In this document: in pieces, positions 1 to 64,000 of the stretch
How positions within the stretch are numbered: position 1 is the first letter of the stretch
Layout of the letters: each line of letters begins with the position of its first letter
Assembly: GCF_045037415.1 (NCBI RefSeq)
Contig: NZ_CP173438.1
DNA: 64,000 nt
Origin: Escherichia coli
GTDB taxonomy: Bacteria; Pseudomonadota; Gammaproteobacteria; Enterobacterales; Enterobacteriaceae
Direction: 5' to 3' (one strand)
Notes under the pieces: model-generated
Database searches by the model: none
Told to the model about the DNA's origin: nothing
Seen by the model: only the letters and a program-made list of their open reading frames with translations
Program-made: the position numbers and the translations under genes

Positions 1-552
1 CCGCTGGAGCGCCAGGGCTTACAAAATCTGCTTAACGAGCGCAAGATTATTCGTGCGGCACAAGAAAACGGCACAGTTGCCATTAATAACCGAATCCCGC
101 TGCAATCTTTAACGGCGGCAAATATCATGGTTGAAGGTTCGATTATCGGTTATGAAAGCAACGTTAAATCGGGCGGTGTTGGGGCAAGATATTTTGGGAT
201 CGGTGCAGACACGCAATACCAGCTTGATCAGATTGCCGTGAACCTGCGTGTCGTCAATGTGAGTACCGGTGAGATCCTCTCCTCGGTGAACACCAGTAAG
301 ACGATACTTTCCTATGAAGTTCAGGCGGGGGTCTTCCGCTTTATTGACTACCAGCGCTTGCTGGAAGGGGAAGTAGGTTACACCTCGAACGAACCCGTTA
401 TGCTGTGCCTGATGTCGGCTATCGAAACAGGCGTCATTTTCCTGATTAATGATGGTATCGACCGCGGCCTTTGGGATTTGCAAAATAAAACAGAACGGCA
501 GAATGACATTCTGGTGAAATACCGCCATATGTCGGTTCCACCGGAATCCTGA
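1..552 (+). CDS. csgG: Curli secretion lipoprotein CsgG, 5'-truncated by window edge (C-terminal ~183 codons present)
   Basis: Frame 1 is open from position 1 to TGA at 550-552; translation matches CsgG C-terminus (…KYRHMSVPPES); the ORF-track start at 127 is an internal Met. Confidence 0.9.
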   Translation, partial: PLERQGLQNLLNERKIIRAAQENGTVAINNRIPLQSLTAANIMVEGSIIGYESNVKSGGVGARYFGIGADTQYQLDQIAVNLRVVNVSTGEILSSVNTSKTILSYEVQAGVFRFIDYQRLLEGEVGYTSNEPVMLCLMSAIETGVIFLINDGIDRGLWDLQNKTERQNDILVKYRHMSVPPES

Positions 553-563
553 TAGATAAAAAC

Positions 564-589
564 GCCGGAATTAATAATCCGGCATTTTA
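564..589. terminator. Bidirectional rho-independent terminator between convergent csgG and ycdZ
   Basis: Stem gccgga/tccggc (564-569/579-584) flanked by A-run upstream and T-run downstream, so it can terminate on either strand. Confidence 0.6.
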
Positions 590-603
590 CTGTTTAAGCG
601 AAA

Positions 604-631
604 GCGTGAGTGCCCCTCACGCTTTATTTTT
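604..631 (+). terminator. Second hairpin plus T-run downstream of csgG; overlaps ycdZ stop codon
   Basis: gcgtgag…tcacgc stem followed by tttattttt. Confidence 0.45.
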
Positions 632-1108
632 GATTTGCTGCTCACGGTGAGCGGTCTTCGTACTACGCGCCGCCAGCCACAGGCCGCTGTTTTTCATTGC
701 GTAACCAAATACCAGTCCAAGCGCCAGCGAAGGTAACACCAGTTTCCAGTCCCCCTGCCCGGCAAACGTCGCGCATGCGCCTATAAACGTCCCCGGAACA
801 AATGAAAGCAGCAGCTGTTTGGCCTGAATACACATCAGAAACGCGACAATACCGGTTATTACATAACCGAGAATTTCCAGATGTGGTGCCAGTGCACTAC
901 CGTAAATAATGACCATCGCCCACACCACGCCACTAAGCAGGGTTGCAGCGGAGATCGCCAGCCCTTTCAGCCCACCTTGCGGGCAGGCAAAGTAGGCCGT
1001 ACAGCCCAGGAAGCCCGCCCAGCTTAGTAAGCCCAGGGAAACAGCCACCCATCCCCAGATACCGGAGAGAATGCCTGTTGTGATTGCAATAGAGAGAAGT
1101 ATGTTCAT
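617..1108 (-). CDS. ycdZ: Inner-membrane protein YcdZ (DUF1097)
   Basis: ORF 617..1156; start set at ATG 1106-1108 giving 163 aa beginning MNILLSIAITTG; hydrophobic multi-TM sequence. Confidence 0.85.
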   Translation of the reverse strand: MNILLSIAITTGILSGIWGWVAVSLGLLSWAGFLGCTAYFACPQGGLKGLAISAATLLSGVVWAMVIIYGSALAPHLEILGYVITGIVAFLMCIQAKQLLLSFVPGTFIGACATFAGQGDWKLVLPSLALGLVFGYAMKNSGLWLAARSTKTAHREQQIKNKA

Positions 1109-1209
1109 GCCGCGCATGATAGCAGAAAACGCGGCCATGAATGAGATCGAGCACACATTTTATGCAACAACAAATTATCAGTTGCAGTTATGAGTGATGC
1201 AGATCACAT

Positions 1210-1764
1210 TTACTCTTCAGAATCTTCTTCCAGCTCGTCCCACATTGCACTAATAGCATCGCGGGTTAGCGGTGCCATGGTGCGCCAGAAAGGCGTAGTT
1301 GCATGGGCCTCCACTTTGCCAAGGAACGCACCACACCAGGGTAACAGATACTCACTGAACAGTGTTTCCAGTGCTTCGCTCTCATCTTCCGTTGACTGAT
1401 CTTCCAGCCAGGAAGCCGCAAGCAGCAATGTGCCGATGTGATCGGCTGGCGTATCCGCTAGTGGCATCCCTCGTTCGGAAAGAAAAGCGCGCACTTCCGC
1501 TTCCGTTGCGCCCTCAACCCATGCGCTACGATATGGCGGCACAGCACATTCATCGCCGATAAACAACGCATTGTAATCGGCAGAGACTTGCGTCATATCA
1601 CAGCTTTTCTGTAAACGCGTCAGTAACTCATCCTGCTCCAGTGGCCAGTTCGCAGCCAGTTTCCCCTCACGAATCAGGGTAAACAACGGCACCAGTAAAG
1701 GATCTTGCGGTTGGCGGTAATAGAGCGAACCCAGCACACGACAGAGGATAGAAAACTCGTTCAT
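1210..1764 (-). CDS. ycdY: TorD-family chaperone YcdY (partner of YcdX)
   Basis: 184-aa ORF MNEFSILCRVLGSLYYRQ…; 23 bp downstream of ycdX in same orientation. Confidence 0.9.
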   Translation of the reverse strand: MNEFSILCRVLGSLYYRQPQDPLLVPLFTLIREGKLAANWPLEQDELLTRLQKSCDMTQVSADYNALFIGDECAVPPYRSAWVEGATEAEVRAFLSERGMPLADTPADHIGTLLLAASWLEDQSTEDESEALETLFSEYLLPWCGAFLGKVEAHATTPFWRTMAPLTRDAISAMWDELEEDSEE

Positions 1765-1787
1765 TAATATATTTCCATTACTAGTAA

Positions 1788-2525
1788 TTAAAGGTCTGCA
1801 AATTCCGCAATCGGTGCCATACCGCGAGATTCAAGGAAGTTCAGTAAGCGGCGCGGAGAAACATTCAAAATGCGTTCTGGCGGAAAATCTACCGCGTCGA
1901 GGATTTTAAGACACTCTTCAAATTCCCCCATGGTAAATGCAGTGTGAGAATCCGAGCCTAATGCCACCCAACCTCCAGCGTCACGTACCGCTGCAGCTAC
2001 CGCACGACAGTTGTCTTCACTGCCCTTACGTGAGTGTAAAAATGAGGAATTATTGATTTCCAGCGCCACCTGATATTTCGCGGCTGCTTCAGCAACGGCT
2101 TTAACATCTATCTCATATTTCGGATTTCCGGGATGGCTTATTATATGCACATTGCCGCTGGCGATAGTGGCGATCATCGCTTGTGTATTGGTTGCTTTGT
2201 CATGTGGCGCAAAAACCGGCTCATGAAAACCGGCAATAATCAGATCCAGCGAATCAAACATTTTGCCGCTGCAATCAATTTCACCATCAACATTTTTAAT
2301 GTTAGCTTCGATGCCGCGCAGGATCCCTACCCCATCAACCACTCGCGGCCAGATACGCATGTTAATGAAGTGCCAGTGATGCGGCGCATCTTCCATATCC
2401 GGGCCATGATCGGTGATCGCAAAAAGTTTAATGCCCTTTTGTTTGGCCTGGGCAATGTAATCACTCAATGTGCTATATGCATGCGTGCTGGCAACGGTAT
2501 GCATATGAAGGTCGACGGGATACAT
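1788..2525 (-). CDS. ycdX: PHP-family zinc phosphoesterase YcdX
   Basis: 245-aa [21 protein letters not shown]… with PHP-domain His motifs. Confidence 0.9.
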
Positions 2526-2579
2526 AACTCTCTCCTGTATTCAATTCCCGCCAAGGATAGCAGGAAACCTGATGCTTTA

Positions 2580-3557
<978 letters not shown>

Positions 3558-3751
3558 TTATCGTTATGATCTACAAAGGCCACCAGCATAACAAATCCGT
3601 GGTCGGTGACAAAAAAAGCAAATTTCGCTTATTAAAACTACATATTGATTGAAGTTTGAATAATCGAGCGATTTTTTAAAAAAGTTTGTTGACCTCAGGT
3701 CATGATTTCCCTAAATTAGCGCCCGTTCCAGCAAGACAGGAACGACAATTT

Positions 3752-3839
3752 GGTGAGGTGTCCGAGTGGCTGAAGGAGCACGCCTGGAAAGTGTGTATAC
3801 GGCAACGTATCGGGGGTTCGAATCCCCCCCTCACCGCCA
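3752..3839 (+). tRNA. serX: tRNA-Ser (GGA anticodon), serX-type
   Basis: 88-nt sequence GGTGAGGTGTCCGAGTGGCTGAAGG…GGTTCGAATCCCCCCCTCACCGCCA with long variable arm and encoded CCA. Confidence 0.95.
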
Positions 3840-3850
3840 TATTTAAAGAA

Positions 3851-3880
3851 GAGCTCGTACGAAAGTACGAGCTTTTTTTT
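3851..3880 (+). terminator. serX rho-independent terminator
   Basis: Stem gagctcgtac/gtacgagc with GAAA loop followed by T8. Confidence 0.8.
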
Positions 3881-3943
3881 CGTATATTGCATACACCGGG
3901 GGGATGAGAAGCCCCAGGCGGAGGTTGACAACTAGCGACAGAC

Positions 3944-5311
3944 TCATTCATCATCCTTGCGGTTGATAAGAATTTCTGCCTCTTTTACTACCACCTTATT
4001 ACGCCCGGTCTCTTTCGCCTCGTAAAGTGCGTTATCAGCCAGTTGATAGATCTCCTTAGGGTTTAACTCATTTTTCTGCGTTACAACAGCGCCAATACTA
4101 ATCGTCACTTTTTGTGGTATGGCGTATTCAGGATTATCGCCAGTTAAACGTTCAACATTTTCCCGAATCCTTTCCGCTAAAGCTTTCGCACATTCAGTAT
4201 CGATCTCCGTCAGCAAGACGCCAAACTCTTCGCCGCCAACGCGCGCTAAAAGGTCATCTGGTCGTATGCTTTTCCCAATGATATTCACCACTGTCTTTAT
4301 CACTTGATCGCCAACCGGATGTCCCCAGGTGTCGTTGACTTTTTTGAAGTGGTCAATATCCATAATCATGACGCAATAAGGTGTTTTTTTGGCCGATGCT
4401 GATTGAACCGTCAGTTCATTAAAAAAATAATTTCTGTTGAATATATTGGTTAAGGGATCGCGATGTGCAATGTCCTTTGTTACTCGTAGCGCACTGAATA
4501 TATGGCACATAAAAATTACCAAAACGGTTAACTTACTGACTACTTCAATAGTGCGACTAATATACCAAATGGACACGCTATACCTGCTCATAAATAACAG
4601 AGAGATATTGTACAGCACGGCACAAAAAGCAATCACCGACACCCCGTTCCAGATATCACAGCGTAAACCATTAAAGTATAGATTAACCGAAAGCAAGGTT
4701 AACCACATGAAAATCATTATGGTAACATATGAGGCTTTCCAAACCACCTGACCATTTTCATTGGTTAACTCGGCAATGTGTAAATCGTAGCTCTCATAAT
4801 GGCTAGAAAATATGTGAGCAACTATCGGCCCCCCAAGAACAAAAAACAAACTTATGCACAAAGTCACTTTTTTGGAAAATAAATTGCGCTGTTTTGTGTT
4901 TTCACTAACTTTATTTATCAATGCCAGAAATATTAACATGCACAAACTCATCTGACGAAACAAATAATAAATTGCAATGTCATTTTGAACAACACTGCTT
5001 GTCAAACGCCCCTCAATAATTTGCTGAATGATAATGACGGTTTTAACAAAGTAAATCAAACAACTTAGAAAAGCCAAACTAAGTATACAGTTTGAAAATT
5101 GCCTACGGTCATAAATGAAATACAACTGCATAAAAATAAATGCAACAGTATCGATAAAAAATAAAGCAATCATAACCATCAGATAGGTTGATCGTGGAAC
5201 AACTTCCTCAACGGTTGGCTGATTGAACCAACTATTAACCAAAACCAATGCAAGCCCAAACAATAAGCTCACTAATACAGTACTACTAATTCCCAAATAG
5301 TCTTTTTCCAT
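3944..5311 (-). CDS. dgcT: Membrane-anchored GGDEF diguanylate cyclase DgcT (YcdT)
   Basis: ORF 3944..5434; start set at ATG 5309-5311 (MEKDYLGISS…); multi-TM N-terminus and C-terminal GGDEF domain (RVGGEEFG); strongly AT-rich. Confidence 0.85.
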   Translation of the reverse strand: MEKDYLGISSTVLVSLLFGLALVLVNSWFNQPTVEEVVPRSTYLMVMIALFFIDTVAFIFMQLYFIYDRRQFSNCILSLAFLSCLIYFVKTVIIIQQIIEGRLTSSVVQNDIAIYYLFRQMSLCMLIFLALINKVSENTKQRNLFSKKVTLCISLFFVLGGPIVAHIFSSHYESYDLHIAELTNENGQVVWKASYVTIMIFMWLTLLSVNLYFNGLRCDIWNGVSVIAFCAVLYNISLLFMSRYSVSIWYISRTIEVVSKLTVLVIFMCHIFSALRVTKDIAHRDPLTNIFNRNYFFNELTVQSASAKKTPYCVMIMDIDHFKKVNDTWGHPVGDQVIKTVVNIIGKSIRPDDLLARVGGEEFGVLLTEIDTECAKALAERIRENVERLTGDNPEYAIPQKVTISIGAVVTQKNELNPKEIYQLADNALYEAKETGRNKVVVKEAEILINRKDDE

Positions 5312-5662
5312 AAAGCTACACCAACCTGTAGGTTGTAGATCCCTTTTTATTATTAATAGATATAAGAACTGTACTGTTGTCAATATGAAAATCCACCCAC
5401 AAACAATACCGATGATGATAGTTGCAGAATGCAATTATTATCACTTTAATGCTTTATACATTTTTTGCTGCAAGGCAGGCGCAAATACTTATAAAAGATT
5501 ATAATAAAATCCTTATAAAGCATTAATTAATAGATACATTAGGAATAACAATTAAATCCGTGAGTGCAGTAGCGCTGCCTTTCATCAGGACTTTCGAAAA
5601 ATCCGAAATCATGCATCGGAATTTACTGATTTAATTATTTTAATCCTAATTTATTTTGAAAA

Positions 5663-5896
5663 AGGTATTGGGATTTATGCCGTATTCCTGAAGATCCTCA
5701 TCATTGGAATGGATTTTCGGGCGAGAAAAGGATTTTATATGGACACTCTGCTCATCATTTCTTCTTCTCATCATCAACAATTCACGTCTCTCTTCCGCGT
5801 TTAATAACGGATTATGAGATGCAAAAATATCTTTCTTTTCAGTTACCTGTAATTAGATACAGAGAGAGATTTTGGCAATACATGGAGTAATACAGG
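5663..5896 (+). promoter_or_regulatory. Probable pgaA 5' leader with GGA (CsrA-type) motifs, including at the SD/start codon
   Basis: AT-rich 594-bp divergent ycdT/pgaA intergenic; GGA motifs at about 5727, 5884, 5894; leader extent taken from literature memory (~234 nt), not visible in sequence. Confidence 0.35.
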
Positions 5897-8320
5897 ATGT
5901 ATTCAAGTAGCAGAAAAAGGTGCCCGAAAACCAAATGGGCTTTGAAAATTCTTACTGCTGCATTTTTAGCAGCGAGTCCCGCGGCGAAGAGTGCTGTTAA
6001 TAACGCCTATGATGCATTGATTATTGAAGCTCGCAAAGGAAATACTCAGCCAGCTTTGTCATGGTTTGCACAAAAATCAACACTCAGTAATAACCAAATT
6101 GCTGACTGGTTACAGATTGCCTTATGGGCCGGGCAAGATAAACAGGTTATTACCGTTTACAACCGCTATCGTCATCAGCAATTACCAGCGCGTGGTTATG
6201 CAGCTGTCGCCGTCGCTTATCGTAACCTGCAACAATGGCAAAACTCGCTTACACTGTGGCAAAAGGCGCTCTCTCTGGAGCCGCAAAATAAGGATTATCA
6301 ACGGGGACAAATTTTAACCCTGGCAGATGCGGGTCACTATGATACTGCGCTGTTTAAACTTAAGCAGCTTAAATCTGGAGCACCGGACAAAGCCAATTTA
6401 CTCGCAGAAGCCTATATCTATAAACTGACGGGGCGTTATCAGGATGAATTACGGGCGATGACAGAGTCATTACCTGAAAATGCATCTAAGCAACAATATC
6501 CCACAGAATACGTGCTGGCATTACGTAATAATCAACTAGCTGCCGCGATTGACGATGCCAATTTAACGCCAGATATTCGCGCTGATATTCATGCCGAACT
6601 GGTCAGACTGTCGTTTATGCCTACGCGCAGTGAAAATGAACGTTATGCCATTGCCGATCGCGCCCTCGCCCAATACGCTGCATTAGAAATTCTGTGGCAC
6701 GATAACCCAGACCGCACTGCCCAGTACCAGCGTATTCAGGTTGATCATCTTGGCGCGTTATTAACTCGCGATCGTTATAGAGACGTTATTTCTCACTATC
6801 AGCGTTTAAAAAAGACGGGGCAAATTATTCCGCCCTGGGCGCTATATTGGGTTGCGTCGGCTTATCTCAAAGATCAGCAGCCGAAAAAAGCACAGTCAAT
6901 AATGACCGAGCTCTTTTATAACAAGGAAACCATTGCCACGGATTTATCCGATGAAGAACTTGCGGATCTCTTTTACAGCCACCTGGAGAGTGAAAATTAT
7001 CCCGGCGCGCTAACTGTCACCAAACATACCATTAATACTTCGCCGCCTTTCCTTCGGCTAATGGGCACGCCTACGAGCATCCCGAATGATACCTGGTTAC
7101 AGGGGCATTCGTTTCTCTCAACCGTAGCAAAATATAGTAATGATCTTCCTCAAGCTGAAATAACAACCAGAGAACTTGCTTATAACGCACCAGGAAATCA
7201 GGGACTGCGCATCGATTACGCGAGTGTGTTACAAGCCCGCGGTTGGCCTCGTGCGGCAGAAAATGAATTAAAAAAAGCAGAAGTGATCGAGCCACGTAAT
7301 ATTAATCTGGAGGTTGAACAAGCCTGGACAGCATTAACGTTACAAGAATGGCAGCAGGCAGCTGTCTTAACCCACGATGTTGTCGAACGTGAACCGCAAG
7401 ATCCCGGCGTTGTACGATTAAAACGTGCGGTTGATGTACATAATCTTGCAGAGCTTCGTATCGCTGGCTCAACAGGAATTGATGCCGAAGGTCCAGATAG
7501 TGGCAAACATGATGTCGACTTAACCACCATCGTTTATTCACCACCGCTGAATGATAACTGGCGCGGTTTTGCTGGATTCGGTTATGCCGATGGACAATTT
7601 AGCGAAGGAAAAGGGATTGTTCGCGACTGGCTGGCAGGTGTTGAGTGGCGGTCACGTAATATCTGGCTCGAGGCGGAGTACGCTGAACGCTTTTTCAATC
7701 ATGAGCATAAACCCGGCGCGCGCCTGTCTGGCTGGTATGATTTTAATGATAACTGGCGTATTGGTTCGCAACTGGAACGCCTCTCTCACCGCGTTCCATT
7801 ACGGGCAATGAAAAATGGTGTTACAGGCAACAGCGCACAGGCTTATGTTCGCTGGTATCAAAATGAGCGGCGTAAGTACGGTGTCTCCTGGGCTTTCACT
7901 GATTTTTCCGACAGTAACCAGCGTCATGAAGTCTCAATTGAGGGTCAAGAACGCATCTGGTCTTCACCATATTTGATTGTCGATTTCCTACCCAATCTGT
8001 ATTACGAACAAAATACAGAACACGACACCCCATACTACAACCCTATAAAAATGTTCGATATTGTTCCGGCATTTGAGGCAAGTCATTTGTTATGGCGAAG
8101 CTATGAAAATAGCTGGGAGCAAATATTCAGCGCAGGTGTTGGTGCCTCCTGGCAAAAACATTATGGCACGGATGTCGTCACCCAACTCGGCTACGGGCAA
8201 CGTATTAGCTGGAATGACGTGATTGATGCTGGCGCAACGCTACGCTGGGAAAAACGACCTTATGACGGTGACAGAGAACACAACTTATACGTTGAATTCG
8301 ATATGACATTCAGATTTTAA
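5897..8320 (+). CDS. pgaA: PGA (poly-beta-1,6-GlcNAc) outer-membrane export porin PgaA
   Basis: 807-aa ORF with signal peptide, TPR region and C-terminal beta-barrel; heads pgaABCD. Confidence 0.95.
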   Translation: MYSSSRKRCPKTKWALKILTAAFLAASPAAKSAVNNAYDALIIEARKGNTQPALSWFAQKSTLSNNQIADWLQIALWAGQDKQVITVYNRYRHQQLPARGYAAVAVAYRNLQQWQNSLTLWQKALSLEPQNKDYQRGQILTLADAGHYDTALFKLKQLKSGAPDKANLLAEAYIYKLTGRYQDELRAMTESLPENASKQQYPTEYVLALRNNQLAAAIDDANLTPDIRADIHAELVRLSFMPTRSENERYAIADRALAQYAALEILWHDNPDRTAQYQRIQVDHLGALLTRDRYRDVISHYQRLKKTGQIIPPWALYWVASAYLKDQQPKKAQSIMTELFYNKETIATDLSDEELADLFYSHLESENYPGALTVTKHTINTSPPFLRLMGTPTSIPNDTWLQGHSFLSTVAKYSNDLPQAEITTRELAYNAPGNQGLRIDYASVLQARGWPRAAENELKKAEVIEPRNINLEVEQAWTALTLQEWQQAAVLTHDVVEREPQDPGVVRLKRAVDVHNLAELRIAGSTGIDAEGPDSGKHDVDLTTIVYSPPLNDNWRGFAGFGYADGQFSEGKGIVRDWLAGVEWRSRNIWLEAEYAERFFNHEHKPGARLSGWYDFNDNWRIGSQLERLSHRVPLRAMKNGVTGNSAQAYVRWYQNERRKYGVSWAFTDFSDSNQRHEVSIEGQERIWSSPYLIVDFLPNLYYEQNTEHDTPYYNPIKMFDIVPAFEASHLLWRSYENSWEQIFSAGVGASWQKHYGTDVVTQLGYGQRISWNDVIDAGATLRWEKRPYDGDREHNLYVEFDMTFRF

Positions 8321-8328
8321 GGATAAAT

Positions 8329-10347
8329 ATGTTACGTAATGGAAATAAATATCTCCTGATGCTGGTGAGTATAATTATGCTCACCGCGTGCATTAGCCAG
8401 TCAAGAACATCATTTATACCGCCACAGGATCGCGAATCTTTACTCGCCGAGCAACCGTGGCCACATAATGGTTTTGTGGTGATTTCATGGCATAACGTTG
8501 AAGACGAAGCTGCCGACCAGCGTTTTATGTCAGTGCGAACATCAGCACTGCGTGAACAATTTGCCTGGCTGCGCGAGAACGGTTATCAACCGGTCAGTAT
8601 TGCTCAAATTCGTGAAGCACATCGAGGAGGAAAACCGCTACCGGAAAAAGCAGTAGTGCTGACTTTTGATGACGGCTACCAGAGTTTTTATACCCGTGTC
8701 TTCCCAATTCTTCAGGCCTTCCAGTGGCCGGCTGTATGGGCTCCCGTCGGCAGTTGGGTCGATACTCCAGCGGATAAACAAGTGAAATTTGGCGATGAGA
8801 TGGTCAGTCGAGAATATTTTGCCACGTGGCAACAAGTGCGAGAAGTTGCGCGTTCCCGGCTCGTTGAGGTCGCTTCTCATACATGGGATTCTCACTACGG
8901 TATTCAGGCTAATGCCACCGGCAGCTTATTGCCTGCATATGTAAATCGTGCATATTTTACTGACCACGCACGGTATGAAACCGCAGCAGAATACCGGGAA
9001 AGAATTCGCCTGGATGCTGTAAAAATGACGGAATACCTGCGTACAAAGGCTGAGGTAAATCCACACGTTTTTGTTTGGCCTTATGGCGAAGCGAATGGCA
9101 TAGCAATAGCGGAATTAAAAAAACTCGGTTATGACATGTTCTTCACCCTTGAATCAGGTTTGGCAAATGCGTCGCAATTAGATTCCATTCCGCGAGTATT
9201 AATCGCCAATAATCCCTCATTAAAAGAGTTTGCCCAGCAAATTATTACCGTACAGGAAAAACCACTACAACGGGTAATGCATATCGATCTTGATTACGTT
9301 TATGACGAAAACCGCCAGCAAATGGATCGCAATATTGATGTGCTAATTCAGCGGGTAAAAGATATGCAAATATCTACCGTGTATTTGCAAGCATTTGCTG
9401 ATCCCGATGGTGATGGGCTGGTTAAAGAGGTCTGGTTTCCAAATCGTTTGCTACCAATGAAAGCAGATATTTTTAGTCGGGTTGCCTGGCAATTGCGTAC
9501 CCGCTCAGGTGTAAACATCTATGCGTGGATGCCGGTATTAAGCTGGGATTTAGATCCCACATTAACGCGAGTAAAATACTTACCAACTGGGGAGAAAAAA
9601 GCACAAATTCATCCTGAACAATACCGCCGTCTCTCTCCTTTCGATGACAGGGTCAGAGCACAAGTTGGTATGTTATATGATGATCTTGCCGGACATGCTG
9701 CTTTTGATGGCATATTGTTCCACGATGATGCTTTGCTTTCAGATTATGAAGATGCCAGTGCAGCGGCTATCGCGGCTTATCAGCAAGCTGGCTTTAGCGG
9801 GAGTCTGAGCGAAATTCGACAAAACCCGGAGCAATTTAAACAGTGGACCCGCTTTAAAAGTCGTGCGTTAGCTGACTTCACTTTAGAACTTAGTGCGCGC
9901 GTAAAAGCCATTCGTGGTCCACATGTTAAAACTGCACGAAATATTTTTGCACTTCCGGTAATACAACCTGAAAGTGAAGCCTGGTTTGCACAGAATTATG
10001 CTGATTTCCTAAAAAGCTATGACTGGACCGCTATTATGGCTATGCCTTATATGGAAGGCGTCACAGAAAAATCGGCTGATCAATGGTTAATACAATTGAC
10101 CAATCAGATGAAAAGCATCCCGCAGGCTAAAGACAAATCAATTTTAGAATTACAGGCACAAAACTGGCAGAAAAATGGTCAGCATCAGGCTATTTCTTCA
10201 CAACAACTCGCTCACTGGATGAGCCTATTACAACTGAATGGAGTGAAAAATTATGGTTATTATCCCGACAATTTTCTGCATAACCAACCTGAAATAGACG
10301 TTATTCGTCCTGAGTTTTCAACAGCCTGGTATCCGAAAAATGATTAA
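8329..10347 (+). CDS. pgaB: PGA N-deacetylase lipoprotein PgaB
   Basis: 672-aa ORF with lipobox (LTACIS) and polysaccharide deacetylase domain. Confidence 0.95.
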
Positions 10348-11665
10348 TCGCATCGTATCGTTTTTTATATTATGTCTGGTGTTATGCATACCCCTATGCG
10401 TAGCGTACTTTCACTCTGGTGAACTGATGATGAGGTTCGTTTTCTTCTGGCCGTTTTTTATGTCCATTATGTGGATTATTGGCGGCGTCTATTTCTGGGT
10501 CTATCGTGAACGCCACTGGCCGTGGGGAGAAAACGCACCAGCCCCCCAGTTGAAAGATAATCCATCTATCTCCATTATCATTCCCTGTTTTAATGAGGAG
10601 AAAAACGTTGAAGAAACCATACATGCCGCTTTAGCACAGCGTTATGAGAACATTGAAGTTATTGCCGTAAATGATGGTTCAACAGACAAAACCCGTGCCA
10701 TCCTGGATCGCATGGCTGCACAAATTCCCCGTCTGCGGGTCATTCATCTGGCGCAAAACCAGGGGAAAGCCATTGCGCTTAAAACCGGAGCTGCCGCGGC
10801 GAAAAGTGAATATCTGGTGTGCATTGATGGCGACGCGTTATTAGACCGCGATGCAGCGGCATATATTGTGGAACCGATGTTGTACAACCCGCGTGTGGGT
10901 GCCGTAACCGGTAATCCTCGTATTCGCACACGTTCTACCCTGGTGGGTAAAATTCAGGTTGGCGAGTATTCCTCAATTATTGGTTTGATCAAGCGGACCC
11001 AGCGTATCTATGGAAACGTATTTACCGTTTCCGGTGTTATTGCCGCATTTCGTCGCAGCGCCCTGGCAGAAGTGGGTTACTGGAGTGACGATATGATCAC
11101 CGAAGATATTGATATTAGCTGGAAGCTGCAGTTGAATCAGTGGACGATTTTTTACGAGCCACGGGCGCTGTGCTGGATATTAATGCCTGAAACGTTAAAA
11201 GGGCTGTGGAATCAGCGCCTGCGCTGGGCTCAGGGCGGTGCAGAAGTATTCCTCAAAAATATGACAAGGTTGTGGCGCAAAGAAAACTTTCGAATGTGGC
11301 CACTGTTTTTTGAATACTGTCTGACGACAATATGGGCCTTTACCTGCCTGGTCGGTTTCATTATTTACGCAGCCCAACTTGCAGGTGTACCGTTAAATAT
11401 TGAATTGACACATATCGCAGCGACACATACTGCCGGAATATTATTGTGTACGTTATGTTTACTGCAATTTATTGTCAGTCTGGTGATTGAGAATCGCTAT
11501 GAGCACAATCTGGCTTCATCGCTTTTCTGGATTATTTGGTTCCCGGTTATTTTCTGGATGCTAAGCCTGGCAACGACGTTGGTATCATTTACACGAGTCA
11601 TGTTGATGCCTAAAAAACAACGCGCTCGTTGGGTAAGTCCCGATCGTGGGATTCTGAGAGGTTAA
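10340..11665 (+). CDS. pgaC: PGA synthase glycosyltransferase (GT2) PgaC
   Basis: 441-aa ORF overlapping pgaB by 8 nt; GT2 motifs (DGSTD, QRLRW). Confidence 0.95.
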
Positions 11666-11666
11666 T

Positions 11667-12080
11667 ATGAACAATCTAATTATTACGACCCGACAATCGC
11701 CAGTACGTTTACTGGTTGATTATGTTGCCACAACTATCTTGTGGACATTATTTGCTTTATTCATATTCTTATTCGCCATTGATCTGCTGACGGGTTATTT
11801 CTGGCAAAGCGAGGCCAGAAGCCGACTTCAGTTCTATTTTTTGCTGGCAGTGGTGAATGCCGTCGTGTTAATCGTCTGGGCGTTGTACAATAAGCTGCGT
11901 TTTCAAAAACAGCAGCATCATGCAGCATACCAATATACGCCGCAAGAATATGCAGAGAGCTTAGCAATACCTGATGAGCTTTATCAGCAACTACAAAAAA
12001 GCCACAGGATGAGCGTACATTTCACCAGCCAGGGACAAATAAAAATGGTGGTTTCAGAAAAAACGCTAGTCCGGGTATAA
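11667..12080 (+). CDS. pgaD: PGA synthase accessory subunit PgaD
   Basis: 137-aa two-TM ORF immediately after pgaC. Confidence 0.9.
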
Positions 12081-12093
12081 ACACCCAAAACAA

Positions 12094-12112
12094 AGCCCGG
12101 TTCGCCCGGGCT
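12094..12112 (-). terminator. phoH rho-independent terminator (also lies 3' of pgaD)
   Basis: Stem agcccgg/ccgggct followed on minus strand by ttgttttgggtgt. Confidence 0.55.
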
Positions 12113-12129
12113 CTGCACCGATAATACAC

Positions 12130-13194
12130 TTAACTGTATGCATGTAGCGTACGTTGGCAAAGTGCCGAACGTACGCAATCCTCTTTACCGAATCGGACGA
12201 TCCCGACCATTTCATCCTCTTCGAAACGTTCCAGCGCGTCACTTAATCCGGAGCGCACGCCGCGAGGCAAATCGCATTGCGTGATATCACCGTTGACGAT
12301 AACCGTCACGTTCTCCCCGAGGCGGGTTAAAAACATTTTCATTTGCGCGGCAGTCACATTCTGCGCCTCGTCAAGAATGACGACTGCATTTTCAAAGGTA
12401 CGTCCACGCATATAGGCGAACGGCGCAATTTCCACCTTCCCTATTTCCGGTCGCAGGCAGTACTGCATAAAGGAAGCCCCTAAGCGACGGACCAGCACGT
12501 CGTAGACCGGGCGAAAATAGGGAGCAAACTTTTCTGCGATATCACCAGGTAAGAAACCAAGATCTTCATCGGCTTGCAGAACTGGACGGGTGACGATAAT
12601 CCTGTCAACATCCTTATGTATCAGGGCCTCTGCCGCTTTTGCTGCGCTGATCCAGGTTTTTCCGCACCCGGCTTCACCCGTGGCAAATATCAGCTGCTTA
12701 CTCTCAATAGCCTTCAGATAGTGCAATTGCGCTTCATTTCGCGCGAGGATGGGCGAGGTATCGCGACTGTCGCGGGCCATACCAATGGCTTCTACGCCGC
12801 TCATTTGCACAAGCGAGGTGACCGATTCTTCTTCACGCTGCTTATGGCTGCGCGAATCCCGTCTCAGCACACGTTTTGCCTCGCGACGAGCTTTGATCAC
12901 TGCTTTTTGTCTTCCCATGGAGAGCACCTTGAGTTGTTTGTATTCATCACACGCGCCGTTGGCAGCGCGATTATGCGCACGAACATCAGAGGGTTGGCTT
13001 CCTTGTAAGCCATAGTTTGCTTTTGGATAAAATGCCGAAAAACGGCTACGCGCACCGTTTACGGCGTCGGTAACACATGAAAAGAAAGGATGAGGTTGAA
13101 AATACAAAGTGACGAGATGACTACCGGAGGAGAAATCTCCGCGAGTGGTGGCGCGCTGATTCTCTAAAACATGTCCAGTACAGGACGTTACCAT
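12130..13194 (-). CDS. phoH: PhoH, phosphate-starvation-inducible ATPase
   Basis: 354-aa ORF with Walker A GEAGCGKT. Confidence 0.9.
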   Translation of the reverse strand: MVTSCTGHVLENQRATTRGDFSSGSHLVTLYFQPHPFFSCVTDAVNGARSRFSAFYPKANYGLQGSQPSDVRAHNRAANGACDEYKQLKVLSMGRQKAVIKARREAKRVLRRDSRSHKQREEESVTSLVQMSGVEAIGMARDSRDTSPILARNEAQLHYLKAIESKQLIFATGEAGCGKTWISAAKAAEALIHKDVDRIIVTRPVLQADEDLGFLPGDIAEKFAPYFRPVYDVLVRRLGASFMQYCLRPEIGKVEIAPFAYMRGRTFENAVVILDEAQNVTAAQMKMFLTRLGENVTVIVNGDITQCDLPRGVRSGLSDALERFEEDEMVGIVRFGKEDCVRSALCQRTLHAYS

Positions 13195-13343
13195 CCGCGA
13201 TCTCCATAGTGACTGACTATCACTGCCGGGAACTTCCGCTGCTACTTAATAAGTACAACAGATTTCGCATTCATTGCAACAATATATTCACTTATATTTA
13301 ACCATAAAACACCATTTCAGTGACATTAGTTTCTACTGGAAAG

Positions 13344-13361
13344 ATGACAGAGTGATGACAG
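13344..13361 (-). promoter_or_regulatory. Pho box (PhoB site) upstream of phoH
   Basis: Minus strand reads CTGTCAT-CACT-CTGTCAT, two 7-bp direct repeats with 4-bp spacer, about 150 bp upstream of phoH start. Confidence 0.55.
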
Positions 13362-13414
13362 TGATGAAAAAAGCTGTGTGCTTTCAGCAGGATTCGCGGT
13401 ACTGGTAAAAGCTT

Positions 13415-13533
13415 GCCGGATGCGGCGTGAACGCCTTATCCGGCCTACCGACCCGCACCGATTGTAGGCATGATAAGACGCGCAAGCGTCGCATCAGCGC
13501 ACGAACGCCTGGTGCGGCGTAAACGCCTTATAC
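13415..13533. repeat. REP/BIME cluster between phoH and efeB
   Basis: GCCGGATGCGGCGTGAACGCCTTATCCGGCCTAC followed by an inverted GTAGGC…GCGTCGCATCAGCGC copy. Confidence 0.6.
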
Positions 13534-13544
13534 GCCTAAAAACA

Positions 13545-14816
13545 TTAAACCCGCAATAATGCGCTTCCGAGATAATCGTTCGCGTCCTTCACACCCGGCA
13601 GCGCAAAGAAATAGCCGCCACCGATAGGTTTGACATATTCCTCCAGCGCCTCGCCATTCAACCTTTTTTGTACTGTCAGGAAGCCCTTTTCCAGATCGTG
13701 TTGGTAGCAGACAAACAGTAGCCCCATATCGAGTTGCCCGGAATTGGTGACGCCCAACGAATAACTGTAGCCACGACGCAGCATCAGGCTGGACTCGCTC
13801 TCCGCCGTGCGGGGATTCGCCAGCCGGATATGGCTGTCCAGCGCAATCACCTTCCCTTCCGGATCGCTAGCGTAATCGGGAACATCATGCTCATGCTGCA
13901 TGCCCAGCGGCGCACCGGTTTGCTTATCACGACCAAATATCGTCTGCTGCTCTTTCAGCGGCGTTCTGTCCCAAAATTCCACTCGAAACTGAATCAAGCG
14001 TACTGCCTGATAGCTGCCACCGATTGTCCACGCAGGCTCCTGCTGATCTGCCGTCACCCACACCACTTTTTGCATCAACTTCGCATTCTGGCTATCGGGA
14101 TTGGCGGTGCCGTCTTTAAAGCCCAGCAAATTTATCGGCGTCTCTTTGCCTTTACTACGCGCTGCGTGGTCGGAAATAAACCCTTCCCGCTTCCAGCGCA
14201 CGCTGAGCAAATCCGGCGTGTGTTTGATGATATCGCGCAGCGCATGGATCACCGTGTCCTGGGTGTTGGCGCAAATTTGTAGCAACACATCACCATGACA
14301 TAACGCCGCATCCAGCGAGTCGTTGGGGAAACGCGTCATCTTCTGCAACTTTTTTGGCATCTGTGGCGCAAGGCCAAAGCGCTCATCAAACAATGAGTGA
14401 CCCACCGATAACGTGATGGTGAGATTATCGGGCGCAATGTAGCCGCCAAGAATGCCGGAATCGAGTGGTGGCAGGCGCGGATTTGGCGTTTCTGGTGCCG
14501 CTCCGCCCTGAGTCAGAAAAGCAAAACGCTGAGTCAACAAGCGAAACAACCGTTCAAGATCGGCTTTATCGCTGGCAAGCACATCAAACGCCACCAGCAT
14601 CATTGCAGCCTGTTGTGGTGTCAGGATCCCTGCCTGATGCTCACCATAAAACGGCTGTTTCTCATTGCGTGCATCCGGTGAAAGCGTACCCGGCGCACTT
14701 TGCGTTTTTTGTGCATGAGCAACCGGACAACTTCCCGCCAGCGCCAGCGCACCAATCCCTTTCAGTAAACGTCGGCGTGACGGTTCATTCACGCCGTTTT
14801 CATCTTCATACTGCAT
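13545..14816 (-). CDS. efeB: Dye-decolorizing/deferrochelatase peroxidase EfeB (Tat-secreted)
   Basis: 423-aa ORF with twin-arginine signal (SRRRLLKG). Confidence 0.9.
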
Positions 14817-14821
14817 AACGC

Positions 14822-15949
14822 TTAGTCCAGCCCCAGCACACCACGAAGTTGCGCCAGATCTTCCGCCAGCGCAGTAATCGGTCCTTTCAGTGCGTTCCGG
14901 TCGGCATCGGTCAGTTTGTCGTAATTTTCAAAACCCTCTTTAGTGCGGTATTTCGCCAGAATGGTATCGACCTTTTTGAAGTTGGCATCGACTTTTGCCA
15001 ACAGTTCCGGATTCGCTTTTTGTAGTTGTGGACGCAGCAGATCGACAATTTTCTGCGAGCCTTCAACGTTAGCCTGGAAATCCCACAGATCGGTGTGGCT
15101 GTAGCGATCTTCTTCACCGCTGATTTTGCTGGCCGCCACTTCCTCAATCAGTCCGGCTGCACCGCCGACCACTTTTGAAGGAGGGAAAGCCAGTTCACTG
15201 ATGCGTTTTTGCAAATCGACCACATCGGTATAAAGCTGGTCAGCATACTTATCCATCCCTTTGGTGGTGTTATCGCCAAACAATGCTTTTTCCAGACGGT
15301 GGAAACCGGTGAATTTTGGATCGGCGGCTTTTTGCTCGTAATCATCTTCACGGGCGTCAATGCTGCCATCCAGATCGGAGAACAGTTCAGCAATCGGTTC
15401 GATGCGCTCATAGTGCTGCCGCGTCGGCGCATACAGTGCTTTCGCTTTTTCGATATCGCCTGCTTTAATAGCGTCGGTAAAGGCTTTGGTGTCGGTCACC
15501 AGTTGCGTGGTTTCCGCCATGACATACGCTTTATATGCAGTAATTGCACCACCAAGACTTAACAGCGCATCACTTTGCGCCGCATCCGCCGTTGCTTCAC
15601 CTTTGACGATCAACTTCCCTTTCGGGTTAGTCAGCAGACCGCAGGTCATATCGTATTCGCCAGGCTGTAAATTCGCCGTCATTTTCTGGCTAAAACCAGG
15701 GGCGATATTTTCCCGCTCTTCCACCACCATCACGCCTTTGAGGATCTCCCACTCCAGCGCCTTCTGGCTGTGGTTCTGAATAATGAACTGTGTTTTCCCG
15801 GCGTTAACCGTAATGGTCATCGGCTCGCACTGCTTATCTGTCACAGTGACTTTGACTTGCGGAATATCGGCGGCGTTAGCCATAAAAGCAGAAGAGAACA
15901 GCGCAGCCACGCTCAACTGCAATGCGTTACGACGGAAGTTAATGGTCAT
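14822..15949 (-). CDS. efeO: Periplasmic iron-uptake protein EfeO
   Basis: 375-aa ORF with signal peptide; sits between efeU and efeB. Confidence 0.9.
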
Positions 15950-16006
15950 GACGAGACTATCCCTTTAAAGTATGTTGTAACTAAGCAAGAGTTTGCGTCG
16001 TATTTG

Positions 16007-16837
16007 CTACACGGAGCGGGACGCAGTCGCCCCTGCGCGTGGTGGCAGAACAAATGCCACCAGCGCCGGGATGAGATAAATAAACCAGACGGCGACTTCG
16101 CTGACGCTCGGTGCTTCCTGATAGCCAAAAATCCCTTCCATCAGTGTGCCAAACAGCGAGTGAGTTGAGAGCACCGCGCTCATATCGAAGGCGATTTCCT
16201 GAAAGTGGTTCCACAATCCGGCTTCATGAAATGCGCGAATGGCACCAGCTGCCAGCCCTGCGGCGACGAAGAGAATAAACAGACTGGTCCATTTAAAAAA
16301 TGCACCAAGATTGAGGCGAATACCGCCCCAGTAGAGCAGGAAGCCAAGCACCACGGCTGTAGCAAGACCGAGCATTGCACCCAGCGGCGGCCAGACCCCG
16401 ACATCTTGTTGAAATGCCGCCAGCAGGAAAAAGACCGACTCCAGCCCTTCCCTTGCAACGGCAAAAAAGACCATCATCACCAGCGCCCAGCCATGATGAT
16501 TTCCACGCTGCAATGCGCTATCGACCGCCTGCTCCAGTTGTACTTTGACGTTGCGCGACACTTTGCGCATCCAGAAAACCATCCAGGTAAGGATCACCAC
16601 GGCGATCACCGCCACAATGCCTTCAAACAGTTCCTGTTCTTTTTGCGGAAATTCGCCGGTGGTTTCGTTAATGAAGATACCCAAGCCCAGGCACAACGCA
16701 GCGGCAAGCAACACGCCAATCCACATTACACCAATCCATCGGCCTCGCTGGGTACGCTTAAGATAGCTGGCAATCAAACTGACAATCAGCGCGGCTTCAA
16801 GTCCTTCGCGCAACATAATGAGAAACGGAACAAACAT
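16007..16837 (-). CDS. efeU: Ferrous-iron permease EfeU (FTR1 family), reading frame intact
   Basis: ORF 16007..16846; start set at ATG 16835-16837 (MFVPFLIMLREGLEA…) giving 276 aa; two REGLE motifs; no frameshift. Confidence 0.85.
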   Translation of the reverse strand: MFVPFLIMLREGLEAALIVSLIASYLKRTQRGRWIGVMWIGVLLAAALCLGLGIFINETTGEFPQKEQELFEGIVAVIAVVILTWMVFWMRKVSRNVKVQLEQAVDSALQRGNHHGWALVMMVFFAVAREGLESVFFLLAAFQQDVGVWPPLGAMLGLATAVVLGFLLYWGGIRLNLGAFFKWTSLFILFVAAGLAAGAIRAFHEAGLWNHFQEIAFDMSAVLSTHSLFGTLMEGIFGYQEAPSVSEVAVWFIYLIPALVAFVLPPRAGATASRSV

Positions 16838-16896
16838 GCCACCCACCCTTAAACGTTTTTCTTAGTCAATCTATGCAAAGAAAAGTAAATCGCAGT

Positions 16897-16958
16897 GATA
16901 GCGATTATCATTACGATGAAGAAAAATACAAGTGAAATGTAGTGATAATGATGAGAAG
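16897..16958. promoter_or_regulatory. Candidate Fur boxes in efeU promoter region
   Basis: GATAgcGATtATCATTAcg (16897-16915) and GATAATGATgag (16944-16955) resemble the Fur consensus GATAATGATAATCATTATC. Confidence 0.45.
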
Positions 16959-16971
16959 ATGTAAAAATATT

Positions 16972-17012
16972 TTGAGAAAAAACGCAGAGGGCAATCACTG
17001 ATTGCCCTCTGC
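16972..17012 (-). terminator. putP rho-independent terminator
   Basis: Stem GCAGAGGGCAATCA/TGATTGCCCTCTGC followed on minus strand by TTTTTT. Confidence 0.7.
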
Positions 17013-17056
17013 CTGCTTCCTGTTATGACGTGAAATTTTCGGTAAAACGCCTTCCC

Positions 17057-18565
<1,509 letters not shown>

Positions 18566-18753
18566 CTAAAGTCTCCAAAAAATTATTATCGGCAATGTCG
18601 AAACTTGCCGTTATATCTGCCACCGGAACGGGGTAACAGAGTTTATGTTTTACCAGGGCGACCGTATCCTGCCGGAAGCGCTGGTTATTCACAATCGATT
18701 TAACACACCATTTACATTAAATTTTAGTGCTCAGCGACACTATTTTTCATCAG

Positions 18754-18961
18754 GTTGCACTCTCTCACATTTTTTGCGGTTGCACCTTTCAAAAATGTTA
18801 ACTGCCGCAGAGAAAAAGTCTGAGTTATTTTTTTAATCCCTGTCATATCGATTTCGTTTATTAACATTTCATTCATTTTTAAGCTTGCTACGCAGGTCAC
18901 ATTTAACATGGTTGCACAAAGTTGCAACATCATGGATATTTCACGATAACGTTAAGTTGCA
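18754..18961. promoter_or_regulatory. put control region with five GTTGCA PutA operator motifs
   Basis: GTTGCA at 18754-18759, 18779-18784, 18911-18916, 18921-18926 (palindromic GTTGCAAC) and 18956-18961 in the putP/putA divergent intergenic. Confidence 0.7.
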
Positions 18962-18987
18962 CCTTTCAGAACAACAGGAGTAATGGC

Positions 18988-21900
18988 ATGGGAACCACCA
19001 CCATGGGGGTTAAGCTGGACGACGCGACGCGTGAGCGTATTAAGTCTGCTGCGACACGTATCGATCGCACACCACACTGGTTAATTAAACAGGCGATTTT
19101 TTCTTATCTTGAACAACTGGAAAACAGCGATACTCTCCCGGAGCTACCTGCGCTGCTTTCTGGCGCGGCCAATGAGAGCGATGAAGCACCGACTCCGGCA
19201 GAGGAACCACACCAGCCTTTCCTCGACTTTGCCGAACAAATATTGCCCCAGTCGGTTTCCCGCGCCGCGATCACCGCGGCCTATCGCCGCCCGGAAACCG
19301 AAGCGGTTTCTATGCTGCTGGAACAAGCTCGCCTGCCGCAGCCAGTTGCTGAACAGGCGCACAAACTGGCGTATCAACTGGCCGATAAACTGCGTAATCA
19401 AAAAAACGCCAGTGGTCGCGCAGGTATGGTTCAGGGGTTATTGCAGGAGTTTTCGTTGTCATCGCAGGAAGGCGTGGCGCTGATGTGTCTGGCGGAAGCG
19501 TTGTTGCGTATTCCCGACAAAGCCACCCGTGACGCGTTAATTCGCGACAAAATCAGTAACGGTAACTGGCAGTCACACATTGGTCGTAGCCCGTCCCTGT
19601 TTGTTAATGCCGCTACCTGGGGGCTGCTGTTTACCGGCAAACTGGTTTCCACCCATAACGAAGCCAGCCTCTCCCGCTCGCTGAACCGCATTATCGGTAA
19701 GAGCGGTGAACCGCTGATCCGCAAAGGTGTGGATATGGCGATGCGCCTGATGGGCGAGCAGTTCGTCACGGGCGAAACCATCGCGGAAGCGTTAGCCAAT
19801 GCCCGCAAACTGGAAGAGAAAGGTTTCCGTTACTCTTACGATATGCTGGGCGAAGCCGCACTGACTGCCGCAGACGCACAGGCGTATATGGTTTCCTATC
19901 AGCAGGCGATTCACGCCATTGGTAAAGCGTCTAACGGTCGTGGCATCTATGAAGGTCCGGGCATTTCAATCAAGCTGTCGGCGCTACATCCGCGTTATAG
20001 CCGCGCCCAGTATGACCGGGTAATGGAAGAGCTTTACCCGCGTCTGAAATCACTCACCCTGCTGGCGCGTCAGTACGATATTGGTATTAACATCGATGCC
20101 GAAGAGGCCGATCGCCTGGAGATCTCCCTCGATCTGCTGGAAAAACTCTGTTTCGAGCCTGAACTGGCAGGCTGGAACGGCATCGGTTTTGTTATTCAGG
20201 CTTATCAAAAACGCTGCCCGTTGGTGATCGATTACCTGATTGATCTCGCCACCCGCAGCCGTCGCCGTCTGATGATTCGCCTGGTGAAAGGCGCGTACTG
20301 GGATAGTGAAATCAAGCGTGCACAGATGGACGGCCTTGAAGGTTATCCGGTTTATACCCGCAAGGTGTATACCGACGTTTCTTATCTTGCCTGTGCGAAA
20401 AAACTGCTGGCGGTGCCAAATCTAATCTACCCGCAGTTCGCGACGCACAACGCCCATACGCTGGCGGCAATTTATCAACTGGCGGGTCAAAACTACTACC
20501 CGGGTCAGTACGAGTTCCAGTGCCTGCATGGTATGGGCGAGCCACTGTATGAGCAGGTCACCGGGAAAGTTGCCGACGGCAAACTTAACCGTCCGTGTCG
20601 TATTTATGCTCCGGTCGGTACACATGAAACGCTGCTGGCATATCTGGTGCGCCGCCTGCTGGAAAACGGTGCTAACACCTCGTTTGTTAACCGTATTGCC
20701 GACACCTCTTTGCCACTGGATGAACTGGTCGCCGATCCAGTCACTGCTGTAGAAAAACTGGCGCAACAGGAAGGGCAAACTGGATTACCGCATCCGAAAA
20801 TTCCCCTGCCGCGCGATCTTTACGGTCACGGGCGCGACAACTCGGCAGGGCTGGATCTCGCTAACGAACACCGTCTGGCCTCGCTCTCTTCAGCCCTGCT
20901 CAATAGTGCACTGCAAAAATGGCAGTCCTTGCCAATGCTGGAACAACCGGTAGCGGCAGGTGAGATGTCGCCCGTTATTAACCCTGCGGAACCGAAAGAT
21001 ATTGTGGGCTATGTGCGTGAAGCCACGCCGCGTGAAGTAGAACAGGCGCTGGAAAGTGCGGTTAATAACGCGCCAATCTGGTTTGCCACTCCTCCGGCTG
21101 AACGCGCGGCAATTTTGCATCGCGCTGCCGTGCTAATGGAAAGCCAGATGCAGCAACTGATTGGTATTCTGGTGCGTGAAGCCGGAAAAACCTTCAGTAA
21201 CGCCATTGCCGAAGTGCGCGAAGCGGTCGATTTTCTCCACTACTATGCCGGACAGGTGCGGGATGATTTCGCTAACGAAACCCACCGTCCATTAGGGCCT
21301 GTGGTATGTATCAGTCCGTGGAACTTCCCGCTGGCTATTTTCACCGGACAGATCGCTGCCGCACTGGCGGCAGGTAACAGCGTGCTGGCAAAACCGGCAG
21401 AACAAACGCCGCTGATTGCCGCGCAAGGGATCGCCATTTTGCTGGAAGCGGGTGTACCGCCAGGCGTGGTGCAATTGCTGCCAGGTCGGGGTGAAACCGT
21501 GGGCGCGCAACTGACGGGTGATGATCGCGTGCGCGGGGTGATGTTTACCGGTTCAACCGAAGTCGCTACGTTACTGCAGCGCAATATCGCCAGCCGCCTG
21601 GACGCTCAGGGTCGCCCTATTCCGCTCATCGCTGAAACCGGCGGCATGAACGCGATGATTGTCGATTCTTCAGCACTGACCGAACAAGTCGTAATAGATG
21701 TGCTGGCCTCGGCGTTCGACAGTGCAGGTCAGCGTTGTTCGGCACTGCGCGTGCTGTGCCTGCAAGATGAGATTGCCGACCACACGCTGAAAATGCTGCG
21801 CGGCGCAATGGCCGAATGCCGGATGGGTAATCCGGGTCGCCTGACCACCGATATCGGTCCGGTGATTGATAGCGAAGCGAAAGCCAATATCGAGCGTCAT

Positions 21901-22950
21901 ATTCAGACCATGCGTAGTAAAGGCCGTCAGGTGTTCCAGGCGGTGCGGGAAAACAGCGAAGATGCCCGTGAATGGCAAAGCGGCACCTTTGTCGCTCCGA
22001 CGCTGATCGAACTGGATGACTTTGCCGAATTACAAAAAGAGGTCTTTGGTCCGGTGTTGCATGTGGTGCGTTACAACCGTAACCAGCTCCCAGAGCTGAT
22101 CGAGCAGATTAACGCTTCCGGTTATGGTCTGACGCTTGGCGTCCATACGCGCATTGATGAAACCATCGCCCAGGTCACTGGCTCGGCGCATGTCGGTAAT
22201 CTGTACGTTAACCGTAATATGGTGGGCGCAGTGGTTGGGGTGCAACCGTTCGGCGGCGAAGGATTGTCCGGCACCGGGCCGAAAGCAGGCGGTCCGCTCT
22301 ATCTCTACCGTCTGCTGGCGAATCGCCCGGAAAGTGCGCTGGCGGTGACGCTCGCGCGTCAGGATGCGGAGTATCCGGTCGATGCGCAGTTGAAAGCCGC
22401 ATTGACTCAGCCGCTAAATGCACTGCGGGAATGGGCGGCAAACCGTCCAGAATTGCAGGCGTTATGTACGCAATATGGCGAGTTGGCGCAGGCAGGAACA
22501 CAACGATTGTTGCCAGGGCCGACGGGTGAACGCAACACCTGGACGCTGCTGCCGCGTGAGCGCGTGTTGTGTATTGCGGATGATGAACAGGATGCGCTGA
22601 CTCAGCTCGCCGCCGTGCTGGCGGTGGGTAGCCAGGTGCTGTGGCCGGATAATGCGCTGCATCGTCAGTTAGTGAAGGCATTGCCATCGGCAGTCAGCGA
22701 ACGTATTCAACTGGCGAAAGCGGAAAATATAACCGCTCAACCATTTGATGCGGTGATCTTCCACGGTGATTCGGATCAGCTTCGCGCATTGTGTGAAGCC
22801 GTTGCCGCGCGGGATGGTGCAATTGTTTCGGTGCAGGGTTTTGCCCGTGGCGAAAGCAATATCCTTCTGGAACGGCTGTATATCGAGCGTTCGCTGAGTG
22901 TGAATACCGCTGCCGCTGGCGGTAACGCCAGTTTAATGACGATCGGTTAA
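18988..22950 (+). CDS. putA: Bifunctional proline dehydrogenase / P5C dehydrogenase and repressor PutA
   Basis: ORF track starts at TTG 18922; start set at ATG 18988 (MGTTTMGVKLDD…) with GGAG 7 nt upstream, giving 1320 aa. Confidence 0.95.
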   Translation: MGTTTMGVKLDDATRERIKSAATRIDRTPHWLIKQAIFSYLEQLENSDTLPELPALLSGAANESDEAPTPAEEPHQPFLDFAEQILPQSVSRAAITAAYRRPETEAVSMLLEQARLPQPVAEQAHKLAYQLADKLRNQKNASGRAGMVQGLLQEFSLSSQEGVALMCLAEALLRIPDKATRDALIRDKISNGNWQSHIGRSPSLFVNAATWGLLFTGKLVSTHNEASLSRSLNRIIGKSGEPLIRKGVDMAMRLMGEQFVTGETIAEALANARKLEEKGFRYSYDMLGEAALTAADAQAYMVSYQQAIHAIGKASNGRGIYEGPGISIKLSALHPRYSRAQYDRVMEELYPRLKSLTLLARQYDIGINIDAEEADRLEISLDLLEKLCFEPELAGWNGIGFVIQAYQKRCPLVIDYLIDLATRSRRRLMIRLVKGAYWDSEIKRAQMDGLEGYPVYTRKVYTDVSYLACAKKLLAVPNLIYPQFATHNAHTLAAIYQLAGQNYYPGQYEFQCLHGMGEPLYEQVTGKVADGKLNRPCRIYAPVGTHETLLAYLVRRLLENGANTSFVNRIADTSLPLDELVADPVTAVEKLAQQEGQTGLPHPKIPLPRDLYGHGRDNSAGLDLANEHRLASLSSALLNSALQKWQSLPMLEQPVAAGEMSPVINPAEPKDIVGYVREATPREVEQALESAVNNAPIWFATPPAERAAILHRAAVLMESQMQQLIGILVREAGKTFSNAIAEVREAVDFLHYYAGQVRDDFANETHRPLGPVVCISPWNFPLAIFTGQIAAALAAGNSVLAKPAEQTPLIAAQGIAILLEAGVPPGVVQLLPGRGETVGAQLTGDDRVRGVMFTGSTEVATLLQRNIASRLDAQGRPIPLIAETGGMNAMIVDSSALTEQVVIDVLASAFDSAGQRCSALRVLCLQDEIADHTLKMLRGAMAECRMGNPGRLTTDIGPVIDSEAKANIERHIQTMRSKGRQVFQAVRENSEDAREWQSGTFVAPTLIELDDFAELQKEVFGPVLHVVRYNRNQLPELIEQINASGYGLTLGVHTRIDETIAQVTGSAHVGNLYVNRNMVGAVVGVQPFGGEGLSGTGPKAGGPLYLYRLLANRPESALAVTLARQDAEYPVDAQLKAALTQPLNALREWAANRPELQALCTQYGELAQAGTQRLLPGPTGERNTWTLLPRERVLCIADDEQDALTQLAAVLAVGSQVLWPDNALHRQLVKALPSAVSERIQLAKAENITAQPFDAVIFHGDSDQLRALCEAVAARDGAIVSVQGFARGESNILLERLYIERSLSVNTAAAGGNASLMTIG

Positions 22951-22989
22951 ACAGGTAGCCGGAGGATGTTACACCTTCCTCCGGCACCA

Positions 22990-23628
22990 TTAGCGTGGTC
23001 GAATCCCCTCAATAATAATCCGCTGCACGTTTTCAACCGTTTGATTGAAAAATACCTCATCGCGCAACGTCGCGCCTGTCACCGCCTCCACCTGAGGGGC
23101 AAAATCGGCGTAATGTTGAGTGGAAGCCCAAATCATAAAAATCAAATGCTGCGGATCAATCGGCGCGAGTTTGCCGCTTTTAACCCAACCGGCAATCAGC
23201 GCCGATTTCTCATCAATTAATGCCTTCAAATCGCCCGTCAGTTCATCCATTAACAGCGGTGCACCTGCCAGCATCTCCATACAGAACAGGCGCGAAGCCT
23301 GCGGATAATCGCGGGAAACTTCCAGCTTCAGACGGATGTACTCTTTGATCGCCGCCAGCGGGGCGAAATCTTCTCGAAACGCTTTTAACGGTGCCAGCCA
23401 GATATCGAGAATCTGCCGCAGTACGGCTATATACAGCGCCTCTTTTGACGGAAAGTAATACAGCAGATTGGTTTTTGAAACACCCGCCAACTCCGCGATC
23501 TGCTCCAGCCTTGTGCCGTGAAAACCGAATTGTGAAAAAGTGTCCAGTGCTGCGCTAAGAATCGCTTTTTTCTTCGCGCTCACTGCGCGCGAACGTTTAC
23601 CCGTTGTTTTCACTGCGCCTTGCGTCAT
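22990..23628 (-). CDS. rutR: TetR-family pyrimidine-utilisation regulator RutR
   Basis: ORF 22990..23655; start set at ATG 23626-23628 (MTQGAVKTTGKR…), 212 aa. Confidence 0.9.
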   Translation of the reverse strand: MTQGAVKTTGKRSRAVSAKKKAILSAALDTFSQFGFHGTRLEQIAELAGVSKTNLLYYFPSKEALYIAVLRQILDIWLAPLKAFREDFAPLAAIKEYIRLKLEVSRDYPQASRLFCMEMLAGAPLLMDELTGDLKALIDEKSALIAGWVKSGKLAPIDPQHLIFMIWASTQHYADFAPQVEAVTGATLRDEVFFNQTVENVQRIIIEGIRPR

Positions 23629-23734
23629 GCGCTCTCCCCTCTTGTAGATTGGCAACAGGATAGCAAAACCCCCGCCCGGCCTCGACCTTCTGCACTCTCA
23701 TCGCGCACGAATGCATGTTTTATGTGCAACTGTT

Positions 23735-23750
23735 TTGACCGTTTAGTCCA
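23735..23750. promoter_or_regulatory. Candidate RutR operator
   Basis: TTGACCGTTTAGTCCA, imperfect match to the RutR box TTGACCAnnTGGTCAA, in the rutR-rutA intergenic. Confidence 0.35.
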
Positions 23751-23814
23751 CTTTTTTTCAGGCATTTTAGACAACTTAACATTAACACATTAATAACATT
23801 CACTTTTTAAAAAC

Positions 23815-23830
23815 TGGCATCCGCTTTGCA
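23815..23830 (+). promoter_or_regulatory. sigma54 (-24/-12) promoter for rutA operon
   Basis: TGGCAT-N5-TTGCA matches TGGCAC-N5-TTGCW; the rut operon is known to be NtrC/sigma54-dependent. Confidence 0.65.
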
Positions 23831-23858
23831 AACAAGCCATTACGCGGCTGAAAAGGAT

Positions 23859-25699
<1,841 letters not shown>

Positions 25700-25710
25700 G
25701 GAGTTTAACG

Positions 25711-26097
25711 ATGCCAAAATCCGTAATTATTCCTGCTGGCAGCAGCGCACCGCTGGCCCCCTTCGTTCCCGGCACGCTGGCTGATGGCGTGGTGTATGTC
25801 TCCGGTACGCTGGCTTTTGATCAACATAACAACGTGCTGTTTGCCGATGACCCAAAGGCGCAAACCCGCCACGTTCTGGAAACCATCCGCAAGGTCATCG
25901 AGACGGCGGGTGGCACGATGGCGGATGTGACTTTCAACAGCATCTTTATTACCGACTGGAAAAATTACGCCGCGATTAACGAAATCTACGCCGAGTTTTT
26001 CCCGGGTGACAAACCGGCGCGATTCTGCATTCAGTGCGGACTGGTAAAACCTGACGCGCTGGTGGAAATCGCCACAATTGCGCATATCGCCAAGTGA
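25711..26097 (+). CDS. rutC: RidA/YjgF-family aminoacrylate deaminase RutC
   Basis: 128-aa ORF. Confidence 0.9.
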
Positions 26098-26104
26098 GGC
26101 CGCG

Positions 26105-38569: not shown

Positions 38570-39262
38570 ATGCCACATCACATTGTTATTGTTGAAGATG
38601 AGCCGGTTACCCAGGCGCGATTACAATCTTACTTCACTCAGGAGGGGTATACCGTTTCCGTTACGGCGAGCGGTGCCGGGCTGCGGGAAATTATGCAGAA
38701 TCAGCCGGTGGATTTGATTCTGCTGGATATCAATTTGCCCGATGAAAATGGCCTGATGTTAACCCGCGCCCTGCGAGAACGCTCAACGGTAGGGATTATT
38801 CTGGTTACCGGACGCAGCGATCGGATTGACCGTATTGTTGGGCTGGAAATGGGCGCAGACGATTACGTCACCAAACCGCTGGAGCTGCGCGAACTGGTGG
38901 TACGAGTGAAAAATTTGCTCTGGCGAATCGACCTCGCGCGACAGGCGCAACCGCACACTCAGGACAACTGCTATCGCTTTGCCGGTTATTGCCTGAATGT
39001 GTCGCGCCATACGCTGGAGCGGGATGGCGAGCCGATTAAACTGACCCGCGCAGAGTATGAAATGCTGGTGGCATTTGTGACTAATCCGGGCGAAATTCTC
39101 AGCCGTGAACGTCTGCTGCGTATGCTCTCTGCGCGTCGGGTGGAAAACCCTGACCTGCGCACCGTCGATGTGTTAATTCGTCGTTTACGCCATAAACTCA
39201 GTGCGGATTTACTGGTGACACAACATGGCGAAGGTTATTTCTTAGCCGCTGATGTGTGCTGA
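38570..39262 (+). CDS. torR: Response regulator TorR (OmpR family)
   Basis: 230-aa ORF MPHHIVIVEDEPVTQ…. Confidence 0.95.
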   Translation: MPHHIVIVEDEPVTQARLQSYFTQEGYTVSVTASGAGLREIMQNQPVDLILLDINLPDENGLMLTRALRERSTVGIILVTGRSDRIDRIVGLEMGADDYVTKPLELRELVVRVKNLLWRIDLARQAQPHTQDNCYRFAGYCLNVSRHTLERDGEPIKLTRAEYEMLVAFVTNPGEILSRERLLRMLSARRVENPDLRTVDVLIRRLRHKLSADLLVTQHGEGYFLAADVC

Positions 39263-40263
39263 TAAAAATAAACCGGACGAAATCCCCCTGGTGACAGCGA
39301 GCGGCGGATATGTTCGCGGTCGGCATTTTTCGGCGTCATGACTAAAATCGGTGGGCTGACATTATCAGACACCGATTGCCCCTGTAATTGCCTGATGGCC
39401 TGCTCAACCGCCAGTTCCCCTTGCCAGACCATTTGATCGCTGGCAGCCATAATCACTCTTCCCCGCTTCAACCCGCGATACACCTGATGTGAAAGATAAA
39501 ACGACACCACGGTAAGCGGCGTTTTCAGGTTACGCCCTTCCCCCATTGCCGCCTCTGCCGCAATGGCCGTTCCGGCAACGACGTCGATTTCTGGATGGCG
39601 TTCCAGCATCTCCTGCAACAGGTTACGCTGGATTTCAATATCGTTATCACCGAGCGCAATATCAACAATACGCACCGGGCTTCCGGCAATGGCTGCGCGA
39701 AAACCCTCTACCATCTCCTTACTGCCCCCGGCGTTATCGGGGCCGGGCATCAACAGCACGTTCAGTGGTTTACCGTGCGCCCATTGCACCAGATATCGCC
39801 CTGGTTGATAGCCCATCTGAAACCAGGGCACACCAACGCGGCTTTTCACGTGGGGAGCATCAATAGCATTTACCAGTTCGATCACCGGCAGATTTGCTAC
39901 CTGCTTTTGCAGATCGGGAAATGACGTCGTGCTACTACCGAGCAAAATGGCCTCTGCGCCCCACTGTTTACACTGGTCGATTTGTGCTTGCTGGGTAGCC
40001 AACTGGCTGTAGCCGCCTGCCTCCAGCACTTTTAAATCCACACCGTAGCGGCGAGCAGCCTCCTGCATACCATAGTTCAACGATAACCAGTATGAATCTT
40101 TCAGGCTGGGATAAAGCGCGCACAGTTTCCATGCGCGTTTGGCTTTAAGCGGCGTAGAGGCTTGCACCGTGAAATGCTGCGCATCATGCCAGCGCAACAG
40201 GTTATCAGCCGAAAATGCCGATAACATGAAAAGGGAAAGAAGTAAAAATAGCAGTACGCGCAT
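39235..40263 (-). CDS. torT: Periplasmic TMAO-binding protein TorT
   Basis: 342-aa ORF with signal peptide; 3' end overlaps torR 3' end (convergent). Confidence 0.9.
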
Positions 40264-40345
40264 GATAGCCTCATCAATAATAAGGCTTTATGCTAGATGC
40301 ATTCCGCTTTGCGACTCAACCTTTTTCACCTTAAGTGCACCGACC

Positions 40346-43078
40346 GTGAATTTAACCCTGACCCGAAGACTCTGGATGGGCTTTGCCCTGATGGCGCTGT
40401 TAACCCTGACCAGTACCCTGGTGGGATGGTACAACCTGCGCTTTATCAGCCAGGTGGAAAAAGACAACACTCAGGCATTGATTCCTACCATGAATATGGC
40501 GCGCCAGTTGAGCGAAGCCAGCGCCTGGGAACTTTTCGCCGCGCAGAACCTGACCAGTGCCGATAACGAAAAGATGTGGCAGGCGCAGGGGCGAATGCTC
40601 ACCGCACAAAGTCTGAAGATTAATGCGTTGCTGCAAGCGTTACGGGAACAAGGTTTTGACACCACCGCTATTGAACAACAGGAGCAGGAGATCTCCCGTT
40701 CGTTACGTCAGCAAGGGGAACTGGTGGGGCAGCGTTTGCAACTTCGCCAGCAACAACAGCAACTCAGTCAGCAGATAGTCGCCGCCGCCGATGAAATCGC
40801 ACGCCTGGCGCAAGGTCAGGCGAATAATGCGGCAACCTCCGCCGGAGCGACCCAGGCCGGGATTTACGATTTGATCGAACAACATCAGCGTCAAGCCGCA
40901 GAAAGTGCACTCGATCGGCTGATTGATATCGATCTTGAGTATGTTAACCAGATGAATGAACTGCGCCTTAGCGCCCTGCGGGTGCAGCAAATGGTGATGA
41001 ATCTGGGGCTGGAACAGATCCAGAAAAATGCGCCAACGCTGGAAAAGCAGCTCAATAATGCGGTGAAAATTCTGCAACGTCGGCAAATACGCATTGAAGA
41101 TCCGGGTGTTCGTACTCAGGTAGCAACAACGTTAACTACCGTTAGCCAATATAGCGATTTGCTGGCGCTGTATCAGCAGGACAGTGAAATCAGCAATCAC
41201 CTGCAAACTCTCGCCCAAAATAACATCGCCCAATTCGCGCAGTTTAGTAGCGAAGTCAGTCAGCTGGTCGACACCATTGAGCTGCGTAATCAGCACGGGC
41301 TGGCTCATCTGGAAAAAGCCAGTGCACGCGGGCAATACAGCCTGTTATTGCTGGGATTAGTTTCTCTTTGCGCACTGATTCTGATCCTCTGGCGCGTGGT
41401 TTATCGCTCAGTCACGCGCCCTCTTGCAGAACAAACGCAGGCGCTGCAACGCTTGCTGGATGGTGATATCGACTCCCCTTTCCCGGAAACCGCTGGCGTA
41501 CGGGAACTGGATACCATCGGGCGGCTGATGGATGCGTTTCGCAGCAGTGTTCATGCACTGAATCGCCACCGCGAACAGCTGGCGGCGCAGGTCAAAGCGC
41601 GTACAGCTGAATTGCAGGAACTGGTGATAGAACACCGACAGGCACGGGCGGAAGCAGAAAAAGCCAGCCAGGCAAAATCGGCGTTTCTGGCGGCGATGAG
41701 CCATGAGATCCGCACACCGCTGTACGGTATTCTCGGCACCGCACAGCTGCTGGCAGATAACCCCGCACTTAACGCCCAGCGCGATGATTTGCGGGCGATT
41801 ACCGACTCTGGTGAATCGTTGCTGACCATCCTCAACGATATTCTCGATTATTCGGCTATCGAAGCAGGCGGCAAGAATGTTTCGGTCAGCGATGAACCCT
41901 TTGAACCGCGCCCGCTGCTGGAAAGTACCCTGCAATTAATGAGCGGAAGGGTGAAAGGTCGCCCGATTCGCCTGGCAACAGAAATTGCCGACGATGTACC
42001 GACTGCGTTAATGGGCGATCCGCGGCGTATTCGTCAGGTCATTACCAACCTGTTGAGCAACGCCCTGCGTTTCACCGACGAAGGGCACATTATTCTGCGT
42101 AGTCGCATTGATGGCGAACAATGGCTGGTCGAAGTGGAAGACAGCGGCTGCGGTATTGATCCCGCGAAACTGGCTGAAATCTTCCAGCCATTTGTTCAGG
42201 TTAGCGGCAAACGCGGCGGCACCGGGCTGGGGCTGACTATCAGTAGCCGTCTGGCCCAGGCGATGGGCGGCGAATTGAGCGCCACCAGCACGCCGGAGGT
42301 TGGAAGCTGTTTTTGTTTACGCGTGCCGTTACGTGTTGCCACTGCACCCGTGCCAAAAACAGTCAATCAGGCGGTGCGTCTGGACGGTTTACGTTTGCTG
42401 TTAATTGAAGATAACCCGCTAACCCAGCGGATTACCGTTGAGATGTTGAACAGCAGTGGGGCGCAGGTCGTTGCCGTAGGAAATGCCGCGCAGGCTTTAG
42501 AGACACTGCAAAATAGTGAACCGTTTGCTGCCGCACTGGTGGATTTTGATCTACCGGATATCGACGGCATTACGCTTGCCCGACAACTGGCACAGCAATA
42601 TCCGTCGCTGGTTTTGATTGGCTTTAGCGCCCATGTCATTGACGAAACACTGCGACAGCGTACCAGTTCGCTATTTCGCGGGATTATCCCTAAACCGGTG
42701 CCGCGTGAAGTGCTCGGTCAATTACTGGCGCACTATCTCCAACTGCAAGTCAATAACGATCAACCACTGGATGTATCGCAACTCAATGAAGATGCTCATT
42801 TAATGGGGGCGGAGAAGATCCACGAATGGCTGATATTATTTAAACAACATGCCCTGCCGCTTCTCGATGAAATCGACATTGCCCGCGCCAGTCAGGATAA
42901 CGAGAAAATAAAGCGTGCCGCACATCAGCTAAAAAGCAGTTGCTCGAGTCTGGGAATGCGTAGCGCCAGCCAGCAATGCGCACAACTGGAGCAGCAGCCA
43001 TTATCTGCCCCCCTTCCACACGAAGAAATTACACGCAGTGTTGCCGCTCTGGAAGCATGGTTAATAAGAAAGACCTGA
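40346..43078 (+). CDS. torS: Hybrid sensor kinase TorS; start uncertain
   Basis: ORF track starts at 40139 and overlaps torT; start set at GTG 40346 ([13 protein letters not shown]…); alternative ATG at 40376; HAMP, HisKA/ATPase, receiver and HPt domains. Confidence 0.85.
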
Positions 43079-43160
43079 ACGCGATTTGAATCAATATCAG
43101 CCAGTTAAGAACAACTAGAATAGTGGCATTTGGTATGCAACTTAACGGACTGGCAAAATC

Positions 43161-44234
43161 ATGGCAGAGAAAAAAAGAACCCGCTGGCAACGGCGGCCAG
43201 GCACGACGGGCGGCAAATTACCGTGGAATGACTGGCGCAATGCCACGACCTGGCGTAAAGCGACGCAATTATTACTGTTGGCAATTAATATTTATATTGC
43301 CATCACGTTCTGGTATTGGGTGCGCTATTACGAAACGGCAGGTAGTACGACATTTGTCACCAGACCGGGTGGTATCGAAGGCTGGCTACCGATTGCCGGT
43401 CTGATGAATCTGAAATATAGCCTTGCAACAGGTCAGTTACCGTCCGTCCACGCCGCCGCGATGCTGTTATTGGTCGCTTTTATCGTCATCAGTCTATTAC
43501 TCAAAAAGGCCTTTTGTTCATGGTTATGCCCGGTTGGTACGCTTTCGGAATTAATCGGCGATCTCGGTAACAAACTGTTTGGTCGGCAATTTGTCCTTCC
43601 CCGCTGGCTGGATATTCCTCTGCGCGGCGTGAAGTATTTGCTGTTGAGTTTTTTTCTCTATATCGCGTTATTGATGCCCGCTCAGGCGATTCACTATTTT
43701 ATGTTGTCGCCCTACAGCGTGGTGATGGACGTTAAAATGCTCGATTTCTTTCGTCATATGGGGACCGCGACATTAATCAGCATGATCGTTTTGCTGATTG
43801 CCAGCCTGTTTATTCGCCATGCCTGGTGTCGTTATCTTTGCCCATATGGCGCGCTGATGGGCGTGGTTTCGCTATTATCGCCGTTTAAGATTCGTCGCAA
43901 TGCCGAAAGTTGTATCGATTGTGGCAAATGCGCAAAAAGTTGCCCATCACGGATCCCGGTCGATAAATTAATTCAGGTACGAACAGTGGAATGTACCGGC
44001 TGTATGACTTGCGTAGAGTCATGTCCGGTAGCCTCAACATTGGCCTTTTCACTGCAAAAACCTGCGGCAAATAAAAAAGCCTTTGCGTTGTCTGGCTGGT
44101 TAATGACGCTACTGGTTATGGGGATTATGTTTGCGGCGATTGGTTACGCAATGTATGCGGGAGTATGGCAAAGCCCGGTGCCGGAGGAATTGTACCAACG
44201 CTTAATTCCGCAATCGCCAATGATTGGTCACTAA
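43161..44234 (+). CDS. yccM: NapH/MauN-like polyferredoxin membrane protein YccM
   Basis: 357-aa ORF; two CxxCxxCxxxCP motifs (CIDCGKCAKSCP, CTGCMTCVESCP) and two CxxxCP motifs (CSWLCP, CRYLCP). Confidence 0.85.
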   Translation: MAEKKRTRWQRRPGTTGGKLPWNDWRNATTWRKATQLLLLAINIYIAITFWYWVRYYETAGSTTFVTRPGGIEGWLPIAGLMNLKYSLATGQLPSVHAAAMLLLVAFIVISLLLKKAFCSWLCPVGTLSELIGDLGNKLFGRQFVLPRWLDIPLRGVKYLLLSFFLYIALLMPAQAIHYFMLSPYSVVMDVKMLDFFRHMGTATLISMIVLLIASLFIRHAWCRYLCPYGALMGVVSLLSPFKIRRNAESCIDCGKCAKSCPSRIPVDKLIQVRTVECTGCMTCVESCPVASTLAFSLQKPAANKKAFALSGWLMTLLVMGIMFAAIGYAMYAGVWQSPVPEELYQRLIPQSPMIGH

Positions 44235-44282
44235 ATTAGCAACAAGCGGAACATCACCTCGCACGGGGTGATGTTCACAAAA

Positions 44283-44456
44283 TCACATTATTTTGATTTT
44301 GACATCATAACTTTCAAGCCCGGTCATTTTTTCTCGTGCGGTGAAGCGAATTTCAGAGACTTCTTTCCCTGTATTCTTGTTCAGCTCGGCGATTTTTTGC
44401 GCGATAAAGTCGGCGATTTCCGTTTCGGCTTGTTTTTTTAACTCTTCAATATTCAC
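44283..44456 (-). CDS. gnsA: Small protein GnsA, GTG start
   Basis: Reverse-strand translation VNIEELKKQAETEIADFIAQKIAELNKNTGKEVSEIRFTAREKMTGLESYDVKIKIM, 57 aa; not in ORF track. Confidence 0.75.
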   Translation of the reverse strand: MNIEELKKQAETEIADFIAQKIAELNKNTGKEVSEIRFTAREKMTGLESYDVKIKIM

Positions 44457-44676
44457 TGTTAACCTCTTCTGGTCTTAAAAGACAGCAACACGCCAGTAAG
44501 GTGTTGGTTCCCGGTACCCTGGTCAGGTAAGAAATGTTATAAGCCATCTCCCCGAAAGATTCAATAATCAACAGGTTATCGCTTACTATACATACAGCGT
44601 TGAAGAAAAATAAGGCAGATATAAAAAAGGCTCCACGAGGGAGCCTGATATTATTTTGTGAAATCCAGCGGCGCAT
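44446..44676 (-). CDS. ymcE: Dubious small ORF YmcE
   Basis: 76-aa frame MRRWISQNNIRLPRGAFF…; a strong terminator-like hairpin lies inside its 5' end. Confidence 0.35.
   Translation of the reverse strand: MRRWISQNNIRLPRGAFFISALFFFNAVCIVSDNLLIIESFGEMAYNISYLTRVPGTNTLLACCCLLRPEEVNSEY
44621..44645 (-). terminator. Probable rho-independent terminator of the cspG transcript
   Basis: Stem ggctcc/ggagcc with 5-nt loop followed on minus strand by T-run (plus-strand A-run 44622-44628). Confidence 0.5.
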
Positions 44677-44849
44677 GGTCAGTGCGTATTTGCAGCGCAA
44701 CGTTATCAAAGGTGATCATCGTCGATTTACAAAAAATGCACTTTGCACCCAAAGGGTTTCGCTCCGTCACATCGAATGCCGATGTGCGGTACTGTGAACC
44801 ATGGCAACATGGACAGCGGAAATGGAGATGTTGAGTAATAACGGCAACC

Positions 44850-45062
44850 TTAGAGCGTAACAACGTTCGCTGCCGCGGGACCACGTTGCCCCTGCTCAAT
44901 AGAAAATTCAACTTTCTGATTTTCGTTCAGCGTGCGGAATTCATTGCTCTGGATGGCAGTGAAATGGACGAAAACGTCTTTGCTGCCATCATCAGGAGTG
45001 ATAAAGCCAAAACCTTTATCTGCGTTAAACCATTTTACTAAACCAGTCATTTTATTAGACAT
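44850..45062 (-). CDS. cspG: Cold-shock protein CspG
   Basis: 70-aa [24 protein letters not shown]…. Confidence 0.9.
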
Positions 45063-45347
45063 ATTTTACTTCCTTCATTTTGGGCCTTTCGGCAAACAGG
45101 GCTTTAATACAGAAACTACTTAGTGTTCAGGAGAGAGACTCAAAAGAAGGGGATAATGCCTGATAATGAGAACTGCTTTAGTAAACTACTTTGTATGCTG
45201 TCTGTCTTTCAAACCGACGCAGCTATTAACGCATGATAATTGAGATTAAGCAAATTTTATTTTAGCCGTCCGGCGGTCTTAAATATCGCTGGCTTTATTT
45301 TATTAACCCCGTATAGTGCAGCGCAGTATTTTCAGTAAGGAATTTGT

Positions 45348-45560
45348 TTGTCCCGTAAAATGACAGGAATTGTCAAAACCTTTGATCGCAAAAGCGGCAA
45401 AGGATTCATTATCCCCTCCGACGGTCGTAAAGAAGTCCAGGTCCATATTTCCGCATTCACTCCCCGCGACGCAGAAGTGCTTATACCAGGATTACGCGTG
45501 GAATTTTGCCGCGTAAATGGCCTGCGTGGACCAACAGCGGCAAATGTTTATTTGTCTTGA
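45348..45560 (+). CDS. cspH: CspA-family protein CspH; start uncertain
   Basis: ORF-track start is TTG at 45348 ([12 protein letters not shown]…); alternative ATG at 45360. Confidence 0.8.
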
Positions 45561-46858
45561 TGGAGAGCGCACGCTGGTATGCGTACTTCATTCACGATTT
45601 GCGTAAAACCGGCCAACGAACACATGCCCTGCGCATTTCGCTCTTCACATCCTGCCAGGGTCAGTTTCACCTCTCCGGGCGGCGTATTTAATGACAGCGG
45701 CGTTTTATCACGCATCTGCTGTAAAGTCTGGAAGACCAGCGAAACCTGAATCCACTGGCTGTTATCGCTGAGCCGACGCCAGCGTTCAAACACCAGTTCA
45801 CCCCCTGGCGGCGTGTTATCCGGCTGACCTGGAAGCGTCCAGTTGAGCTCCAGTGCGCCGCCGAGATTTGCCAGATTAGTATCGTGTCCGGCGATAAACA
45901 GCACTGAAGTGGGTAATGTCACACCATACACCTGTTTTTGCGGTGGATGGGGCGCCAACGCTGTCATGATCAAATCCAATAACGGGGTGGCGCGACTGCG
46001 GGCAACCTCTGGTGTGCGTTGCAGCAAATAAAACTGCGCGTTATGTAGACTTAGCAAGGTGTTCCACTGGTGTGAATCGGTGATCCTTCCCCACCCCGGC
46101 TCCGGCATTCCCTGTGCTTGTTGCAGGAGAAATATCTCCGTCAGCATTGATGCGAGGCTTACCGCACCGGTTAATGAGACATTGTCGGCGCTCACCTTGA
46201 GTTCCGATGGTAATGCCTGCGTTAATGAACAGCTTTCGTCCTGTTTCTCACGGTTAAGGCACAAGTTTGATTGCGGGAAATTAAGCACCCGTTCCAGTTC
46301 GCGAAACGCCGTTTGCCGATGCCCGGTAAAGTCAGCAATTGACCCTCCTGCCCTACTGAGGATCGCGTCAGTCACGTTCGCGTTATCCAGTTGGCAAACG
46401 CCAGTTTTTAGAGGATTAAATAACGGATCGGGACTGGACGTATCTGCCTGGGTATGTACGGTTATTGCACAGTCAGGTGCCAGCCCGGCGGCGAAGGCTT
46501 CGCCTGTTTTACGGGTACGTTCGTCGACATCAGCAATAATCGCGACCTGACCTGGCTGCGGGCAGCCCTCTTTTGCCAGCAATCCGTCGGCCACCAGACG
46601 CTGGCGTTGGTAATGTCCGAGATAAGCGATTAGCTCACCACCGCGCGGTGTCAGCCAACCCAGTTTTACCGGCCAGGTTGGCCATGCGTCAGGGGTGACA
46701 TCCTGCATCAGTTGCGTGGCCTTGGTTGGTGCACGCACACCGTGACGACTGACAATCACCACACTTTCCAGCTTCAGCTCCGGCTCACTCTGAGCGAATG
46801 CAGATTTCGGTGTTAACGGAATCAGAAGAGATAAGAATGGGATCAAGATCGCTTTCAT
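45548..46858 (-). CDS. appA: Periplasmic acid phosphatase/phytase AppA
   Basis: ORF 45548..46888; start set at ATG 46856-46858 ([12 protein letters not shown]…); RHGVRAP motif; 3' end overlaps cspH 3' end by 13 bp. Confidence 0.9.
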
Positions 46859-46896
46859 CGATATGTTTCCGCTTTTCATATCCGACATTATTGATT

Positions 46897-46928
46897 GCCT
46901 GATGCGACGCTAATGCGCCTCATCAGGC
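46897..46928. repeat. REP-like palindrome between appX and appA
   Basis: GCCTGATGCGACGCTAATGCGCCTCATCAGGC. Confidence 0.4.
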
Positions 46929-46937
46929 TTACCTTCG

Positions 46938-47030
46938 TTAACTTTTCAGACGCGGGTCCAGCCATACCAACACAAGGGTGGAGAGCGAACACATCAACAA
47001 AATGCCGACGAACCAAAGTAAATACCACAT
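46938..47030 (-). CDS. appX: Cytochrome bd-II small subunit AppX (YccB)
   Basis: Reverse-strand 30-aa hydrophobic ORF MWYLLWFVGILLMCSLSTLVLVWLDPRLKS directly after appB; not in ORF track. Confidence 0.7.
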   Translation of the reverse strand: MWYLLWFVGILLMCSLSTLVLVWLDPRLKS

Positions 47031-47042
47031 TGTTCCTGCTCC

Positions 47043-48179
47043 TTAGTACAGCTCGTTTTCGTTACGGCGGAGAGTTTCTGTCGTCATGCGCCCCCACATT
47101 TTGTAGTAGCTCCAGAGAGTGTAGAGCAACACAATGGGCAAAAATATCAGCACGATTACCAACATAATGCTCAGCGTCAGCTGACTGGAAGTGCTGTCCC
47201 ACAACGTCAGGCTGGAGATCGGACTCACGCTTGACGGCATGACAAAGGGGAACAGCGTGATGCCTGCCGTGAAAATCACGCCAAATTGCATCAATGACGC
47301 CATCAAAAATCCCCAACCCGGGCGACCACGATAAATCGCCATCACCGTCAGCAATGGGCAGAAGAACCCCAGCAGCGGGAAGATCCACAAAACGGGCGAT
47401 TCGACGAAATTATTCATCCAGGCACCAGGTAGCACTGCCACCAGTTTCATTAATGGATTGGAAGGACCGTTAGCATCCTGGGCGAGCAGCACAAAGCCAT
47501 CAATACCAACCCACAGCCAGTAACCCGCCAGCAAAAAGCACAGCATCACCAGTAGTGCGGCGCGTTTGGTCGCCAGCTGTGAACGCAGATGAATCACACC
47601 AACAGTTTTCAGTTGTAACCAGACGCCACCTTGCAAAATCACCATCCCAAGACTGAGCAATCCACACAATAAAGGGAATGGCGTCAGCAGTTGCCAGAAG
47701 CTGCCGAGATATTCCACGCGTAATTGCGGTGTGAAAGCAAACGGCACGCCGAGCAGCAAGTTGCCGAATGCAATACCGAAGACTACCGGCGGCACCAGAC
47801 TGCCGATGACCAGTCCGGCATCCCACATTTTACGCCAGCGTGCATCGGCGATTTTTCCGCGATAATCAAAGGCCAGCGGGCGGAAGAACAGCGAGCACAG
47901 CACCAGAATCATCGCCACATAAAAGCCGGAAAACGCCGCTGCATACACTCTGGGCCAGGCGGCAAATAATGCCCCACCTGCGAGGATCAACCAGACCTGA
48001 TTGCCTTCCCAGTGCGCGCCAACGCTGTTTATCACTATCCGACGTTCATCATCATTACGCGCCACCAGCGGCAGCAGACAGCCGATCCCCATGTCAAATC
48101 CGTCGGAGATCATAAAGACCACCAGGATCACGCCAATCAGCAGCCACCAGATGAAACGCAATGTTTCATAATCAAACAT
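47043..48179 (-). CDS. appB: Cytochrome bd-II oxidase subunit II AppB
   Basis: 378-aa [20 protein letters not shown]…. Confidence 0.95.
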
Positions 48180-48190
48180 GATTTTCTCCT

Positions 48191-49735
48191 TTACCCCTGT
48201 TGCTGCGTCGGTTGTTCACTCTGCATCGCGCTCGGCCCCAGACGGGCATATTTCTGCATCAGGTAGACTTCGGCGATTAAGAACAGGGTGTAAAGCCCTA
48301 CGATCATGATCAGTGAGAAAGCCAGTTGTCCTGTGGTTAAGGCGGAGTGCGCGGAGTATGTCGGTAAGATGTCCTGTATCGCCCACGGCTGACGACCAAA
48401 CTCGGTCATAAACCATCCGGCTTCAATCGCAATCCACGGCAGCGGCAAACTCCAGAGCGCCATTTTCAGCACCCAGCGATGCTGGTCGATTTTGCCACGC
48501 AGCGTCTGGACAAGCGCAATCAGCATCACCAGTAGCAGCAGGGAACCACAGCCCACCATGATGCGGAAACTCCAGAATACCGGCGCAACCTGAGGTATCG
48601 CGCCACGCATCGCCGCCTGGTACTGTGCGGCTGTGACATGATTCATATCCGGCGCATAGCGGGAGAGCAACATGCCGTAACCCAGGTCGCCTTCCAGCTC
48701 CCGGAATGCCTGCAACACATGCGGCTCACGATTGCCTTGCGATATTTCCTGCATTAACAGCCAGGCCATACGTCCACGTTGCAAGCGAGGGTAGGTTTCA
48801 GCCATCAAATTCTTCAGACCCGGCACGGGTTTATCTAATGAGTGAGTGGCGAGGATCCCTAGCAGCGCGGGAATTTTGATGGCAAAGGCGTTACGCTCTT
48901 GATCCTGTTCCGGCCAGGCAACCACATGGAACGGTGCAGGTGCAGGTTCTGTTTGCCACTCCCCTTCCATCGCCGCCAGTTTTACCGGTTGTACTTGCGC
49001 GACTTCATACGCAGAACTGTCTCCGAGTTGCAGCGTACCGATAATCGCCAGAGTACCGAAGACGGAACCGATGGCAAACGAGCGTAATGCGACATCGCGC
49101 TCCCGTCCGCGCAGTAAATACCAGGCGCTGATCGCCATAATAAACATAGCCCCGGTCACGTATCCCGCCATTACGGTGTGCACAAATTTCACCTGGCTGA
49201 CCGGGTTAAAGACCAGCTCGCTGAAACTGGTCATCTCCATACGCAGGGTGTCGATATCAAAATGCGCACCAGTCGGGTATTGCATCCAACCGTTGGCATT
49301 CAATATCCACAACGCAGAGAGATTTGAACCGAACGCCACCAGCCACGTCACCAGCAGGTGCTGGTATTTATTCAGCCGTTGCCAGCCGAAGAAGAACAGC
49401 CCGACAAAGGTGGATTCGAGGAAGAAGGCCATTAATGCTTCCATCGCCAGTGGTGCGCCAAAAATATCGCCCACATAGTTGGAATAGAATGACCAGTTAG
49501 TACCAAACTGAAACTCCATCGTCAGGCCGGTAGCCACGCCAAGAGCAAAGTTGATACCGAAGAGCTTACCCCAGAAGCGCGTCATATCGCGGTAGATTGT
49601 TTTGCCGGTGACCACGTAAATGGTTTCCATGATAGCCAGCAAAAAAATCAGCCCCAGGGTAAGGGGTACAAATAAAAAGTGATACAGCGCGGTCAGAGCA
49701 AACTGCCAGCGCGATAAATCAATGACATCCCACAT
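48191..49735 (-). CDS. appC: Cytochrome bd-II oxidase subunit I AppC
   Basis: ORF-track start is GTG 49741; start set at ATG 49733-49735 ([14 protein letters not shown]…), 514 aa. Confidence 0.95.
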
Positions 49736-49868
49736 GCGCACTCCTGTAGGCGAAGAGAGAAAAATAACCCGTTAATGGTAGATCTCCCTCTTTATCCTGA
49801 AACTCTACGACCAGAGGTATTCGCCGATTGCGATATTCATAAGCCTGAAAGCGATACTTACCGTCTTT

Positions 49869-50726
49869 TTACGTCGGTGCACCTTCCGCCAGCCACTGGC
49901 ATACCTCGCTAAGCCGCTGCGCAGAGTCGACCAAATCTTCTGGCGCTGCCAGCACCACTTCCGGTATTGGGCAGATTTCATAACTTTCCAGTAACGGGCC
50001 TTTTAAGGTGTCCGTACAGCGTAAATGCCAGACATGGCGTAACCCCGTGGCGTTGATATAGCTCTCGCCATAGCCAATGGTACGAATCTGAATATTTCCC
50101 GGCCCACAGAGACGTGAGAGAAAAAGCCGGTCAGCTTCGCTGATGGGTAATTGCGTCAGATTAATGCTGTGCGGCTGTGCGTCGGGGTTACGTACATGTG
50201 CCAGTAATTCATGGGCCAACGGTAGGCCATTCATCAGGCCATCAATGGGCGGCGGTAACAGCGAATCTGTCGGCAAGACGTTTTGCGTTGCCGCCTGCCA
50301 CAACGCCAGCGGTGCGCAGCCAGCCTCCAGTTTGTCTTCCAGCAACTGTTCGCCGTGACGTCTGCGTACCCGCCATAATCCGCAGAAGATCGCCTCCTGA
50401 ATTTCACTTTCACTACCATCAGCCTGCTGAATGCGCACTGACACTTCCCCTTCCCCGAGAAGCGTATTGATAAAGTGACGATCGTCGGCGTTGAGATTTA
50501 ACAGATCGACTGCCAGTACCTCGCCCAACGGCGGCTGGCGTTCGCTTAGTTGATGTTGTAACTCGTTTAACAGCGCAATCACCTGCGGGCTGTGAGCACA
50601 TTGCTCCAGGGCCGCCATACTCGGTTCATCATTCACCTGACAGGTGATCGGCAGTGGATTCATGCTGAAACTGTCATCGTTCAGTTGCGTTCCTGGCCCC
50701 AGCAGATGGAAAAAAGTTTCGCTCAT
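49869..50726 (-). CDS. hyaF: Hydrogenase-1 maturation protein HyaF
   Basis: ORF 49869..50786; start set at ATG 50724-50726 ([12 protein letters not shown]…) overlapping hyaE stop. Confidence 0.9.
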
Positions 50727-51121
50727 GAGGCACGCTCCTGCTGCGGTTCGACAAGTCCGCGCATCAGGTTTATCAGTTCCGCCCACGGGTGAATACCATT
50801 CAGCACGCCGCGATAGTTTCCGCAGGTAAATACTAATGTGGCGGGAAAGCGAAAGACGCCAAAGCGATCGCCGATGGCTTCGCTCTGCTCAAGGTCAGCA
50901 ATCGCTACCTGCCATGTATAATCGGGAAACTCGCGCAATAATTCGCCAATCATTACCGGATTATCGCTGACCTCTGGCGTGCGTTTCGGATCGCTGCTTA
51001 ATAACACCACGCCGTCTGGCGCTTGCGTAAGCCAGTCGTCAAGACGGGATTCACTGATCGGCGTCCAGCCGCGCGCCAGCATTCGTTGCCACAACGCATC
51101 AAATGGCGTGTCGTTGCTCAT
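50723..51121 (-). CDS. hyaE: Hydrogenase-1 chaperone HyaE
   Basis: 132-aa [17 protein letters not shown]…. Confidence 0.9.
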
Positions 51122-51705
51122 CCCTGCTCCTCCAGTGTCATCCGGTACTGGCGCAAACGAATGCCTTCGTAATTTTCCATCGACAGACAGTCATAATTGA
51201 GACAGCGCGATTCATTAGCCGGTTGCGGCACAATTCCCCACGCAGCCAGCTGCGCCAGCGCCGCCTGTTCCGCGGCGGGCAGTTGCTCCCGCGCCAGTTC
51301 GCTCAGGCTGCCGCCGTAGTCGTCGAGCATTGCGGGTTGCAGACCGACGAGGGCAATATGTGCTGGCAGATGTCCGCGGATATCTGCCAGCGCCAGCACT
51401 TCGGAGAAACTGTTCTGGTGCAGGCTCATTTTCTTCGCGCTGAGATAAGCCGGAATGCGTTCTCCGGCATACGTTCGTAGCGTTCCGGGTTCCAGCCCGT
51501 AATCAATGGCATCGAGAATCAACAGATGACTGGCGCTTTCGACATACCCCAGCAAGTTCAGTCCTTGGGTGCCGCCATCGACAATCTCCACATCCTCGGG
51601 CCAGTGGTAATGGGCATACAGCCGTTCCGCCACCCGCACGCCGAAGCCTTCATCGGCCCACAGCAGGTTGCCCAGCCCCATTACCACCACGCGTTGCTCG
51701 CTCAT
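51118..51705 (-). CDS. hyaD: Hydrogenase-1 maturation endopeptidase HyaD
   Basis: 195-aa [25 protein letters not shown]…. Confidence 0.9.
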
Positions 51706-52409
51706 GAACGCTCCTTGTTACTTATTTTGCCAAATTTGTGGCTACGGTAGCCGTTGACCATAGTGGAGATCACCGTGTCGTCGGACATGATGTCTTCACG
51801 CAGCGCCATGTAGACATGGCCGATCACAAATGCGCCAATCAGCCACATCCCCAGCCGATGCCAGCTGTGAATGTCCATTGAGTTGCCGCCCGTCCAGTAG
51901 AAAAATTCCACCACATAACGGAACGGCGCAAAAATAGCGTACTGGCTGTGTTCGCTGTACAGCGCAAAGCCGGTGATGATCATAAAAACTGACATCAGGA
52001 AATAGCCGAACATCGCCGCCTGGGCGATGGGGTTATGGCCTATATCGGCACTCGGACGTTTTGCCAGAAACAGATACCAGCGGATTTCATACCACACGCC
52101 CTGCCACCAGCTTTTACGCCATACCGGCACGATAAACAGCTCGCGGGAGTAACGATTGCCAACAAAAGCCCAGTAGATCCGCATCAGCAAAACCACGGTA
52201 AAAATCATCCCGGCGCTGAAGTGAATTAACCTGATGTAGCCCATATAGAACAGATATGTCGCCTCGCCGCTGACGGAAGGTAGCGGCTTGCCGATAAAGT
52301 AACCGGTGACCATCAACACCGCCATGCATAACACTGTCAGCCAGTGCCATATCCGCACGGGTGCTTCAAAGACATAGTGACTGACAACGTTGTCGCTTTT
52401 CTGTTGCAT
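51702..52409 (-). CDS. hyaC: Hydrogenase-1 cytochrome b subunit HyaC
   Basis: 235-aa multi-TM ORF. Confidence 0.9.
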
Positions 52410-52427
52410 GATGATTCTCCTTCGCTG

Positions 52428-54221
52428 TTAACGCACCTGCACGGAGATAAGCTCGCTACCGTCGTCGCCCAGCACGTGTGTTGAACAGGCGAGGCACGGG
52501 TCAAAGCTGTGCAGAGTACGCAGGATCTCCAGCGGTTGCTCGGGGATCGCCATTTTGGTGTTCATCAGCGCCGCTTCATAAGCGCCAATCTGCCCTTTGG
52601 GATCGCGCGGGCTGGCGTTCCAGGTGGTCGGCACCACGCACTGATAGAGATCAATCTTGCCATCGCGAATGGCAGCCCAGTGGCCTAACGCCCCGCGCGG
52701 CGCTTCGGTAAAACCGACACCACGGCACTCTGTCGGCCAGGTTGCTGGTTCCCATTTTTCCGTGGAAGCGGTGGCAAGATTGCCGTTTTTCAGGTTGGTC
52801 ATCAGTTTATCGAAGAAATACTGCAACTTACCTGCGGCCCACTGCGCTTCGTGCGCGCGACACAAAATGCGGCCCAACGTTGACTGGATGCCGGAAAGCG
52901 GCAGTTTCAACGCCGACATCATACGATCGACCGACTCAACGGTCGCAGCATCGCCTTTGTGATAAGCGATTAACGTGCGTGCCAGCGGCCCCACTTCCAT
53001 CGCGTTACCGCGCCAGCGTGGCGCTTTGATCCACGAGTAGCGTTCCTGTTCATTCAGCTGCTGAATGTTGGTATCGCTGCCTTTGACATCGCCGGGGTTG
53101 TACCACGGGTCGGTAATGCCATCGAACGGATGACGCCCAACCTGATCGTTGGGATAACGATACCAGGCATGGTCAACAAACTCCTGCACCTGCTGCGGAT
53201 CAACTAAATCCACTGGCAGTACATTGTTGAAGTCGCCGTTAATCACCGCGCCGCCAGGCATCAGCAGACTTTTCTCGCCAAAGTCGTTGGCGATATCAGG
53301 GAACGCGCCGTAACTGAGGACGCATTTATCAGAAAGCCCCGTGCCGATTTCGCTCCACGGTTTGTTGAACTGACCGATGGCTAAGGCGTCGGGGATCATC
53401 ACGTTGTTAATGAAATCCGCCGTGCGGGTGATAATCAACTGCACCAGGTTCAGGCGTTCCATATTGACTGCCCCGACCGCGCCGCTTTCGTCAATGTTAA
53501 TGGCGCAAGGCATCCCACCGACAATCCAGTTTGGATGCGGGTTTTTACCGCCAAAGACCGCGTGGATTTTGACAATTTCACGCTGGAAATCGAGAGCTTC
53601 GAGATAGTGGGCAAAGCCCATCAGGTTGGCTTCTGGCGGCAGTTTGTACTGCGGGTGCCCCCAGTAGCCATTGCGGAAGATCCCCAACTGGCCGCCTTCA
53701 ACGAATTTCTTCAGGCGGTTTTGTACGTCGAAGAAATAGCCAGGGGATGATTTCGGCCATGAGGAGAGGCTTTGCGCCAGTTCGGAGGTTTTCCGCGGGT
53801 CGGCTTTCAGCGCATCTAACACATCGATCCAATCCATCCCGGCAAGCTGATAGAAGTGCACCAGATGATCGTGGCACCAGAGCGTTGCCAGCATAATGTT
53901 GCGGATGATATTGGCGTTGTCCGGCACTTTAATACCGATGGCATCTTCGATGGCGTAAACCGAAGCCAGGGCGTGTACGCCAGTACAGACGCCGCAGATA
54001 CGTTCAACGAACGCCCACGCATCGCGCGGGTCACGCCCTTGCAGAATGATCTCCAGCCCGCGAAACATGGTGCCGCAGGAGACGGCATTGGTGATCACAT
54101 TCTGATCGTTAATATTCACTTCGCAGCGCATGTGGCCTTCAATGCGCGTAATCGGGTCGACCACCAGGCGGCGTCCGGCATTGTTGATGGTGTATCCCTG
54201 AGTTTCGTACTGAGTGCTCAT
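52428..54221 (-). CDS. hyaB: [NiFe] hydrogenase-1 large subunit HyaB
   Basis: 597-aa ORF with N-terminal RxCGxC motif ([10 protein letters not shown]) and C-terminal DPCLACSTH. Confidence 0.95.
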
Positions 54222-55336
54222 GCCTGTTTATCCTCATTGCCTGGCTGATGTTCGGTTTCTGTAGGTTGCTGGTTATGACGTCTGCGCTGGTCAACGGCGC
54301 TGGCGACTGCGTGCACACCAACAGCCGCTGCCACCACGCCAAGCGCGGTTAAACCGACGGTGTCGGCGGTGGAATGGGTACCCATTTGTGGAATATCGAC
54401 CACGCGGCTGTAGAACGAACCGCGATCCCAGAAACCATTTTCCGCACAACCCAGGCAGCCGTGACCTGACTGGATCGGGAAGGAAACGCCATCGTTCCAG
54501 CGTGTGGAGGAACAGGCGTTATAGGTGGTAGGCCCTTTGCAGCCCATTTTGTACAGGCAGTAACCTTTGCGGGCAGCGTCATCATCCCAACTCTGGACGA
54601 ACTCTCCGGCGTCGAAGTGAGCGCGGCGATAGCATTTATCGTGGATACGCTGACCATAAAACATCAGTGGACGGCCCATTCTGTCGACATCCGGCAGACG
54701 ATCAAACGTCACCATGTAAGTAATGATGGCGCTCATCACATCCGGGATCGGCGGGCAGCCAGGTACTTTGATAATGGGTTTGTCGGTGATGACTTTGTCG
54801 ATAGGCGTTGCCTGCGTCGGATTAGGTCGCGCGGCCTGAACGCAGCCCCAGGACGCGCAGGTTCCCCAGGCGATAATCGCACTGGCTCCAGCGGCGGCAC
54901 GCTTGAGTTTCTCAATAAACGGTCGTCCGCTGCTGATACAGAACATCCCCTGCTCGCCCAGCGGCGGATTACCTTCTACTGCGAGGATATATTTGCCATT
55001 GTATTGCGCGATGATGTCTTCAAAGACTTCTTCCGCCTGGGTTCCGGCGGCAGCCATCAAAGTATCGTCGTAATCGAGGGAAATCAGGGAAAGGATGACG
55101 TCCTTCGCCAGTGGGTGAGCGGAGCGGATAAAAGATTCGGTACAGCAGGTGCATTCCAGGCCGTGGATCCATACCACCGGAATGCGCGGTTTATTCTCCA
55201 GCGCCCAGGCAATCTTTGGTGCCATTCCCGCGCCTAATCCCAGCGACGTGGCAGCCAGACTACAATATTTGAGAAAGCTGCGCCGGGTAACGCCCTGACG
55301 CCGCATGGCCTGGTAAAATGTTTCCTCGTTATTCAT
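54218..55336 (-). CDS. hyaA: [NiFe] hydrogenase-1 small subunit HyaA (Tat signal)
   Basis: ORF 54218..55417; start set at ATG 55334-55336 ([24 protein letters not shown]…), 372 aa. Confidence 0.9.
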
Positions 55337-55763
55337 ATCGCACGTCTCTTCTCCTTGCGACACCGGCAGAACACCGGGCGCACATGGTCGGCAAGCGACG
55401 TCCCTGTAGCAAGGCAAACCATCGCTTCACGTGAGATGCTGAAAACGAAAGCTCATCCTTCTGCACTGGCGCACGTCGCCAGAAAGTATTGTTAATAAAG
55501 CGTAGTGAAACTTTTGCACAAAACAATACAAACTGTGTGGATTTATCTTTTAGCGATAAAAATGGACCTATTTTTCTTTTTGCCGGGTGGTGGGGATGTT
55601 TAGCCGGTTGCTAAACGAGTAAATAGAGAAGGAATTCATGGTGATGAAATGATCAATCTGCTGTTGTTTCACGCTATCAATGCACTTTTGGCTATTTTTC
55701 AGGCAAACAAACAAATTAGGGGTTTACACGCCGCATCGGGATGTTTATAGTGCGCGTCATTCC

Positions 55764-55851
55764 GGAAGTGTGGCCGAGCGGTTGAAGGCACCGGTCTTGA
55801 AAACCGGCGACCCGAAAGGGTTCCAGAGTTCGAATCTCTGCGCTTCCGCCA
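55764..55851 (+). tRNA. serT: tRNA-Ser (UGA anticodon), serT-type
   Basis: 88-nt GGAAGTGTGGCCGAGCGGTTGAAGG…GGTTCCAGAGTTCGAATCTCTGCGCTTCCGCCA; anticodon loop CTTGAAA; -10 TATAGT with GC-rich discriminator just upstream. Confidence 0.95.
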
Positions 55852-55859
55852 AATAAGAT

Positions 55860-55895
55860 AAGGGGTTAGCTAAATGCTAACCCCTTTTTCTTTTG
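55860..55895 (+). terminator. serT rho-independent terminator
   Basis: Stem aaggggttagc/gctaacccctt followed by TTTTTCTTTT. Confidence 0.8.
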
Positions 55896-56059
55896 CCTGT
55901 CGAAATTCTCAGGGCGTTATATCACTGCCTAATGACCTGATAATCCGCTGTTAAACCTGTTCCAGATCAAATGCGTAAAGATGGGTAAAACTTCTGGGTG
56001 CCCTTACGCATTATCATTATGCTGCTTAATTAATTACATCTGTCATAGAGAGTGACTCA

Positions 56060-56719
56060 ATGGATCGTATAGTTAGTTCTTCACATGACCGTACATCGCT
56101 GCTTAGCACCCATAAGGTGCTGCGTAATACCTATTTTCTGCTGAGCCTGACGCTGGCCTTTTCGGCGATTACCGCAACTGCCAGTACGGTGCTGATGCTG
56201 CCATCTCCGGGTCTGATTCTGACGCTGGTGGGTATGTATGGTTTGATGTTCCTGACCTACAAAACGGCGAATAAGCCGACCGGGATTATCTCCGCATTCG
56301 CCTTTACCGGTTTTCTGGGTTATATCCTCGGACCAATTCTGAACACCTATCTGTCTGCCGGAATGGGTGACGTAATCGCTATGGCACTGGGCGGAACGGC
56401 GTTAGTGTTCTTCTGCTGCTCTGCGTATGTGCTGACCACCCGCAAAGATATGTCTTTCCTCGGCGGTATGCTGATGGCGGGTATTGTGGTGGTGCTGATT
56501 GGTATGGTTGCTAATATCTTCCTGCAACTGCCTGCTCTGCATCTGGCGATCAGCGCGGTCTTCATTCTGATCTCCTCTGGCGCTATCTTGTTTGAAACCA
56601 GCAACATCATTCATGGCGGTGAAACGAACTATATTCGTGCCACGGTTAGCCTGTATGTTTCGCTGTACAACATCTTCGTCAGCCTGCTGAGCATTCTGGG
56701 CTTCGCCAGCCGCGATTAA
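56060..56719 (+). CDS. yccA: BAX-inhibitor-1 family membrane protein YccA
   Basis: 219-aa seven-[20 protein letters not shown]…. Confidence 0.9.
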
Positions 56720-56741
56720 TCTCGCCCAGGGTTACTTACCG

Positions 56742-56771
56742 AGCCTCGCTTTATGCGGGGCTTTGTTTTTT
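56742..56771 (+). terminator. yccA rho-independent terminator
   Basis: Stem agcctcgc/gcggggct (one G-U pair) followed by TTTGTTTTTT. Confidence 0.65.
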
Positions 56772-56810
56772 GTTACACTGCCGCCAGTCTGATTAAGGTA
56801 GTAAAGAATT

Positions 56811-57140
56811 ATGCTGATCTTCGAAGGTAAAGAGATAGAAACGGATACCGAAGGCTATCTCAAAGAAAGCAGCCAGTGGAGTGAGCCGCTGGCGGTGGTG
56901 ATTGCAGAAAACGAAGGGATTACTCTGTCGCCAGAACACTGGGAAGTGGTGCGTTTTGTGCGTGATTTCTATCTGGAATTCAATACTTCTCCGGCGATTC
57001 GTATGCTGGTAAAAGCGATGGCGAATAAATTTGGCGAAGAGAAAGGCAATAGCCGCTATCTGTACCGACTGTTCCCGAAAGGTCCGGCAAAGCAAGCCAC
57101 CAAAATTGCTGGCCTGCCTAAACCGGTAAAATGCATTTAA
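56811..57140 (+). CDS. tusE: Sulfur-relay protein TusE (DsrC-like)
   Basis: 109-aa [22 protein letters not shown]…. Confidence 0.9.
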
Positions 57141-57415
57141 CGGATACGAAAATCCGTTAACTCCCCGGAGGGATGATGCGGCTCGCTGAGCACCCGTTCC
57201 ACACGCGCAGAACGCGGGCCGCCACTTTTTAACCACTGCATTAATTTTTCCACCTGCCCTTCTTCACCGCAGGCAACCACTTCCACGCTGCCATCGTCAA
57301 GATTTTTGGCGTACCCGGTTAGTCCCAGTTTTTTCGCTTCGTACTGCGTGGTGTAGCGGAATCCTACGCCCTGAACTCGCCCGTAAACCCAGGCAATTAT
57401 GCAGACTTTCGACAT
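57137..57415 (-). CDS. yccX: Acylphosphatase YccX
   Basis: ORF 57137..57628; start set at ATG 57413-57415 ([20 protein letters not shown]…), 92 aa; stop overlaps tusE stop by 4 bp. Confidence 0.85.
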
Positions 57416-57509
57416 TGCTGCTCTCCTTATCCTTAATGGACGCGTTGCAAATCCATGGAAAACTCCGGACAATGACGCCCATTTCTTTGCATCGACAGAA
57501 AAGTAAATT

Positions 57510-58700
57510 ATGAGTGTACGTTTAGTGTTAGCCAAAGGGCGCGAAAAATCATTACTTCGTCGCCATCCGTGGGTCTTTTCCGGGGCCGTTGCCCGCATGG
57601 AAGGTAAAGCCAGCCTCGGTGAAACCATCGATATTGTTGATCATCAGGGAAAATGGTTAGCACGCGGCGCTTATTCGCCAGCTTCGCAAATCCGGGCGCG
57701 CGTCTGGACGTTTGACCCGTCTGAGTCTATCGACATTGCTTTTTTTACCCGCCGTTTGCAGCAAGCACAAAAATGGCGTGACTGGCTGGCGCAAAAAGAT
57801 GGCCTCGACAGCTATCGTTTAATCGCCGGTGAATCTGATGGCCTGCCGGGTATTACTATCGATCGTTTCGGTAATTTTCTGGTGCTGCAATTGCTGAGTG
57901 CTGGCGCAGAGTATCAGCGCGCGGCATTAATTAGCGCCCTGCAAACGTTGTACCCGGAATGTGCCATTTACGATCGCAGCGACGTCGCGGTACGTAAAAA
58001 AGAAGGGATGGAGCTGACTCAGGGCCCCATCACCGGCGAGTTGCCGCCTGCCCTGCTGCCGATTGAAGAACACGGCATGAAACTGCTGGTGGATATTCAG
58101 CACGGGCACAAAACGGGCTACTACCTGGACCAGCGTGACAGCCGCCTGGCTACCCGCCGCTACGTCGAAAATAAACGCGTACTTAACTGTTTCTCCTATA
58201 CCGGTGGTTTCGCCGTATCGGCATTGATGGGCGGTTGCAGCCAGGTTGTCAGCGTTGATACCTCCCAGGAAGCGCTGGATATTGCACGGCAGAACGTTGA
58301 GCTGAACAAACTGGATCTGAGCAAGGCAGAGTTTGTCCGTGATGATGTCTTTAAATTGCTGCGTACTTATCGCGATCGCGGTGAAAAATTTGATGTTATC
58401 GTGATGGACCCGCCGAAGTTTGTTGAGAATAAAAGCCAGTTGATGGGCGCGTGCCGTGGCTATAAAGACATCAACATGCTGGCGATTCAGTTGCTGAATG
58501 AAGGCGGTGTTCTCCTGACTTTCTCCTGTTCCGGTCTGATGACCAGCGATTTATTTCAGAAAATCATCGCGGATGCCGCAATTGATGCCGGTCGTGATGT
58601 ACAATTTATAGAGCAGTTCCGTCAGGCCGCCGATCATCCGGTGATCGCTACCTACCCGGAAGGGCTATATCTGAAAGGGTTTGCCTGTCGCGTCATGTAA
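57510..58700 (+). CDS. rlmI: 23S rRNA m5C1962 methyltransferase RlmI
   Basis: 396-aa [26 protein letters not shown]… with PUA and SAM-methyltransferase regions. Confidence 0.9.
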
Positions 58701-59075
<375 letters not shown>

Positions 59076-59088
59076 TTCTCATAAACAT

Positions 59089-59126
59089 ACCCGGAAGGTT
59101 TTCGCCTTCCGGGTATTTTTTATTTT
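59089..59126 (+). terminator. hspQ rho-independent terminator; T-run overlaps yccU stop
   Basis: Stem acccggaagg/ccttccgggt followed by ATTTTTTATTTT. Confidence 0.75.
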
Positions 59127-59533
59127 GCCAGGCCCAGGCGAGGGATCTCAATAGCCGGGCAGCGATCCATCACCACATTTAACCCGGCATCCCGTGCCAG
59201 TACTGCCGCTTGCTCATTAATCACCCCCAGTTGCATCCAGAGGGTTTTCGCGCCAATGGCGATAGCTTCCTGCGCCACGCCCCACGCCGCTTCTGAATTA
59301 CGGAAAACATCGACCATATCGACTTTTTCCGGAACGTCTGCCAGCGTGCCATACCCCTGCTGGCCCAGCAGTGTTTTGCCGGCAACTTTTGGCGAAACAG
59401 GAATGACGTGATACCCCTGGTCGAGTAGATATTTCATCACGCGATAGCTGGGACGATCGGGTTTGTCGCTTGCCCCCACCAGCGCAATGGTGTGAGTGGA
59501 CGTTAAAATGCCTGCAATATCGGTTTCTTTCAT
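59120..59533 (-). CDS. yccU: CoA-binding-domain protein YccU
   Basis: ORF 59120..59614; start set at ATG 59531-59533 ([12 protein letters not shown]…), 137 aa. Confidence 0.85.
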
Positions 59534-59705
59534 TATTTCCTCCAGACTGTTTAACAAAGTGTACGACAAAGCCGACATGCCAACCATGCAGCTAATACGA
59601 ATGAATGAGAGCAAAAGCGGGAAATATGTCTATATGTTAGTAAGTATGATTAAAGAAAAATTTTGACACATTATTATTCGGGCGGTCTTTTAACAGGAGC
59701 TATCT

Positions 59706-60368
59706 ATGAAAACCGGCATCGTGACCACCTTGATTGCATTATGTTTGCCGGTATCCGTTTTTGCCACCACGCTGCGGCTTTCTACTGATGTCGATCTTCT
59801 GGTACTCGACGGTAAGAAGGTTTCCAGCTCTCTGCTGCGCGGTGCGGACAGCATTGAACTGGACAATGGACCGCATCAGTTAGTGTTTCGCGTTGAGAAG
59901 ACGATTCATCTTTCCAATAGTGAAGAACGGCTCTATATCTCCCCTCCACTGGTGGTTAGTTTTAATACCCAGCTCATCAACCAGGTCAATTTTCGCCTGC
60001 CTCGCCTGGAGAATGAGCGGGAAGCTAACCATTTTGATGCCGCGCCGCGCCTTGAATTGTTGGATGGCGATGCGACGCCGATTCCGGTAAAGCTGGATAT
60101 TCTCGCCATTACCTCAACGGCAAAAACGATTGATTATGAGGTCGAGGTTGAACGCTATAACAAATCCGCGAAACGCGCTTCACTACCGCAATTTGCCACG
60201 ATGATGGCAGATGACAGTACGCTGCTTTCGGGTGTTTCCGAGCTGGATGCTATTCCACCGCAGTCTCAGGTGCTCACAGAACAACGGCTGAAGTATTGGT
60301 TTAAACTGGCTGACCCACAAACGCGAAATACTTTCCTGCAATGGGCGGAAAAACAACCATCCTCCTGA
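59706..60368 (+). CDS. yccT: Periplasmic protein YccT (DUF2057)
   Basis: 220-aa ORF with signal peptide. Confidence 0.85.
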
Positions 60369-60377
60369 GATTTTTGT

Positions 60378-60396
60378 GCCTGTGCGCAGGCTTTTT
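60378..60396 (+). terminator. yccT terminator
   Basis: Stem gcctg/caggc with 4-nt loop followed by TTTTT. Confidence 0.55.
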
Positions 60397-60463
60397 CAGT
60401 CTTTATCTTGCAGCGATAAGTACTTACAGTAATCTGTAGGAAAGTTAACTACGGATGTACATT

Positions 60464-60922
60464 ATGGAACTGACGACTCGCACTTTACCTTCGCGGAAAC
60501 ATATTGCGCTGGTGGCACACGATCACTGCAAACAAATGCTGATGAGCTGGGTGGAACGGCATCAACCGTTACTGGAACAACACGTACTGTATGCAACAGG
60601 CACTACCGGTAACTTAATTTCCCGCGCGACCGGCATGAACGTCAACGCGATGTTGAGTGGCCCAATGGGGGGTGACCAGCAGGTTGGCGCATTGATCTCA
60701 GAAGGGAAAATTGATGTATTGATTTTCTTCTGGGACCCACTAAATGCCGTGCCGCACGATCCTGACGTGAAAGCCTTGCTGCGTCTGGCAACGGTATGGA
60801 ACATTCCGGTCGCCACCAACGTGGCAACGGCAGACTTCATTATCCAGTCACCGCATTTTAACGACGCGGTCGATATTCTGATCCCCGATTATCAGCGTTA
60901 TCTCGCGGACCGTCTGAAGTAA
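60464..60922 (+). CDS. mgsA: Methylglyoxal synthase MgsA
   Basis: ORF 60455..60922; start set at ATG 60464 ([20 protein letters not shown]…), 152 aa. Confidence 0.9.
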
Positions 60923-60928
60923 TATTGC

Positions 60929-60950
60929 ACAGGTGGCAAACGCCACCTGT
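60929..60950. terminator. Bidirectional terminator between convergent mgsA and helD
   Basis: Perfect 9-bp stem acaggtggc/gccacctgt with AAAC loop, T-rich after on plus strand and AT-rich on minus. Confidence 0.6.
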
Positions 60951-60953
60951 TTC

Positions 60954-64000: not shown

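Follow-up and report, generated by a model that had tools for sequence, protein, structure and literature searches.

The serX–dgcT junction of an Escherichia coli genome as a probable ancestral, unoccupied state, and the probably derived configuration of K-12

Strains of Escherichia coli differ in what stands between the tRNA gene serX and the diguanylate cyclase gene dgcT (ycdT). In K-12 MG1655 the order from dgcT is IS3D (insE4/insF4), the pseudogene ymdE, ycdU, ~735 bp of intergenic sequence and serX, whereas the DNA analyzed here, a stretch of 64,000 nucleotides referred to as the window, is without IS3D, ymdE and ycdU. The locus thus raises the question whether the window has lost a segment that its ancestor possessed, or retains a junction that was never occupied. 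With a probability of about 0.85, we take the window to represent the ancestral, unoccupied serX–dgcT junction and the K-12 configuration to be derived. An initial annotation of the window had named IS3, ymdE and ycdU as occupants of this place in K-12 and pointed out that they are missing here; alignment to K-12 and other E. coli genomes agrees on both counts, with ymdE and ycdU at this position in K-12 and no homologues of them in the corresponding interval of the window.

Anatomy of the serX–dgcT gap

serX (plus strand) and dgcT (minus strand) are convergent, and the space between them is exactly positions 3840-3943, i.e., the end of serX is separated by 104 bp from the stop codon of dgcT (TGA at 3944-3946; the ATG is at 5311). 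The features of the locus, and some further RNA features of the window, are collected in Table 1. The RefSeq annotation was taken from strain 4/1-1, which matches the window over 25 kb with 100.0% identity, and DgcT homologues carry precomputed Pfam assignments to PF17158 and PF00990. The ghrA region is colinear with that of K-12 at 97.6% identity. A promoter consensus match is found upstream of serX at 3689-3717, and transcription of the tRNA gene would start from this upstream promoter, proceed towards dgcT and halt at the hairpin that follows the gene. Since CCA is encoded in serX, maturation of the tRNA requires trimming only.

Table 1 Features of the serX–dgcT locus and other RNA features of the window
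Feature	Position	Strand	Basis or remarks
ghrA (ycdW), conserved left flank	2580-3518	-	RefSeq annotation of strain 4/1-1, coordinates transferred
serX, tRNA-Ser(GGA), encoded CCA	3752-3839	+	ARAGORN; Rfam tRNA model, 53.8 bits; tRNA-Ser annotation in identical genomes
Island attachment core CCCCCTCACCGCCA, last 14 nt of serX	3826-3839	+	Single copy
Intrinsic terminator hairpin	3845-3880		Inverted repeat; fold -21.3 kcal/mol, z = -6.8 versus shuffles
5' fragment of RtT-type repeat unit	3881-3941 (61 nt)	+	Similarity to K-12 array units
89 bp that the OI-47 insertion would have replaced in the K-12, W and O157 lineages	3901-3989		Breakpoints at 3900 and 3989/3990
48 bp specific to the window-type allele	3942-3989	-	2-nt spacer, dgcT stop and last codons; tail ...KEAEILINRKDDE and stop
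dgcT (ycdT), MASE4-GGDEF diguanylate cyclase, 455 aa	3944-5311	-	Translation; RefSeq annotation
pgaA, first gene of pgaABCD, conserved right flank	5897-8320	+	807-aa ORF; RefSeq annotation
Ysr251	12135-12328	+	Rfam, 188.7 bits
Two adjacent naRNA4 copies	33935-34114	+	Rfam, 75-81 bits
cspA-type thermoregulator leader	44796-45218	-	160 bits
Second serine tRNA, anticodon TGA	55764-55851	+	

serX is an intact, full-length tRNA gene, and the attachment core used by islands in related strains lies within it. A second copy of the last 19 nt of serX was found nowhere in the 64-kb window, with up to three mismatches allowed, and the 104 bp between serX and dgcT hold no integrase or island gene. Searches with the protein YcdU and with the complete K-12 interval and O157 island as queries detected no homologue of YcdU, ymdE, IS3 or OI-47 anywhere in the 64 kb; the sole match of the K-12-interval and O157-island queries is the RtT repeat unit discussed below. 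A repeat search of positions 3000-6000 gave no att-like repeats, and the repeats that it did return are the inverted repeat of the terminator and short two-copy families of 12-27 nt with a chance-like appearance. The absence of an integrase remnant and of a duplicated tRNA 3' end, both noted in the initial annotation, is thus upheld by homology and by the search of the flanks. Judged from its sequence, the serX site in the window is unoccupied and consists of attB only, because the attachment core is present once and no island is therefore integrated; the 14-nt core would accordingly be available as a free attB for integrases of the OI-48/SRL type.

The hairpin downstream of serX has a G+C-rich core stem at 3852-3873, an A-rich tract upstream and a run of eight T residues at 3873-3880. 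The stem is perfect over 16 bp and is followed directly by the T8 run, which is the structure of a rho-independent terminator, and a terminator-like site is also listed on the minus strand of the same hairpin. The hairpin probably acts in both directions, ending the serX transcript on the plus strand and the convergent dgcT transcript on the minus strand. It shares with bidirectional terminators between convergent genes the perfect G+C-rich hairpin, the A-rich tract on one side and the T run on the other, but differs from them in having a weak T-tract (CTTCTTTAAA) towards dgcT. Between the last T of the run, at 3880, and the stop codon of dgcT there are 63 nt, close to the earlier estimate of about 65 bp.

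The initial annotation had described this gap as holding nothing, which is correct with respect to islands, but not with respect to repeats: the 61 nt that follow the terminator are the 5' fragment of an RtT-type unit. The unit begins at 3821, inside serX, and comprises the last 19 nt of the tRNA gene, the terminator and the 61 nt up to 3941, i.e., 121 of 181 nt or 0.67 unit. This segment gives four BLAST matches in K-12, where 3.4 tandem copies of the 181-bp unit (positions 5962-6584 of the K-12 locus sequence, L001) follow serX, each opening with the last 19 nt of serX. Identity to the full K-12 array units is 92.6-93.4%, the serX-proximal K-12 unit is included in a flank alignment of 96.8%, and positions 3821-3900 are 97.5% identical to the terminal partial unit of K-12. 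The units are labeled 'RtT sRNA' in RefSeq, and two complete K-12 units are Rfam RtT matches at 46.3 bits (gathering score 45). The window gives no RtT match at the Rfam gathering score or at E ≤ 1; of the unit it has retained no more than the 5' part. The RtT family was first described downstream of tyrT. The repeats at serX resemble those of the tyrT operon (Rfam RF00391): the DNA that follows the serX terminator in the window corresponds to the 5' part of an RtT-type unit, of which the complete form opens, as at tyrT, with the 3' end of the tRNA and occurs in tandem in other strains; in contrast to tyrT, the window has 0.67 unit, and an RtT RNA of full form cannot be made from it. A literature search on the RtT/tyrT tandem repeats yielded nothing usable.

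The number of RtT units downstream of serX varies, from 0.67 in the window (3821-3941) to ~1.4 in strain W (L002), 1.67 in E. coli 100248 (L038, 453-830) and 3.4 in K-12; an array is also present at 11370-11847 of L005, a locus described below. In L005 one unit is short, apparently because 'GGGGTTCGA' within the unit recombined with the T-arm of the tRNA. Each 181-bp unit also contains the 14-nt island att core, and the pseudo-3' ends formed in this way could be mistaken for att scars of islands, or could be usable as secondary att sites. As far as the repeat structure tells, the three extra serX 3' ends of K-12 are such a 181-bp tandem array and not att repeats of an island, and scans that use a duplicated tRNA 3' end as the signature of an island would be misled at serX.

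A sigma-70-like consensus match lies at 3925-3954 on the plus strand (TTGACA, a spacing of 18 nt, CATCAT; 10 of 12 consensus positions), directed antisense into the 3' end of dgcT; it is a consensus match only, and its TTGACA results from one C missing relative to the RtT consensus TTCGACA. The sub-threshold Rfam matches at E ≤ 1 in 3000-6000 (sX4, MicC, Thr leader, STnc320 and a plastid 3' UTR family) were rejected as chance or tRNA-driven, since each of them coincides in part with the tRNA or the terminator and scores far under the gathering threshold of its family.

Islands and insertion elements at the locus in related strains

The attachment core is used in relatives of the window. The initial annotation had called tRNA 3' ends classic sites of island integration, and serX proves to be a real one. 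In O157 (L037) OI-48 lies between serX and ycdU, together with an integrase and a 14-bp direct repeat, and in strain SSGw1 (L003) an island bearing an integrase is located at the last 14 nt of serX, between the tRNA gene and a dgcT junction of the window type. In both genomes a tyrosine integrase adjoins the displaced 14-nt repeat. The 14-bp direct repeat TGGCGGTGAGGGGG has been reported to flank OI-48 (PMC3064760), and OI-48/TAI of O157:H7 and SRL-PAI of Shigella flexneri, both of them islands with P4-type integrases, use the same tRNA and have the same core as flanking repeats (PMC3064760); compared with OI-48 and SRL-PAI, the core of the window is single and is accompanied by neither integrase nor island. 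The integrases of SSGw1 (L003 4638-6014) and O157 (L037 5421-6800) are placed on the dgcT/ycdU side, next to the displaced repeat and not next to the intact tRNA gene. They have different protein accessions, and their neighbors follow in the same order, i.e., a YfjI-family gene, an HTH regulator, an IS1 pseudogene and a hypothetical gene of 1818 bp.

A different segment adjoins dgcT in O157:H7. This segment, OI-47, measures ~33 kb and extends between dgcT and the ycdU side; it contains an EAL-domain gene, a regulator, a fimbrial operon, a two-partner-secretion adhesin, a cluster of fatty-acid/polyketide type, an ABC transporter, a full-length ACP S-malonyltransferase gene and ycdU. vmpA has been placed in OI-47 (review PMC4076661), and we identified the EAL-domain gene as vmpA from that report and because it occupies the end of the island next to dgcT. 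The ymdE pseudogene of K-12 and W corresponds to the 3' part of the malonyltransferase gene, which IS3 has cut. The boundary on the serX side, '...caccggg/tgcccccgccc...' (slash, breakpoint), is common to K-12 and O157 and is situated, in K-12, 61 nt past the end of the tRNA, inside an RtT unit: the arrays of K-12 and O157 end at unit offset 80, corresponding to position 3900 of the window, and the breakpoint on the dgcT side is at 3989/3990. The flanks of the K-12 interval and of O157 OI-47 are orthologous to those of the window (ghrA–serX and dgcT–pgaABCD, 96-97.6% identity), whereas the window is without the inserted segment, keeps the 89 bp that these strains lost, and encodes another DgcT tail. 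A search of the OI-47 borders for microhomology, a target-site duplication, an integrase or any other mechanistic signature gave nothing convincing.

IS3 stands 10 bp past the dgcT stop in K-12, and in genomes that bear IS3 the homology to O157 breaks off 11 bp beyond the stop. On this comparison, the IS3/ymdE/ycdU segment of K-12 is best described as the IS3-truncated end of OI-47 and not as an island integrated at the 3' end of a tRNA gene, which would make ymdE and ycdU remnants of OI-47 instead of core genes lost by the strain studied here. IS3 next to the dgcT stop, followed by truncated ymdE, occurs both in K-12 (L001 3246-4503) and in W (L002 9191-10353), which points to one old insertion and deletion common to the two, or else to a hot spot of insertion.

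Polarity of the junction and alternative explanations

The junction of the window, '...GCGACA(G/A)A-stop-TCATCATCC...', is colinear by alignment in four other contexts. In one E. coli genome (L033) positions 1-10308 of the window are aligned in a single uninterrupted block at 96.0% identity, and in E. coli 100248 the same junction is preceded by 1.67 RtT units, one of them a full 181-bp unit and the other truncated. A third context is L005, a locus that is labeled E. coli and belongs to a GTDB species representative; its nucleotide identity to the window is 90% on the ghrA side and 81-83% on the dgcT–pga side, and its DgcT protein is 78% identical. dgcT of L005 ends in ...TEAENLMNWKDDD, with the stop codon placed directly against the RtT unit at the same point as in the window; the letters at the junction are GGCGACAG/AATTAATCATCATCC in L005 against AGCGACAG/ACTCATTCATCATCC in the window (slash, junction). 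Further RtT units lie between this junction and serX in L005. The fourth context is a plasmid-borne copy of pga–dgcT, present on two contigs (L034/L035), which has the same junction at 91.5% identity. The polarity is thus read from one clearly separate species (L005) together with divergent copies from within the species and from plasmids. L005 came from a search of species-representative genomes for DgcT, in which it was the only informative one of 27 loci; the other 26 are GGDEF proteins that match the catalytic domain only and one 214-bp fragment, and E. albertii, E. fergusonii, E. marmotae and the E. coli representative were not among the loci returned.

The plasmid-borne copy is a pgaABC–dgcT segment (1-7000) on contigs labeled Salmonella enterica, which resemble conjugative plasmids and contain genes for TraG/TraT or Rep3/integrase. 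The start of the captured segment falls within the T run of the terminator of serX; the segment retains the RtT fragment (junction at 6465-6549) and abuts an element of ~317 bp (6536-6852) with IS26-type inverted repeats GGCACTGTTGCAAA, of which 13-14 of 14 positions match. This arrangement suggests that an IS26-family element may have mobilized the segment from an Escherichia chromosome with a junction of the window type.

A history in which the ancestor carried a segment like that of K-12 or O157, and a deletion fused the RtT array to a truncated dgcT, would account for several features of the locus. The RtT unit next to dgcT is cut at 121 of 181 nt, as a breakpoint might leave it, the region is prone to deletion in O157 (PMC3064760), and IS3 is present at this place in K-12 and W. 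Such a fusion is, however, difficult to reconcile with the 48 bp at 3942-3989. Homology to K-12 ends at position 3941 of the window and resumes at 3987-3990, and the intervals of K-12, W and O157 contain no counterpart of the segment between, only chance 9-14-mers; the short allele, including its DgcT tail, is consequently not obtainable from the long one by deletion. The same 48 bp are conserved in L033, L038, L034 and L005, and an identical junction is found in lineages that are 96%, 91.5% and 81-90% identical to the window. The distribution of the protein ends points in the same direction, since the window-type tail is encoded by DgcT homologues 99, 90, 88, 87 and 76% identical to the query, whereas RDVVNFCESP, the tail of K-12, is mainly that of proteins with 89-95% identity, apart from one outlier at 75% (P0032). 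The available outgroups, L005 and L033, of which one is a separate species, have the short allele, and the window has no IS3 remnant. We accordingly regard the secondary loss of a K-12/O157-like segment as highly improbable.

The frequency of the alternative states was determined in 5,426 complete E. coli genomes from RefSeq. The junction of the window, with positions 3846-4045 covered, is present in 1,397 of these genomes, and serX and dgcT are contiguous in 1,159; ycdU with its serX-side boundary was found in 2,605 and an intact vmpA–dgcT end in 411. About 1,280 genomes have no match to the 3' region of dgcT queried here; serX was found in 5,425. The ~1,280 dgcT-negative genomes are consistent with published strains in which serX–ghrA is retained and pgaABCD and ycdT are missing (PMC5635171). 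The first 25 kb of the window are 100.0% identical to many human isolates, and one genome with the window junction is labeled O25b:H4-ST131; the labels of the matching genomes suggest that the window belongs to phylogroup B2/ST131. The serX–dgcT state is known and ordinary strain-to-strain variation of the locus, it opens no new question of general interest, and the value of the present analysis is mainly interpretive.

The population data also bear on the possibility that an island of the OI-48, SRL or PAI-serX type was formerly integrated at serX and was excised precisely through the 14-bp repeats. Excision via these repeats has been documented for OI-43 and OI-48 (PMC3064760), and ~240 genomes, the difference between 1,397 and 1,159, have the dgcT-side junction without contiguity to serX; the one inspected, SSGw1, has the integrase-bearing island between the two. 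Precise excision leaves no scar and nothing in the sequence argues for it, and the site is identical in many genomes, as seen from the 1,159 contiguous cases and from the many isolates with a 100% identical 25-kb flank. A past excision of this kind in the window is very unlikely, and it would be compatible with an ancestral serX–dgcT junction rather than an alternative to it. An artefact, in which an island or RtT repeats had been collapsed in the assembled window, might be considered given that tandem repeats of 181 bp can collapse in short-read assemblies, but with the same contiguous arrangement in 1,159 RefSeq genomes of complete level, of which many show 100% identity over 25 kb, its probability is next to nil.

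In the preferred reading, that of an ancestral, unoccupied junction, the window has only an RtT array at its minimal copy number (0.67) between the terminator and the dgcT stop, the first 19 nt of the unit being the 3' end of serX. We infer the order of events, and the role of IS3 in the deletion, as follows. OI-47, of ~33 kb and with ycdU, full-length ymdE (ACP S-malonyltransferase), fatty-acid/polyketide genes, an ABC transporter, the two-partner-secretion adhesin, fimbriae and the EAL phosphodiesterase vmpA as its cargo, would have inserted once, in an ancestor of lineages that include K-12, W and O157:H7. The insertion would have replaced positions 3901-3989 of the window and thereby given DgcT a new C-terminal tail of 10 residues. 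IS3 would then have inserted 10 bp past the dgcT stop in the K-12/W lineages, and an associated deletion would have removed most of OI-47 and left IS3, ycdU and a 3' remnant of ymdE.

The two C-terminal ends of DgcT

DgcT of the window ends in ...RNKVVVKEAEILINRKDDE and that of K-12 in ...RNKVVVRDVVNFCESP, and the two unrelated tails, encoded at 3944-3989 (minus strand) of the window and at 3198-3235 of L001, are found across E. coli. Homology between RDVVNFCESP and KEAEILINRKDDE was considered and rejected, since a comparison by eye gives a codon-level match of ~40%, which is near random and indicates non-homologous replacement. The existence of two tails would be explained by the position of the OI-47 insertion breakpoint within the last codons of dgcT.

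A functional consequence can be envisaged, although we consider it unlikely. OI-47 would have rewritten the last 13 codons of dgcT and the 3' UTR, such that DgcT of K-12, W and O157 would be chimeric, with an island-derived tail running into IS3 or vmpA, while strains with the window junction (one of them labeled O25b:H4-ST131) and the outgroup would retain the ancestral tail KEAEILINRKDDE, followed by a 3' UTR that derives from RtT and ends at the terminator shared with serX. Should the tail or 3' UTR influence the stability or activity of DgcT or the decay of its mRNA, the control of c-di-GMP and of PGA-dependent biofilm could differ systematically between lineages, and K-12 would be an atypical model for DgcT. 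A literature search on DgcT/PdeT yielded nothing usable.

A more distant DgcT orthologue (63% amino acid identity) is encoded next to pgaA on a metagenome contig (L032, 4876-8103). It was set aside as an informant on polarity, as the contig has neither serX nor RtT repeats 3' of dgcT; dgcT is followed there by a terminator of its own and a CadC-like regulator, and the protein ends in a third tail, TDGRLPDAYA. The absence of serX from this arrangement implies that the pga–dgcT pair predates its association with serX.

What the first reader, a model, noticed from the sequence alone, without database searches (positions are those of the whole stretch)
3944..12080. ycdT-pgaABCD forms a visibly AT-richer block next to serX
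By eye, ycdT and the pga operon are markedly more AT-rich than flanking genes such as phoH or putA. That fits a horizontally acquired islet anchored at the serX tRNA. It pairs a c-di-GMP synthase (GGDEF) with the c-di-GMP-activated PgaCD synthase, separated by a long AT-rich divergent intergenic.
Basis: partly seen in the sequence, partly recalled or inferred. Interest (0 to 1): 0.25.

Follow-up and report, generated by a model that had tools for sequence, protein, structure and literature searches.

The report
AT-rich dgcT-pgaABCD biofilm cassette beside serX
This is the well-known E. coli gene block for the PNAG biofilm sugar and its neighbouring c-di-GMP synthase; it really is AT-rich and has moved between strains, but it is not a classic tRNA-integrated island, and most of this is already published.

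Summary
Window 3944-12080 is 43.5% GC against 52.4% for the rest of the window. It is the lowest of all 8.1-kb windows, and GC3 is 0.38-0.49 against 0.59.

The block is E. coli dgcT (ycdT) plus pgaABCD, with every expected domain intact.

Comparison with 5,426 complete E. coli genomes shows a dispensable cassette. Its edges fall at the dgcT stop codon (~3942) and 6 bp past the pgaD stop codon (~12086).
- 78% of genomes carry the cassette.
- 19% carry a 1.3-kb AT-rich DUF2726 cassette in the same slot.
- About 2% carry a divergent allele (70-90% nucleotide identity). In strain 1506 that allele sits inside an island at tRNA-Ile. It is 99.4% identical to the native locus of a divergent Escherichia lineage, so it was transferred recently.

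E. coli-type pga is a separate deep lineage from the pga of Klebsiella, Enterobacter and C. freundii (PgaB ~54% identity), and the loci are not syntenic.

The "anchored at serX" reading is only positional. The block has no integrase and no repeat of the tRNA end at its far edge. Real integrase islands insert between serX and dgcT.

Low novelty: the joint absence of ycdT and pga, the variable context and horizontal transfer of pga are all published.

The parts
3752..3839 (+). serX, tRNA-Ser(GGA). Its last 19 nt (3821-3839, AATCCCCCCCTCACCGCCA) form the repeat core at which integrase islands and the 181-bp RtT-type repeats begin in other strains.
   Evidence: ARAGORN; Rfam tRNA 53.8 bits. Matches of K-12-like and island-bearing genomes restart at 3821-3826. 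The 19-mer occurs only once in the window with up to 3 mismatches.
3840..3941 (+). Single truncated copy of the 181-bp serX-downstream repeat unit (annotated 'RtT sRNA' in other strains). It includes a terminator-like hairpin followed by a T-run. It is shared with pga-less strains and so lies outside the block.
   Evidence: Alignment A1 with L002/L003 is conserved up to ~3941. K-12-like L004 has 4.4 tandem copies of period 181. There is no RtT hit in the window itself.
3942..12086 (.). The variable cassette as defined by comparison with pga-less E. coli. The left break is 2-3 bp before the dgcT stop codon and the right break is 6 bp after the pgaD stop codon.
   Evidence: Alignments A1 and A2 against L002/L003; junction sequences. 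GC is 43.5% against 52.4%.
3944..5311 (-). dgcT (ycdT): membrane diguanylate cyclase of 455 aa, with an N-terminal MASE4 sensor domain and a GGDEF domain. It has an intact GGEEF active site (residue 359) and an RPDD inhibitory site (residue 350).
   Evidence: Pfam PF17158 at 1.2e-69 and PF00990 at 6.2e-51; motifs; RefSeq annotation of the identical strain. GC is 38.3%.
5312..5896 (.). 585-bp divergent control region at 33% GC, holding the dgcT and pgaA promoters and the long pgaA leader. The last 234 nt contain 8 GGA motifs, including those in and next to the Shine-Dalgarno sequence (CATGGAGTAATACAGGATG).
   Evidence: Sequence; GC and GGA counts; 95.2% identical to the K-12-like region. Assigning these motifs to CsrA and NhaR control rests on prior knowledge (Wang et al. 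2005, cited in PMC4287979).
5897..8320 (+). pgaA: outer-membrane PNAG export porin, with N-terminal TPR repeats and a C-terminal beta-barrel.
   Evidence: Pfam PgaA_barrel PF21197 at 3.1e-137 and TPR_2; annotation.
8329..10347 (+). pgaB: periplasmic PNAG N-deacetylase (CE4 domain) with a C-terminal GHL13 domain.
   Evidence: Pfam PF01522 at 2.6e-23 and PF14883 at 2.5e-144.
10340..11665 (+). pgaC: inner-membrane family-2 glycosyltransferase (PNAG synthase) with a QRLRW motif at residue 292. It overlaps pgaB by 8 nt.
   Evidence: Pfam PF00535 at 1.1e-39; motif.
11667..12080 (+). pgaD: small inner-membrane partner of PgaC. The PgaC-PgaD pair is the c-di-GMP receptor.
   Evidence: Pfam PgaD PF13994 at 9e-16. 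The c-di-GMP role is from the literature (Steiner 2013, cited in PMC4287979 and PMC5635171).
12087..12129 (.). Shared spacer with a GC-rich hairpin (AGCCCGGTTCGCCCGGGCT) that serves as the phoH terminator. Homology with pga-less strains resumes here, marking the right edge of the cassette.
   Evidence: Alignment A2; sequence.

Best explanation
Window ~3942-12086 is the known E. coli dgcT-pgaABCD module. PgaC and PgaD polymerise poly-beta-1,6-N-acetylglucosamine (PNAG) at the inner membrane when c-di-GMP binds them. PgaB partly deacetylates the polymer and PgaA exports it. The divergently transcribed DgcT is a MASE4-GGDEF cyclase that can supply c-di-GMP, and the 585-bp AT-rich region between them carries the promoters and the CsrA-repressed pgaA leader. 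In evolutionary terms the module is an old, compositionally foreign accessory cassette. It lies in the variable interval between serX and phoH. It entered the Escherichia lineage before E. coli split from a divergent Escherichia lineage. Since then it has been lost or replaced (by the DUF2726 cassette), exchanged as divergent alleles by homologous recombination, and at least once carried along with a serX-type integrase island into another tRNA site. It does not move by its own integrase. Shown here: the composition, the edges, the population frequencies, the allele mosaic, the second-site copy, the domain content, and the two deep pga lineages. Inferred: the direction and age of the original acquisition, and the DgcT-to-PgaCD signalling link.
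For: Composition. Domains and motifs. Edges at the two stop codons, against pga-less strains. Frequencies in 5,426 complete genomes: 4,215 carry at least 80% of the cassette and 4,411 carry any of it; 1,044 carry the alternative 41.5%-GC DUF2726 cassette. Integrase islands and the K-12 ycdU-ymdE-IS3 segment lie between serX and dgcT. Divergent alleles: L008 (divergent Escherichia lineage, native site) has flanks at 91-93% nucleotide identity, dgcT plus intergenic at 70-85%, pgaA 5' at ~89%, pgaA 3' to pgaB at 71-78% and pgaCD at 90-93%. L088 (a true E. coli with 98% flanks) has dgcT at 85% and pgaCD at 95%. About 107 E. coli genomes carry the L008-type allele at 95% identity or more. In strain 1506 that allele lies in a ~39-kb island between nfeF and tRNA-Ile/mug. 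It has an integrase and a serX-end remnant on one side and IS1 on the other, and it is 99.4% identical to L008 over 8.5 kb. The resident serX copy in the same strain is destroyed by IS1. Other taxa: two Citrobacter species have E. coli-type pga (PgaC 89%) between a chemoreceptor gene and a TRAP transporter operon, without dgcT, and it is again AT-richer than its flanks. A metagenomic relative has dgcT (63% identity) paired with pgaA next to cadC. Klebsiella, Cedecea and C. youngae pga are 42/52/66% identical (PgaA/B/C), not syntenic, and have a host-like or higher GC. The PgaB identity matrix and NJ tree show two deep clades, and Citrobacter sp. NCU1 carries one operon of each. Close DgcT homologues come almost only from Escherichia, at 63-99% identity, and the next hits drop to 46% or less. 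Literature: joint absence of ycdT and pga and a variable upstream context (PMC5635171); divergent ycdT-pga and variants (PMC4287979); pga on mobile elements (bioRxiv 10.1101/2025.05.09.653004).
Against: The dinucleotide signature of the block is not an outlier. pgaC has ordinary codon usage for this window. Type-1 alleles diverge like their flanks within E. coli, and pgaCD diverges at species level from the divergent Escherichia lineage, so any acquisition is old and cannot be told apart from long residence on these data alone. A published phylogenetic study concluded that vertical inheritance with differential loss dominates in Enterobacteriaceae (PMC5464674). My tree is a crude neighbour-joining tree on one protein. 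No donor was identified. The genome-contig scan used strict peptide patterns and returned few Escherichia relatives, so the state of this slot in E. albertii and E. fergusonii is unknown.
Confidence: 0.65

Rival explanations
1. Vertical inheritance with differential loss. On this view pgaABCD was in the enterobacterial ancestor, Salmonella and some E. coli lost it, and its AT-richness is a long-standing local property rather than a mark of transfer.
For: This is the published conclusion of PMC5464674. pgaCD and pgaA 5' diverge at flank level from the divergent Escherichia lineage, and type-1 alleles track their flanks within E. coli. The dinucleotide signature is not an outlier.
Against: E. 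coli-type PgaB is ~54% identical to C. freundii, Enterobacter, Klebsiella and Kosakonia, and also to Xenorhabdus, Serratia and Alloalcanivorax. It is 53% identical to Cupriavidus, while clade-I proteins are only 56-59% identical to Cupriavidus, so a faster rate alone does not explain the gap. One Citrobacter species carries both lineages. pga lies in different genomic contexts in Citrobacter, Klebsiella, Cedecea and the cadC-linked contig. Direct transfer is seen within Escherichia.
Confidence: 0.2
2. Classic tRNA-anchored integrative island. On this view an integrase inserted dgcT-pgaABCD at the serX 3' end, and the integrase and distal att site have since decayed.
For: The block starts 104 bp from serX. 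serX is a proven integration hotspot. The composition is atypical. There is a present/replaced polymorphism with sharp edges.
Against: There is no integrase or other mobility gene in 3942-12086. There is no second copy of the serX 3' 19-mer anywhere in the window, even allowing 3 mismatches. The longest repeat shared by the two ends is 7-8 nt, no better than shuffled sequence. Present-day serX islands insert upstream of dgcT and treat it as flank. In the cadC-linked and Citrobacter loci no tRNA is adjacent.
Confidence: 0.08
3. The AT-richness is a functional by-product with no transfer involved. Possible causes are membrane-protein amino-acid composition, low expression with weak codon bias, and AT-rich regulatory DNA.
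For: dgcT has low GC at codon positions 1 and 2 (0.43/0.31), as expected for a polytopic membrane protein. The most AT-rich part is the regulatory intergenic region. ycdT is reported as very weakly expressed (PMC4287979).
Against: Third-position GC is shifted in every gene, at 0.38-0.49 against 0.59. Other membrane-protein genes in the window (putP, rutG, appB, appC) have GC3 of 0.60-0.64. Clade-I pga operons with the same functions are GC-rich in Klebsiella and Cedecea at 57-64%. The E. coli-type operon is also AT-richer than its flanks in Citrobacter.
Confidence: 0.07

Closest known systems
E. coli K-12 ycdT(dgcT)-pgaABCD locus (Wang, Preston and Romeo 2004; Itoh 2008; Steiner 2013; Jonas 2008)
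   Same: The genes, order, orientation and domains are the same. Nucleotide identity to the K-12-like locus is 96-98%, and the control region is 95% identical with the same GGA-rich leader.
   Different: This strain lacks the K-12 IS3, ymdE and ycdU segment and three of the four-plus RtT repeat copies between serX and dgcT. As a result dgcT keeps its full 455-codon 3' end, which differs from K-12 over the last ~14 codons.
serX-integrated genomic islands of E. coli. Examples are the integrase islands in strains GN02350 and 1506. From memory, the tellurite-resistance/adherence O-islands of O157:H7 at serW and serX are also of this kind.
   Same: They use the same tRNA and the same 19-nt serX 3' core, and they lie immediately next to dgcT.
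   Different: Those islands carry a tyrosine integrase and are bounded by a duplicate of the serX end. The dgcT-pga block has neither and lies outside them.
pgaABCD/hmsHFRS operons of other Enterobacterales (Klebsiella, Enterobacter, C. freundii, Cedecea, Xenorhabdus, Serratia)
   Same: The four-gene (or three-gene) architecture and the domain families are the same.
   Different: Identity is only ~42% for PgaA, 52-55% for PgaB and 65-67% for PgaC. The chromosomal context differs, no dgcT partner was seen within 10 kb, and GC is host-like or higher. These operons form a separate deep clade in the PgaB tree.
tyrT-type RtT 178-bp repeats (Rfam RtT). This comparison is to the serX-downstream repeat, not to the block.
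   Same: These are tandem units that each restart with the 3' end of the upstream tRNA. PGAP annotates them as RtT sRNA next to serX in other strains.
   Different: In this window only one truncated unit remains, and no RtT match was returned even at E-value up to 1.

Membership tests
PgaABCD PNAG synthesis/export system | PgaA: TPR region plus C-terminal outer-membrane beta-barrel | tested here: met
   PF21197 at 3.1e-137 over residues 514-807; TPR_2 at residues 98-131
PgaABCD PNAG synthesis/export system | PgaB: CE4 polysaccharide deacetylase domain plus GHL13 C-terminal domain | tested here: met
   PF01522 at 2.6e-23 and PF14883 at 2.5e-144
PgaABCD PNAG synthesis/export system | PgaC: family-2 glycosyltransferase with a Q-x-x-R-W motif | tested here: met
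   PF00535 at 1.1e-39; QRLRW at residue 292
PgaABCD PNAG synthesis/export system | PgaD: small membrane partner encoded directly after pgaC | tested here: met
   PF13994 at 9e-16; pgaD starts 2 nt after the pgaC stop codon
PgaABCD PNAG synthesis/export system | The system produces and exports PNAG in a c-di-GMP-dependent way | not testable with these tools
   Known for the 97%-identical K-12 locus from the literature (cited in PMC4287979 and PMC5635171). It was not measured for this strain.
Active GGDEF diguanylate cyclase (DgcT/YcdT) | GGDEF domain with an intact GG(D/E)EF active site | tested here: met
   PF00990 at 6.2e-51; GGEEF at residue 359
Active GGDEF diguanylate cyclase (DgcT/YcdT) | RxxD inhibitory site five residues upstream of the active site, and an N-terminal MASE4 membrane sensor | tested here: met
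   RPDD at residue 350; PF17158 at 1.2e-69
Active GGDEF diguanylate cyclase (DgcT/YcdT) | Cyclase activity that feeds PgaCD specifically | not testable with these tools
   Only suggested in the literature on the basis of divergent transcription and shared CsrA control. ycdT is reported as very weakly expressed (PMC4287979).
tRNA-anchored integrative genomic island | Lies directly next to the 3' end of a tRNA gene | tested here: met
   serX ends at 3839 and the block starts at ~3942
tRNA-anchored integrative genomic island | Encodes an integrase or other mobility gene | tested here: not met
   Only dgcT and pgaABCD lie in 3942-12086
tRNA-anchored integrative genomic island | Bounded distally by a direct repeat of the tRNA 3' end (attR) | tested here: not met
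   The serX 19-mer occurs once in the window with up to 3 mismatches. Repeats shared by the two block ends are no longer than chance.
tRNA-anchored integrative genomic island | Atypical base composition and a presence/absence polymorphism with sharp edges | tested here: met
   43.5% against 52.4% GC. 78% of genomes have the block and 19% have it replaced. The edges fall at the two stop codons.

The most novel reading that the evidence does not exclude
The dgcT-pgaABCD slot may hold a long-lived set of at least three allele classes in Escherichia that differ by 15-30% in nucleotide sequence. The differences are confined to sharp segments: the DgcT sensor half plus the control region, and the PgaA barrel plus PgaB. 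pgaC, pgaD and the 5' part of pgaA stay at species-level divergence. These classes might be maintained or repeatedly imported under diversifying selection on the envelope-exposed parts, for example from phage, the immune system or polysaccharide specificity. On this reading the module is an exchangeable 'serotype-like' cassette rather than a simple present/absent gene set.
Probability: 0.2. Interest if true: 0.45.

Novelty: already known. Interest (0 to 1): 0.2.

Why it matters
PNAG is a major biofilm adhesin and a vaccine target, so it matters which strains carry it, which allele they carry, and how it moves. The analysis sharpens a known picture in four ways. It gives base-pair edges for the cassette and population frequencies for the two alternative cassettes (78% and 19%). 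It documents a case of a whole dgcT-pga unit copied into an island at another tRNA. It also shows that E. coli-type pga is not the vertical counterpart of the pga operons of most Enterobacteriaceae, which qualifies the published 'vertical inheritance plus loss in Salmonella' account. None of this changes how the system is thought to work.

Tried and rejected
- Rfam scan of 3500-6100 at E-value up to 1: only the tRNA passed its gathering score. There was no RtT match and no known RNA in the pgaA leader.
- Search for att-like repeats: there is no second serX 3' 19-mer, and there are no end-to-end repeats above chance.
- Dinucleotide signature (delta*): not an outlier, so it gives no support for foreignness.
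- Plasmid collection: there were 11 hits. Ten are 'non-mobilizable' and the records range from 160 kb to 4.8 Mb. These are most likely chromosome pieces or whole chromosomes filed as plasmids, so I do not count them as evidence of plasmid carriage.
- Wang et al. 2004 (PMC387819) is not held. My recollection that its abstract says the operon 'exhibits features of a horizontally transferred locus' is from memory only.
- The genome-contig scan with PgaC used strict 8-residue patterns and returned only about 15 true pga loci. It could not answer what E. albertii, E. fergusonii or Salmonella have in the serX-phoH slot.
- I tested whether the cadC-linked dgcT-pga contig (L087) sits next to a tRNA. 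None was found.
- Literature search for direct DgcT-PgaD evidence: nothing was found.
- A first attempt to check the torS frameshift used the wrong strand. On the correct strand the window has a 910-codon open frame. I did not pursue this further.
Full report
**Identity and observation**

The window is E. coli chromosome. Its first 16 kb are 100% identical to strain C9. The finding covers dgcT (ycdT, 3944-5311, minus strand) and pgaABCD (5897-12080, plus strand). On one side lies serX, a tRNA-Ser(GGA) at 3752-3839. On the other lies phoH (12130-12918, minus strand).

The compositional claim is correct and strong.
- The interval is 43.5% GC and the rest of the window is 52.4%.
- The lowest of all 8,137-bp windows starts at 3951. 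No non-overlapping window of that size falls below 50.4%.
- Third-position GC is 0.38-0.49 in the five genes. In 28 other genes of at least 600 nt it is 0.586 +/- 0.05 (p = 1e-4).
- Codon usage is an outlier for dgcT, pgaA and pgaB, but not for pgaC.
- The 585-bp divergent intergenic region is 33% GC.

There are two caveats. The block is not uniform: dgcT plus intergenic is 36.7% GC and pgaABCD is 45.6%. Its dinucleotide signature is also within the range of other windows.

**What the genes are**

All expected domains are present at very strong scores.
- DgcT has a MASE4 sensor and a GGDEF domain, with GGEEF at residue 359 and RPDD at residue 350.
- PgaA has TPR repeats and the PgaA beta-barrel.
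- PgaB has CE4 deacetylase and GHL13 domains.
- PgaC is a GT2 enzyme with a QRLRW motif.
- PgaD belongs to the PgaD family.

The control region is 95% identical to that of K-12-like strains. Its last 234 nt contain 8 GGA motifs, including those at the ribosome-binding site. This fits the known CsrA-repressed leader, an assignment that rests on prior knowledge cited in PMC4287979.

The mechanism is the established one. c-di-GMP binds PgaC-PgaD and activates PNAG synthesis, PgaB deacetylates the polymer, and PgaA exports it (literature cited in PMC4287979 and PMC5635171). That DgcT is the dedicated c-di-GMP source has only been suggested, and ycdT is reported as very weakly expressed (PMC4287979).

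**Edges of the block**

Some E. coli lack dgcT and pga entirely (L002, L003). Aligned to the window, they stay homologous through serX and about 100 bp beyond, up to ~3941. That is 2-3 bp before the dgcT stop codon. Homology resumes at ~12087, 6 bp after the pgaD stop codon, at the phoH terminator hairpin.

In place of the block these strains carry extra serX-downstream repeats and a 1.3-kb segment with a DUF2726 gene. That segment is also AT-rich, at 41.5% GC.

Across 5,426 complete genomes, 4,215 (78%) hold at least 80% of the dgcT-pga block and 4,411 hold some of it. The DUF2726 cassette is held by 1,044 (19%).

**Is it anchored at serX?**

serX is a true integration hotspot, but the block is not what integrates there.
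- In strain GN02350, an island with a tyrosine integrase lies between serX and dgcT. Homology to the window restarts at 3826, inside the last 19 nt of serX.
- In K-12-like strains, 4.4 tandem 181-bp units lie between serX and dgcT, each restarting with that same 19-mer. They are followed by ycdU, ymdE and IS3.
- The block itself has no integrase.
- The 19-mer has no second copy in the window, even allowing three mismatches.
- The two block ends share nothing longer than 7-8 nt, no better than shuffled sequence.

'Anchored at serX' is therefore true as a position and not supported as a mechanism.

**Evidence for a separate history**

L008 is a divergent Escherichia lineage, filed in NCBI as E. 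coli, whose flanks are 91-93% identical to the window. It carries the block at the same site. Identity along the block is mosaic:

| Segment | Nucleotide identity to the window |
|---|---|
| dgcT plus control region | 70-85% |
| First ~900 nt of pgaA | ~89% |
| Rest of pgaA plus pgaB | 71-78% |
| pgaC-pgaD | 90-93% |

L088 is a bona fide E. coli with 98% flanks. It has a third allele, with dgcT at 85% and pgaCD at 95%. In contrast, K-12-like and GN02350 alleles differ from the window by the same amount as their flanks, at 96-99%.

About 107 E. coli genomes carry the L008-type allele at 95% identity or more. In strain 1506 this allele is not at serX. It sits in a composite island of about 39 kb between nfeF and tRNA-Ile/mug. 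On one side it is bordered by a tyrosine integrase plus a serX-end/RtT remnant, and on the other by IS1. It is 99.4% identical to L008 over 8.5 kb, ending about 3 bp into phoH. The resident serX-phoH copy in the same strain is broken by IS1 insertions.

This is direct evidence that the whole unit has recently moved between Escherichia lineages. It travelled alongside a serX-type island, not under its own power.

**Other Enterobacteriaceae**

- Two Citrobacter species have an E. coli-type operon (PgaC 89%, PgaB 80%, PgaA 73%, PgaD 53-56%). It lies between a chemoreceptor gene and a TRAP transporter operon, with no dgcT, phoH or tRNA nearby. It is again AT-richer than its flanks.
- A metagenomic contig has a 63%-identical dgcT that is still divergent from pgaA, but next to cadC-cadB (84.5% identical to E. 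coli) and with no tRNA.
- Klebsiella, Cedecea and C. youngae operons are only 42/52/66% identical for PgaA/B/C. They are not syntenic and have host-like or higher GC.
- A PgaB identity matrix and neighbour-joining tree give two deep clades. The E. coli type is ~54% identical to C. freundii, Enterobacter and Klebsiella, and equally to Xenorhabdus, Serratia and Alloalcanivorax. Both clades are similarly distant from Cupriavidus (53% and 56-59%). Citrobacter sp. NCU1 carries one operon of each clade.
- Close DgcT homologues come almost only from Escherichia, spanning 63-99% identity. The next hits drop to 46% or less.

These results do not fit the purely vertical account with differential loss published in PMC5464674. 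My tree is crude, however, and the published view cannot be excluded for the deepest node.

**Conclusion**

The block is best read as an old, compositionally foreign accessory cassette in the variable serX-phoH interval. It was present before E. coli split from the divergent Escherichia lineage represented by L008. Since then it has been lost or replaced in about a fifth of strains, exchanged as divergent alleles by recombination, and occasionally co-mobilised with neighbouring integrase islands.

Most of this is already in the literature:
- joint absence of ycdT and pga between phoH and csgG, and a phage-like context upstream of ycdT (PMC5635171);
- variants of the divergent ycdT-pga region (PMC4287979);
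- pga on mobile elements (bioRxiv 10.1101/2025.05.09.653004);
- from memory only, a 2004 statement that the operon has features of a horizontally transferred locus.

Interest is therefore low. The allele mosaic and the island-borne second copy are the only parts that might merit a short follow-up.

Noticed in passing
window 3821-3941; L004 5277-6080; L002 5820-6300: serX is followed by 181-bp tandem units that each restart with the last 19 nt of the tRNA. PGAP annotates them as 'RtT sRNA'. K-12-like strains have 4.4 copies and pga-less strains have 2-3. This window keeps only one truncated unit, and no RtT match was returned even at E-value up to 1.
   Followed up: partly
L002 6199-7520 (the same slot as window 3942-12086): The alternative cassette in 19% of E. 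coli genomes is an AT-rich (41.5% GC) 1.3-kb segment with a 228-aa DUF2726 protein. That protein has no NCBIfam match at E-value up to 1e-5. E. coli O127:H6 carries a 93.6%-identical version, so this cassette is itself old and variable.
   Followed up: partly
L084-L086 (NZ_CP059288.1 646.8-685.9 kb) and L089 30648-38498: E. coli strain 1506 has two dgcT-pga loci. The resident K-12-like copy at serX-phoH is broken by IS1 in dgcT, pgaA and pgaB. An intact divergent copy lies inside a composite island at tRNA-Ile/mug, which also carries two integrases, a type I restriction-modification system, Ag43 and a CbtA/CbeA toxin-antitoxin pair.
   Followed up: yes
window 6800 and 10000 (against L008): There are sharp identity steps inside pgaA (~6800) and near the 3' end of pgaB (~10000). 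Across them, identity to the allele of the divergent Escherichia lineage jumps between ~75% and ~90%. These look like recombination breakpoints.
   Followed up: partly
L088 (E. coli CP125919.1) 11400-15011: In this strain an IS3 transposase and a GmrSD-family gene lie between dgcT and ghrA, and ARAGORN finds no serX. The tRNA may have been lost or disrupted there. From memory, serW is an identical second copy in E. coli.
   Followed up: no
PgaB homologues P0138, P0077, P0149: Plesiomonas PgaB is 81% identical to that of C. freundii, which is more than C. freundii is to C. youngae (61%). PgaB of Alloalcanivorax, from outside the Enterobacterales, is 61-70% identical to the enterobacterial clade-I proteins. 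This points to pga transfers well beyond Escherichia.
   Followed up: no
plasmid collection hits H70-H80: The block matches 11 'plasmid' records of 160 kb to 4.8 Mb. Ten are called non-mobilizable. Some are clearly whole chromosomes and the others look like chromosome fragments filed as plasmids. Claims of plasmid-borne pga that rest on such records need care.
   Followed up: no
window 45348-46858: appA (minus strand) and cspH (plus strand) overlap by 13 bp. From memory of the K-12 map, the gfc-etp-etk capsule cluster lies between them in K-12, so it seems to be absent from this strain. That would account for part of the 14-kb shorter serX-serT distance.
   Followed up: no
window 13201-13600: The phoH-efeB intergenic region shows an 83-column indel and lower identity (83.5%) against the divergent Escherichia lineage. 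The literature places a REP element here (REP95 in PMC5635171).
   Followed up: no
window 18501-19000, 32001-33000, 43001-46000: These are other local AT-rich spots: the putP/putA control region with a 69-codon ORF (39% GC in a 500-bp window), the agp-cbpA intergenic region (44.5%), and the yccM-gnsA-ymcE-cspG-cspH cluster (45-48%). None approaches the size of the dgcT-pga block.
   Followed up: no

Follow-up and report, generated by a model that had tools for sequence, protein, structure and literature searches.

The 21-codon open reading frame in the pgaA leader of Escherichia coli is probably a compositional by-product of the CsrA/Rho attenuator

INTRODUCTION

The pgaABCD operon makes the PGA biofilm adhesin, and the pgaA leader is a textbook case of multi-layer control by CsrA, whose binding sites in this leader reportedly go back to Wang et al. 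2005. Other Rho-dependent attenuators, namely those of tnaC-tnaA, mgtL-mgtA and corL-corA, are controlled by leader peptides. The tnaC, mgtL and corL frames are translated and contain conserved sensing codons or arrest sequences, and mutations of their starts change downstream expression.

For the leader of E. coli K-12, both CsrA binding and Rho termination have been shown experimentally (PMC4052769). The segment from +61 to +107 folds into a weak hairpin, the left arm of which bears two 5'-proximal CsrA sites, and the binding of CsrA was inferred to nucleate at the first of them (PMC4052769). That CsrA opens this hairpin and exposes the rut site, at which Rho acts to terminate transcription, was demonstrated by deletions, by point mutants that make the hairpin more or less stable and by in vitro transcription in a purified system; deletion of the right-arm segment raised pgaA-lacZ about 10-fold and was epistatic to rho and nusG mutations (PMC4052769). 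[quoted passage not shown] A 2020 review calls the pgaA leader noncoding (PMC7652899), and a 2025 review of Rho gives for pgaA the hairpin mechanism alone. In the attenuator paper, published in 2014, the AUG of a 'putative leader peptide' was reportedly mutated with no effect on pgaA, in a test that used a lacZ fusion moved into Salmonella (PMC4052769).

A further related system is the iraD leader (Park et al. 2017, via PMC7652899), which likewise has a short ORF, several CsrA sites and an SD-like sequence that is itself a GGA site; its upstream ORF (uORF) is translationally coupled to iraD. Here we describe how a 21-codon ORF in the pgaA leader of another E. coli strain compares with these systems.

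MATERIALS AND METHODS

The window is a stretch of 64,000 nucleotides of E. coli DNA (contig NZ_CP173438.1, assembly GCF_045037415.1), and all positions refer to it. The transcription start site (+1 = 5663) was taken from the literature, where a fragment from -124 to +234 was used (PMC4052769). Seven lineages of dgcT-linked pga loci were compared. A scan of genome contigs for PgaA gave four loci, and further lineages were obtained via PgaA clusters and their contigs; the first PgaA search, with a 300-aa fragment, had returned mostly partial proteins. One of the seven is typical E. coli. The lineages L007 (with L017 and L021), L011 and L019 (with L020) are divergent alleles with PgaA identities of 79-80%, L012 is an enterobacterial contig (76%), and L008 and L009 are Citrobacter sp. 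Awk 4 (74%) and Citrobacter sp. NCU1 (73%), respectively.

RESULTS

The ORF lies on the published attenuator

The ORF sits in a 585-bp region between pgaA and the divergent dgcT gene (ycdT, annotated start 5311, minus strand). The features of the region are as follows.

5663..5896, plus strand: pgaA 5' untranslated leader (+1 to +234); the pgaA AUG is +235 (PMC4052769) and its ATG is at 5897
5712..5792, plus strand: C>G 'bubble' (+50 to +130), the Rho loading region or rut site (PMC4052769; GC skew)
5723..5743, plus strand: left arm of the anti-terminator hairpin (+61 to +81), purine-rich (published coordinates, deletion analysis)
5744..5769, plus strand: right arm of the hairpin (+82 to +107), the 5' half of rut (PMC4052769; pairing reproduced here)
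5739-5804, plus strand: 21-codon ORF (ATG 5739, TAA 5802-5804; leader +77 to +142), translating to MDTLLIISSSHHQQFTSLFRV and a stop
5884..5899, plus strand: pgaA translation initiation region (GGAG 5884-5887, GGAUG 5895-5899)
5897..8320, plus strand: pgaA coding sequence, 807 aa (RefSeq annotation of identical DNA; homologues named PgaA)

The segment 5435-5960 is 100% identical in DNA sequence to E. coli SK1144, in which dgcT and pgaA are annotated on either side, and matches 4,282 of 5,426 complete E. coli genomes. Over the hairpin and rut the window equals K-12, and in the leader as a whole the differences from K-12 are single bases, for example at 5666 and 5819. The window thus has the same left arm, right arm and rut layout, at the same coordinates, as the pgaA attenuator of Figueroa-Bossi et al. 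(2014, Genes Dev 28:1239); the first base of the ORF AUG is +77 by our own count and +78 in that paper, and the element is otherwise identical. No promoter or terminator was found in a consensus scan of the plus strand, and no Rfam family matched 5300-5950 at E ≤ 1.

The first-pass annotation of this DNA had placed a 21-codon ORF at 5738-5803, with AAAGGA 8 nt before its ATG. The ORF exists, but one base further on, since 5738-5803 is a different frame; AAAGGA occupies 5727-5732 and the spacer is 6 nt. The assignment of the ORF to the CsrA-regulated pgaA leader was borne out, as the published anatomy of the element maps onto the ORF base for base. The left arm holds two GGA motifs, one at 5730-5732 (+68, inside AAAGGA) and one at 5741-5743 (+79, in AUGGA), the latter overlapping the AUG of the ORF. 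AAAGGA, which had been read as an SD sequence, is not free: of the pair of 5'-proximal CsrA sites it is the first. Folding predicts two paired segments, GAGAA and AGGA (5723-5732) with UCUU and UUCUC (5760-5769), and AUGG (5739-5742) with UCAU (5752-5755). The ensemble probability of being unpaired was at most 0.10 for AGGA and 0.05-0.26 for the AUG. The minimum free energy of the hairpin was -7.9 to -8.8 kcal/mol, not better than that of shuffles (z = -0.5), in line with the 'borderline stability' described by the authors (PMC4052769). The ORF itself has 21 C and 6 G in its 66 nt, and the minimum of the GC skew (-0.64, at 5735-5794) falls over it. The body of the ORF is the rut site of the Rho-dependent attenuator.

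Further downstream, GGAG 5884-5887 and GGAUG 5895-5899 would be the carriers of the two distal CsrA sites, judging from the description in PMC7652899, and CsrA sites 3 to 6 as a whole are placed here provisionally, from GGA motifs and reviews. The sequence TACAGGATGTAT of the pgaA initiation region was invariant in all seven lineages.

The length of the ORF is expected from its composition

A closed ATG-initiated ORF of at least 21 codons was present in 54% of 5000 dinucleotide-preserving shuffles of the 234-nt leader, and 10% of the 5000 shuffled leaders had such an ORF with an SD-like 4-mer 5-10 nt upstream. When the ATG was held fixed, a frame of 21 codons or more survived in 38-53% of dinucleotide shuffles. 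None of the three frames is interrupted by a stop over the 66 nt in E. coli, the other two because only 6 G occur in this stretch. The length of the ORF is not beyond chance for its composition. A chance ORF in AT-rich DNA had been one of the options offered in the first-pass annotation. The shuffles, the open frames and a ratio of replacement to silent change near 1 (see below) favour chance, but the openness comes from the poverty in G of a segment that coincides with rut, and not from AT-richness.

Annotation and the start-codon test

The annotation of MG1655 includes many curated small proteins. The interval from pgaA to dgcT is free of annotated CDSs in MG1655 and in the six other RefSeq genomes inspected, and the exact 21-aa sequence was not found among about 15 billion proteins. 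A text search of the literature yielded no ribosome-profiling report for a pgaA uORF, and the supplementary data searched from profiling and ORF-mapping papers contained only chance 'PGAA' strings in protein sequences.

No description of the ORF was known to the first-pass annotation; the idea of a leader peptide is in fact already present in Figueroa-Bossi et al. 2014 (PMC4052769). AUG triplets occur in the leader at +15, +47, +77, +152, +157 and +220. The ATG at 5739 is the start of the 'putative leader peptide' that was mutated there, because it is the only AUG near +78. In MG1655 coordinates this AUG falls at about 1,092,447, on the minus strand.

Possible translation of the ORF as a means of keeping Rho off

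The ORF in the pgaA leader has in common with tnaC, mgtL and corL that it is a short ORF overlapping or preceding rut, where ribosome occupancy could control the loading of Rho. None of the hallmarks of those three systems (demonstrated translation, sensing codons, an effect of start mutations) is known to hold for it. An arrangement of that kind would have ribosomes start at AUG 5739 when CsrA is low, cover rut and keep Rho off, while CsrA bound to AAAGGA would block initiation and so expose rut; translation itself, not the peptide, would matter. We consider this explanation unlikely, although it survives better than the other alternatives. It has a precedent, as CsrA represses the uORF of the iraD leader (PMC7652899), and the ORF covers the rut region almost exactly. 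The iraD type of coupling, in which the stop of the uORF overlaps or abuts the main start, does not apply to the pgaA leader, where 92 nt separate the stop of the ORF (which ends at 5804) from the pgaA ATG (5897). Also unlike the iraD uORF, the ORF of the pgaA leader has a start-codon mutant that reportedly left pgaA unaffected (PMC4052769), and this is evidence against regulation by translation as such. The structure mutants and the ribosome-free in vitro transcription of the same work account for the regulation (PMC4052769), the SD and the AUG are both paired in the predicted hairpin, and the length of the ORF is explained by composition.

The comparison with relatives bears on this question from both sides. 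Within E. coli the leader is 96% conserved, with two replacement and two silent differences in the ORF, and is uninformative because the sequences are too similar. An ATG-initiated ORF was present in all seven lineages, with lengths of 21, 21, 21, 20, 19, 20 and 10 codons. Six of the seven have ORFs of 19-21 codons with a similar end point, and L019 shows an in-frame deletion of 3 nt; both speak for a translated frame. In the two pga loci that are distant and have other neighbours (L013, PgaA 58%; L015, 52%) no counterpart of the ORF was found. The block AAGGA-N6-ATG (AAAGGATTTnATATG) was invariant in six of the seven lineages, all but L012. Among these six, 67 of 243 leader columns (28%) are invariant and are clustered in few blocks: TACAGGATGTAT of the pgaA initiation region, a 5' stem-loop, and AAAGGATTT followed by ATATG. 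Within this last block AAAGGAUUU can be read, from its sequence, as CsrA site 1, a GGA flanked by runs of A and U. The ATG is less simply explained. Four to five of the six lineages (L007, L011, L019 and both Citrobacter) no longer have the second GGA, ATGGA having become ATGAA or ATGAG, yet they keep the ATG, so that CsrA site 2 cannot explain its retention there. In the Escherichia-like lineages, pairing in the modelled hairpin would explain why U and G of the AUG are kept, and the A less well; it would not account for the AUG in Citrobacter, for which a comparable hairpin was not predicted.

The lineage L012 can be cited for either view. Its homologous ATG is AAG, and 6 nt further downstream there is an ATG of the same frame, so that the start has moved yet stayed in frame, as regulation by translation would predict. 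Against this, the replacement ATG follows one AAGGA at a distance of 1 nt and the other at 12 nt, both poor geometries for initiation. In L009 a 1-nt indel just after the ATG, relative to L008, and a new TAG leave an ORF of 10 codons, which would not cover the pyrimidine tract.

A narrower proposal is that AUG 5739 is a real, conserved initiation site from which the frame that covers rut is translated at a low level, or under conditions outside the 2014 test. Such conditions may include E. coli rather than Salmonella as the reporter host, low CsrA, high NhaR activity or growth as a biofilm. We give this proposal a small chance of being correct. It is suggested by the invariance of the initiation block despite the loss of the second GGA, together with the in-frame replacement ATG of L012, and the conservation of the ATG on which it draws comes from seven lineages, too few for statistics.

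The putative peptide

It is highly improbable that the ORF encodes a 21-aa small protein that functions in its own right. Several lineages share a C-terminal SLF(R/L) motif, which would be in keeping with a conserved protein, but it is explained equally well by the conserved nucleotides UCUCUUCC. Between E. coli and the lineages L007, L011 and L019, pS was 0.14-0.21 and pN 0.13-0.15, giving pN/pS of about 1, and substitutions were distributed about equally over the codon positions (for example 4:3:3), with no excess at third positions. No purifying selection on the amino-acid sequence of the ORF was seen in these comparisons. The first-pass annotation had named synonymous-site patterns as a check on the ORF, and its outcome is unfavourable to conservation of a coding frame. 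Neither Citrobacter peptide is related in sequence to that of E. coli, and one of them is frameshifted to 10 aa; the absence of the peptide from the protein collection searched and from the MG1655 annotation points the same way.

Read back to an upstream ATG at 5709, missed in the first-pass annotation, the frame stays open and has 31 codons (beginning MDFRARKGFYMDTLL), and this longer form appears as an automatic 'hypothetical protein' in IMG on 3 contigs and as a partial ORF call at NCBI that is a contig-edge artefact; we give it virtually no credence as the real product and rule it out for lack of conservation, since its ATG has no SD-like sequence upstream, is put out of frame by a 1-nt insertion in L007 and L011 (with a stop after 6 codons) and is missing in L012 and Citrobacter. 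A third member of the 31-aa cluster, a protein of 389 aa, is unrelated.

Other features of the leader and its surroundings

A stem-loop is present at the 5' end of the leader (5664-5681, +2 to +19), with GGUAU and AUGCC around the loop UGGGAUUU, which contains a GGA; it is upstream of the two 5'-proximal CsrA sites named in PMC4052769. Its 4-bp core GCAU/AUGC and the loop GGA were kept in all eight sequences compared, with a single compensatory change in L012 (ACAU/AUGU) and, in the window, a single G-U wobble. The covariation, one compensatory pair, is no different from that of shuffles. From its appearance the structure looks like a CsrA site presented by a hairpin, or like a protective structure at the 5' end. 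Two more GGA motifs occur at 5704-5712 (UUGGAAUGGAUUUU, +44 and +49), just upstream of the published left arm, and the GGGAUGG of this region is kept in L007, L011 and L019.

A second upstream ORF, of 23 codons (MQKYLSFQLPVIRYRERFWQYME), extends over 5819-5890 and ends 6 nt before the pgaA AUG; it starts with ATG in the window and with GTG in K-12. Just after its start there is a run of A (5823-5827) whose length is 5 in both the window and K-12, 6 in EC2641, 9 in TUM1886 and 10 in NMBU_W05E18. The variable run shifts the frame between strains, so the 23-codon ORF is not kept as such. The homopolymer varies naturally in length and is situated in the distal leader, close to the predicted site of Rho termination (about +200, PMC4052769).

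On the other side of the region, dgcT ends about 105 nt from a tRNA-Ser(GGA) gene (3752-3839) in the window (region 3752-3944), whereas at the corresponding place in MG1655 (1094234-1096829) dgcT is followed by IS3D, the ymdE pseudogene and ycdU; compared with the MG1655 layout, the closeness of dgcT to the tRNA gene indicates that the window is without that insertion. The lineages L007, L011 and L019 came from genomes labelled E. coli and from metagenomes, although their PgaA shares no more than 79-80% identity with the common form, and in 64 complete genomes the leader matched at less than 90% identity. Such deep allelic divergence of pga, unusual for a chromosomal locus, suggests import by recombination.

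DISCUSSION

The 21-codon frame in the pgaA leader is, probably, a compositional by-product of the known CsrA/Rho attenuator and not a gene. [quoted passage not shown] To this we add that the SD-like AAAGGA would be CsrA site 1, that the AUG would belong both to CsrA site 2 and to the upper stem, and that the frame would be open for 21 codons because a G-poor rut site can hardly contain the stops TAG and TGA. Whichever state the switch is in, AAAGGA and the AUG would then both be engaged, either in the hairpin or by CsrA.

The leader-peptide idea was known before this analysis; in the attenuator-defining paper it was reportedly both raised and rejected by experiment (PMC4052769). Because of this, the ORF adds nothing to the picture of pgaA control. 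The conservation of the ATG is a small loose end: if AUG 5739 is a real initiation site after all, its use would add a layer of ribosome occupancy to the CsrA/Rho switch. With the frame regarded as a by-product of the attenuator, the case carries a practical lesson for ORF scanning. Since rut sites are G-poor and nearly free of stops, and since CsrA sites (A/GGA) resemble SD sequences, leaders controlled by CsrA and Rho would often yield convincing but spurious uORFs.

Follow-up and report, generated by a model that had tools for sequence, protein, structure and literature searches.

In the 64,000-nt stretch of Escherichia coli DNA analysed here (the window), the efeUOB operon (previously ycdNOB) is very probably the wild type of an ST131-type strain of phylogroup B2, outside the K-12 lineage, with efeU present as an uninterrupted gene. 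An intact efeU of this kind is already known, as the wild-type form of an operon that has been well described and is annotated in public genomes, while the efeU frameshift of K-12 is a textbook peculiarity of that laboratory strain.

The efeU frame and its family

The gene occupies positions 16007..16837 on the minus strand, a strand that the initial annotation left unstated, where 831 nt (276 codons plus stop) are read without interruption from an ATG at 16837 to a stop codon at 16007-16009, giving a protein that begins MFVPFLIMLREGLE. The open frame described in the initial annotation is thus found as stated, and so are the two REGLE motifs that it mentioned, at residues 10-14 and 129-133. 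A mechanical ORF call adds three codons and begins at the GTG at 16846. The ATG start is the one used by RefSeq in sequence-identical records, and the efeU CDS of the sequence-identical strain H105 (WP_000497959.1) corresponds exactly to 16007..16837.

EfeU is a member of the NF041756 equivalog and of the FTR1 family, with full-length coverage. It scores 331.3 bits against the NCBIfam EfeU equivalog NF041756 (cut-off 255; profile positions 1-257 of 257), 348.8 bits against TIGR00145 (cut-off 303.8), and 298.8 bits against Pfam FTR1 (PF03239; E=5e-89, residues 1-275), and because of these scores a chance ORF can be excluded. With the yeast permease Ftr1p, EfeU shares the end-to-end model match, two REXXE motifs and several hydrophobic segments. 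The partners are different: the multicopper oxidase Fet3p in the case of yeast Ftr1p, but a cupredoxin/M75 protein together with a DyP peroxidase in that of EfeU.

In a rough hydropathy scan of EfeU (Kyte-Doolittle, 19 residues per window, threshold 1.6), six clear hydrophobic segments were seen, at about residues 1-24, 32-60, 68-94, 146-173, 177-204 and 242-270. The first REGLE motif sits in a segment above the threshold, while the second lies within WALVMMVFFAVAREGLESVFFLLAAF, in a segment at about 115-140 that remains below 1.6 because of its charged residues. This pattern is consistent with seven transmembrane helices, the number that we take to apply to EfeU. A PDB sequence search with EfeU (window 16010-16837, minus strand; phmmer, E<=0.001) matched zero chains, so that the Ftr1/EfeU permease appears to be without a solved structure detectable by phmmer.

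The K-12 lesion and the lineage of the window

In the annotation of K-12 MG1655 (NC_000913.3), efeU (b4490) is an 830-nt pseudogene, and it is marked ‘frameshifted’ in another O16:H48 record. The locus and its neighbours are as in the window, with efeO and efeB intact in K-12 as well. Alignment of the window with K-12 efeU showed 97.7% DNA identity, with 18 substitutions and a single 1-nt gap in 831 columns. The lesion is one G missing from K-12 at nt 106 (codon 36), which is undeleted in the window; the K-12 frame ends after 36 residues (MFVPFLIMLREGLEAALIVSLIASYLKRTQRGRWIV*), and when the G is put back a 276-aa protein results that differs from the window EfeU at 3 positions. The K-12 gene is therefore the frameshifted pseudogene that the initial annotation had said it was, and not intact after all.

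To count the two alleles, a 60-nt probe across the K-12 deletion was compared with 5,379 complete E. coli genomes. The exact deletion junction is present in 368 of them, and about 5,010 (~93%) have the undeleted junction, seen as a one-base gap relative to the probe. All of the 60 exact carriers that were listed, from the total of 368, are K-12 laboratory derivatives (MG1655, DH5alpha, DH1, C600, J53, NCM3722, NEB strains etc.), and on the basis of these 60 the deletion is confined to such derivatives. An intact efeU is the species norm in E. coli. With the undeleted form in ~93% of the genomes and the deletion restricted to K-12 derivatives, an intact gene says only that a strain is not K-12, and it is a weak lineage marker. 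The initial annotation, which took the open frame as the mark of a non-K-12 lineage, was correct about the origin of the DNA but gave the allele more diagnostic weight than it has.

The lineage itself is seen from the surrounding DNA. Over positions 1-25000, the window shows 100% identity to a large number of clinical isolates from humans, among them H105, 81009 and several AR-bank strains, and positions 25001-64000 are collinear with E. coli H105 (NZ_CP021454.1 3005330-3044329) with one mismatch. The PutP, EfeU, EfeO and EfeB protein accessions of the window-identical isolates are also those of MB1159, a record labelled O25b:H4-ST131, and the RefSeq annotation of the efe genes is identical in strains H105, SK1144 and MB1159. 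From the identity and collinearity with H105 and the accessions shared with MB1159, we assign the source of the window to ST131-type E. coli and not to K-12. ST131 belongs to phylogroup B2.

The sole mismatch to H105 in positions 25001-64000 is at 63631, in a region annotated as yccS in H105. The same part of the window contains torS (40346..43089, plus strand, 2,744 nt), which RefSeq marks ‘frameshifted’ in the sequence-identical H105 and in AVS0969. Compared with the intact torS of O157:H7 (2,745 nt), it has a single indel, the loss of one G at nt 2718, near window position 43062. As this deletion lies 27 nt before the normal stop, the open frame still encodes 910 aa compared with 914 aa in the intact gene, and only the last few residues change. 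This is probably a benign C-terminal variant, and torS may be a functional rather than a dead gene.

In principle, a true frameshift in efeU could have been masked by an error of assembly or sequencing, but we consider this extremely improbable and reject it. No support for such a reading of efeU was found. Several complete genomes that were assembled independently share the 1,161-bp efeU region with 100% identity, the surrounding 25 kb are 100% identical in many more, and the undeleted junction recurs in the about 5,010 genomes counted above. Since so many independent assemblies agree, an indel in efeU is unlikely to emerge on resequencing.

The efeUOB operon and its upstream region

The genes efeU, efeO and efeB follow one another in this order and in one orientation (minus), separated by 57 and 5 nt. 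The efeO gene (14822..15949), with its start 57 nt beyond the stop of efeU, encodes a full-length protein of 375 aa, predicted to be a periplasmic cupredoxin plus M75 (imelysin-like) iron-binding protein. It matches NCBIfam PRK10378 with 771 bits over 1-375 of 375, has the Pfam domains Cupredoxin_1 and Peptidase_M75, and is near-identical to E. coli EfeO, whose structure has been solved (PDB 7wgu, ‘Iron uptake system protein EfeO’; E=6e-228). The third gene, efeB (13545..14816), begins 5 nt after the efeO stop and encodes a full-length DyP-type haem peroxidase/deferrochelatase of 423 aa, with 617 bits against TIGR01412 (model name ‘tat_substr_1’), the Pfam domains Dyp_perox_N/C, and near-identity to YcdB (PDB 2y4f/3o72; E<=1e-263). 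A twin-arginine motif (SRRRLLK) at its N-terminus forms part of a Tat signal peptide, and export of EfeB is predicted. All three proteins score above the NCBIfam equivalog cut-offs with end-to-end coverage, and the gene order with the expected families fits the EfeUOB tripartite system. A second lesion was sought in efeO and efeB by family coverage and by comparison with O157:H7, and none was found.

As a functional comparator we used O157:H7 strain 86-24, where the EfeUOB (YcdNOB) genes are arranged in the order efeU-efeO-efeB between putP and phoH, as in the window. Identity is 98.9% for EfeU, 98.9% for EfeO and 99.1% for EfeB, with equal lengths and no indels. The window EfeU differs from the O157/K-12 sequence by V148I, V263A and V276A, which are all conservative and lie outside the REGLE motifs.

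Upstream of efeU, a Fur-box-like operator (CGTAATGATAATCGCTATC, 16897..16915, minus strand) is located 60-78 nt from the ATG and is identical in K-12. It matches the Fur consensus GATAATGATAATCATTATC at 15 of 19 positions; a search for the consensus with <=3 mismatches returned nothing, the site having 4, while direct scoring of both strands gave it the top score and made it the only 15/19 site in the 64 kb. We regard it as a candidate Fur operator, in agreement with the Fur-box-like sequences reported in the initial annotation. Between this site and the efeU start there is a direct repeat resembling a CpxR site (GCAAA-N5-GTAAA, 16875..16889, plus strand), with one mismatch to GTAAA-N5-GTAAA. 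Repression of efeU by CpxR has been reported (described in PMC3852070), and the repeat is consistent with this; as 4 such matches occur in the window where 3.4 are expected by chance, it was rejected as independent evidence.

Further upstream, a sequence resembling a sigma-70 promoter (TTTACA-18-TACATT, 16936..16965, minus strand) precedes the Fur box. It is a consensus match, and the scan proved uninformative, with 1 site in the region compared to 3.1 expected from shuffled sequence. A strong intrinsic-terminator-like hairpin (16984..17012, minus strand; a 13-bp stem followed by a T run) lies just downstream of putP and separates that gene from the promoter region of efeU.

The putP-efeU spacer (16838-17056) measures 219 bp in the window and differs greatly between lineages, so that only the ~110 bp beside efeU are conserved. 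K-12 has nearly the same sequence in this portion, where the Fur box and ribosome-binding region are located, and the promoter-proximal sequence and Fur box of O157:H7 also match those of the window. Beyond about -120 from efeU, the spacer is wholly different from both. In K-12 it is 542 bp long, unrelated to that of the window in this distal part and REP-like by eye; in O157:H7 86-24 it extends over ~2.7 kb and contains an extra ORF for a 447-aa hypothetical protein; and in strain SK1144 an IS1 has inserted beside the putP stop. On the other side of putP, between putP and putA, the window has a 69-aa ORF (18724-18933, minus strand) for which RefSeq gives only ‘hypothetical protein’ (WP_000979522.1), instead of which the tiny ymdG (9 codons including the stop) is annotated in the K-12 spacer.

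Function of the operon and its significance

The efeUOB operon of O157:H7 has been reported as functional (Cao et al. 2007, as cited in PMC7549933 and PMC3852070), and that of K-12 is inactivated by its frameshift; with an in-frame operon in its place, growth improved when iron was restricted (Cao et al. 2007, by way of PMC7549933). We infer that efeUOB is also functional in the strain from which the window derives, which is a sound conclusion given that the genes are intact and their products ~99% identical to the O157:H7 proteins. Published work on O157:H7, Nissle 1917 and repaired K-12 would by extension apply to operon expression, iron transport and the division of labour among the proteins in this strain.

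EfeU would act as an Ftr1-like inner-membrane permease, in which iron is assumed to be bound and handed on by the two REXXE motifs. Its periplasmic partners, which would bind and oxidise iron, are EfeO, a predicted cupredoxin/M75 iron-binding protein, and EfeB, a DyP haem peroxidase presumably exported by the Tat pathway. Together, the three proteins would import ferrous iron when conditions are aerobic, of low pH and iron-limited. Two repressors would control the operon, Fe-Fur through the operator 60-78 nt ahead of efeU, and CpxR when the pH is higher. Repression by Fur and CpxR, and import of Fe2+ under aerobic, acidic and iron-poor conditions, are described in PMC7549933 and PMC3852070. 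Given this literature and the ~99% identity to O157:H7, low-pH aerobic Fe2+ uptake is the predicted role of EfeUOB here.

A different emphasis has been placed on the same proteins, and the matter is debated in the literature, as outlined in PMC3852070. According to proposals noted there, EfeU may carry Fe3+ formed through oxidation of Fe2+ by EfeO, and EfeB (with YfeX) may draw iron out of haem in the periplasm, also in K-12, which lacks EfeU. EfeB is in fact a DyP peroxidase that has been named ‘deferrochelatase’. The sequence does not discriminate between these models, which would refine the mechanism but leave the gene identities unchanged. It seems to us possible but rather doubtful that the system serves mainly to extract haem iron, or to take up Fe3+ formed by oxidation in the periplasm, instead of letting Fe2+ permeate directly.

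We think it very unlikely that, behind the intact genes, the operon of this lineage is unexpressed or of no functional relevance, whether on account of the different spacer or of redundancy with Feo, Sit and siderophores. Such a view could draw on the distal spacer, unrelated to that of K-12 or O157, and on an extraintestinal pathogenic strain with intact efeUOB whose delta-efeOB mutant is described in PMC7549933 as being as virulent as the wild type. However, the absence of an effect on virulence is not equal to an absence of function, the ~110 bp that carry the Fur box and ribosome-binding region are nearly the same as in K-12, and the three ORFs are full length, with conservative substitutions only, in >5,000 genomes. 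The reading of efeUOB as a functional wild-type operon is the one that we favour.

A subtler consequence of the spacer concerns regulation. As the sequence beyond about -120 differs, any distal regulatory input could differ too, and the very short, lineage-specific spacer of the ST131 type (219 bp, with the putP terminator beside the conserved Fur/CpxR core) might change the way in which efeUOB is expressed compared with K-12 and O157:H7, for instance through loss of a distal regulatory site or altered read-through from putP. We consider this improbable; if true, it would mean a different iron-uptake response in the pandemic ST131 clone.

The practical value of the observation is limited, and an intact efeU makes no open question testable. 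It helps to confirm that the window, which matches ST131-type clinical isolates, is not from K-12, and it indicates that this genome keeps a complete operon for ferrous-iron uptake at low pH; in extraintestinal pathogenic E. coli, this operon belongs to a redundant set of several iron systems.

Follow-up and report, generated by a model that had tools for sequence, protein, structure and literature searches.

YccM of Escherichia coli, a probable NsrR-controlled membrane electron-transfer protein outside the Tor system

Based on a computational analysis of a 64,000-nucleotide stretch of Escherichia coli DNA (the window), combined with comparisons to orthologous loci and published data, we propose that YccM is probably a solo electron-transfer protein controlled by NsrR and serving in N-oxide (nitrite/NO) stress. 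YccM would be a polyferredoxin of the inner membrane that works alone and belongs to the NapH/NosR/CcoG superfamily. The NO-sensing repressor NsrR binds across the likely -10/start region of yccM, presumably repressing the gene, and nitrosative stress would accordingly be expected to lift the repression. The protein may then pass electrons between a cytoplasmic acceptor and either the quinone pool, to which a link is presumed, or a membrane-surface Cys site, with the di-iron repair proteins YtfE/RIC and hemerythrins as leading candidate acceptors. Three lines of evidence, i.e. a conserved operator, N-oxide gene neighbours and the stress phenotypes of mutants, provide a concrete hypothesis, cheap to test, that places YccM in nitrosative-stress physiology. 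If confirmed, the NO response would gain a membrane electron-transfer component, and an uncharacterised branch of the superfamily would gain a function.

yccM is an already known E. coli gene of uncharacterised function, annotated in RefSeq as 'yccM: 4Fe-4S binding protein'. Its product and K-12 b0992 share 96% identity, the DNA has 100% identical matches in several E. coli chromosomes, and the region was found in 5415 of 5426 complete genomes, which makes it a core E. coli gene. As originally predicted, it sits directly after torS, whose last base is 43078; both genes are on the plus strand, separated by 82 bp, and on the 3' side it is followed by the convergent gnsA.

43161..44234, plus strand: yccM coding sequence (ATG start, 357 aa plus stop; program-made ORF list)
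44249..44276, no strand assigned: 12-bp G+C-rich hairpin between the convergent yccM and gnsA (fold calculation)

The hairpin (MFE -20.2 kcal/mol, z -6.8), which none of 200 shuffles equalled in folding, is probably the transcript end of both genes; it has no T-run and was not called by the terminator scan. Database labels of yccM conflict ('electron transport', 'sulfur relay', 'CcoG homologue'), and NapH genes are even mislabelled yccM. The 'yccM' of Haemophilus parasuis, reported as biofilm-induced and lying, two locus tags from napC, is probably such a NapH under the yccM name and was not used as evidence.

The hallmark motifs of NapH/MauN proteins that had been ascribed to YccM, two CxxCxxCxxxCP and two CxxxCP, were all located, together with the surrounding membrane segments:

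43515..43532, plus strand: first CxxxCP motif, CSWLCP, residues 119-124, at the cytoplasmic end of TM2 (motif scan)
43827..43844, plus strand: second CxxxCP motif, CRYLCP, residues 223-228, at the cytoplasmic end of TM4 (motif scan)
43911..43946, plus strand: first [4Fe-4S] ferredoxin motif, CIDCGKCAKSCP, residues 251-262 (motif scan, Pfam)
43992..44027, plus strand: second [4Fe-4S] ferredoxin motif, CTGCMTCVESCP, residues 278-289 (motif scan, Pfam)
43266..43829, plus strand: membrane module TM1-TM4, residues ~36-223, with the clade-specific periplasmic loop RPGGIEGWLPIAGLMNLKY (hydropathy, K+R counts, AF2 helices, invariant columns in 54 orthologues)
44076..44231, plus strand: fifth TM helix (residues ~306-336) and 21-residue periplasmic tail WQSPVPEELYQRLIPQSPMIGH (hydropathy, AF2, alignments)

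CSWLCP is invariant among the 54 orthologues and also present in NapH; conservation in the orthologues and the NapH alignment likewise form the basis for CRYLCP. All 12 cysteines of YccM fall within the four motifs, not one of 20000 shuffled YccM sequences yields even a single CxxCxxCxxxCP, and Pfam detects two Fer4_5 modules (8e-24) and a 4Fe-4S dicluster domain. Hydropathy reveals five hydrophobic segments with loop K+R counts of 10/2/6/2/12/1 in order, i.e. 12 before and 1 after the TM5 segment 306-336. The helices of the AF2 model (pLDDT 79, pTM 0.78) agree with these segments, helix 312-333 corresponding to TM5. YccM is predicted to cross the membrane by five TM helices, from a cytoplasmic N terminus to a periplasmic C terminus, and both CxxxCP motifs as well as the two [4Fe-4S] clusters that the ferredoxin motifs would bind are predicted to lie on the cytoplasmic side. 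In the tail region all 54 orthologues have W336, and 90% or more of them keep P341, P350 and H357; the alignment with NapH stops before 44076..44231, a region conserved across the YccM clade.

As judged from profile scores, YccM forms its own, so far uncharacterised branch within the NapH/NosR/CcoG superfamily, since it lies below the curated NapH/MauN, NosR and CcoG cut-offs. Among NCBIfam models it matches NapH and NapH/MauN best, with 96.4 bits against NF007013 (NapH equivalog, cut-off 234) and 93.5 bits against TIGR02163 (NapH/MauN, curated cut-off 213). The NapH match covers almost the full profile, from position 26 to 278 of 286, and YccM is 30% identical to E. coli NapH (b2204) over 216 aa (E 1e-19). 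YccM has the NapH/MauN motif arrangement, two CxxxCP after TM helices and two C-terminal 4Fe-4S motifs, and these align with those of E. coli NapH; neither napG nor a nap or mau operon stands alongside the gene. Hence, 'NapH-like' holds as to homology and motifs, while membership of the NapH/MauN family overstates the relationship because the score is far under the curated cut-off. Nine more distant YccM-like proteins also fall below the NapH/MauN cut-off (63-100 bits); in all, YccM-like sequences make up roughly 341 clusters at the 50% level. YccM reaches 34.7 bits against TIGR02745 (CcoG/FixG/RdxA, cut-off 316.7) and 77.5 bits against NF046105 (NosR/NirI, cut-off 1000), where only model positions 481-661 of 680 align. 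The TM helix after the ferredoxin domain that places the CcoG C terminus outside is predicted in YccM as well. No Pfam match to the Ig-like C-terminal periplasmic domain of CcoG was obtained for YccM, in which just 21 residues follow TM5, and a ccoGHIS or cbb3 oxidase context is absent from all loci of yccM and its relatives that were examined. To our knowledge, no structure has been solved in this branch.

YccM also appears to lack a dedicated partner. In a six-frame scan of ORFs of at least 60 aa, yccM is the sole CxxCxxCxxxCP ORF of the whole window, and a NapG-like partner is therefore absent there, in agreement with the original prediction. Across 79 orthologous loci neither a ferredoxin partner beside yccM nor any conserved partner gene was found, and napGH of K-12 is located ~1.2 Mb from yccM.

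Regulation of yccM by NsrR is suggested by the region preceding the start codon, which contains the following elements:

43079..43160, plus strand: torS-yccM spacer, 82 bp here and 71 bp in K-12 (scans, alignment)
43121..43143, no strand assigned: NsrR operator, an 11-1-11 palindrome, TAGTGGCATTTGGTATGCAACTT, ending 17 nt before the yccM ATG (match to published site)
43116..43121, plus strand: TAGAAT, candidate -10 hexamer abutting the NsrR site (conservation)

The NsrR ChIP-seq peak at yccM in strain CFT073 covers a reported site with exactly this operator sequence (PMC5320621). The sequence is present as a single copy in the window and, at 16.4 bits, is the top position in all 64 kb for an NsrR matrix built from 14 other NsrR sites. 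The ChIP enrichment at yccM in CFT073 is modest (2.24-fold), and the same paper cites yccM as an NsrR ChIP-chip target in K-12 (PMC5320621). In CFT073 RNA-seq with a physiological NO source, yccM is outside the 19 NsrR-bound genes changed more than 1.5-fold, and the authors state that some NsrR sites are bound yet not regulatory (PMC5320621). The literature searched gave no further data on NO- or NsrR-dependent yccM expression.

The spacer is strongly conserved between Escherichia species, and TAGAAT is unchanged in six Escherichia sequences, which would be compatible with its being the -10 hexamer of yccM; a good -35 is absent, and a consensus scan called no promoter there. A sigma-70 promoter and terminator scan of 42800-44500 called neither element in the spacer, whose RNA structure is not significant (fold z-score 0.11). 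With no terminator after torS and no consensus promoter in the spacer, read-through from torS into yccM is possible. A 5.7-fold induction of yccM by ciprofloxacin has been reported in EDL933. LexA control was considered and dropped, as neither CTG-N10-CAG nor a near-consensus site was detected around the gene.

The operator is not confined to Escherichia. Of 48 Enterobacterales loci, 38 carry an NsrR-like site of at least 12 bits between -300 and +30 relative to yccM; the background rate is 0.012 such sites per 330 bp in all sequence and 0.055 in the same length of non-coding DNA. These sites are spread over at least five promoter contexts, at -40 in Escherichia and C. amalonaticus, -100 in the C. 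freundii group, -39 in Providencia, about -170 in Pragia, Budvicia and Limnobaculum, and about -120 in Pectobacterium and Samsonia. A convincing site is missing in three Enterobacterales lineages, namely Entomohabitans, Symbiopectobacterium and a contig labelled Serratia. Of the features expected of an NsrR regulon member, yccM has an operator in the promoter region and conservation of that operator upstream of orthologues.

Gene neighbourhoods outside E. coli point in the same direction, although in E. coli itself ytfE does not adjoin yccM. At least one of a Crp/Fnr regulator, a hemerythrin, YtfE/RIC or qNOR is encoded near yccM in 12 of 23 Acidobacteriota loci, which stem from related MAGs and are not independent events; in four of the 12 a TIGR04053 radical-SAM gene accompanies the hemerythrin. 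A ytfE equivalog directly follows yccM in a Providencia MAG, a 45%-identical relative forms a yccM-like/nrfH/nrfA operon, and a 40%-identical relative follows an Rrf2 regulator. Among more distant relatives, six of eight have uninformative neighbours, and a look for FNR/DNR boxes ahead of the orthologues in Acidobacteriota was negative. A 445-aa membrane protein near the Acidobacteriota yccM appears NnrS-like by eye; it has no Pfam or NCBIfam match and was not counted. Proximity to the atp operon in beta-proteobacterial MAGs and one marine MAG was judged a positional effect near parAB/gid and not functional. A bolder and more doubtful extension is that the YccM clade constitutes a family in its own right, spread across phyla, of membrane reductases for N-oxide stress, which would deliver quinone-pool electrons at the cytoplasmic face to di-iron proteins of repair and detoxification that are co-regulated or co-located with it (YtfE/RIC, hemerythrins), with the periplasmic loop and tail forming a quinol or sensing site. 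If so, YccM would represent the physiological reductant currently lacking for these proteins.

Mutant phenotypes form the third line of evidence. The Keio yccM mutant is thermosensitive and was complemented (PMC5828445), and its hypersensitivity has been reported both to blue light and to several kinds of oxidant stress (PMC10782963, PMC11673782). Mutants of atp, cyd, rfa and dnaK emerge from these screens too, which therefore define general stress-fitness sets.

Other assignments were weighed as well. One rests on the adjacency to torS, taken originally to suggest an anaerobic electron-transfer role. YccM would then serve TMAO respiration as an accessory in electron transfer, its gene being co-expressed with torS or Tor-controlled, which we judge very unlikely. 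The shared strand, the short spacer devoid of terminator or stable structure and the maintenance of the torS-yccM order in E. coli, E. albertii and E. whittamii speak for such a link, but the adjacency is limited to Escherichia, i.e. to four of 79 orthologous loci from 19 taxon groups: Citrobacter and Intestinirhabdus have a cbpA-cbpM-yccM order without tor genes, and in Providencia, Pragia and Pectobacterium the neighbours are unrelated. Moreover, Escherichia sp. E1V33 has a deletion from part of torD through most of torS, and yet retains an intact yccM and its upstream region including the NsrR site. TorR decamer boxes occur in the window only at 38489-38551, in the torR-torC spacer, and none near yccM, which displays neither the upstream boxes of the TorR regulon nor a conserved linkage to the tor locus. 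As a matter of general knowledge, TorC itself is the menaquinol dehydrogenase for TorA, so that a NapH-like step is unneeded. The functional link drawn from adjacency is hence unsupported; the proximity is an accident of Escherichia genome history, yccM has its own NsrR operator and is not part of the Tor system, and a tempting but wrong functional guess is removed. A role as spare or alternative NapH, i.e. a quinol dehydrogenase paired with a periplasmic ferredoxin from another locus (NapG, for example), is suggested by NapH being the closest curated model with an identical motif set and by the presence of napG elsewhere in the E. coli genome. We consider this quite unlikely, as the scores are far under both the equivalog and the subfamily cut-offs, napG already has napH as its partner in an operon of overlapping genes, no lineage examined has a NapG-like gene near yccM, and the clade-specific periplasmic elements of YccM are absent from NapH.

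Reduction of Cu(II) to Cu(I), or of another metal, via the [4Fe-4S] clusters and CxxxCP sites would be the activity expected from a CcoG-like protein, and a review names YccM a CcoG homologue without the C-terminal Ig-like domain (PMC7558416). Cupric reduction is known for Rhodobacter capsulatus CcoG, which the review describes with two [4Fe-4S] clusters and two Cu sites (PMC7558416). In YccM the invariant M82, H97 and M193, and H357, which is nearly so, are predicted to face the periplasm and, together with the extra TM helix common to both proteins, would be compatible with this assignment, which is nevertheless unlikely: the CcoG model scores far below NapH, the FixG_C/Ig-like domain is absent, ~90 neighbourhoods contain no copper-homeostasis or cbb3-oxidase genes, and the regulatory site belongs to NsrR, not to a copper sensor. 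A CcoG-like metal reductase would itself be compatible with membership of yccM in the NO regulon. Extremely improbable, in our judgement, is that YccM is a component of the tRNA 2-thiouridine sulfur relay. Murata et al. class yccM under 'sulfur relay system', and thermosensitivity is common to yccM and tus mutants (PMC5828445); tusC (yheM) and yccM are also both in the blue-light hypersensitive set. However, the label is a database pathway assignment and not an experiment, no Tus, Mnm or rhodanese gene adjoins yccM in any lineage, tusE is ~13 kb away in the window, and the shared phenotypes derive from the general stress-fitness sets noted above.

Control by NsrR and electron transfer in N-oxide stress remain our preferred reading of YccM, which compares to known systems as follows. 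Like NapH, YccM has two Fer4_5 membrane modules, each ending in CxxxCP, and, facing the cytoplasm, a dicluster ferredoxin domain at the C-terminal end. It differs in having no NapG partner or nap context, in the extra fifth TM helix and conserved periplasmic tail, in a longer, conserved first periplasmic loop, and in a conserved N-terminal RRPGTxGGKxPW segment. With CcoG/FixG/RdxA, the cupric reductase of Rhodobacter capsulatus, it shares the integral membrane nature, the superfamily, two [4Fe-4S] clusters (predicted in YccM) and a TM helix after the ferredoxin domain that would put the C terminus in the periplasm, whereas the Ig-like periplasmic domain and the ccoGHIS/cbb3 context are not shared. 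The C-terminal half of NosR/NirI is a NapH-like module common to YccM, which is without the large N-terminal periplasmic flavin-binding part and the nos/nir context. In contrast to the core NsrR regulon (ytfE, hcp-hcr, hmp, nrf), yccM has no established enzymatic role in NO detoxification or repair and is not listed among the CFT073 RNA-seq responders; as in that regulon, however, an 11-1-11 operator lies near the start codon and NsrR binding in vivo has been published, and relatives of YccM adjoin ytfE, hemerythrin, qNOR and nrfHA in other lineages.

In the loci surveyed, the torS-yccM pairing does not reach beyond Escherichia, which decides against the functional link to tor that the original prediction drew from the position of yccM beside the tor locus. 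The local map is as follows (window positions):

torD-torA-torC (-), torR (+), torT (-), torS (+), yccM (+), gnsA-ymcE-ymcF-cspG (-): gene order
43161..44234, + strand: yccM, encoding 357 aa
43121-43143: NsrR operator, exact 23-mer TAGTGGCATTTGGTATGCAACTT, ending 17 nt before the yccM ATG
44249-44276: strong 12-bp hairpin without a T-run between convergent yccM and gnsA (dG -20.2 kcal/mol, z -6.8), not called by the terminator scan

The window is E. coli chromosome. Segment 43000-44400 shows 100% identity to several complete E. coli genomes, annotated torS / yccM / gnsA there, and 5415 of the 5426 complete genomes of the species have a match to it; at the protein level YccM is 96% identical to its K-12 counterpart b0992. 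The gene, its motif content and NsrR binding are already known. An antisense transcript, 'yccM-as', carrying an A-to-I editing site has been mentioned (PMC13170351).

A survey with the neighbouring proteins of the window as queries covered 79 orthologous loci in 19 taxon groups and found an upstream torS in Escherichia only (E. coli, E. whittamii, E. albertii). Many Citrobacter species, and Intestinirhabdus, lack tor genes here and have cbpA-cbpM immediately 5' of yccM; the E. coli tor block stands between cbpM and yccM. The Escherichia sp. lineage E1V33 (locus L010, 3068-6074) has lost its tor genes through an internal deletion from within torD to near the torS 3' end. It still has cbpA-cbpM, part of torD, the final ~140 bp of torS and, beyond these, an intact promoter region with the NsrR site and an intact 357-aa yccM. 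Neighbours in Providencia, Pragia, Pectobacterium and others are unrelated, and TorR decamer boxes are confined to the torR-torC spacer (38489-38551). Together, these findings identify the adjacency as a lineage-specific accident, uninformative on function. The Tor link is thus rejected, and we consider it very likely that YccM is independent of Tor. As neither a terminator nor a stable structure was found between torS and yccM, some read-through from torS may occur in E. coli.

The 3' end of torS itself (43060-43089) carries a 1-bp deletion relative to K-12 (GGTTGCATAAG -> GGTT-AATAAG), altering the TorS C-terminal residues from ...EAWLHKKDLNAI to ...EAWLIRKT so that the stop lies at 43078 rather than 43089; RefSeq flags torS as 'frameshifted' in SK1144, an identical strain. 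The block TTGAATCAATATCAG at 43084-43100 overlaps the torS stop codon and is nearly invariant even where the adjoining torS codons differ (across six Escherichia sequences, 14 of 15 positions do not vary, and one sequence deviates at one base). It resembles a pair of FNR half-sites, but the spacing is wrong.

Putative regulation by NsrR, an NO-sensing Rrf2-family repressor, offers a different context. ChIP-seq in CFT073 detected in vivo binding between torS and yccM, with the site reported as the 23-mer present here (PMC5320621), and the same source names yccM among the NsrR targets of a K-12 ChIP-chip study. Against regulation count the modest ChIP enrichment at yccM and one RNA-seq experiment in which yccM is absent from the NsrR-bound genes changing >1.5-fold (PMC5320621). 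With a position matrix built from 14 other published sites, the yccM site excluded, the operator scores 16.4 bits, the top single position of the entire 64 kb; it abuts an invariant TAGAAT hexamer. The second-ranked position (TCGATTTACAAAAAATGCACTTT, 44722-44744, 12.2 bits) lies within the ymcF coding sequence and is probably a chance match. Of 48 Enterobacterales loci, 38 have a site of >=12 bits at -300..+30 relative to yccM, where the background rates per 330 bp are 0.012 overall and 0.055 in non-coding DNA, and in most loci the site is the best of the whole 11 kb. At least five promoter contexts with differing upstream genes are represented:

Escherichia and C. amalonaticus: NsrR site at -40
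C. freundii group: -100
Providencia: -39, TAATGGTATTTAAAATGCATGTT
Pragia, Budvicia, Limnobaculum: about -170
Pectobacterium, Samsonia: about -120

Its retention across such contexts argues for a functional operator, and the matrix hits are evidence of its conservation across Enterobacterales. Ciprofloxacin reportedly raised yccM 5.7-fold in EHEC EDL933, where it was grouped with SOS genes (PMC11125564); since no LexA box was found near yccM, this induction is probably indirect.

No gene family accompanies yccM in more than three taxon groups, and yccM is hence a solo gene. Its relatives elsewhere were nevertheless found among N-oxide stress genes. In Acidobacteriota, a Crp/Fnr regulator, hemerythrin, a YtfE/RIC-type protein or NorB occurs, singly or together, at 12 of 23 loci:

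Crp/Fnr-family regulator: 8 loci
181-aa hemerythrin, directly 3' of yccM: 6 loci
ScdA_N+hemerythrin protein (YtfE/RIC type): 5 loci
TIGR04053 radical-SAM protein, accompanying hemerythrin only and outside the 12/23 count: 4 loci
Quinol-type NO reductase NorB: 3 loci

In a Providencia metagenome-assembled genome (MAG), the gene directly after yccM is a ytfE equivalog (355 bits against a cut-off of 254), a 45%-identical relative overlaps the start of nrfH-nrfA, with NrfH and NrfA both above equivalog cut-offs, and a 40%-identical relative is preceded by an Rrf2-family regulator; the contexts of six other distant relatives are uninformative. Such neighbours are not found everywhere, and the Acidobacteriota MAGs are mutually related. 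The genes ytfE, norB and nrfA are typically single-copy, so that, on general expectation, their recurrence in varied arrangements, at most a few kb from yccM relatives, looks well above chance. The neighbours point the same way as NsrR.

Other surroundings were also recorded. Immediately upstream of yccM in the C. freundii group is a gene for a gas-sensing haem protein, a globin-coupled diguanylate cyclase that resembles DosC and has Protoglobin, DosC_2nd and GGDEF domains (L061 at 3341-4780, plus ten further Citrobacter loci). A YccM-like gene lies between parAB and the ATP synthase operon atp in beta-proteobacterial MAGs (L051, L055, L056, L058, L059), and in a marine MAG (L096-L097) it is convergent with atpC, with aconitase 5' of it; this closeness is probably positional.

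The four cysteine motifs reported originally are all present and hold 12 of 12 YccM cysteines; not one of 20000 shuffles of YccM contained even one CxxCxxCxxxCP:

Residues 119-124: CSWLCP, first CxxxCP
Residues 223-228: CRYLCP, second CxxxCP
Residues 251-262: CIDCGKCAKSCP, CxxCxxCxxxCP
Residues 278-289: CTGCMTCVESCP, CxxCxxCxxxCP

Pfam assigns two Fer4_5 modules and a dicluster ferredoxin domain. Hydropathy marks five hydrophobic segments (~36-55, 91-125, 154-182, 196-223, 306-336), which agree with the helices that AlphaFold2 predicts from 54 orthologues (mean pLDDT 79, pTM 0.78). With K+R counts of 10, 2, 6, 2, 12 and 1 across the connecting regions, the positive-inside rule predicts a cytoplasmic N terminus, CxxxCP motifs and ferredoxin domain, and a periplasmic location for the last 21 residues.

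The motif set is that of NapH/MauN proteins, as originally described; membership of that family is not borne out. YccM scores 93.5 bits on the NapH/MauN subfamily model (cut-off 213), 96.4 on the NapH equivalog (234), 77.5 on NosR (1000) and 34.7 on CcoG (316.7). Because the best curated models all fall far under their cut-offs, as they do for nine YccM-like proteins at greater distance (31-52% identity), profile scores place YccM on its own, uncurated branch of the NapH/NosR/CcoG superfamily, in none of the named families; at the domain level it resembles them in working. An exhaustive search returned 341 cluster representatives at E <=1e-30 and 8242 at <=1e-3.

That YccM is a spare NapH partnering NapG appears quite improbable. 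It shares 30% identity with E. coli NapH over 216 aa (E 1e-19), but no partner is conserved. YccM is the sole ORF with CxxCxxCxxxCP in a six-frame scan of the window, confirming the reported lack of a NapG-like protein, and K-12 napG-napH lies elsewhere on the chromosome. The clade also differs from NapH in a conserved N-terminal segment (RRPGTxGGKxPWxDxRN), a first periplasmic loop that is longer and almost invariant (RPxGIEGWLPIAGLMNLKY), and an additional TM helix, the fifth, followed by a conserved tail (W336 invariant; P341, P350 and H357 at >=90%). The name is used loosely; a Haemophilus parasuis 'yccM', two locus tags from napC, is probably NapH. A CcoG-like cupric reductase is unlikely. 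The architecture fits; a review likens YccM to CcoG minus the Ig-like domain (PMC7558416), and the extra TM helix after the ferredoxin domain agrees with that likeness. Copper context is absent, however, and sequence support is weak, YccM being nearer NapH. A place in 'sulfur relay', the heading given to E. coli yccM in a paper on thermotolerance (PMC5828445), is hardly credible, as the label is only a pathway-database assignment.

Together, the negative result on tor, the conserved operator and the N-oxide neighbours turn a y-gene into a testable hypothesis. We propose that YccM may be a stand-alone inner-membrane polyferredoxin, with two [4Fe-4S] clusters and a paired CxxxCP site facing the cytoplasm, which would be repressed by NsrR and serve during nitrite/NO stress. 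On balance, a part in the N-oxide stress response seems probable. Published phenotypes, i.e. thermosensitivity complemented by plasmid (PMC5828445) and hypersensitivity to blue light and four single stressors (PMC10782963, PMC11673782), agree with a respiratory or redox role under stress, yet are non-specific. The best candidate acceptors would be di-iron YtfE/RIC and hemerythrin proteins, a specific assignment that we regard as doubtful. If NapH, which is a quinol dehydrogenase, and CcoG, in which clusters mediate reduction of a substrate on the cytoplasmic side, are a guide, YccM would link the quinone pool to an acceptor in the cytoplasm by electron transfer.

Follow-up and report, generated by a model that had tools for sequence, protein, structure and literature searches.

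In reviews and modelling papers, ymcE and gnsA of Escherichia coli are classed as a type II toxin-antitoxin pair, with Wei et al. 2015 as the cited source. YmcE has a Pfam family, an NCBIfam equivalog and entries in toxin-antitoxin lists, and the protein has been taken up in recent papers on modelling and fold switching. The original papers on sfa/gnsA are reportedly those of Rock in 1996 and Sugai in 2001. Overexpression of GnsA raises the unsaturated fatty acids, while overexpression of ymcE from the ASKA library gave a small effect on butanol tolerance. On a multicopy plasmid, gnsA alone was tolerated and acted as a growth-rescuing suppressor in two studies, and this rescue of growth does not fit with a toxin which needs YmcE. 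The locus resembles type II toxin-antitoxin operons in having two small overlapping ORFs on the same strand, of which the upstream one is the proposed antitoxin. It differs from them in that ymcE and gnsA do not occur together outside Escherichia, ymcE shows no purifying selection, a terminator is placed between the start codon of ymcE and the remainder of the pair, and GnsA is tolerated alone in multicopy.

Another described relative of this locus is the cassette found in Qin of E. coli K-12 (cspI - ynfQ - ynfR - ynfN - gnsB) and in lambdoid phages, where the order csp - ymcF - terminator - ynfN - gns was observed in 69 of 80 phage contigs. These cassettes share with the cspG locus a ymcF-type gene with an ATT start 10-13 nt past the csp stop and the same conserved block 5' of the gns gene. 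In Qin the hairpin AAGGCUCC-UUCG-GGAGCUUUUUU is situated directly past the stop of the ymcF-type gene, as at the cspG locus, and the hairpin is crossed by a short ORF in the ymcE frame, which reads 'KAPSGAFLL' in Qin and 'RLPRGAFFI' in ymcE. This ORF, ynfR, has 21 codons and starts 2 nt past the ynfQ stop. Cold shock strongly induced the SPA-tagged product of ynfR (VanOrsdel 2018, PMC6001520); therefore, read-through RNA is made in the cold, and an ORF that spans such a terminator can be translated. Unlike Qin, the chromosomal cspG locus has no ynfN, and its terminator and gnsA block, separated by about 40-41 nt, are fused into the 76-codon ORF of ymcE.

The locus was analysed in a window of 64,000 nucleotides, which here means the whole stretch of E. 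coli DNA under study. Over the 951 bases searched, the window is 100% identical with strain SK1144, and its identity with K-12 is about 99%. The features of the locus are listed in Table 1. The 5' UTR and coding sequence of cspG match the Rfam model of the cspA thermoregulator (RF01766) with 160 bits, and the ATT start of ymcF lies 13 nt past the cspG stop. The annotated ymcE overlaps the last 26 nt of ymcF and the first 11 nt of gnsA, and the terminator occupies its codons 11-19. The 76-codon ORF of ymcE is intact in most E. coli. Taken together, the data make it likely, and we hold it with good confidence, that the hairpin is the Rho-independent terminator of a cold-shock unit of two genes, cspG-ymcF, that ymcE is not an independent gene and that gnsA is expressed mainly from its own promoter. 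The RNA 3' end at the hairpin was already published; the added value of the present analysis is the evidence for YmcE (PF15939) as a probable artefact which spans the terminator and the gnsA control region.

Table 1. Position and basis of the features of the cspG-gnsA locus in the window.
Feature	Position	Strand	Description	Basis
cspG	44850..45062	minus	70 aa; first gene of the hairpin-terminated unit; stop 44852-44850	RefSeq, ORF list, Pfam CSD
ymcF	44651..44839	minus	62 aa; CxxC...CxxC zinc ribbon; annotated ATT start	RefSeq; Pfam PF23641
ymcE (annotated ORF)	44446..44676	minus	76 aa; ATG 44676-44674	RefSeq
Terminator stem-loop AGGCUCC-CUCGU-GGAGCCU	44628..44646	minus		Sequence, consensus scan, folding
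U-tract	44621..44628	minus	T6 at 44628-44623, then AU	Published Term-seq 3' ends
Variable spacer 3' of the terminator	44581..44621	minus		Alignment of Escherichia lineages
Nucleotide-conserved block 5' of gnsA	44457..44580	minus	Putative promoter and leader	Alignment
gnsA	44283..44456	minus	57 aa; GTG start	RefSeq; Pfam PF08178
Hairpin GAACATCACC-N8-GGTGATGTTC after gnsA	44244..44276	minus		Sequence; published Term-seq

Read on the minus strand, the hairpin is composed of AGGCTCC (44646-44640), the loop CTCGT (44639-44635) and GGAGCCT (44634-44628), followed by T6 (44628-44623) and then ATATC. Both the sequence and the consensus scan gave a perfect 7-bp stem with 5 G-C pairs, a 5-nt loop and U6. 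The stem begins 4 nt past the TAA of ymcF (44653-44651), 204 nt past the cspG stop and 30 nt past the ATG of ymcE, and the T-run ends 53-55 nt past the same ATG. The original prediction had placed a hairpin and T-run at 44621-44645, about 205 nt past the cspG stop and 30-55 nt inside the ymcE start; the sequence and the consensus scan agree with its coordinates within 1 nt, and both distances were borne out. The folding energy of the bare hairpin is -11.2 kcal/mol. In a 61-nt context it is -13.5 kcal/mol, with an unremarkable z-score of -1.7, and a permissive consensus scan of 5.5 kb found 12 sites where shuffled sequence gave 6.4 +/- 3.4, a difference that alone is not significant. A modest z-score and comparable site numbers in shuffled sequence are what a chance inverted repeat without a role in termination would give. 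However, a strict definition (7-bp stem of Watson-Crick pairs without mismatch, 5 or more of them G-C, a loop of 3-8 nt, and 5 or more T among the 6 bases that follow) left 5 sites when both strands of the 64-kb window were scanned, compared with 0.17 in a dinucleotide shuffle. Moreover, RNA 3' ends are mapped exactly onto the U-tract and the position is kept across genera with 28 different stems. The chance repeat, to which we give hardly any probability, is refuted by the Term-seq ends together with the comparison of genomes.

In the published Term-seq tables of K-12, a 3' end is listed at 1051901 in LB at OD 0.4 with 4,284 reads and at 1051900 in the third tab (M63 glucose according to the file caption) with 10,359 reads (Adams et al. 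2021, PMC7815308). As the K-12 sequence is identical here, these coordinates are transferable to the window, where 1051900 corresponds to 44623, the last U, and 1051901 to 44622, the A after the run. Ends on the U-tract are present in two of the three growth conditions of these tables. In the same source the end has a Rho score of 0.51 ('No'), and its intrinsic-terminator score is 8.09, where the threshold is 3 and other sites of the table reach up to about 21 (PMC7815308). There the end is labelled 'internal' and assigned to ymcE because ymcF is missing from the annotation that was used; with ymcF counted, the 3' end becomes a primary one that lies 28-29 nt past a stop codon. The mapped ends demonstrate release of the transcript at 44623/44622 by the cspG-ymcF terminator. 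In mechanistic terms, RNA polymerase coming from the cspG promoter pauses on the U-tract, whereupon the 7-bp G+C-rich stem forms 4 nt past the ymcF stop and the transcript leaves at the last U.

All these features are those of canonical intrinsic terminators of E. coli, which likewise have a 7-bp G+C-rich stem, a 5-nt loop and U6 a few nt past a stop codon, with 3' ends on the U-tract that are insensitive to Rho inhibition. No mechanistic difference was found from them, and the sole peculiarity is that the ymcE ORF is annotated across the hairpin. As a terminator the hairpin is ordinary, and it had been mapped before. Strand-specific coverage at 37 C, a temperature at which cspG expression is low, was 468 upstream and 569 downstream of the terminator, a comparison which is confounded by the probable gnsA promoter; the coverage is not lower past the terminator probably because gnsA has its own promoter. 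The TERMITe supplement has no entry for the genes of the cspG/ymcF/ymcE/gnsA locus.

The hairpin had been proposed to be the cspG terminator, preceded by a long 3' UTR. The Term-seq ends and the conservation support a functional terminator of a unit which starts at cspG, but the unit is cspG-ymcF, with the hairpin directly behind ymcF. The long 3' UTR did not survive, as YmcF is encoded in the stretch of roughly 200 nt from cspG to the hairpin, and the hairpin is therefore the cspG-ymcF terminator. YmcF matches Pfam PF23641 with E=1.6e-49 and is represented by at least 137 protein clusters from Enterobacteriaceae (Citrobacter, Salmonella, Klebsiella, Enterobacter, Kosakonia and others) and phages. 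Among 8 Escherichia lineages, the variable sites of ymcF are distributed over codon positions 1, 2 and 3 as 5/4/27, and among 10 E. coli strains the ratio of synonymous to non-synonymous changes is 14:1. ymcF is a real gene which evolves as a protein.

Conservation of the terminator was analysed in 80 loci, taken from one genome per species, and in 80 phage or prophage contigs. The positional test scored a hairpin with T-run starting -3 to +12 nt from the ymcF stop, and random anchors in the same DNA served as the reference. A formal covariation count was rejected since any such alignment would derive from the hairpin scan and be circular; the random-anchor test was taken instead. Hairpin and T-run were present at this position in 32 of the 39 loci of other genera in which ymcF is csp-linked, as against 1.5% of the random anchors, and in 10 of 40 loci with a stand-alone ymcF. 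They were found in 74 of the 80 phage or prophage loci. The hairpin matches comprise 28 distinct 5' stem arms; in relatives it is the structure of the terminator rather than its sequence that is conserved. Within the 8 Escherichia lineages and 10 E. coli strains, both stem arms and the T-run are invariant and the loop alone varies (CTCGT, CTCGC, CTTGT).

The frame of ymcE is less stable than the hairpin it crosses. Conservation of the hairpin versus that of the ymcE frame had been suggested as a check, and it came out in favour of the hairpin, with invariant stems and a frame broken in 3 of 8 lineages (a 1-nt deletion in E. whittamii and in Escherichia sp. E1V33, and deletions of -2 and -1 in E. 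coli E69). The start codon is ATG in 4 of the 8 lineages, AGG in 3 and ATA in 1; counting the frame breaks as well, 5 of 8 have lost one or the other. In strain Z0117EC0005 the allele is frameshifted and called a pseudogene by PGAP. Among 8 E. coli strains, 5 protein alleles of YmcE and 1 frameshifted copy were observed, while GnsA has a single protein allele in the 7 strains with intact gnsA. In Shigella, an IS4-family element is inserted inside the hairpin with an 11-bp duplication (CCCTCGTGGAG), which splits ymcE and leaves gnsA intact.

Substitution patterns were compared in the same sets of 10 E. coli strains and 8 Escherichia lineages. Excluding the overlaps, the variable sites of ymcE are spread flatly over the three codon positions among the lineages (13/8/10; chi-square p=0.54), a pattern different from that of ymcF and gnsA (Fisher p=3e-4); for gnsA the corresponding counts are 7/1/18 with a synonymous to non-synonymous ratio of 5:0 in the strains. 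In the 10 strains, ymcE shows a ratio of 2:8 along with 1 frameshift, compared with 23:3 in cspG, ymcF and gnsA (p=2e-4). On these comparisons ymcE evolves like non-coding DNA, and it is the gene annotation, not the terminator, that appears as the odd part of the locus. Among 5.8 billion proteins, the homologues of YmcE amount to 28 clusters, none of them from outside Escherichia/Shigella, and many of the clusters are truncated, extended or fused. The ORF matches Pfam PF15939 (YmcE_antitoxin) with E=1.6e-56 as well as the NCBIfam equivalog; the Pfam match is trivial, as the family has no members other than this ORF of Escherichia/Shigella.

Signals of translation initiation were looked for in the sequence and in two published data sets. 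No purine-rich Shine-Dalgarno was found in the sequence before the ymcE ATG. In five in vitro replicates of INRI-seq, no initiation peak was seen at 1051847 although the RNA was in the pool, and the Ribo-RET column (Meydan 2019) likewise has no ymcE peak. The missing peak is hence weak evidence, since many true genes in the table lack one. To our knowledge, neither the INRI-seq nor the in vivo Ribo-RET data sampled cold shock. The doubt that had been raised over the translation of ymcE is justified by the unconserved start and frame, the neutral substitutions, the missing Shine-Dalgarno and the missing initiation peak in the two data sets. From its pattern of evolution, ymcE is most likely not a protein-coding gene under selection.

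These data also bear on the possibility that ymcE is a genuine but young protein restricted to Escherichia, the proposed antitoxin of GnsA, which is made from transcripts reading through the ymcF terminator, so that the terminator limits the YmcE-GnsA message coming from the cspG promoter. An ORF that most E. coli keep open and that shares 11 nt with gnsA, an overlap of the kind seen in many toxin-antitoxin pairs, agrees with such a protein, as do the existing Pfam PF15939 and NCBIfam models, the listing of the pair in the literature, the ASKA overexpression phenotype and the translation of YnfR across the paralogous terminator. We regard it as quite improbable because of the selection data: the pattern within E. 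coli is neutral, with 2 synonymous and 8 non-synonymous changes and 1 frameshift, no codon periodicity is present at the genus level, and start codon or frame is lost in most lineages. Lack of a Shine-Dalgarno and of an initiation peak, the Shigella element that interrupts ymcE and spares gnsA, and the tolerated and beneficial gnsA in multicopy also speak against it. Furthermore, ymcE and gnsA do not co-occur, as gnsA or gnsB is conserved without any YmcE homologue in Citrobacter, Qin and 71 phage loci. In the supposed pair, the terminator is found 30-55 nt inside the first ORF, and a promoter-like block is found inside ymcE too. YmcE, and with it the label 'GnsA-YmcE toxin-antitoxin', is probably an annotation artefact, even though some YmcE polypeptide may arise from rare read-through transcripts.

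The part of ymcE downstream of the terminator is divided into two regions of different conservation. In the spacer (44581-44621), 18 of 41 columns are variable in Escherichia and indels are present. In the block 44580-44457, 11 of 124 columns are variable in the genus, and its conservation exceeds that of the coding sequences on either side; codon periodicity was looked for in the block and none was found in the Escherichia alignment. The block holds a -35-like TTGAAT (44564-44559), a 17-nt spacer and a -10-like TATAAC (44541-44536), the latter without the usually conserved final T. It also holds CTGGCGYGTTG...ACAGACCAGAAGAGGT, which ends in the gnsA Shine-Dalgarno, with AAGAGG at 44468-44463. 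In 38 distinct sequences, the same block recurs 5' of Citrobacter gnsA, Qin gnsB and the gns genes of phage contigs. We take the block 44580-44457 to be a putative promoter and leader of gnsA. The second half of ymcE coincides with this promoter-like block and leader, which precedes every gnsA and gnsB, and ymcE appears to be built from the terminator and the gnsA control region. The ORF would then be one frame that happens to be open from the last 26 nt of ymcF through the terminator (read as 'IRLPRGAFF') and a fast-evolving spacer into the gnsA block with its leader.

From the conserved block and the undropped coverage, gnsA would be expressed mainly from its own promoter 3' of the terminator, and read-through from cspG may add to its expression in the cold. 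A TATAGT/TATAAT hexamer at 44591-44586 was also considered as gnsA promoter; it has no acceptable -35, occurs in Escherichia only and ranks below the conserved block. Conserved RNA structure was searched in the gnsA leader, where RNAalifold gave 3 pairs and no covariation. The single-sequence fold is weaker than that of shuffles (z=+1.0), and a riboswitch or thermometer in this leader was rejected.

Comparison of the cassettes suggests how such an ORF could have come into being. In several Citrobacter chromosomes, the terminator and the conserved block are separated by an ORF of 76 residues that resembles YnfN. The ancestral cassette would have been csp - ymcF - terminator - ynfN - conserved block - gns, an order which is dominant in lambdoid prophages and present in Citrobacter. 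Loss of ynfN in Escherichia would have brought the terminator and the gnsA block together. With ynfN absent from the cspG locus, 41 nt separate the two, and a single frame runs open from the ymcF end into gnsA, which is the annotated 'ymcE'. A relationship of YmcE with YnfN, the ORF 5' of gnsB, was looked for and no alignment between them was found.

The conserved order also raises the question of whether the terminator is regulated. Proteins of the Csp family act as transcription antiterminators, as is reported in work by Bae and colleagues that appeared in PNAS in 2000. The terminator could then be a conditional attenuator, which ends the RNA at 37 C and is melted by CspA-family proteins accumulated in the cold, so that transcription from the strongly induced cspG promoter would extend into gnsA and tie a regulator of unsaturated fatty acids to the cold response. 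This is compatible with the reading of the hairpin as the cspG-ymcF terminator. It agrees with the csp - ymcF - terminator - gns order kept in 69 of 80 phage loci, with the strong cold induction of YnfR tagged past the cspI terminator, with a 'ymcE' array probe which rises together with cspG at 15 C and with the increase of unsaturated fatty acids on GnsA overexpression. We nevertheless consider such an attenuator unlikely. Leak-through from a promoter induced about 100-fold would be enough to account for the YnfR and array results, with no regulation involved, the conserved promoter-like block past the terminator suggests that the gns genes are independent of read-through, and in prophages read-through may be more simply attributed to late-gene (Q-type) antitermination. 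A fuller version, in which Csp proteins relieve the terminator of their own operon, turning on gnsA as a control of membrane fluidity and allowing translation of the terminator-spanning ORF, would make the locus a candidate feed-forward circuit derived from phages; this cold gate we hold to be decidedly doubtful.

A different role for the hairpin is offered by the Salmonella candidate sRNA STnc220 (RF02077), which is like the E. coli locus in comprising the 3' end of a ymcF homologue and the terminator at the same genomic position. The functional product could accordingly be a stable 3'-end-derived sRNA, homologous to STnc220 and made of the last ~40 nt of ymcF and the terminator, which acts in trans and uses the terminator as Hfq-binding 3' end. 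In two Salmonella loci the model scores 102 bits at the homologous place, above its gathering score of 60; it aligns over its full length to window 44693-44613, and Term-seq 3' ends are abundant at the hairpin. In E. coli, however, the match reaches 34.1 bits and is below the gathering score. The shared sequence is mostly the conserved C-terminus of YmcF and a generic terminator, and the upstream part evolves as coding sequence. STnc220 is a candidate sRNA, with trans action putative in both species, and no mention of it was found in a literature search. We know of no 5' end, Hfq binding or target of such an RNA. On balance a trans-acting sRNA from this site appears very improbable.

With the hairpin as the end of a cspG-ymcF unit, the practical value of the analysis is a correction of the annotation into two units, cspG-ymcF with its terminator and gnsA. 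If this reading is true, the label 'GnsA toxin / YmcE antitoxin' is to be dropped, and phenotypes of ymcE or sfa clones are to be re-read as effects of gnsA or of its control region. For the hairpin after gnsA, a published Term-seq 3' end at K-12 1052279 corresponds to window 44244 (Adams et al. 2021, PMC7815308). This hairpin is convergent with yccM, which is situated on the plus strand and faces the gnsA side of the locus.

On the minus strand cspG is followed by ymcF. Wherever ymcF is linked to csp, its aligned first codon is either ATT or ATC, both in the genome loci (39/39) and in the viral loci (78/78). Stand-alone ymcF copies mostly have ATG at this position. Since the non-canonical start is conserved, comparison of the sequences suggests that ymcF may be controlled by coupling or re-initiation after csp, or by an IF3-sensitive mechanism. 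The 5' UTR and coding sequence of cspG match the cspA thermoregulator model of Rfam. In the window, the terminator portion of this model has no counterpart directly after cspG, which is consistent with a single terminator common to cspG and ymcF.

Features considered in the window and in the compared loci (L-numbers; coordinates local to each locus)
Feature	Position	Strand	Remark
ymcF annotated start codon ATT	window 44839-44837	minus	13 nt past cspG stop
cspA thermoregulator (Rfam) match, cspG 5' UTR and CDS	window 44796-45218	minus	160 bits
Non-coding block 5' of gnsA	window 44457-44580	minus	alignment A4
10-bp hairpin 3' of gnsA	window 44244-44276	minus	
ynfR, 21 aa	L083 1889-1954	minus	K-12 Qin prophage
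RefSeq ynfQ (b4724), 62-aa YmcF paralogue	L083 1957-2145		adjoining cspI
IS4-family element within terminator hairpin	L172 410-500 and 1830-1870		Shigella chromosome CP026807.1
STnc220, Salmonella candidate sRNA	L014 and L023, both 2147-2226		Rfam match, 102 bits
gnsA annotated frameshift	L084 695-867		O157:H7 strain BB24-1
ymcE annotated frameshift	L085 475-704		strain Z0117EC0005
torS annotated frameshift	L001 3562-3951		strain SK1144

In the Qin paralogue of the locus, ynfR starts 2 nt past the ynfQ stop and most of its coding sequence is supplied by the cspI-ynfQ terminator hairpin. Tagged YnfR is induced by cold shock (VanOrsdel 2018, PMC6001520), implying read-through of this terminator. 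The name ynfQ is in use for two ORFs: RefSeq b4724 versus, in the same study, a 37-aa ORF between ydfJ and ydfK.

In Salmonella, STnc220 consists of the 3' end of the ymcF homologue together with its terminator; no mention of STnc220 was found in the literature searched. In Shigella, the IS4-family element is flanked by an 11-bp target duplication, CCCTCGTGGAG. The insertion deprives the cspG-ymcF unit of its U-tract and interrupts ymcE but leaves gnsA whole, and the hybrid protein was present on at least 135 contigs.

In alignment A4, the block that precedes gnsA shows stronger conservation than the adjoining genes; it is also present ahead of gnsA in Citrobacter, gnsB in Qin and the gns genes of phages. 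It contains the motifs GATTATTGAAT and CTGGCGYGTTG...CAGACCAGAAGAGG. A conserved RNA structure was sought in the block and not found, and the block is a putative promoter or operator. The hairpin past gnsA is followed by few U residues and is common to gnsA and the convergent yccM; Term-seq places an RNA 3' end there, at K-12 1052279, equivalent to window 44244 (Adams et al. 2021, PMC7815308). Four further sites in the window (+604, +60930, -29386 and -12112) pass the strict hairpin and T-run definition (perfect 7-bp stem with at least five G-C pairs, loop of 3-8 nt, at least five T in the next six bases).

The frameshifts annotated in gnsA, ymcE and torS may be genuine, or they may stem from homopolymer sequencing errors. 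SK1144 is identical to the window across the region compared.

Follow-up and report, generated by a model that had tools for sequence, protein, structure and literature searches.

In the 64-kb stretch of Escherichia coli DNA analyzed here (64,000 nucleotides in full, referred to as the window), the convergent genes cspH and appA meet tail to tail at the very site that in K-12, O157 and strain A25 holds the group 4 (O-antigen) capsule operon gfcABCDE-etp-etk, also known as ymcDCBA-yccZ-etp-etk. The flanking genes are the same in all of these genomes; the window, however, is unoccupied and carries none of the seven operon genes (0/7). Our preferred reading, to which we assign a probability of about 0.85, is that this junction is the unoccupied, old and likely ancestral allele, that the capsule cassette was inserted in the lineage of K-12- and O157-type strains, and that the ends of the two transcripts are probably set by Rho.

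Structure of the cspH-appA junction

The junction and its left neighbor are made up of the following features:

44796..45218, minus strand: cspG with its cspA-type thermoregulator leader (Rfam RF01766), left neighbor of the junction, divergent from cspH
45348..45560, plus strand: cspH, CspA-family cold-shock-like protein of 70 aa, with a TTG start and a TGA stop at 45558-45560 (listed open reading frame)
45548..46858, minus strand: appA, periplasmic acid phosphatase/phytase of 436 aa, with a TAA stop (complement at 45548-45550; open reading frame with the start called by PGAP)
45548..45560, no strand assigned: 13-nt tail-to-tail overlap TTATTTGTCTTGA, dual-coding, delimited by the ends of both open reading frames
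45562..45568, no strand assigned: empty site of 7 nt, standing in place of the gfcABCDE-etp-etk cassette of gfc-positive strains

Within the overlap, cspH reads Tyr-Leu-Ser-stop on the plus strand and appA reads Gln-Asp-Lys-stop on the minus strand. The initial annotation had described this tail-to-tail arrangement with its 13-bp overlap, and both the open reading frame coordinates and the PGAP annotation of strain IPCEC48 bear it out. The latter, an E. coli human isolate from Cambodia with the assembly accession GCF_026001205.1, is near-identical to the window (2 mismatches across 64 kb), and PGAP calls in it the same two overlapping CDSs, with the same cspH coordinates. Because the same junction is found in 1,668-1,678 complete genomes, as detailed below, the abutment is a biological allele and not the result of chance or of an artefact. 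Convergent bacterial gene pairs with overlapping 3' ends likewise share a few codons tail to tail and keep both frames by dual coding; compared to these, the cspH/appA pair shows nothing distinctive, and a regulatory role for it is hypothetical.

Both genes are intact in the window strain. CspH is 100% identical to its K-12 counterpart and matches the NCBIfam equivalog NF012008 over its full length (176.1 bits, for a cutoff of 141). In the case of AppA, which is 97.8% identical to the K-12 protein, the match to equivalog NF007552 reaches 841.8 bits (cutoff 585), with the last four residues falling outside the profile. The translation contains both catalytic motifs of a phytase/histidine acid phosphatase, namely SRHGVRAPT (RHGXRXP) and AGHDTN (HD), as does K-12 AppA, a 432-aa periplasmic pH 2.5 acid phosphatase/phytase of the histidine acid phosphatase family. 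The two enzymes differ, however, at their COOH-terminus: the window protein ends in PACALHQDK and the K-12 protein in PACSL, and the four residues by which the former is longer are encoded opposite the 3' end of cspH.

On the other side of cspH, CspG is also 100% identical to that of K-12, and an Rfam scan of positions 43000-48000 placed RF01766 over the cspG leader and coding region with 160 bits (gathering score, 78), which is an expected finding for a cold-shock gene. Other than this thermoregulator, the scan of these 5 kb returned just sub-threshold noise. One such sub-threshold match, to the REP-derived naRNA4 family, falls at 46839-46929, where a spacer separates cbdX/appX from the appA start, and probably reflects a REP-like palindrome only.

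The occupied allele in K-12 and A25

In MG1655, the gene order is appA, etk, etp, gfcE, gfcD, gfcC, gfcB, gfcA, IS1D, cspH. Homology between the window and both K-12 and strain A25 extends on the cspH side up to position 45561 and starts again on the appA side from 45569, leaving 7 bp in the window versus 9,055 bp in K-12, where IS1D is included. Strain A25 carries the cluster without an IS1, and the insert measures 8,284 bp (8.28 kb). The K-12 map that the initial annotation gave, with about 9 kb of etk-etp-gfcEDCBA plus an IS1 between cspH and appA, was therefore accurate, as the 9,055 bp measured in MG1655 indicate, and the alignment to K-12, where cspH and appA are not adjacent, gave no reason to revise this order. 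The absence of a capsule cluster and of an IS1 between the two genes in the window was upheld as well: a tblastn search of the 64-kb window with K-12 Etk, Etp and GfcA-E returned no match at E<=1e-5, no IS1 is present in the 64 kb, and the flanks join directly where a group 4 capsule locus would place its seven genes between appA and cspH. The broader statement that the strain lacks the locus entirely holds in its first part, as no gfc, etp or etk gene lies in the window; for the rest of the genome, it is supported just indirectly, by the matching genome counts reported below.

The two alleles also differ at their edges. In the occupied allele, the last two codons of cspH and its stop are written differently, even though the same residues are encoded. 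Directly past the K-12 appA stop, a hairpin of 11 bp precedes a T6 run on the etk strand, with a REP-like element coming next, and both the hairpin with its T6 and the REP element are absent downstream of appA in the window. In this K-12 hairpin (L001, 3417-3530) the T-run lies on the etk strand and the A-run on the appA side, and the structure looks like the terminator of the etk operon, possibly bidirectional, rather than one specific to appA.

A search of the ends of the 8.28-kb insert of A25 for terminal direct or inverted repeats or for a target duplication found none, except for a trivial shared CAT, and the occupied allele does not resemble a mobile element or integrase-type island, having neither terminal repeats nor an integrase. 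Tested for unusual base composition, the cassette showed none, its G+C content of ~51% being that of the chromosome. Divergence of the cassette within E. coli (97-99% identity) is also like that of core genes.

Frequency of the empty site among E. coli genomes

We surveyed 5,426 complete RefSeq E. coli genomes using as queries the 2.3-kb cspG-appA stretch, a 121-bp sequence spanning the junction, and the gfc-etk DNA. The 2.3-kb query was matched in all but a few genomes (5,422/5,426), contiguously in 1,678 (31%) and with split flanks in 3,744. The 121-bp junction was found in 1,668 genomes, with 96.7-100% identity, and the genes it joins were always annotated as appA and cspH. DNA of the gfc-etk cluster was present in 3,745 of the 5,426 genomes, 3,697 of which had >=80% of it. 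The contiguous-junction and gfc-positive classes look complementary, and because the number of genomes with split flanks (3,744) nearly equals that of gfc-positive genomes (3,745), empty-site genomes would be without a cluster elsewhere, which is a counting argument and not a direct scan. The remaining 48 gfc-positive genomes carry partial clusters, and these point to secondary deletions within the occupied allele; one example is NZ_CP091756.1 (LC-1302-2020), in which the match is limited to the initial 61 bp of the appA-etk spacer of K-12. A separate observation concerns NZ_CP123325.1 (AREA_502), which is 100% identical to the window over the 2.3-kb cspG-appA stretch except for an IS1 inserted within it; an IS1 also struck this neighborhood in K-12, in the form of IS1D upstream of gfcA.

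Among genomes with the contiguous junction are the B2 strains NU14, 83972 and NRG 857C, but also some that are ~2% diverged from the window, which is the distance of K-12 itself from the window. Assignment to phylogroups beyond B2 rests here on a published survey (PMC8281228) and on this ~2% divergence. The survey found group 4 capsule (G4C) genes in only 15 of 195 B2 genomes (8%), mostly LEE-positive EPEC, reported phylogroup G and some B2 strains as G4C-positive, and set this capsule type against the group 2 capsule, which belongs to phylogroups B2, D and F (PMC8281228). Within B2, gfc/etk genes have also been reported for an STc28-related group that carries a T3SS (PMC8715443). The empty site is, in short, a common presence/absence polymorphism that has already been published, and not a strain-specific oddity. 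Both papers, however, give presence/absence only, and the junction, the 13-bp overlap and the longer AppA are not described in them (PMC8281228, PMC8715443). What our analysis adds to the literature is minor, and consists of the exact breakpoints, the AppA form that is longer by four residues, and the evidence that the abutment is ancestral.

Near-identity to IPCEC48, together with a junction that matches those of NU14, 83972 and NRG 857C, assigns the window to a lineage of ExPEC type. Judging by gene content, B2 strains with this junction would be unable to produce a group 4 (O-antigen) capsule through the Gfc system, and the absence of the operon fits the division between group 2 and group 4 capsules that is described in the literature. 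The empty site could also serve in practice, as positions 45500-45620 constitute a precise, PCR-sized marker for G4C-negative strains.

Origin of the two alleles

To look beyond E. coli, we searched for AppA in one genome per GTDB species, which yielded usable loci from four Escherichia genomes; neither E. albertii nor E. fergusonii was among them. The four come from E. whittamii, Escherichia sp. E1V33, and two records that are named E. coli but represent separate GTDB species. Over the 9-12 kb that span the junction, all four loci are collinear with the window, with 88.8-91.5% identity (compared to ~98% within E. coli), and in all four appA abuts cspH with the same 13-nt overlap. The AppA tail reads SLHQDK in three of these loci and TLYQDK in one, in each case followed by the stop, and the Gln and Asp codons of the tail show third-position changes across the outgroups (CAA/CAG and GAC/GAT). 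Because four divergent Escherichia lineages have the same junction, the empty site is far older than phylogroup B2. Apart from these loci, AppA residues 25-129 are encoded by a 317-bp contig of Nocardioides antri (L007), with 98% identity to the window and 100% to K-12; this actinobacterial assembly is almost certainly contaminated with E. coli DNA.

The cassette, for its part, is found in other genera. The nearest relatives of GfcD outside E. coli are 80-81% identical. Enterobacter hormaechei carries the same seven-gene cassette between ligB and yicG, and one Citrobacter freundii genome carries it between dcuS/dcuR and a glycosyltransferase/dsbD region. In both, gene set and order are as in the E. 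coli cluster; the chromosomal positions, however, are different, and homology to the E. coli flanks is not detectable. Homology of the cassette DNA between E. coli and these two genera amounts to ~72% at the nucleotide level and is confined to the coding part, as none was seen outside the coding sequence for the gfc promoter and flanks.

We favor a scenario in which the cassette entered an overlap that was ancestral, because the same junction is present in the outgroups and because the cassette sits at other loci in other genera, and on these comparisons of sequence we consider an insertion, rather than an ancient deletion, to be the probable direction of the event. The ancestral state would have consisted of the convergent core genes cspH and appA overlapping by 13 bases, with AppA ending in Leu-His-Gln-Asp-Lys. 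On the branch that gave rise to K-12, O157 and their like, the 8.28-kb cassette would then have entered no more than a few bases from AppA codon 433, and the insert would have supplied a new appA stop (a TAA right after Leu432), the strong hairpin with its T6 terminator, and the REP element, shortening AppA by four residues. The IS1D upstream of gfcA would have been gained later in K-12, separately from the insertion of the cassette. If this polarity is right, the allele of K-12, whose AppA is the reference for this phytase, is probably the derived one, and the reference enzyme is four residues shorter; this would be the one modestly useful addition of our work.

The alternative that deserves most consideration is that the site was occupied in the ancestor and lost the cluster in a single ancient deletion, after which the deletion allele was either retained or carried by homologous recombination into E. 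coli of phylogroups B2, D and F and into the cryptic clades. The lack of insertion scars at the ends of the insert would be in agreement with such a scenario, and so would its native-like composition and core-like divergence among E. coli, and the reported presence of the cluster in phylogroup G and in some B2 strains (PMC8281228). Nonetheless, we regard it as unlikely. A deletion would require that two intact, overlapping open reading frame ends arose by chance, and the four-residue AppA tail has persisted while its codons changed at third positions; the junction, moreover, is the same in collinear DNA 89-91.5% identical in four other species, and the cassettes of Enterobacter and Citrobacter reside at different loci. 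It could also be argued that the abutment was made by a recent deletion specific to this strain, or by a collapse in its assembly, an explanation for which the contrast with K-12 is the only argument. Such an event is refuted, and its residual probability is minimal, given that the junction is common to 1,668-1,678 independent complete genomes and to four other species.

Transcript ends at the overlap

That no terminator is visible between the two genes, as the initial annotation remarked, proved true for canonical intrinsic terminators: a consensus scan of both strands near 45500-45700, allowing loops of 3-8 nt, found none. Folding of the sequence just past the cspH stop also gave nothing significant (z = -1.4). 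Two features on the plus strand are nevertheless worth listing as candidates:

45505..45558, plus strand: weak candidate element resembling a terminator, within the 3' end of cspH, from folding
45581..45680, plus strand: C-rich, G-poor stretch of cspH read-through RNA, antisense to appA, from base composition

The former consists of an 8-bp stem, UUUGCCGC/GCGGCAAA, in which positions 45505-45512 pair with 45537-45544, and of a structured loop of 24 nt, with UGUUUAUUUGUCUU after it. Folded alone, this element has a free energy of -20.6 kcal/mol (z = -2.5), but it is absent from the MFE structure of its 141-nt context, and the same element is present in K-12 cspH. We see this hairpin, with the U-rich tract that runs up to the cspH stop, as a weak and marginal candidate terminator predicted by folding, and as a lead more than a finding. 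Within the latter, the C/G ratio is 1.6-2.0 in 60-nt windows, and base composition suggests that it could be a possible Rho loading region on untranslated antisense RNA.

Given that the junction lacks both a spacer between the genes and a canonical intrinsic terminator, we propose that Rho probably defines the transcript ends. It would act on the antisense RNA beyond either stop codon, where there is no translation, and the weak hairpin and U-tract at the cspH 3' end may perhaps help to end transcripts. The complete chain, in which the overlap is ancestral, the cassette was inserted exactly there, the K-12 AppA end, stop and terminator are all derived from the insert, and the antisense 3' ends are Rho-dependent in empty-site strains (roughly 30% of E. 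coli), is offered as a tentative proposal that we hold to be somewhat less probable than its negation.

It could be envisioned, alternatively, that the overlap works as a functional antisense module, in which the two messages, through their complementary 3' ends, would control one another, whether by transcriptional interference or by cleavage with RNase III. The missing spacer and canonical terminator would suit a module of this kind, as would conservation of the overlap across ~10% DNA divergence. Dual coding, however, explains that conservation, gfc-positive strains keep both genes even though they have no overlap, and E. coli cspH and appA are expressed under different conditions, appA in stationary or anaerobic phase and cspH following a nutrient upshift. 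We therefore find such a module improbable, more so than an ancient deletion of the cluster, and keep Rho-dependent ends as the preferred reading.

Additional observations in the window

Two annotation details away from the junction emerged from the IPCEC48 record, whose sequence is identical to the window at both places. The TMAO sensor kinase gene torS (40346-43089, plus strand) is called by PGAP as a frameshifted pseudogene; the long open reading frame stops at 43078, 11 nt short of the annotated end, which places the frameshift near the 3' end of the gene. Between agp and cbpA, at 32392-32493 on the minus strand, PGAP annotates the remnant of a short partial pseudogene, flagged as "missing N-terminus".

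Follow-up and report, generated by a model that had tools for sequence, protein, structure and literature searches.

Overlapping 3' ends of appA and cspH, and a four-residue AppA extension, at the gfc island position of Escherichia coli

Introduction

Convergent gene pairs that overlap tail to tail are well known in bacteria, and the overlap is usually incidental. In a typical pair, the 3'-3' overlap is short and the stop codon of one gene lies within the last codons of its partner. The pair described here involves appA, the product of which is in E. coli K-12 a periplasmic acid phosphatase and 6-phytase (PDB entries 1DKL and 7Z1J), encoded in the locus appCB-appX-appA. The non-consecutive disulfide near the carboxy-terminus of AppA has been described before (PMC9181005, PMC4624244). 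In strain MG1655 (NC_000913.3, 1040617-1041915), the protein has 432 residues and ends in VNEARIPACSL, directly followed by the stop codon. Downstream of the gene lie a hairpin and etk, which is convergent to appA; etk-etp-gfcEDCBA and an IS1D separate the appA and cspH flanks. The seven-gene group 4 capsule island (gfcABCDE-etp-etk) is present in some E. coli and absent from others; within phylogroup B2, etk-etp-gfc has been found only in an STc28-related group (PMC8715443).

Here we describe the same locus in a 64,000-nucleotide stretch of E. coli DNA, which we call the window. A first-pass annotation of this DNA, made from the letters alone, had remarked that the AppA tail is longer than the K-12 ending, given there as ...IPACSL, and had linked this difference to the gfc junction.

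Results

The appA–cspH junction

In the window, the genes torS, yccM, gnsA, ymcE, cspG and cspH (plus strand) are followed by appA (minus strand) and appB. The coordinates of the features around the junction are collected in Table 1. The 3' ends of appA and cspH, on opposite strands, share 13 nucleotides and form a convergent overlapping pair. This pair resembles other bacterial examples in its short overlap and in having a stop codon within the last codons of the partner, but differs from them in being one form of a dimorphic locus, the other allele of which puts about 9 kb between the two genes. The TGA stop of cspH (45558-45560) is located inside the last codons of appA. Conversely, the appA stop, the complement of TTA at 45548-45550, falls inside the GTT-TAT of cspH, using the T of GTT and the TA of TAT. 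The Gln, Asp, Lys and stop codons of appA are wholly antisense to the Val-Tyr-Leu-Ser-stop end of cspH, and the His codon has one base in common with the cspH stop. On the cspH side, the window is homologous to K-12 up to 45551/45560, and on the appA side the homology starts again at 45569; about 8 nucleotides (45561-45568) are present in neither K-12 flank.

Table 1. Features of the appA–cspH junction, in window coordinates.
Feature	Position	Strand	Basis and remarks
cspH coding sequence, 70 residues, ends ...ANVYLS-stop	45348..45560	+	Open reading frame list; identical arrangement annotated by RefSeq in matched genomes
appA/cspH tail-to-tail overlap, 13 nucleotides	45548..45560	.	Open reading frame coordinates; same overlap annotated in EC596 and CFT073
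appA coding sequence	45548..46858	-	Open reading frame list; 436 residues from MKAILIPF...; frame open upstream to an ATG at 46888
AppA extension His433-Gln434-Asp435-Lys436 and TAA stop	45548..45562	-	Direct reading and translation
Site of the about 9-kb etk-etp-gfcEDCBA island in gfc-positive genomes	45561..45568	.	Comparison with gfc-positive genomes
Ala431-Leu432 codons, GCT CTC	45563..45568	-	Position of K-12 Ser-Leu (AGT TTG); junction table and pairwise alignments
Cys430 codon, last cysteine of AppA	45569..45571	-	Invariant in the alignment of 20 sequences

When translated, the minus strand of window positions 45548-45583 gives the 3' end of a 436-residue AppA. Compared with K-12, Ser431 is replaced by Ala and the four residues His-Gln-Asp-Lys are added (...CALHQDK versus ...CSL). 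The first-pass annotation was correct in calling the tail longer and in the K-12 ending that it gave, and K-12 AppA does not share the carboxy-terminus of the window protein. It was also right in placing the divergence at the gfc junction, which lies exactly at the boundary of gfc presence and absence, with the tail tracking the gfc state. However, its proposal that the last appA codons come from junction-specific sequence has to be abandoned in favour of the antisense strand of cspH and a few spacer-like bases. As the Gln, Asp, Lys and stop codons lie on the cspH antisense strand, the extra codons are not new sequence. The Ala-Leu-His codons before them can be aligned with the short appA–cspH spacer of gfc-less relatives. 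The Ala431-Leu432 codons find their better alignment in this spacer (TCT CTT or ACT CTT), and among the sequences compared these two codons also occur as ACT CTC, TCT CTC, AGT TTA and AGC TTA.

A simple terminator scan of the junction found no terminator-like element between appA and cspH. Folding of the junction gave unremarkable z-scores for both strands (-1.2 and -2.1).

Within the end of cspH itself (window 45505-45558, plus strand), an 8-bp stem UUUGCCGC...GCGGCAAA is present, in which 45505-45512 pair with 45537-45544, followed by the U-rich run UGUUUAUUUGUCUU. The stem and run could be the terminator of cspH, located inside the overlap region. The loop is long, so the stem was missed by the simple scan; its folding z-score is -1.2, and K-12 has the same sequence.

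The AppA and CspH proteins

The window AppA belongs to the AppA equivalog family NCBIfam NF007552 (841.8 bits, cut-off 585), the profile of which stops at residue 432, and to Pfam family PF00328, His_Phos_2 (186.5 bits, cut-off 23.6). The catalytic motifs RHGxRxP (R38, H39, G40, V41 and R42) and HD (H325 and D326) are present and invariant in the alignment. Cys430, the carboxy-terminal partner in the putative non-consecutive, DsbC-dependent disulfide of the window protein, is present and conserved in all 20 aligned sequences. CspH belongs to the equivalog family NCBIfam NF012008, with 176.1 bits (cut-off 141) over residues 1-70 of 70 (Pfam PF00313, CSD).

The window protein and K-12 AppA share the gene and its locus, the residues of the catalytic motifs and each of the eight cysteines. 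The two differ at the end, the 432-residue K-12 protein finishing in ...CSL and the 436-residue window protein in ...CALHQDK, with the 3' end of the gene overlapping cspH instead of being followed by a hairpin and etk. The Cys-x-Leu-stop ending typical of Escherichia and Kosakonia is not found in the window, where the protein runs on with HQDK. This is a terminal length variant, and it gives no ground for excluding the protein from the family because other genera carry other tails. Following the last cysteine, the tails in the family are varied and include SL, GL, AL, AVAE, AVMADINR, Q and HI.

AppA chains in the PDB match residues 23-432 of the window AppA with an E-value of about 1e-275. These chains end at CSL, and none of the matched chains includes the extension. 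In the AlphaFold model of the window protein, the mean pLDDT is 91 overall and 96 for residues 421-430, while residues 431-436 have a value of 68 and no secondary structure. One assembled E. coli-type contig reads CALHQER, the penultimate Leu codon of cspH being CTC instead of TTG, which leaves CspH unchanged. The tail appears to be weakly constrained, as the change from DK to ER follows a synonymous codon change in cspH. Given its variability, the low model confidence and the varied tails among genera, the tail is probably a neutral, flexible appendage. The sequence of the four extra residues would be set by the cspH codons, with no selection for AppA function. For the biology of AppA, little consequence is to be expected of an extension that is short, variable, predicted to be flexible and located after the last structural cysteine.

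Other small length differences of AppA were observed. The appA frame contains ten further codons upstream of the annotated start (window 46859-46888, minus strand), and its start is annotated inconsistently: RefSeq uses the MKAIL start and some database entries have the 446-residue form (our protein cluster P0007). AppA of O157:H7 (Z1486, positions 20437-21741 of contig L008) is annotated with 434 residues, two more than in K-12, and has the usual CSL end. In another E. coli AppA (P0004), Glu-Pro is duplicated immediately behind the signal peptide (QSEPEPELK), so that the mature amino-terminus is the site of a second small polymorphism in length.

Frequency of the overlap in E. coli

When complete E. 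coli genomes were searched with a 301-nucleotide query across the junction, 1673 of 5426 (about 31%) gave a contiguous match, indicating a direct cspH-appA junction; in the remaining genomes, the query was split into separate cspH and appA parts. The K-12-type appA end, with the hairpin downstream of it, occurs in 3743 complete genomes, and together the two classes comprise 5416 of the 5426. A shorter, 60-nucleotide junction query was found in 1595 genomes at a coverage of at least 80%, and was identical in 419 among 1596 matched genomes. All six of the junction genomes that were sampled (five across the identity range plus CFT073) encode CALHQDK. In CFT073 and the other sampled junction genomes, RefSeq annotates a 1311-nucleotide appA that overlaps cspH, and the protein cluster of the 436-residue AppA has 7419 member sequences. 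As an annotated variant of the protein, the 436-residue form is known already, and it is a common, old allele. The literature that was searched contained no account of the origin of the overlap allele, and a full-text search with the tail peptide retrieved no relevant paper.

CFT073, a phylogroup B2 strain, has an AppA (WP_024182233.1, 436 residues) that belongs with that of the window in one allele class, with the CALHQDK tail and the 13-nucleotide overlap with cspH. The two proteins differ at residue 425, which is Val in the window (NEVR) and Ala in CFT073 (NEAR); the Val variant is the one in the 419 genomes that match the 60-nucleotide junction exactly. The gfc-less state of CFT073 fits the reported restriction of etk-etp-gfc among B2 strains (PMC8715443).

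State of the gfc island

The seven genes of the group 4 capsule island are not present in the window, and there is no room for them at this position because appA and cspH overlap. The window represents the "absent" state of the known gfc polymorphism. However, its empty site is more than simple absence, having its own 9-13-nucleotide difference that removes the appA stop, as well as distinct last codons of cspH; neither was described in the literature searched. The island is located at the appA–cspH position in K-12, O157:H7, APEC O2-211, EC11, E. albertii and the non-coli contig L013. In the E. coli and other Escherichia genomes of which the sequence was read directly, all gfc-less genomes have the long tail and all gfc-positive ones have ...CSL-stop, a pairing that leaves aside two distant gfc-less relatives (L014/L015 and L016) with Cys-x-Leu-stop. 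The tail thus differs with gfc presence; a tail identical in all strains irrespective of gfc would have spoken against the first-pass reading.

By eye, no target-site duplications or inverted repeats were found at the island edges of K-12, E. albertii and L013. From these edges, the insertion looks clean and would fall within an 8-nucleotide spacer. Among K-12, E. albertii and L013, the island genes from etk to gfcB are 83-94% identical and appB is 87-91% identical; as these values are similar, the island appears to be old and to have diverged along with its hosts.

A further rearrangement was seen in E. coli strain 410 (NZ_CM132941.1, positions 4076-5214 of contig L011), where cspH and gfcA are absent together with the 5' portion of gfcB, and an IS1 adjoins what is left of gfcB. 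The deletion is associated with this IS1 and affects the promoter end of the gfc operon, close to the position of IS1D in K-12.

The two alleles outside E. coli

An overlap with identical breakpoints is present in five divergent Escherichia lineages: E. whittamii, Escherichia sp. E1V33, strain EC596 and two records that bear the name E. coli, E69 and SCPM-O-B-8794. Their tails read CSLHQDK or CTLYQDK, and their appA genes are 83-89% identical to that of the window at the nucleotide level. A scan of genome contigs with the exact peptide pattern gave five loci, with none from E. albertii, E. fergusonii, E. marmotae or E. ruysiae; sequences from E. albertii and from the uncultured relatives were reached via protein clusters and the contigs encoding them. 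In E. albertii and L013, the island occupies the same position and AppA ends in CSL-stop. The lineage of L013 contains both alleles, as a second contig, L026, has no gfc genes and an AppA ending in SLYQDK, while that of L013 ends in SL-stop. Between these two contigs, 4 of 1299 nucleotides differ in appA and 0 of 500 on the cspH side, and the AppA proteins are identical in 429 of 432 residues.

The last nine nucleotides of cspH are allele-specific, even though the differences are synonymous. They read CTC TCT TAA in gfc-positive alleles and TTR TCY TGA in overlap alleles, and the two alleles differ here at three to five positions also on identical flanks. One contig (L018) has the cspH end CTC TCT TGA, which looks like a mosaic of both. 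At residues 431-432, the overlap allele exists in two forms, AGT/AGC TTA (L003, L004 and L026) and ACT/TCT/GCT CTC (L002, L005 and the window). Going by these codons, two separate deletions, or conversion from co-resident gfc-positive alleles, would be needed to produce both forms.

Distant relatives of the junction

Distant AppA homologues (E. albertii, Kosakonia and P0030) end in Cys-[S/G/A]-Leu, and those of other genera have unrelated short tails. Because these homologues end in Cys-x-Leu and the NCBIfam profile stops at residue 432, the short ending is the ancestral one for the protein. The locus of P0030, with an AppA that is 64% identical, is not syntenic and was of no help. In two uncultured gfc-less relatives, appA adjoins cspH without overlapping it; their AppA proteins are 77% (L014 and L015, obtained in two separate runs) and 79% (L016) identical. 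These contigs go back to SRR26188688, SRR26188687 and SRR33454298. In L014/L015, CGL-TAA is followed by a 12-nucleotide spacer and the cspH stop, and in L016, CSL-TAA is followed by an 8-nucleotide spacer (TGCACTCT) and the cspH stop.

The overlap junction can be aligned with those of L014 and L016 with a net loss of 9-13 nucleotides that covers the appA stop (for instance, L014 TCTCTTCATTCAGGAAAGATAAACA with L005 TCTCTCCAT-CAGGACAAATAAACA), the alignments being 40-55 nucleotides long and having several equally good solutions. The bases after Cys430 in the overlap alleles (TCT/ACT/GCT CTC CAT/TAT CAG GA...) match the spacers of the relatives (TCT CTT CAT TCA GGA; TGC ACT CTT). In gfc-positive alleles, the appA edge reads TAATGCA and the cspH edge TTAAGAGAGATAAACA; in L016, only CTCT stands between these two, and the gfc-positive site corresponds to the L016 site with about 9 kb in place of CTCT. 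L016 also contains a five-nucleotide direct repeat, ATGCA...ATGCA, around exactly 12 nucleotides (AGTTTGTAATGC-type).

As candidate sources of the junction, deletions from K-12 between microhomologies at the island edges (TTTAT and ATA) were considered; the predicted products differ from the junction observed.

Discussion

The window carries the gfc-less allele, in which appA and cspH overlap by 13 nucleotides; it is probably an old empty-site allele that lacks the original appA stop. That the longer tail is a private stop-loss mutation or an error of sequencing or assembly has next to no credibility: the only thing in its favour was the doubt of the first-pass annotation about the K-12 sequence, and it is refuted by the junction counts in complete genomes, the 60-nucleotide junction alone being identical in 419 of them, and by the RefSeq annotation of the long AppA and the size of its cluster. 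A functional explanation, in which the tail or the overlap has been selected, either by altering DsbC-dependent folding or stability or by coupling appA and cspH via antisense transcription, is improbable. The tail does directly follow the cysteine of the non-consecutive disulfide, the allele persists across species, and finding no terminator-like site between the genes makes antisense read-through plausible. Against selection, however, the tail varies (HQDK, YQDK and HQER) in step with synonymous codon changes in cspH, many different short tails follow the cysteine in the family, the model of this region has low confidence and no secondary structure, and the folding of the junction is unremarkable. 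Read-through antisense transcription as such is possible at a pair arranged in this way.

We also consider it unlikely that the junction is the scar of a deletion, in which a gfc-positive, K-12-like ancestor lost the island of about 9 kb and the deletion clipped the appA stop, fusing appA into the 3' end of cspH. Such an event would be in line with the gfc-positive state of E. albertii, with an island as old as its flanks and with Cys-x-Leu-stop as the ancestral AppA ending, and the near-identical flanks of L013 and L026 would fit a recent event. However, the bases at the junction (window GCTCTCCAT... and cspH end TTGTCTTGA) are not matched at the island edges of gfc-positive alleles (TAATGCATAAAAAAG... 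and ...CATATTAAGAGAG) and do match the spacer of gfc-less relatives, no microhomology joint between the K-12 edges gives the junction, and the breakpoints are identical across lineages that differ by 11-17% in appA. Because the spacer-like bases are absent from gfc-positive alleles, deletion of the island by itself cannot yield the overlap junction. We therefore favour descent of the window allele from a site in which the island was never inserted, a polarity suggested by short contigs (1.7-4.3 kb) from two uncultured relatives and by the logic of the alignments. Against this polarity, E. albertii, the most divergent named Escherichia that was examined, is gfc-positive with CSL-stop. The overlap itself, its association with gfc absence and its commonness are much firmer than this polarity.

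If the site was never occupied, the ancestral state would have been an appA stop, a spacer of 8-12 nucleotides and the cspH stop, with no overlap, as in the two distant relatives. The overlap allele would have arisen from it when a net of about 12 nucleotides was lost, the appA stop among them, and replication slippage at a repeat like the ATGCA of L016 would fit a loss of this length. Lacking its stop, appA would be translated past Cys430 through two or three codons of former spacer and then through four codons antisense to the end of cspH, up to a TAA provided by the complement of the conserved GTT-TAT. The K-12-type allele would have resulted when the gfc island of about 9 kb entered the same spacer without damage to either gene end. 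Both alleles may have coexisted since early in the genus, with homologous recombination in the flanks exchanging one for the other.

The pattern at the end of cspH could mean that the two alleles come from sites that had already diverged, with crossovers rarely resolving near the heterology; this reading is based on the cspH stops, which match those of the two types of empty site (TAA in L016 and TGA in L014). Tentatively, and with somewhat more doubt than confidence, the overlap and gfc-positive alleles might be seen as an ancient dimorphism derived from two such diverged empty sites, older than the splits between E. coli, the cryptic Escherichia and possibly E. albertii, and kept or repeatedly re-exchanged across species by recombination in the flanks. 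If true, two diverged empty sites would explain why the last nine nucleotides of cspH are allele-specific on identical backgrounds, and the AppA tail would be a handy sequence marker of the state without capsule export.

In phytase engineering, the numbering of AppA and the notion of "wild-type" are taken from K-12 or B-type strains, and the 436-residue form is encoded by roughly one in three E. coli genomes. By the tail, or by the 13-nucleotide overlap, a genome without the group 4 capsule export island can be recognised at a glance. The locus shows cleanly, and on a small scale, how an old presence/absence polymorphism of an island shapes the ends of neighbouring genes, and as a convergent pair with no intervening terminator, appA and cspH could be used for the study of antisense read-through.

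Database sequences around the locus

Several database entries deviate at or near this locus. In E. coli HS-02 (NZ_CP172818.1, positions 3037-3300 of contig L024), the overlap junction is directly followed by about 260 nucleotides of very G+C-rich, low-complexity sequence in place of the appA 3' end, and the annotation of the gene is that of a frameshifted pseudogene; this looks more like an artefact of assembly or polishing than like biology. In CFT073 (contig L025, positions 18176-20919 and 29255-30496), torS and agp, the latter the glucose-1-phosphatase paralogue of appA, are annotated as frameshifted pseudogenes near the locus. A 317-bp contig in an assembly of Nocardioides antri (NZ_VUJW01000157.1, L006) encodes residues 25-129 of E. 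coli AppA with 98% identity and is almost certainly E. coli contamination.

Follow-up and report, generated by a model that had tools for sequence, protein, structure and literature searches.

The DNA analysed here, which we refer to as the window, is a 64,000-nt stretch of an Escherichia coli genome (NCBI RefSeq assembly GCF_045037415.1, contig NZ_CP173438.1). Between hyaA and serT it contains a divergent intergenic region of 427 nt that houses two tiny overlapping ORFs. When used as a query, this intergenic region was 100% identical to that of strain SK1144 and was found in 5425 of 5426 complete genomes. No annotated feature occupies the hyaA-serT interval in the RefSeq record of K-12 MG1655 or in the other RefSeq records that were compared. 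Past the terminator-like hairpin that follows serT, the gene order is yccA, then tusE. The features of the locus, in order of position, are:

55336, minus strand: start codon of hyaA, the left border of the intergenic region
55628-55633, plus strand: GAAGGA, a Shine-Dalgarno (SD)-like hexamer 4 nt 5' of the mini-ORF ATG (sequence reading)
55638-55652, plus strand: 4-codon mini-ORF, ATG GTG ATG AAA TGA (sequence reading)
55640-55654, no strand assigned: putative Fis-type site III, GGTGATGAAATGATC, centre 55647, at about -111 from the predicted transcription start
55649-55750, plus strand: 33-codon ORF, judged a non-coding by-product (ORF scan)
55660-55674, no strand assigned: putative Fis-type site II, GCTGTTGTTTCACGC, centre 55667, at about -91
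55690-55704, no strand assigned: putative Fis-type site I, GGCTATTTTTCAGGC, centre 55697, at about -61, within the motif TTGGCTGTTTTTCAGGCAAACGAAC
55723-55728, plus strand: serT -35 hexamer, TTTACA, nearly invariant across species (promoter scan)
55746-55751, plus strand: serT -10 hexamer, TATAGT (promoter scan)
55752-55758, plus strand: G+C-rich discriminator, GCGCGTC, conserved (sequence reading)
55764-55851, plus strand: serT, tRNA-Ser(UGA) (ARAGORN; Rfam RF00005; RefSeq annotation serT)
55860-55886, plus strand: intrinsic terminator-like hairpin 3' of serT (terminator scan)

Note that the hyaA-proximal 240 nt of the region (window 55337-55575) are almost identical in E. coli and in two other Escherichia lineages, presumably reflecting a dense hya regulatory region, and that positions 55576-55640 are much less conserved than this hyaA-proximal part. 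In FXCREC035, ISApl1 (IS30-like) and a truncated rutD replace hya (L009 440-1709, corresponding to the window from 55554 leftwards); only 209 nt 5' of serT are kept, and these include the whole conserved promoter block described below. In E110019 and 118, remnants of an EspV secretion-protein pseudogene lie ~95 nt 3' of serT (L006 809-826 and L008 809-825), in keeping with a role of serT as a place where genomic islands integrate. In addition, FliA ChIP-seq (PMC4183435) identified a weak FliA site and motif inside serT, antisense and directed towards hyaA, that is listed as (serT)hyaA at coordinate 1030917 in an older K-12 numbering.

The sequence-only reading described GAAGGA, the mini-ORF and the 33-codon ORF, and all of the coordinates and sequences it gave for them are correct. 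The stop codon (TGA) of the mini-ORF and the start codon of the 33-codon ORF share an ATGA overlap, and SD-like sequences precede both starts in E. coli at a usable spacing (GAAGGA-N4-ATG and GGTGAT-N3-ATG). The longer ORF does end inside the serT promoter, as had been proposed; its stop codon TAG (55748-55750) falls within the -10 hexamer TATAGT, and the ORF ends 14 nt from the tRNA. The N-terminal half of the 33-residue peptide from E. coli is hydrophobic, with a best 19-residue Kyte-Doolittle window of 1.76. The SD-like sequences and this hydrophobic window speak for an Escherichia-specific small hydrophobic protein, that is, a young gene or proto-gene, encoded by the 33-codon ORF, with the 4-codon ORF loading ribosomes by way of the ATGA. 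In the light of the findings that follow, we regard such a protein as improbable.

ORFs of this length are common by chance in DNA of this composition. In particular, when the 427-nt intergenic region was shuffled 2000 times with its dinucleotide composition preserved, an ATG ORF of 33 codons or more occurred in 87% of the shuffles, and the longest ATG ORF had a median length of 50 codons. An ATG mini-ORF with a stop overlapping the start accompanied just ~5% of the chance ORFs of at least 30 codons. This pairing, a further point in favour of a small protein, is mildly unusual, yet unremarkable given the many features that were open to picking.

A simple consensus scan, which is not decisive, detected no sigma-70-like plus-strand promoter between hyaA and the serT promoter; there is therefore no obvious mRNA that would carry the ORFs. 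The 33-residue peptide had zero matches in Pfam and NCBIfam, and the tRNA was the sole Rfam match over the region. An exact look-up of the K-12 form of the peptide returned only a few sporadic 'hypothetical protein' calls made automatically, one of them a 56-residue version from strain LF82, and the protein cluster that holds the K-12 form is a heterogeneous mix. The K-12 RefSeq annotation, which includes validated small proteins, does not list the ORF. The peptide had no match in the PIRT-Seq and TRAINSPOTTER supplements (an absence of evidence only), and neither it nor its coordinates appeared among the entries listed in the portion consulted of the preprint table of Stringer et al. (plus strand only, with coordinates that differ from those of NC_000913.3).

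Within E. coli, both ORFs are intact, and GAAGGA is present, in all nine of the aligned strains. Five sites in the 33-codon ORF vary among these strains; four of the changes are synonymous and one exchanges Ile and Val, a proportion that, by codon position alone, we estimate at roughly p = 0.05. Intactness and synonymy both count towards a small protein, as does the fact that the 33-codon ORF is kept, with the same ATG and the same stop, in two further Escherichia lineages, one labelled E. coli SCPM-O-B-8794 but divergent (L011; yccA pS 0.25) and the other E. whittamii (L055). (The E. albertii locus, L010, was left out; it ends before serT.) The remaining features of these two lineages point the other way. 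Their peptides, of which the L011 version is MSKLLFFHAINTRLSVFQANKQIGGLHDASGCL, carry 9-10 amino-acid replacements, including the radical changes L13R and A28D, and pN/pS between Escherichia lineages is 0.64 in the ORF frame and likewise 0.64 in one shifted frame. The stop codon of the mini-ORF is lost in both (AAATGATC has become GAATGTCC or GAATGCGC), and the GAAGGA region is replaced by unrelated sequence beside a 23-nt indel. Moreover, the best 19-residue Kyte-Doolittle window drops to 0.69 and 1.02 in these two lineages and is 0.68 in Leclercia, so that the 33-residue peptide has no conserved membrane-spanning hydrophobic segment. The small membrane peptide that the sequence-only reading had kept in view could still be made in E. 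coli itself, but its hydrophobicity is not conserved even within Escherichia.

For a wider comparison across Enterobacterales, we used the yccA neighbourhoods of 80 species representatives, located serT in each neighbourhood where it was present, and anchored the alignment on the serT -10 hexamer. The ~135 nt 5' of this hexamer aligned without a gap across ~60 species of Enterobacteriaceae, Erwiniaceae and Pectobacteriaceae, with Escherichia, Citrobacter, Enterobacter, Leclercia, Kosakonia, Pantoea, Erwinia, Pectobacterium and Dickeya among the genera in the block. Across 58 distinct sequences, the mean column entropies at codon positions 1, 2 and 3 of the 33-codon ORF were 1.08, 0.89 and 0.95 (permutation p = 0.61); the ORF therefore has no excess of variability at third positions. 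Over all pairs, pN/pS was 0.90 in the ORF frame, as against 0.89 and 1.04 in the shifted frames, and 0.00-0.10 for the control gene yccA in the same species.

Neither the start codon nor the open frame is conserved in these relatives. Most Citrobacter and Enterobacter loci have a codon other than ATG (ACG, ATA or ATC) at the start: in Citrobacter it is mostly ACG, directly after TAA, with ATA at two loci, and in Enterobacter and Lelliottia it is ATG, ATA or ATC. In-frame stops interrupt the ORF in Shimwellia, Superficieibacter, Pseudescherichia sp. ESNIH1, Citrobacter sp. 18056, Tatumella and Brenneria, and likewise in Pectobacterium, Symbiopectobacterium, Serratia, Erwinia and several Pantoea (frame-broken loci include L032, L035, L037, L046, L052-L054, L056, L060, L063, L065, L071, L072 and L074-L076), and the block still aligns in the frame-broken genera. 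Versions of 33 codons that begin with ATG recur in C. werkmanii, two Leclercia, E. quasihormaechei, P. vulneris and one Pantoea. The check on conservation that had been suggested found the frame open in both of the additional Escherichia lineages and in a few genera beyond them, and disrupted in many genera. Note that disruption of the frame in close relatives is a misleading test at this locus, because promoter spacing keeps the frame without any coding function.

Taken as a candidate small protein, the 33-codon ORF has no conserved start or ribosome-binding site, no sign of purifying selection and no consistently open frame in relatives. Like the validated small membrane proteins of E. coli (at most 50 residues; Hemm, Storz), it would specify a short peptide with a hydrophobic N-terminal half behind an SD-like sequence; unlike them, it lacks a conserved start, a conserved hydrophobic segment and a coding pattern of substitution, and it also lacks a detected promoter, an annotation and a family model. 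It also resembles the chance intergenic ORFs of studies of 'pervasive translation' and proto-genes in E. coli, which are short, lineage-restricted, free of purifying selection, equipped with a chance SD and unannotated. It differs from these in that the DNA beneath it is highly conserved for a non-coding reason, and its frame therefore reaches much further than that of a neutral ORF would, mimicking the conservation of a gene.

The non-coding reason is apparent in the profile of information along the block, which tracks the anatomy of the serT promoter rather than codons. The conserved stretches are GGATGTTTATAGTGCGC, comprising the extended -10 and the discriminator (codons 31-33 of the ORF and beyond); CTTTACA, which contains the -35 (codons 25-27); and TTGGCTGTTTTTCAGGCAAACGAAC, the most conserved motif further upstream (about codons 14-21). 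The variable stretches are the 17-nt spacer and the interval between the -35 and the TTGGCTGTTTTTCAGGCAAACGAAC motif. In the promoter scan, the serT core promoter matched the consensus at 10 of 12 positions with a 17-nt spacer, and its -10 region, GATGTTTATAGTGCGC, is almost invariant across Enterobacterales. The promoter lies 12 nt from the 5' end of the mature tRNA, and the position of the -10 would place the transcription start at 55758 or 55759. The locus thus has what is expected of a stable-RNA core promoter, namely a sigma-70 promoter with a G+C-rich discriminator directly 5' of a tRNA.

That the 33-codon ORF stops so close to the tRNA might also suggest that the two ORFs act as upstream regulatory ORFs, carried by an extended serT precursor that starts at an unrecognised promoter further upstream, such that their translation would influence synthesis of tRNA-Ser. 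Some tRNAs are indeed co-transcribed with mRNAs. The consensus scan described above found no plus-strand promoter that would make such a precursor, serT owns a strong and conserved promoter that the ORF overlaps, genera that retain the complete block have conserved neither the start codon nor the frame, and the peptide has no serine-codon pattern or other visible sensor-like feature. We consider regulation of this kind scarcely credible.

Several Enterobacter, Pantoea, Tatumella and Mixta genomes carry tandem pairs of tRNA-Ser(UGA) genes (L022 154-241 and L026 151-238; L048, L050-L052, L061, L063, L065, L066, L068 and L070). In the two Enterobacter loci, a separate promoter (CTTTACA-17-TATAGT or TATATT) precedes the second copy and has different sequence upstream of it; in most of the Pantoea and Tatumella loci, the second copy follows the first and no promoter for it can be recognised.

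Binding by Fis is determined mainly by a G at -7, a C at +7 and a centre rich in A/T. Further upstream than the -35, no more than five G and three C columns reach 90% conservation across the 61 distinct sequences, and each of these three C columns lies exactly 14 nt 3' of a conserved G (under random placement, 0.11 such pairs are expected and P is ~1e-4 for three or more). The three 15-mers delimited in this way are the putative sites I, II and III. Both the G and the C are retained in 100% of the 61 distinct sequences at site I, in 98% at site II and, as positions 1 and 15, in 93% at site III. The degenerate Fis consensus, GNNYRNNWNNYRNNC, is matched by site I in the window and in 77% of the sequences. 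The A+T content of the central 7 bp is 80% at site II and 82% at site III, with a range of 77-82% over the three sites as against 60% for the block, and the centre-to-centre spacings of 30 and 20 bp put the sites in helical register, all of them 5' of about -40. The properties of the Fis consensus are thus present at all three putative sites, and we infer from them that the three conserved 15-mers may bind Fis and activate serT.

Site III spans most of the mini-ORF together with the ATG of the 33-codon ORF, and in other genera it reads GCTGAATAAACGGTC, GCTGATAAAATGGTC, GCTGGCAAAATCGCC or GCTGATTTAATGGTC. The ATG of the ORF recurs yet is unstable because an A/T-rich core beside G(G/R)TC yields ATG, ATA, ATC and ACG interchangeably. 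The five E. coli polymorphisms also have a place on this map. Position 55657 is in the linker between putative sites III and II; putative site II contains two, 55663 (its position 4, off-consensus in the window) and 55666 (its position 7, an N position); 55694 falls at position 5 of putative site I, where A and G both satisfy a consensus purine; and 55714 lies in the variable stretch 5' of the -35. A non-coding model therefore explains the five polymorphisms equally as well as synonymy does. We accordingly rejected the four synonymous changes of five as evidence of coding, given that no such bias exists between species and that the sites are degenerate positions of promoter elements.

In stable-RNA promoters such as rrnB P1, tyrT and thrU-tufB, the core promoter is preceded by several Fis sites that share one face of the helix. 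The serT promoter resembles these in its near-consensus -35 and -10, its 17-bp spacer and its G+C-rich discriminator, and in having three putative Fis-type 15-mers on one helical face. It further resembles Fis-dependent stable-RNA promoters in the A-rich DNA beside its -35, and its spacing is free of indels across the bacterial order. It departs from the classical stable-RNA promoters in that its proximal site is centred at about -61 rather than -71, about one helical turn closer, and from Fis-dependent stable-RNA promoters in that the interval from -59 to -38 is, on our reading of the sequence, a poor match to the UP-element consensus.

The orientation of serT differs between Escherichia and the rest of the sample. 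In the Escherichia loci where it was located (the window, K-12, L011 and L055), serT is on the same strand as yccA, and in every other sampled Enterobacterales locus with serT (~60 species) it is on the opposite strand. In Pantoea, Pectobacterium and Serratia, serT is directly divergent from yccA; in Citrobacter and Enterobacter, a 566-residue gene, from its sequence an OppA/MppA-type-looking binding protein, lies between the two. That the ~135-nt block travelled with the tRNA suggests that a small local inversion, or else a re-insertion, took place in the Escherichia lineage; its left junction is probably near 55600-55637, the site of the 23-nt Escherichia indel.

This arrangement bears on whether the block belongs to serT at all. 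Since serT in most genera is divergent from yccA or just 3' of the OppA-like gene, a neighbour could own the distal part of the block, and the 15-mers could have served the divergent promoter of that neighbour (yccA in most genera) or could bind a factor other than Fis, for which the centre of site I near -61 instead of the classical -71 offers some encouragement. Against a neighbour, the block moved with serT to a position beside hya in Escherichia and is still conserved, and is therefore tied to serT. Against another factor, the signature of G-N13-C around an A/T-rich core, phased on the helix, is Fis-specific, and Fis-dependent regulation of serine tRNA species was reportedly described by Emilsson and Nilsson in 1995. 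We judge a non-coding block of either of these other kinds to be unlikely, though less so than translation of the ORFs. Our literature search, which was confounded by the use of SERT for the serotonin transporter, found no published confirmation of Fis binding at serT; Gaal et al. 2016 mention serT solely as a chromosomal marker.

With the conservation pattern, the missing coding signal and the consensus matches demonstrated here in view, we put at roughly 87% the probability that both ORFs are untranslated chance by-products lying over the conserved upstream region of the serT promoter and its Fis-type sites. The chance ORF favoured by the sequence-only reading is supported by the absence of codon periodicity, a pN/pS of ~0.9, an unstable start, stops in relatives and the lack of an annotation or family. 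The description of the surroundings as AT-rich promoter DNA holds as far as the promoter is concerned; the region is not mere AT-rich filler, being strongly conserved and free of indels. The 33-codon frame would be built wholly of promoter parts, with its stop supplied by the TAG of the -10, its body by the -35 and the upstream motif, and its ATG by the A/T-rich centre of site III. Promoter function fixes the distances among the -10, the -35 and the upstream sites, which leaves no room for indels and so carries the reading frame along passively; this is also why some relatives have an open frame of the same length.

On this account of the ORFs as by-products, the DNA upstream of serT most likely functions as do the upstream activating regions of promoters for rRNA and other tRNAs. 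RNA polymerase would be aided by the A-rich DNA beside the -35 and by Fis dimers that occupy one face of the helix, and the target promoter, with its G+C-rich discriminator, would be subject to growth-rate and stringent control. A more speculative version, which we hold to be very improbable, is that the promoter DNA of this essential tRNA gene contains a hydrophobic 33-residue proto-gene that is translated at a low level through the two coupled starts, in E. coli or perhaps in the whole genus. Such a proto-gene would have been born inside a Fis-bound upstream activating region, with its frame guarded by promoter spacing and not by a function of its own.

Returning to the reading of both ORFs as by-products of the serT promoter, they are almost certainly not genes, and the promoter beneath them is of a well-known kind. 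The locus has little value as a gene candidate and modest value for the annotation of the serT promoter, to which it contributes a gap-free block of conservation and three putative Fis-type sites. More generally, an open ORF of the same length and with the same stop across several species is not on its own evidence of coding: a promoter architecture of -10, fixed spacer, -35 and phased activator sites precludes indels and can itself provide the stop codon.
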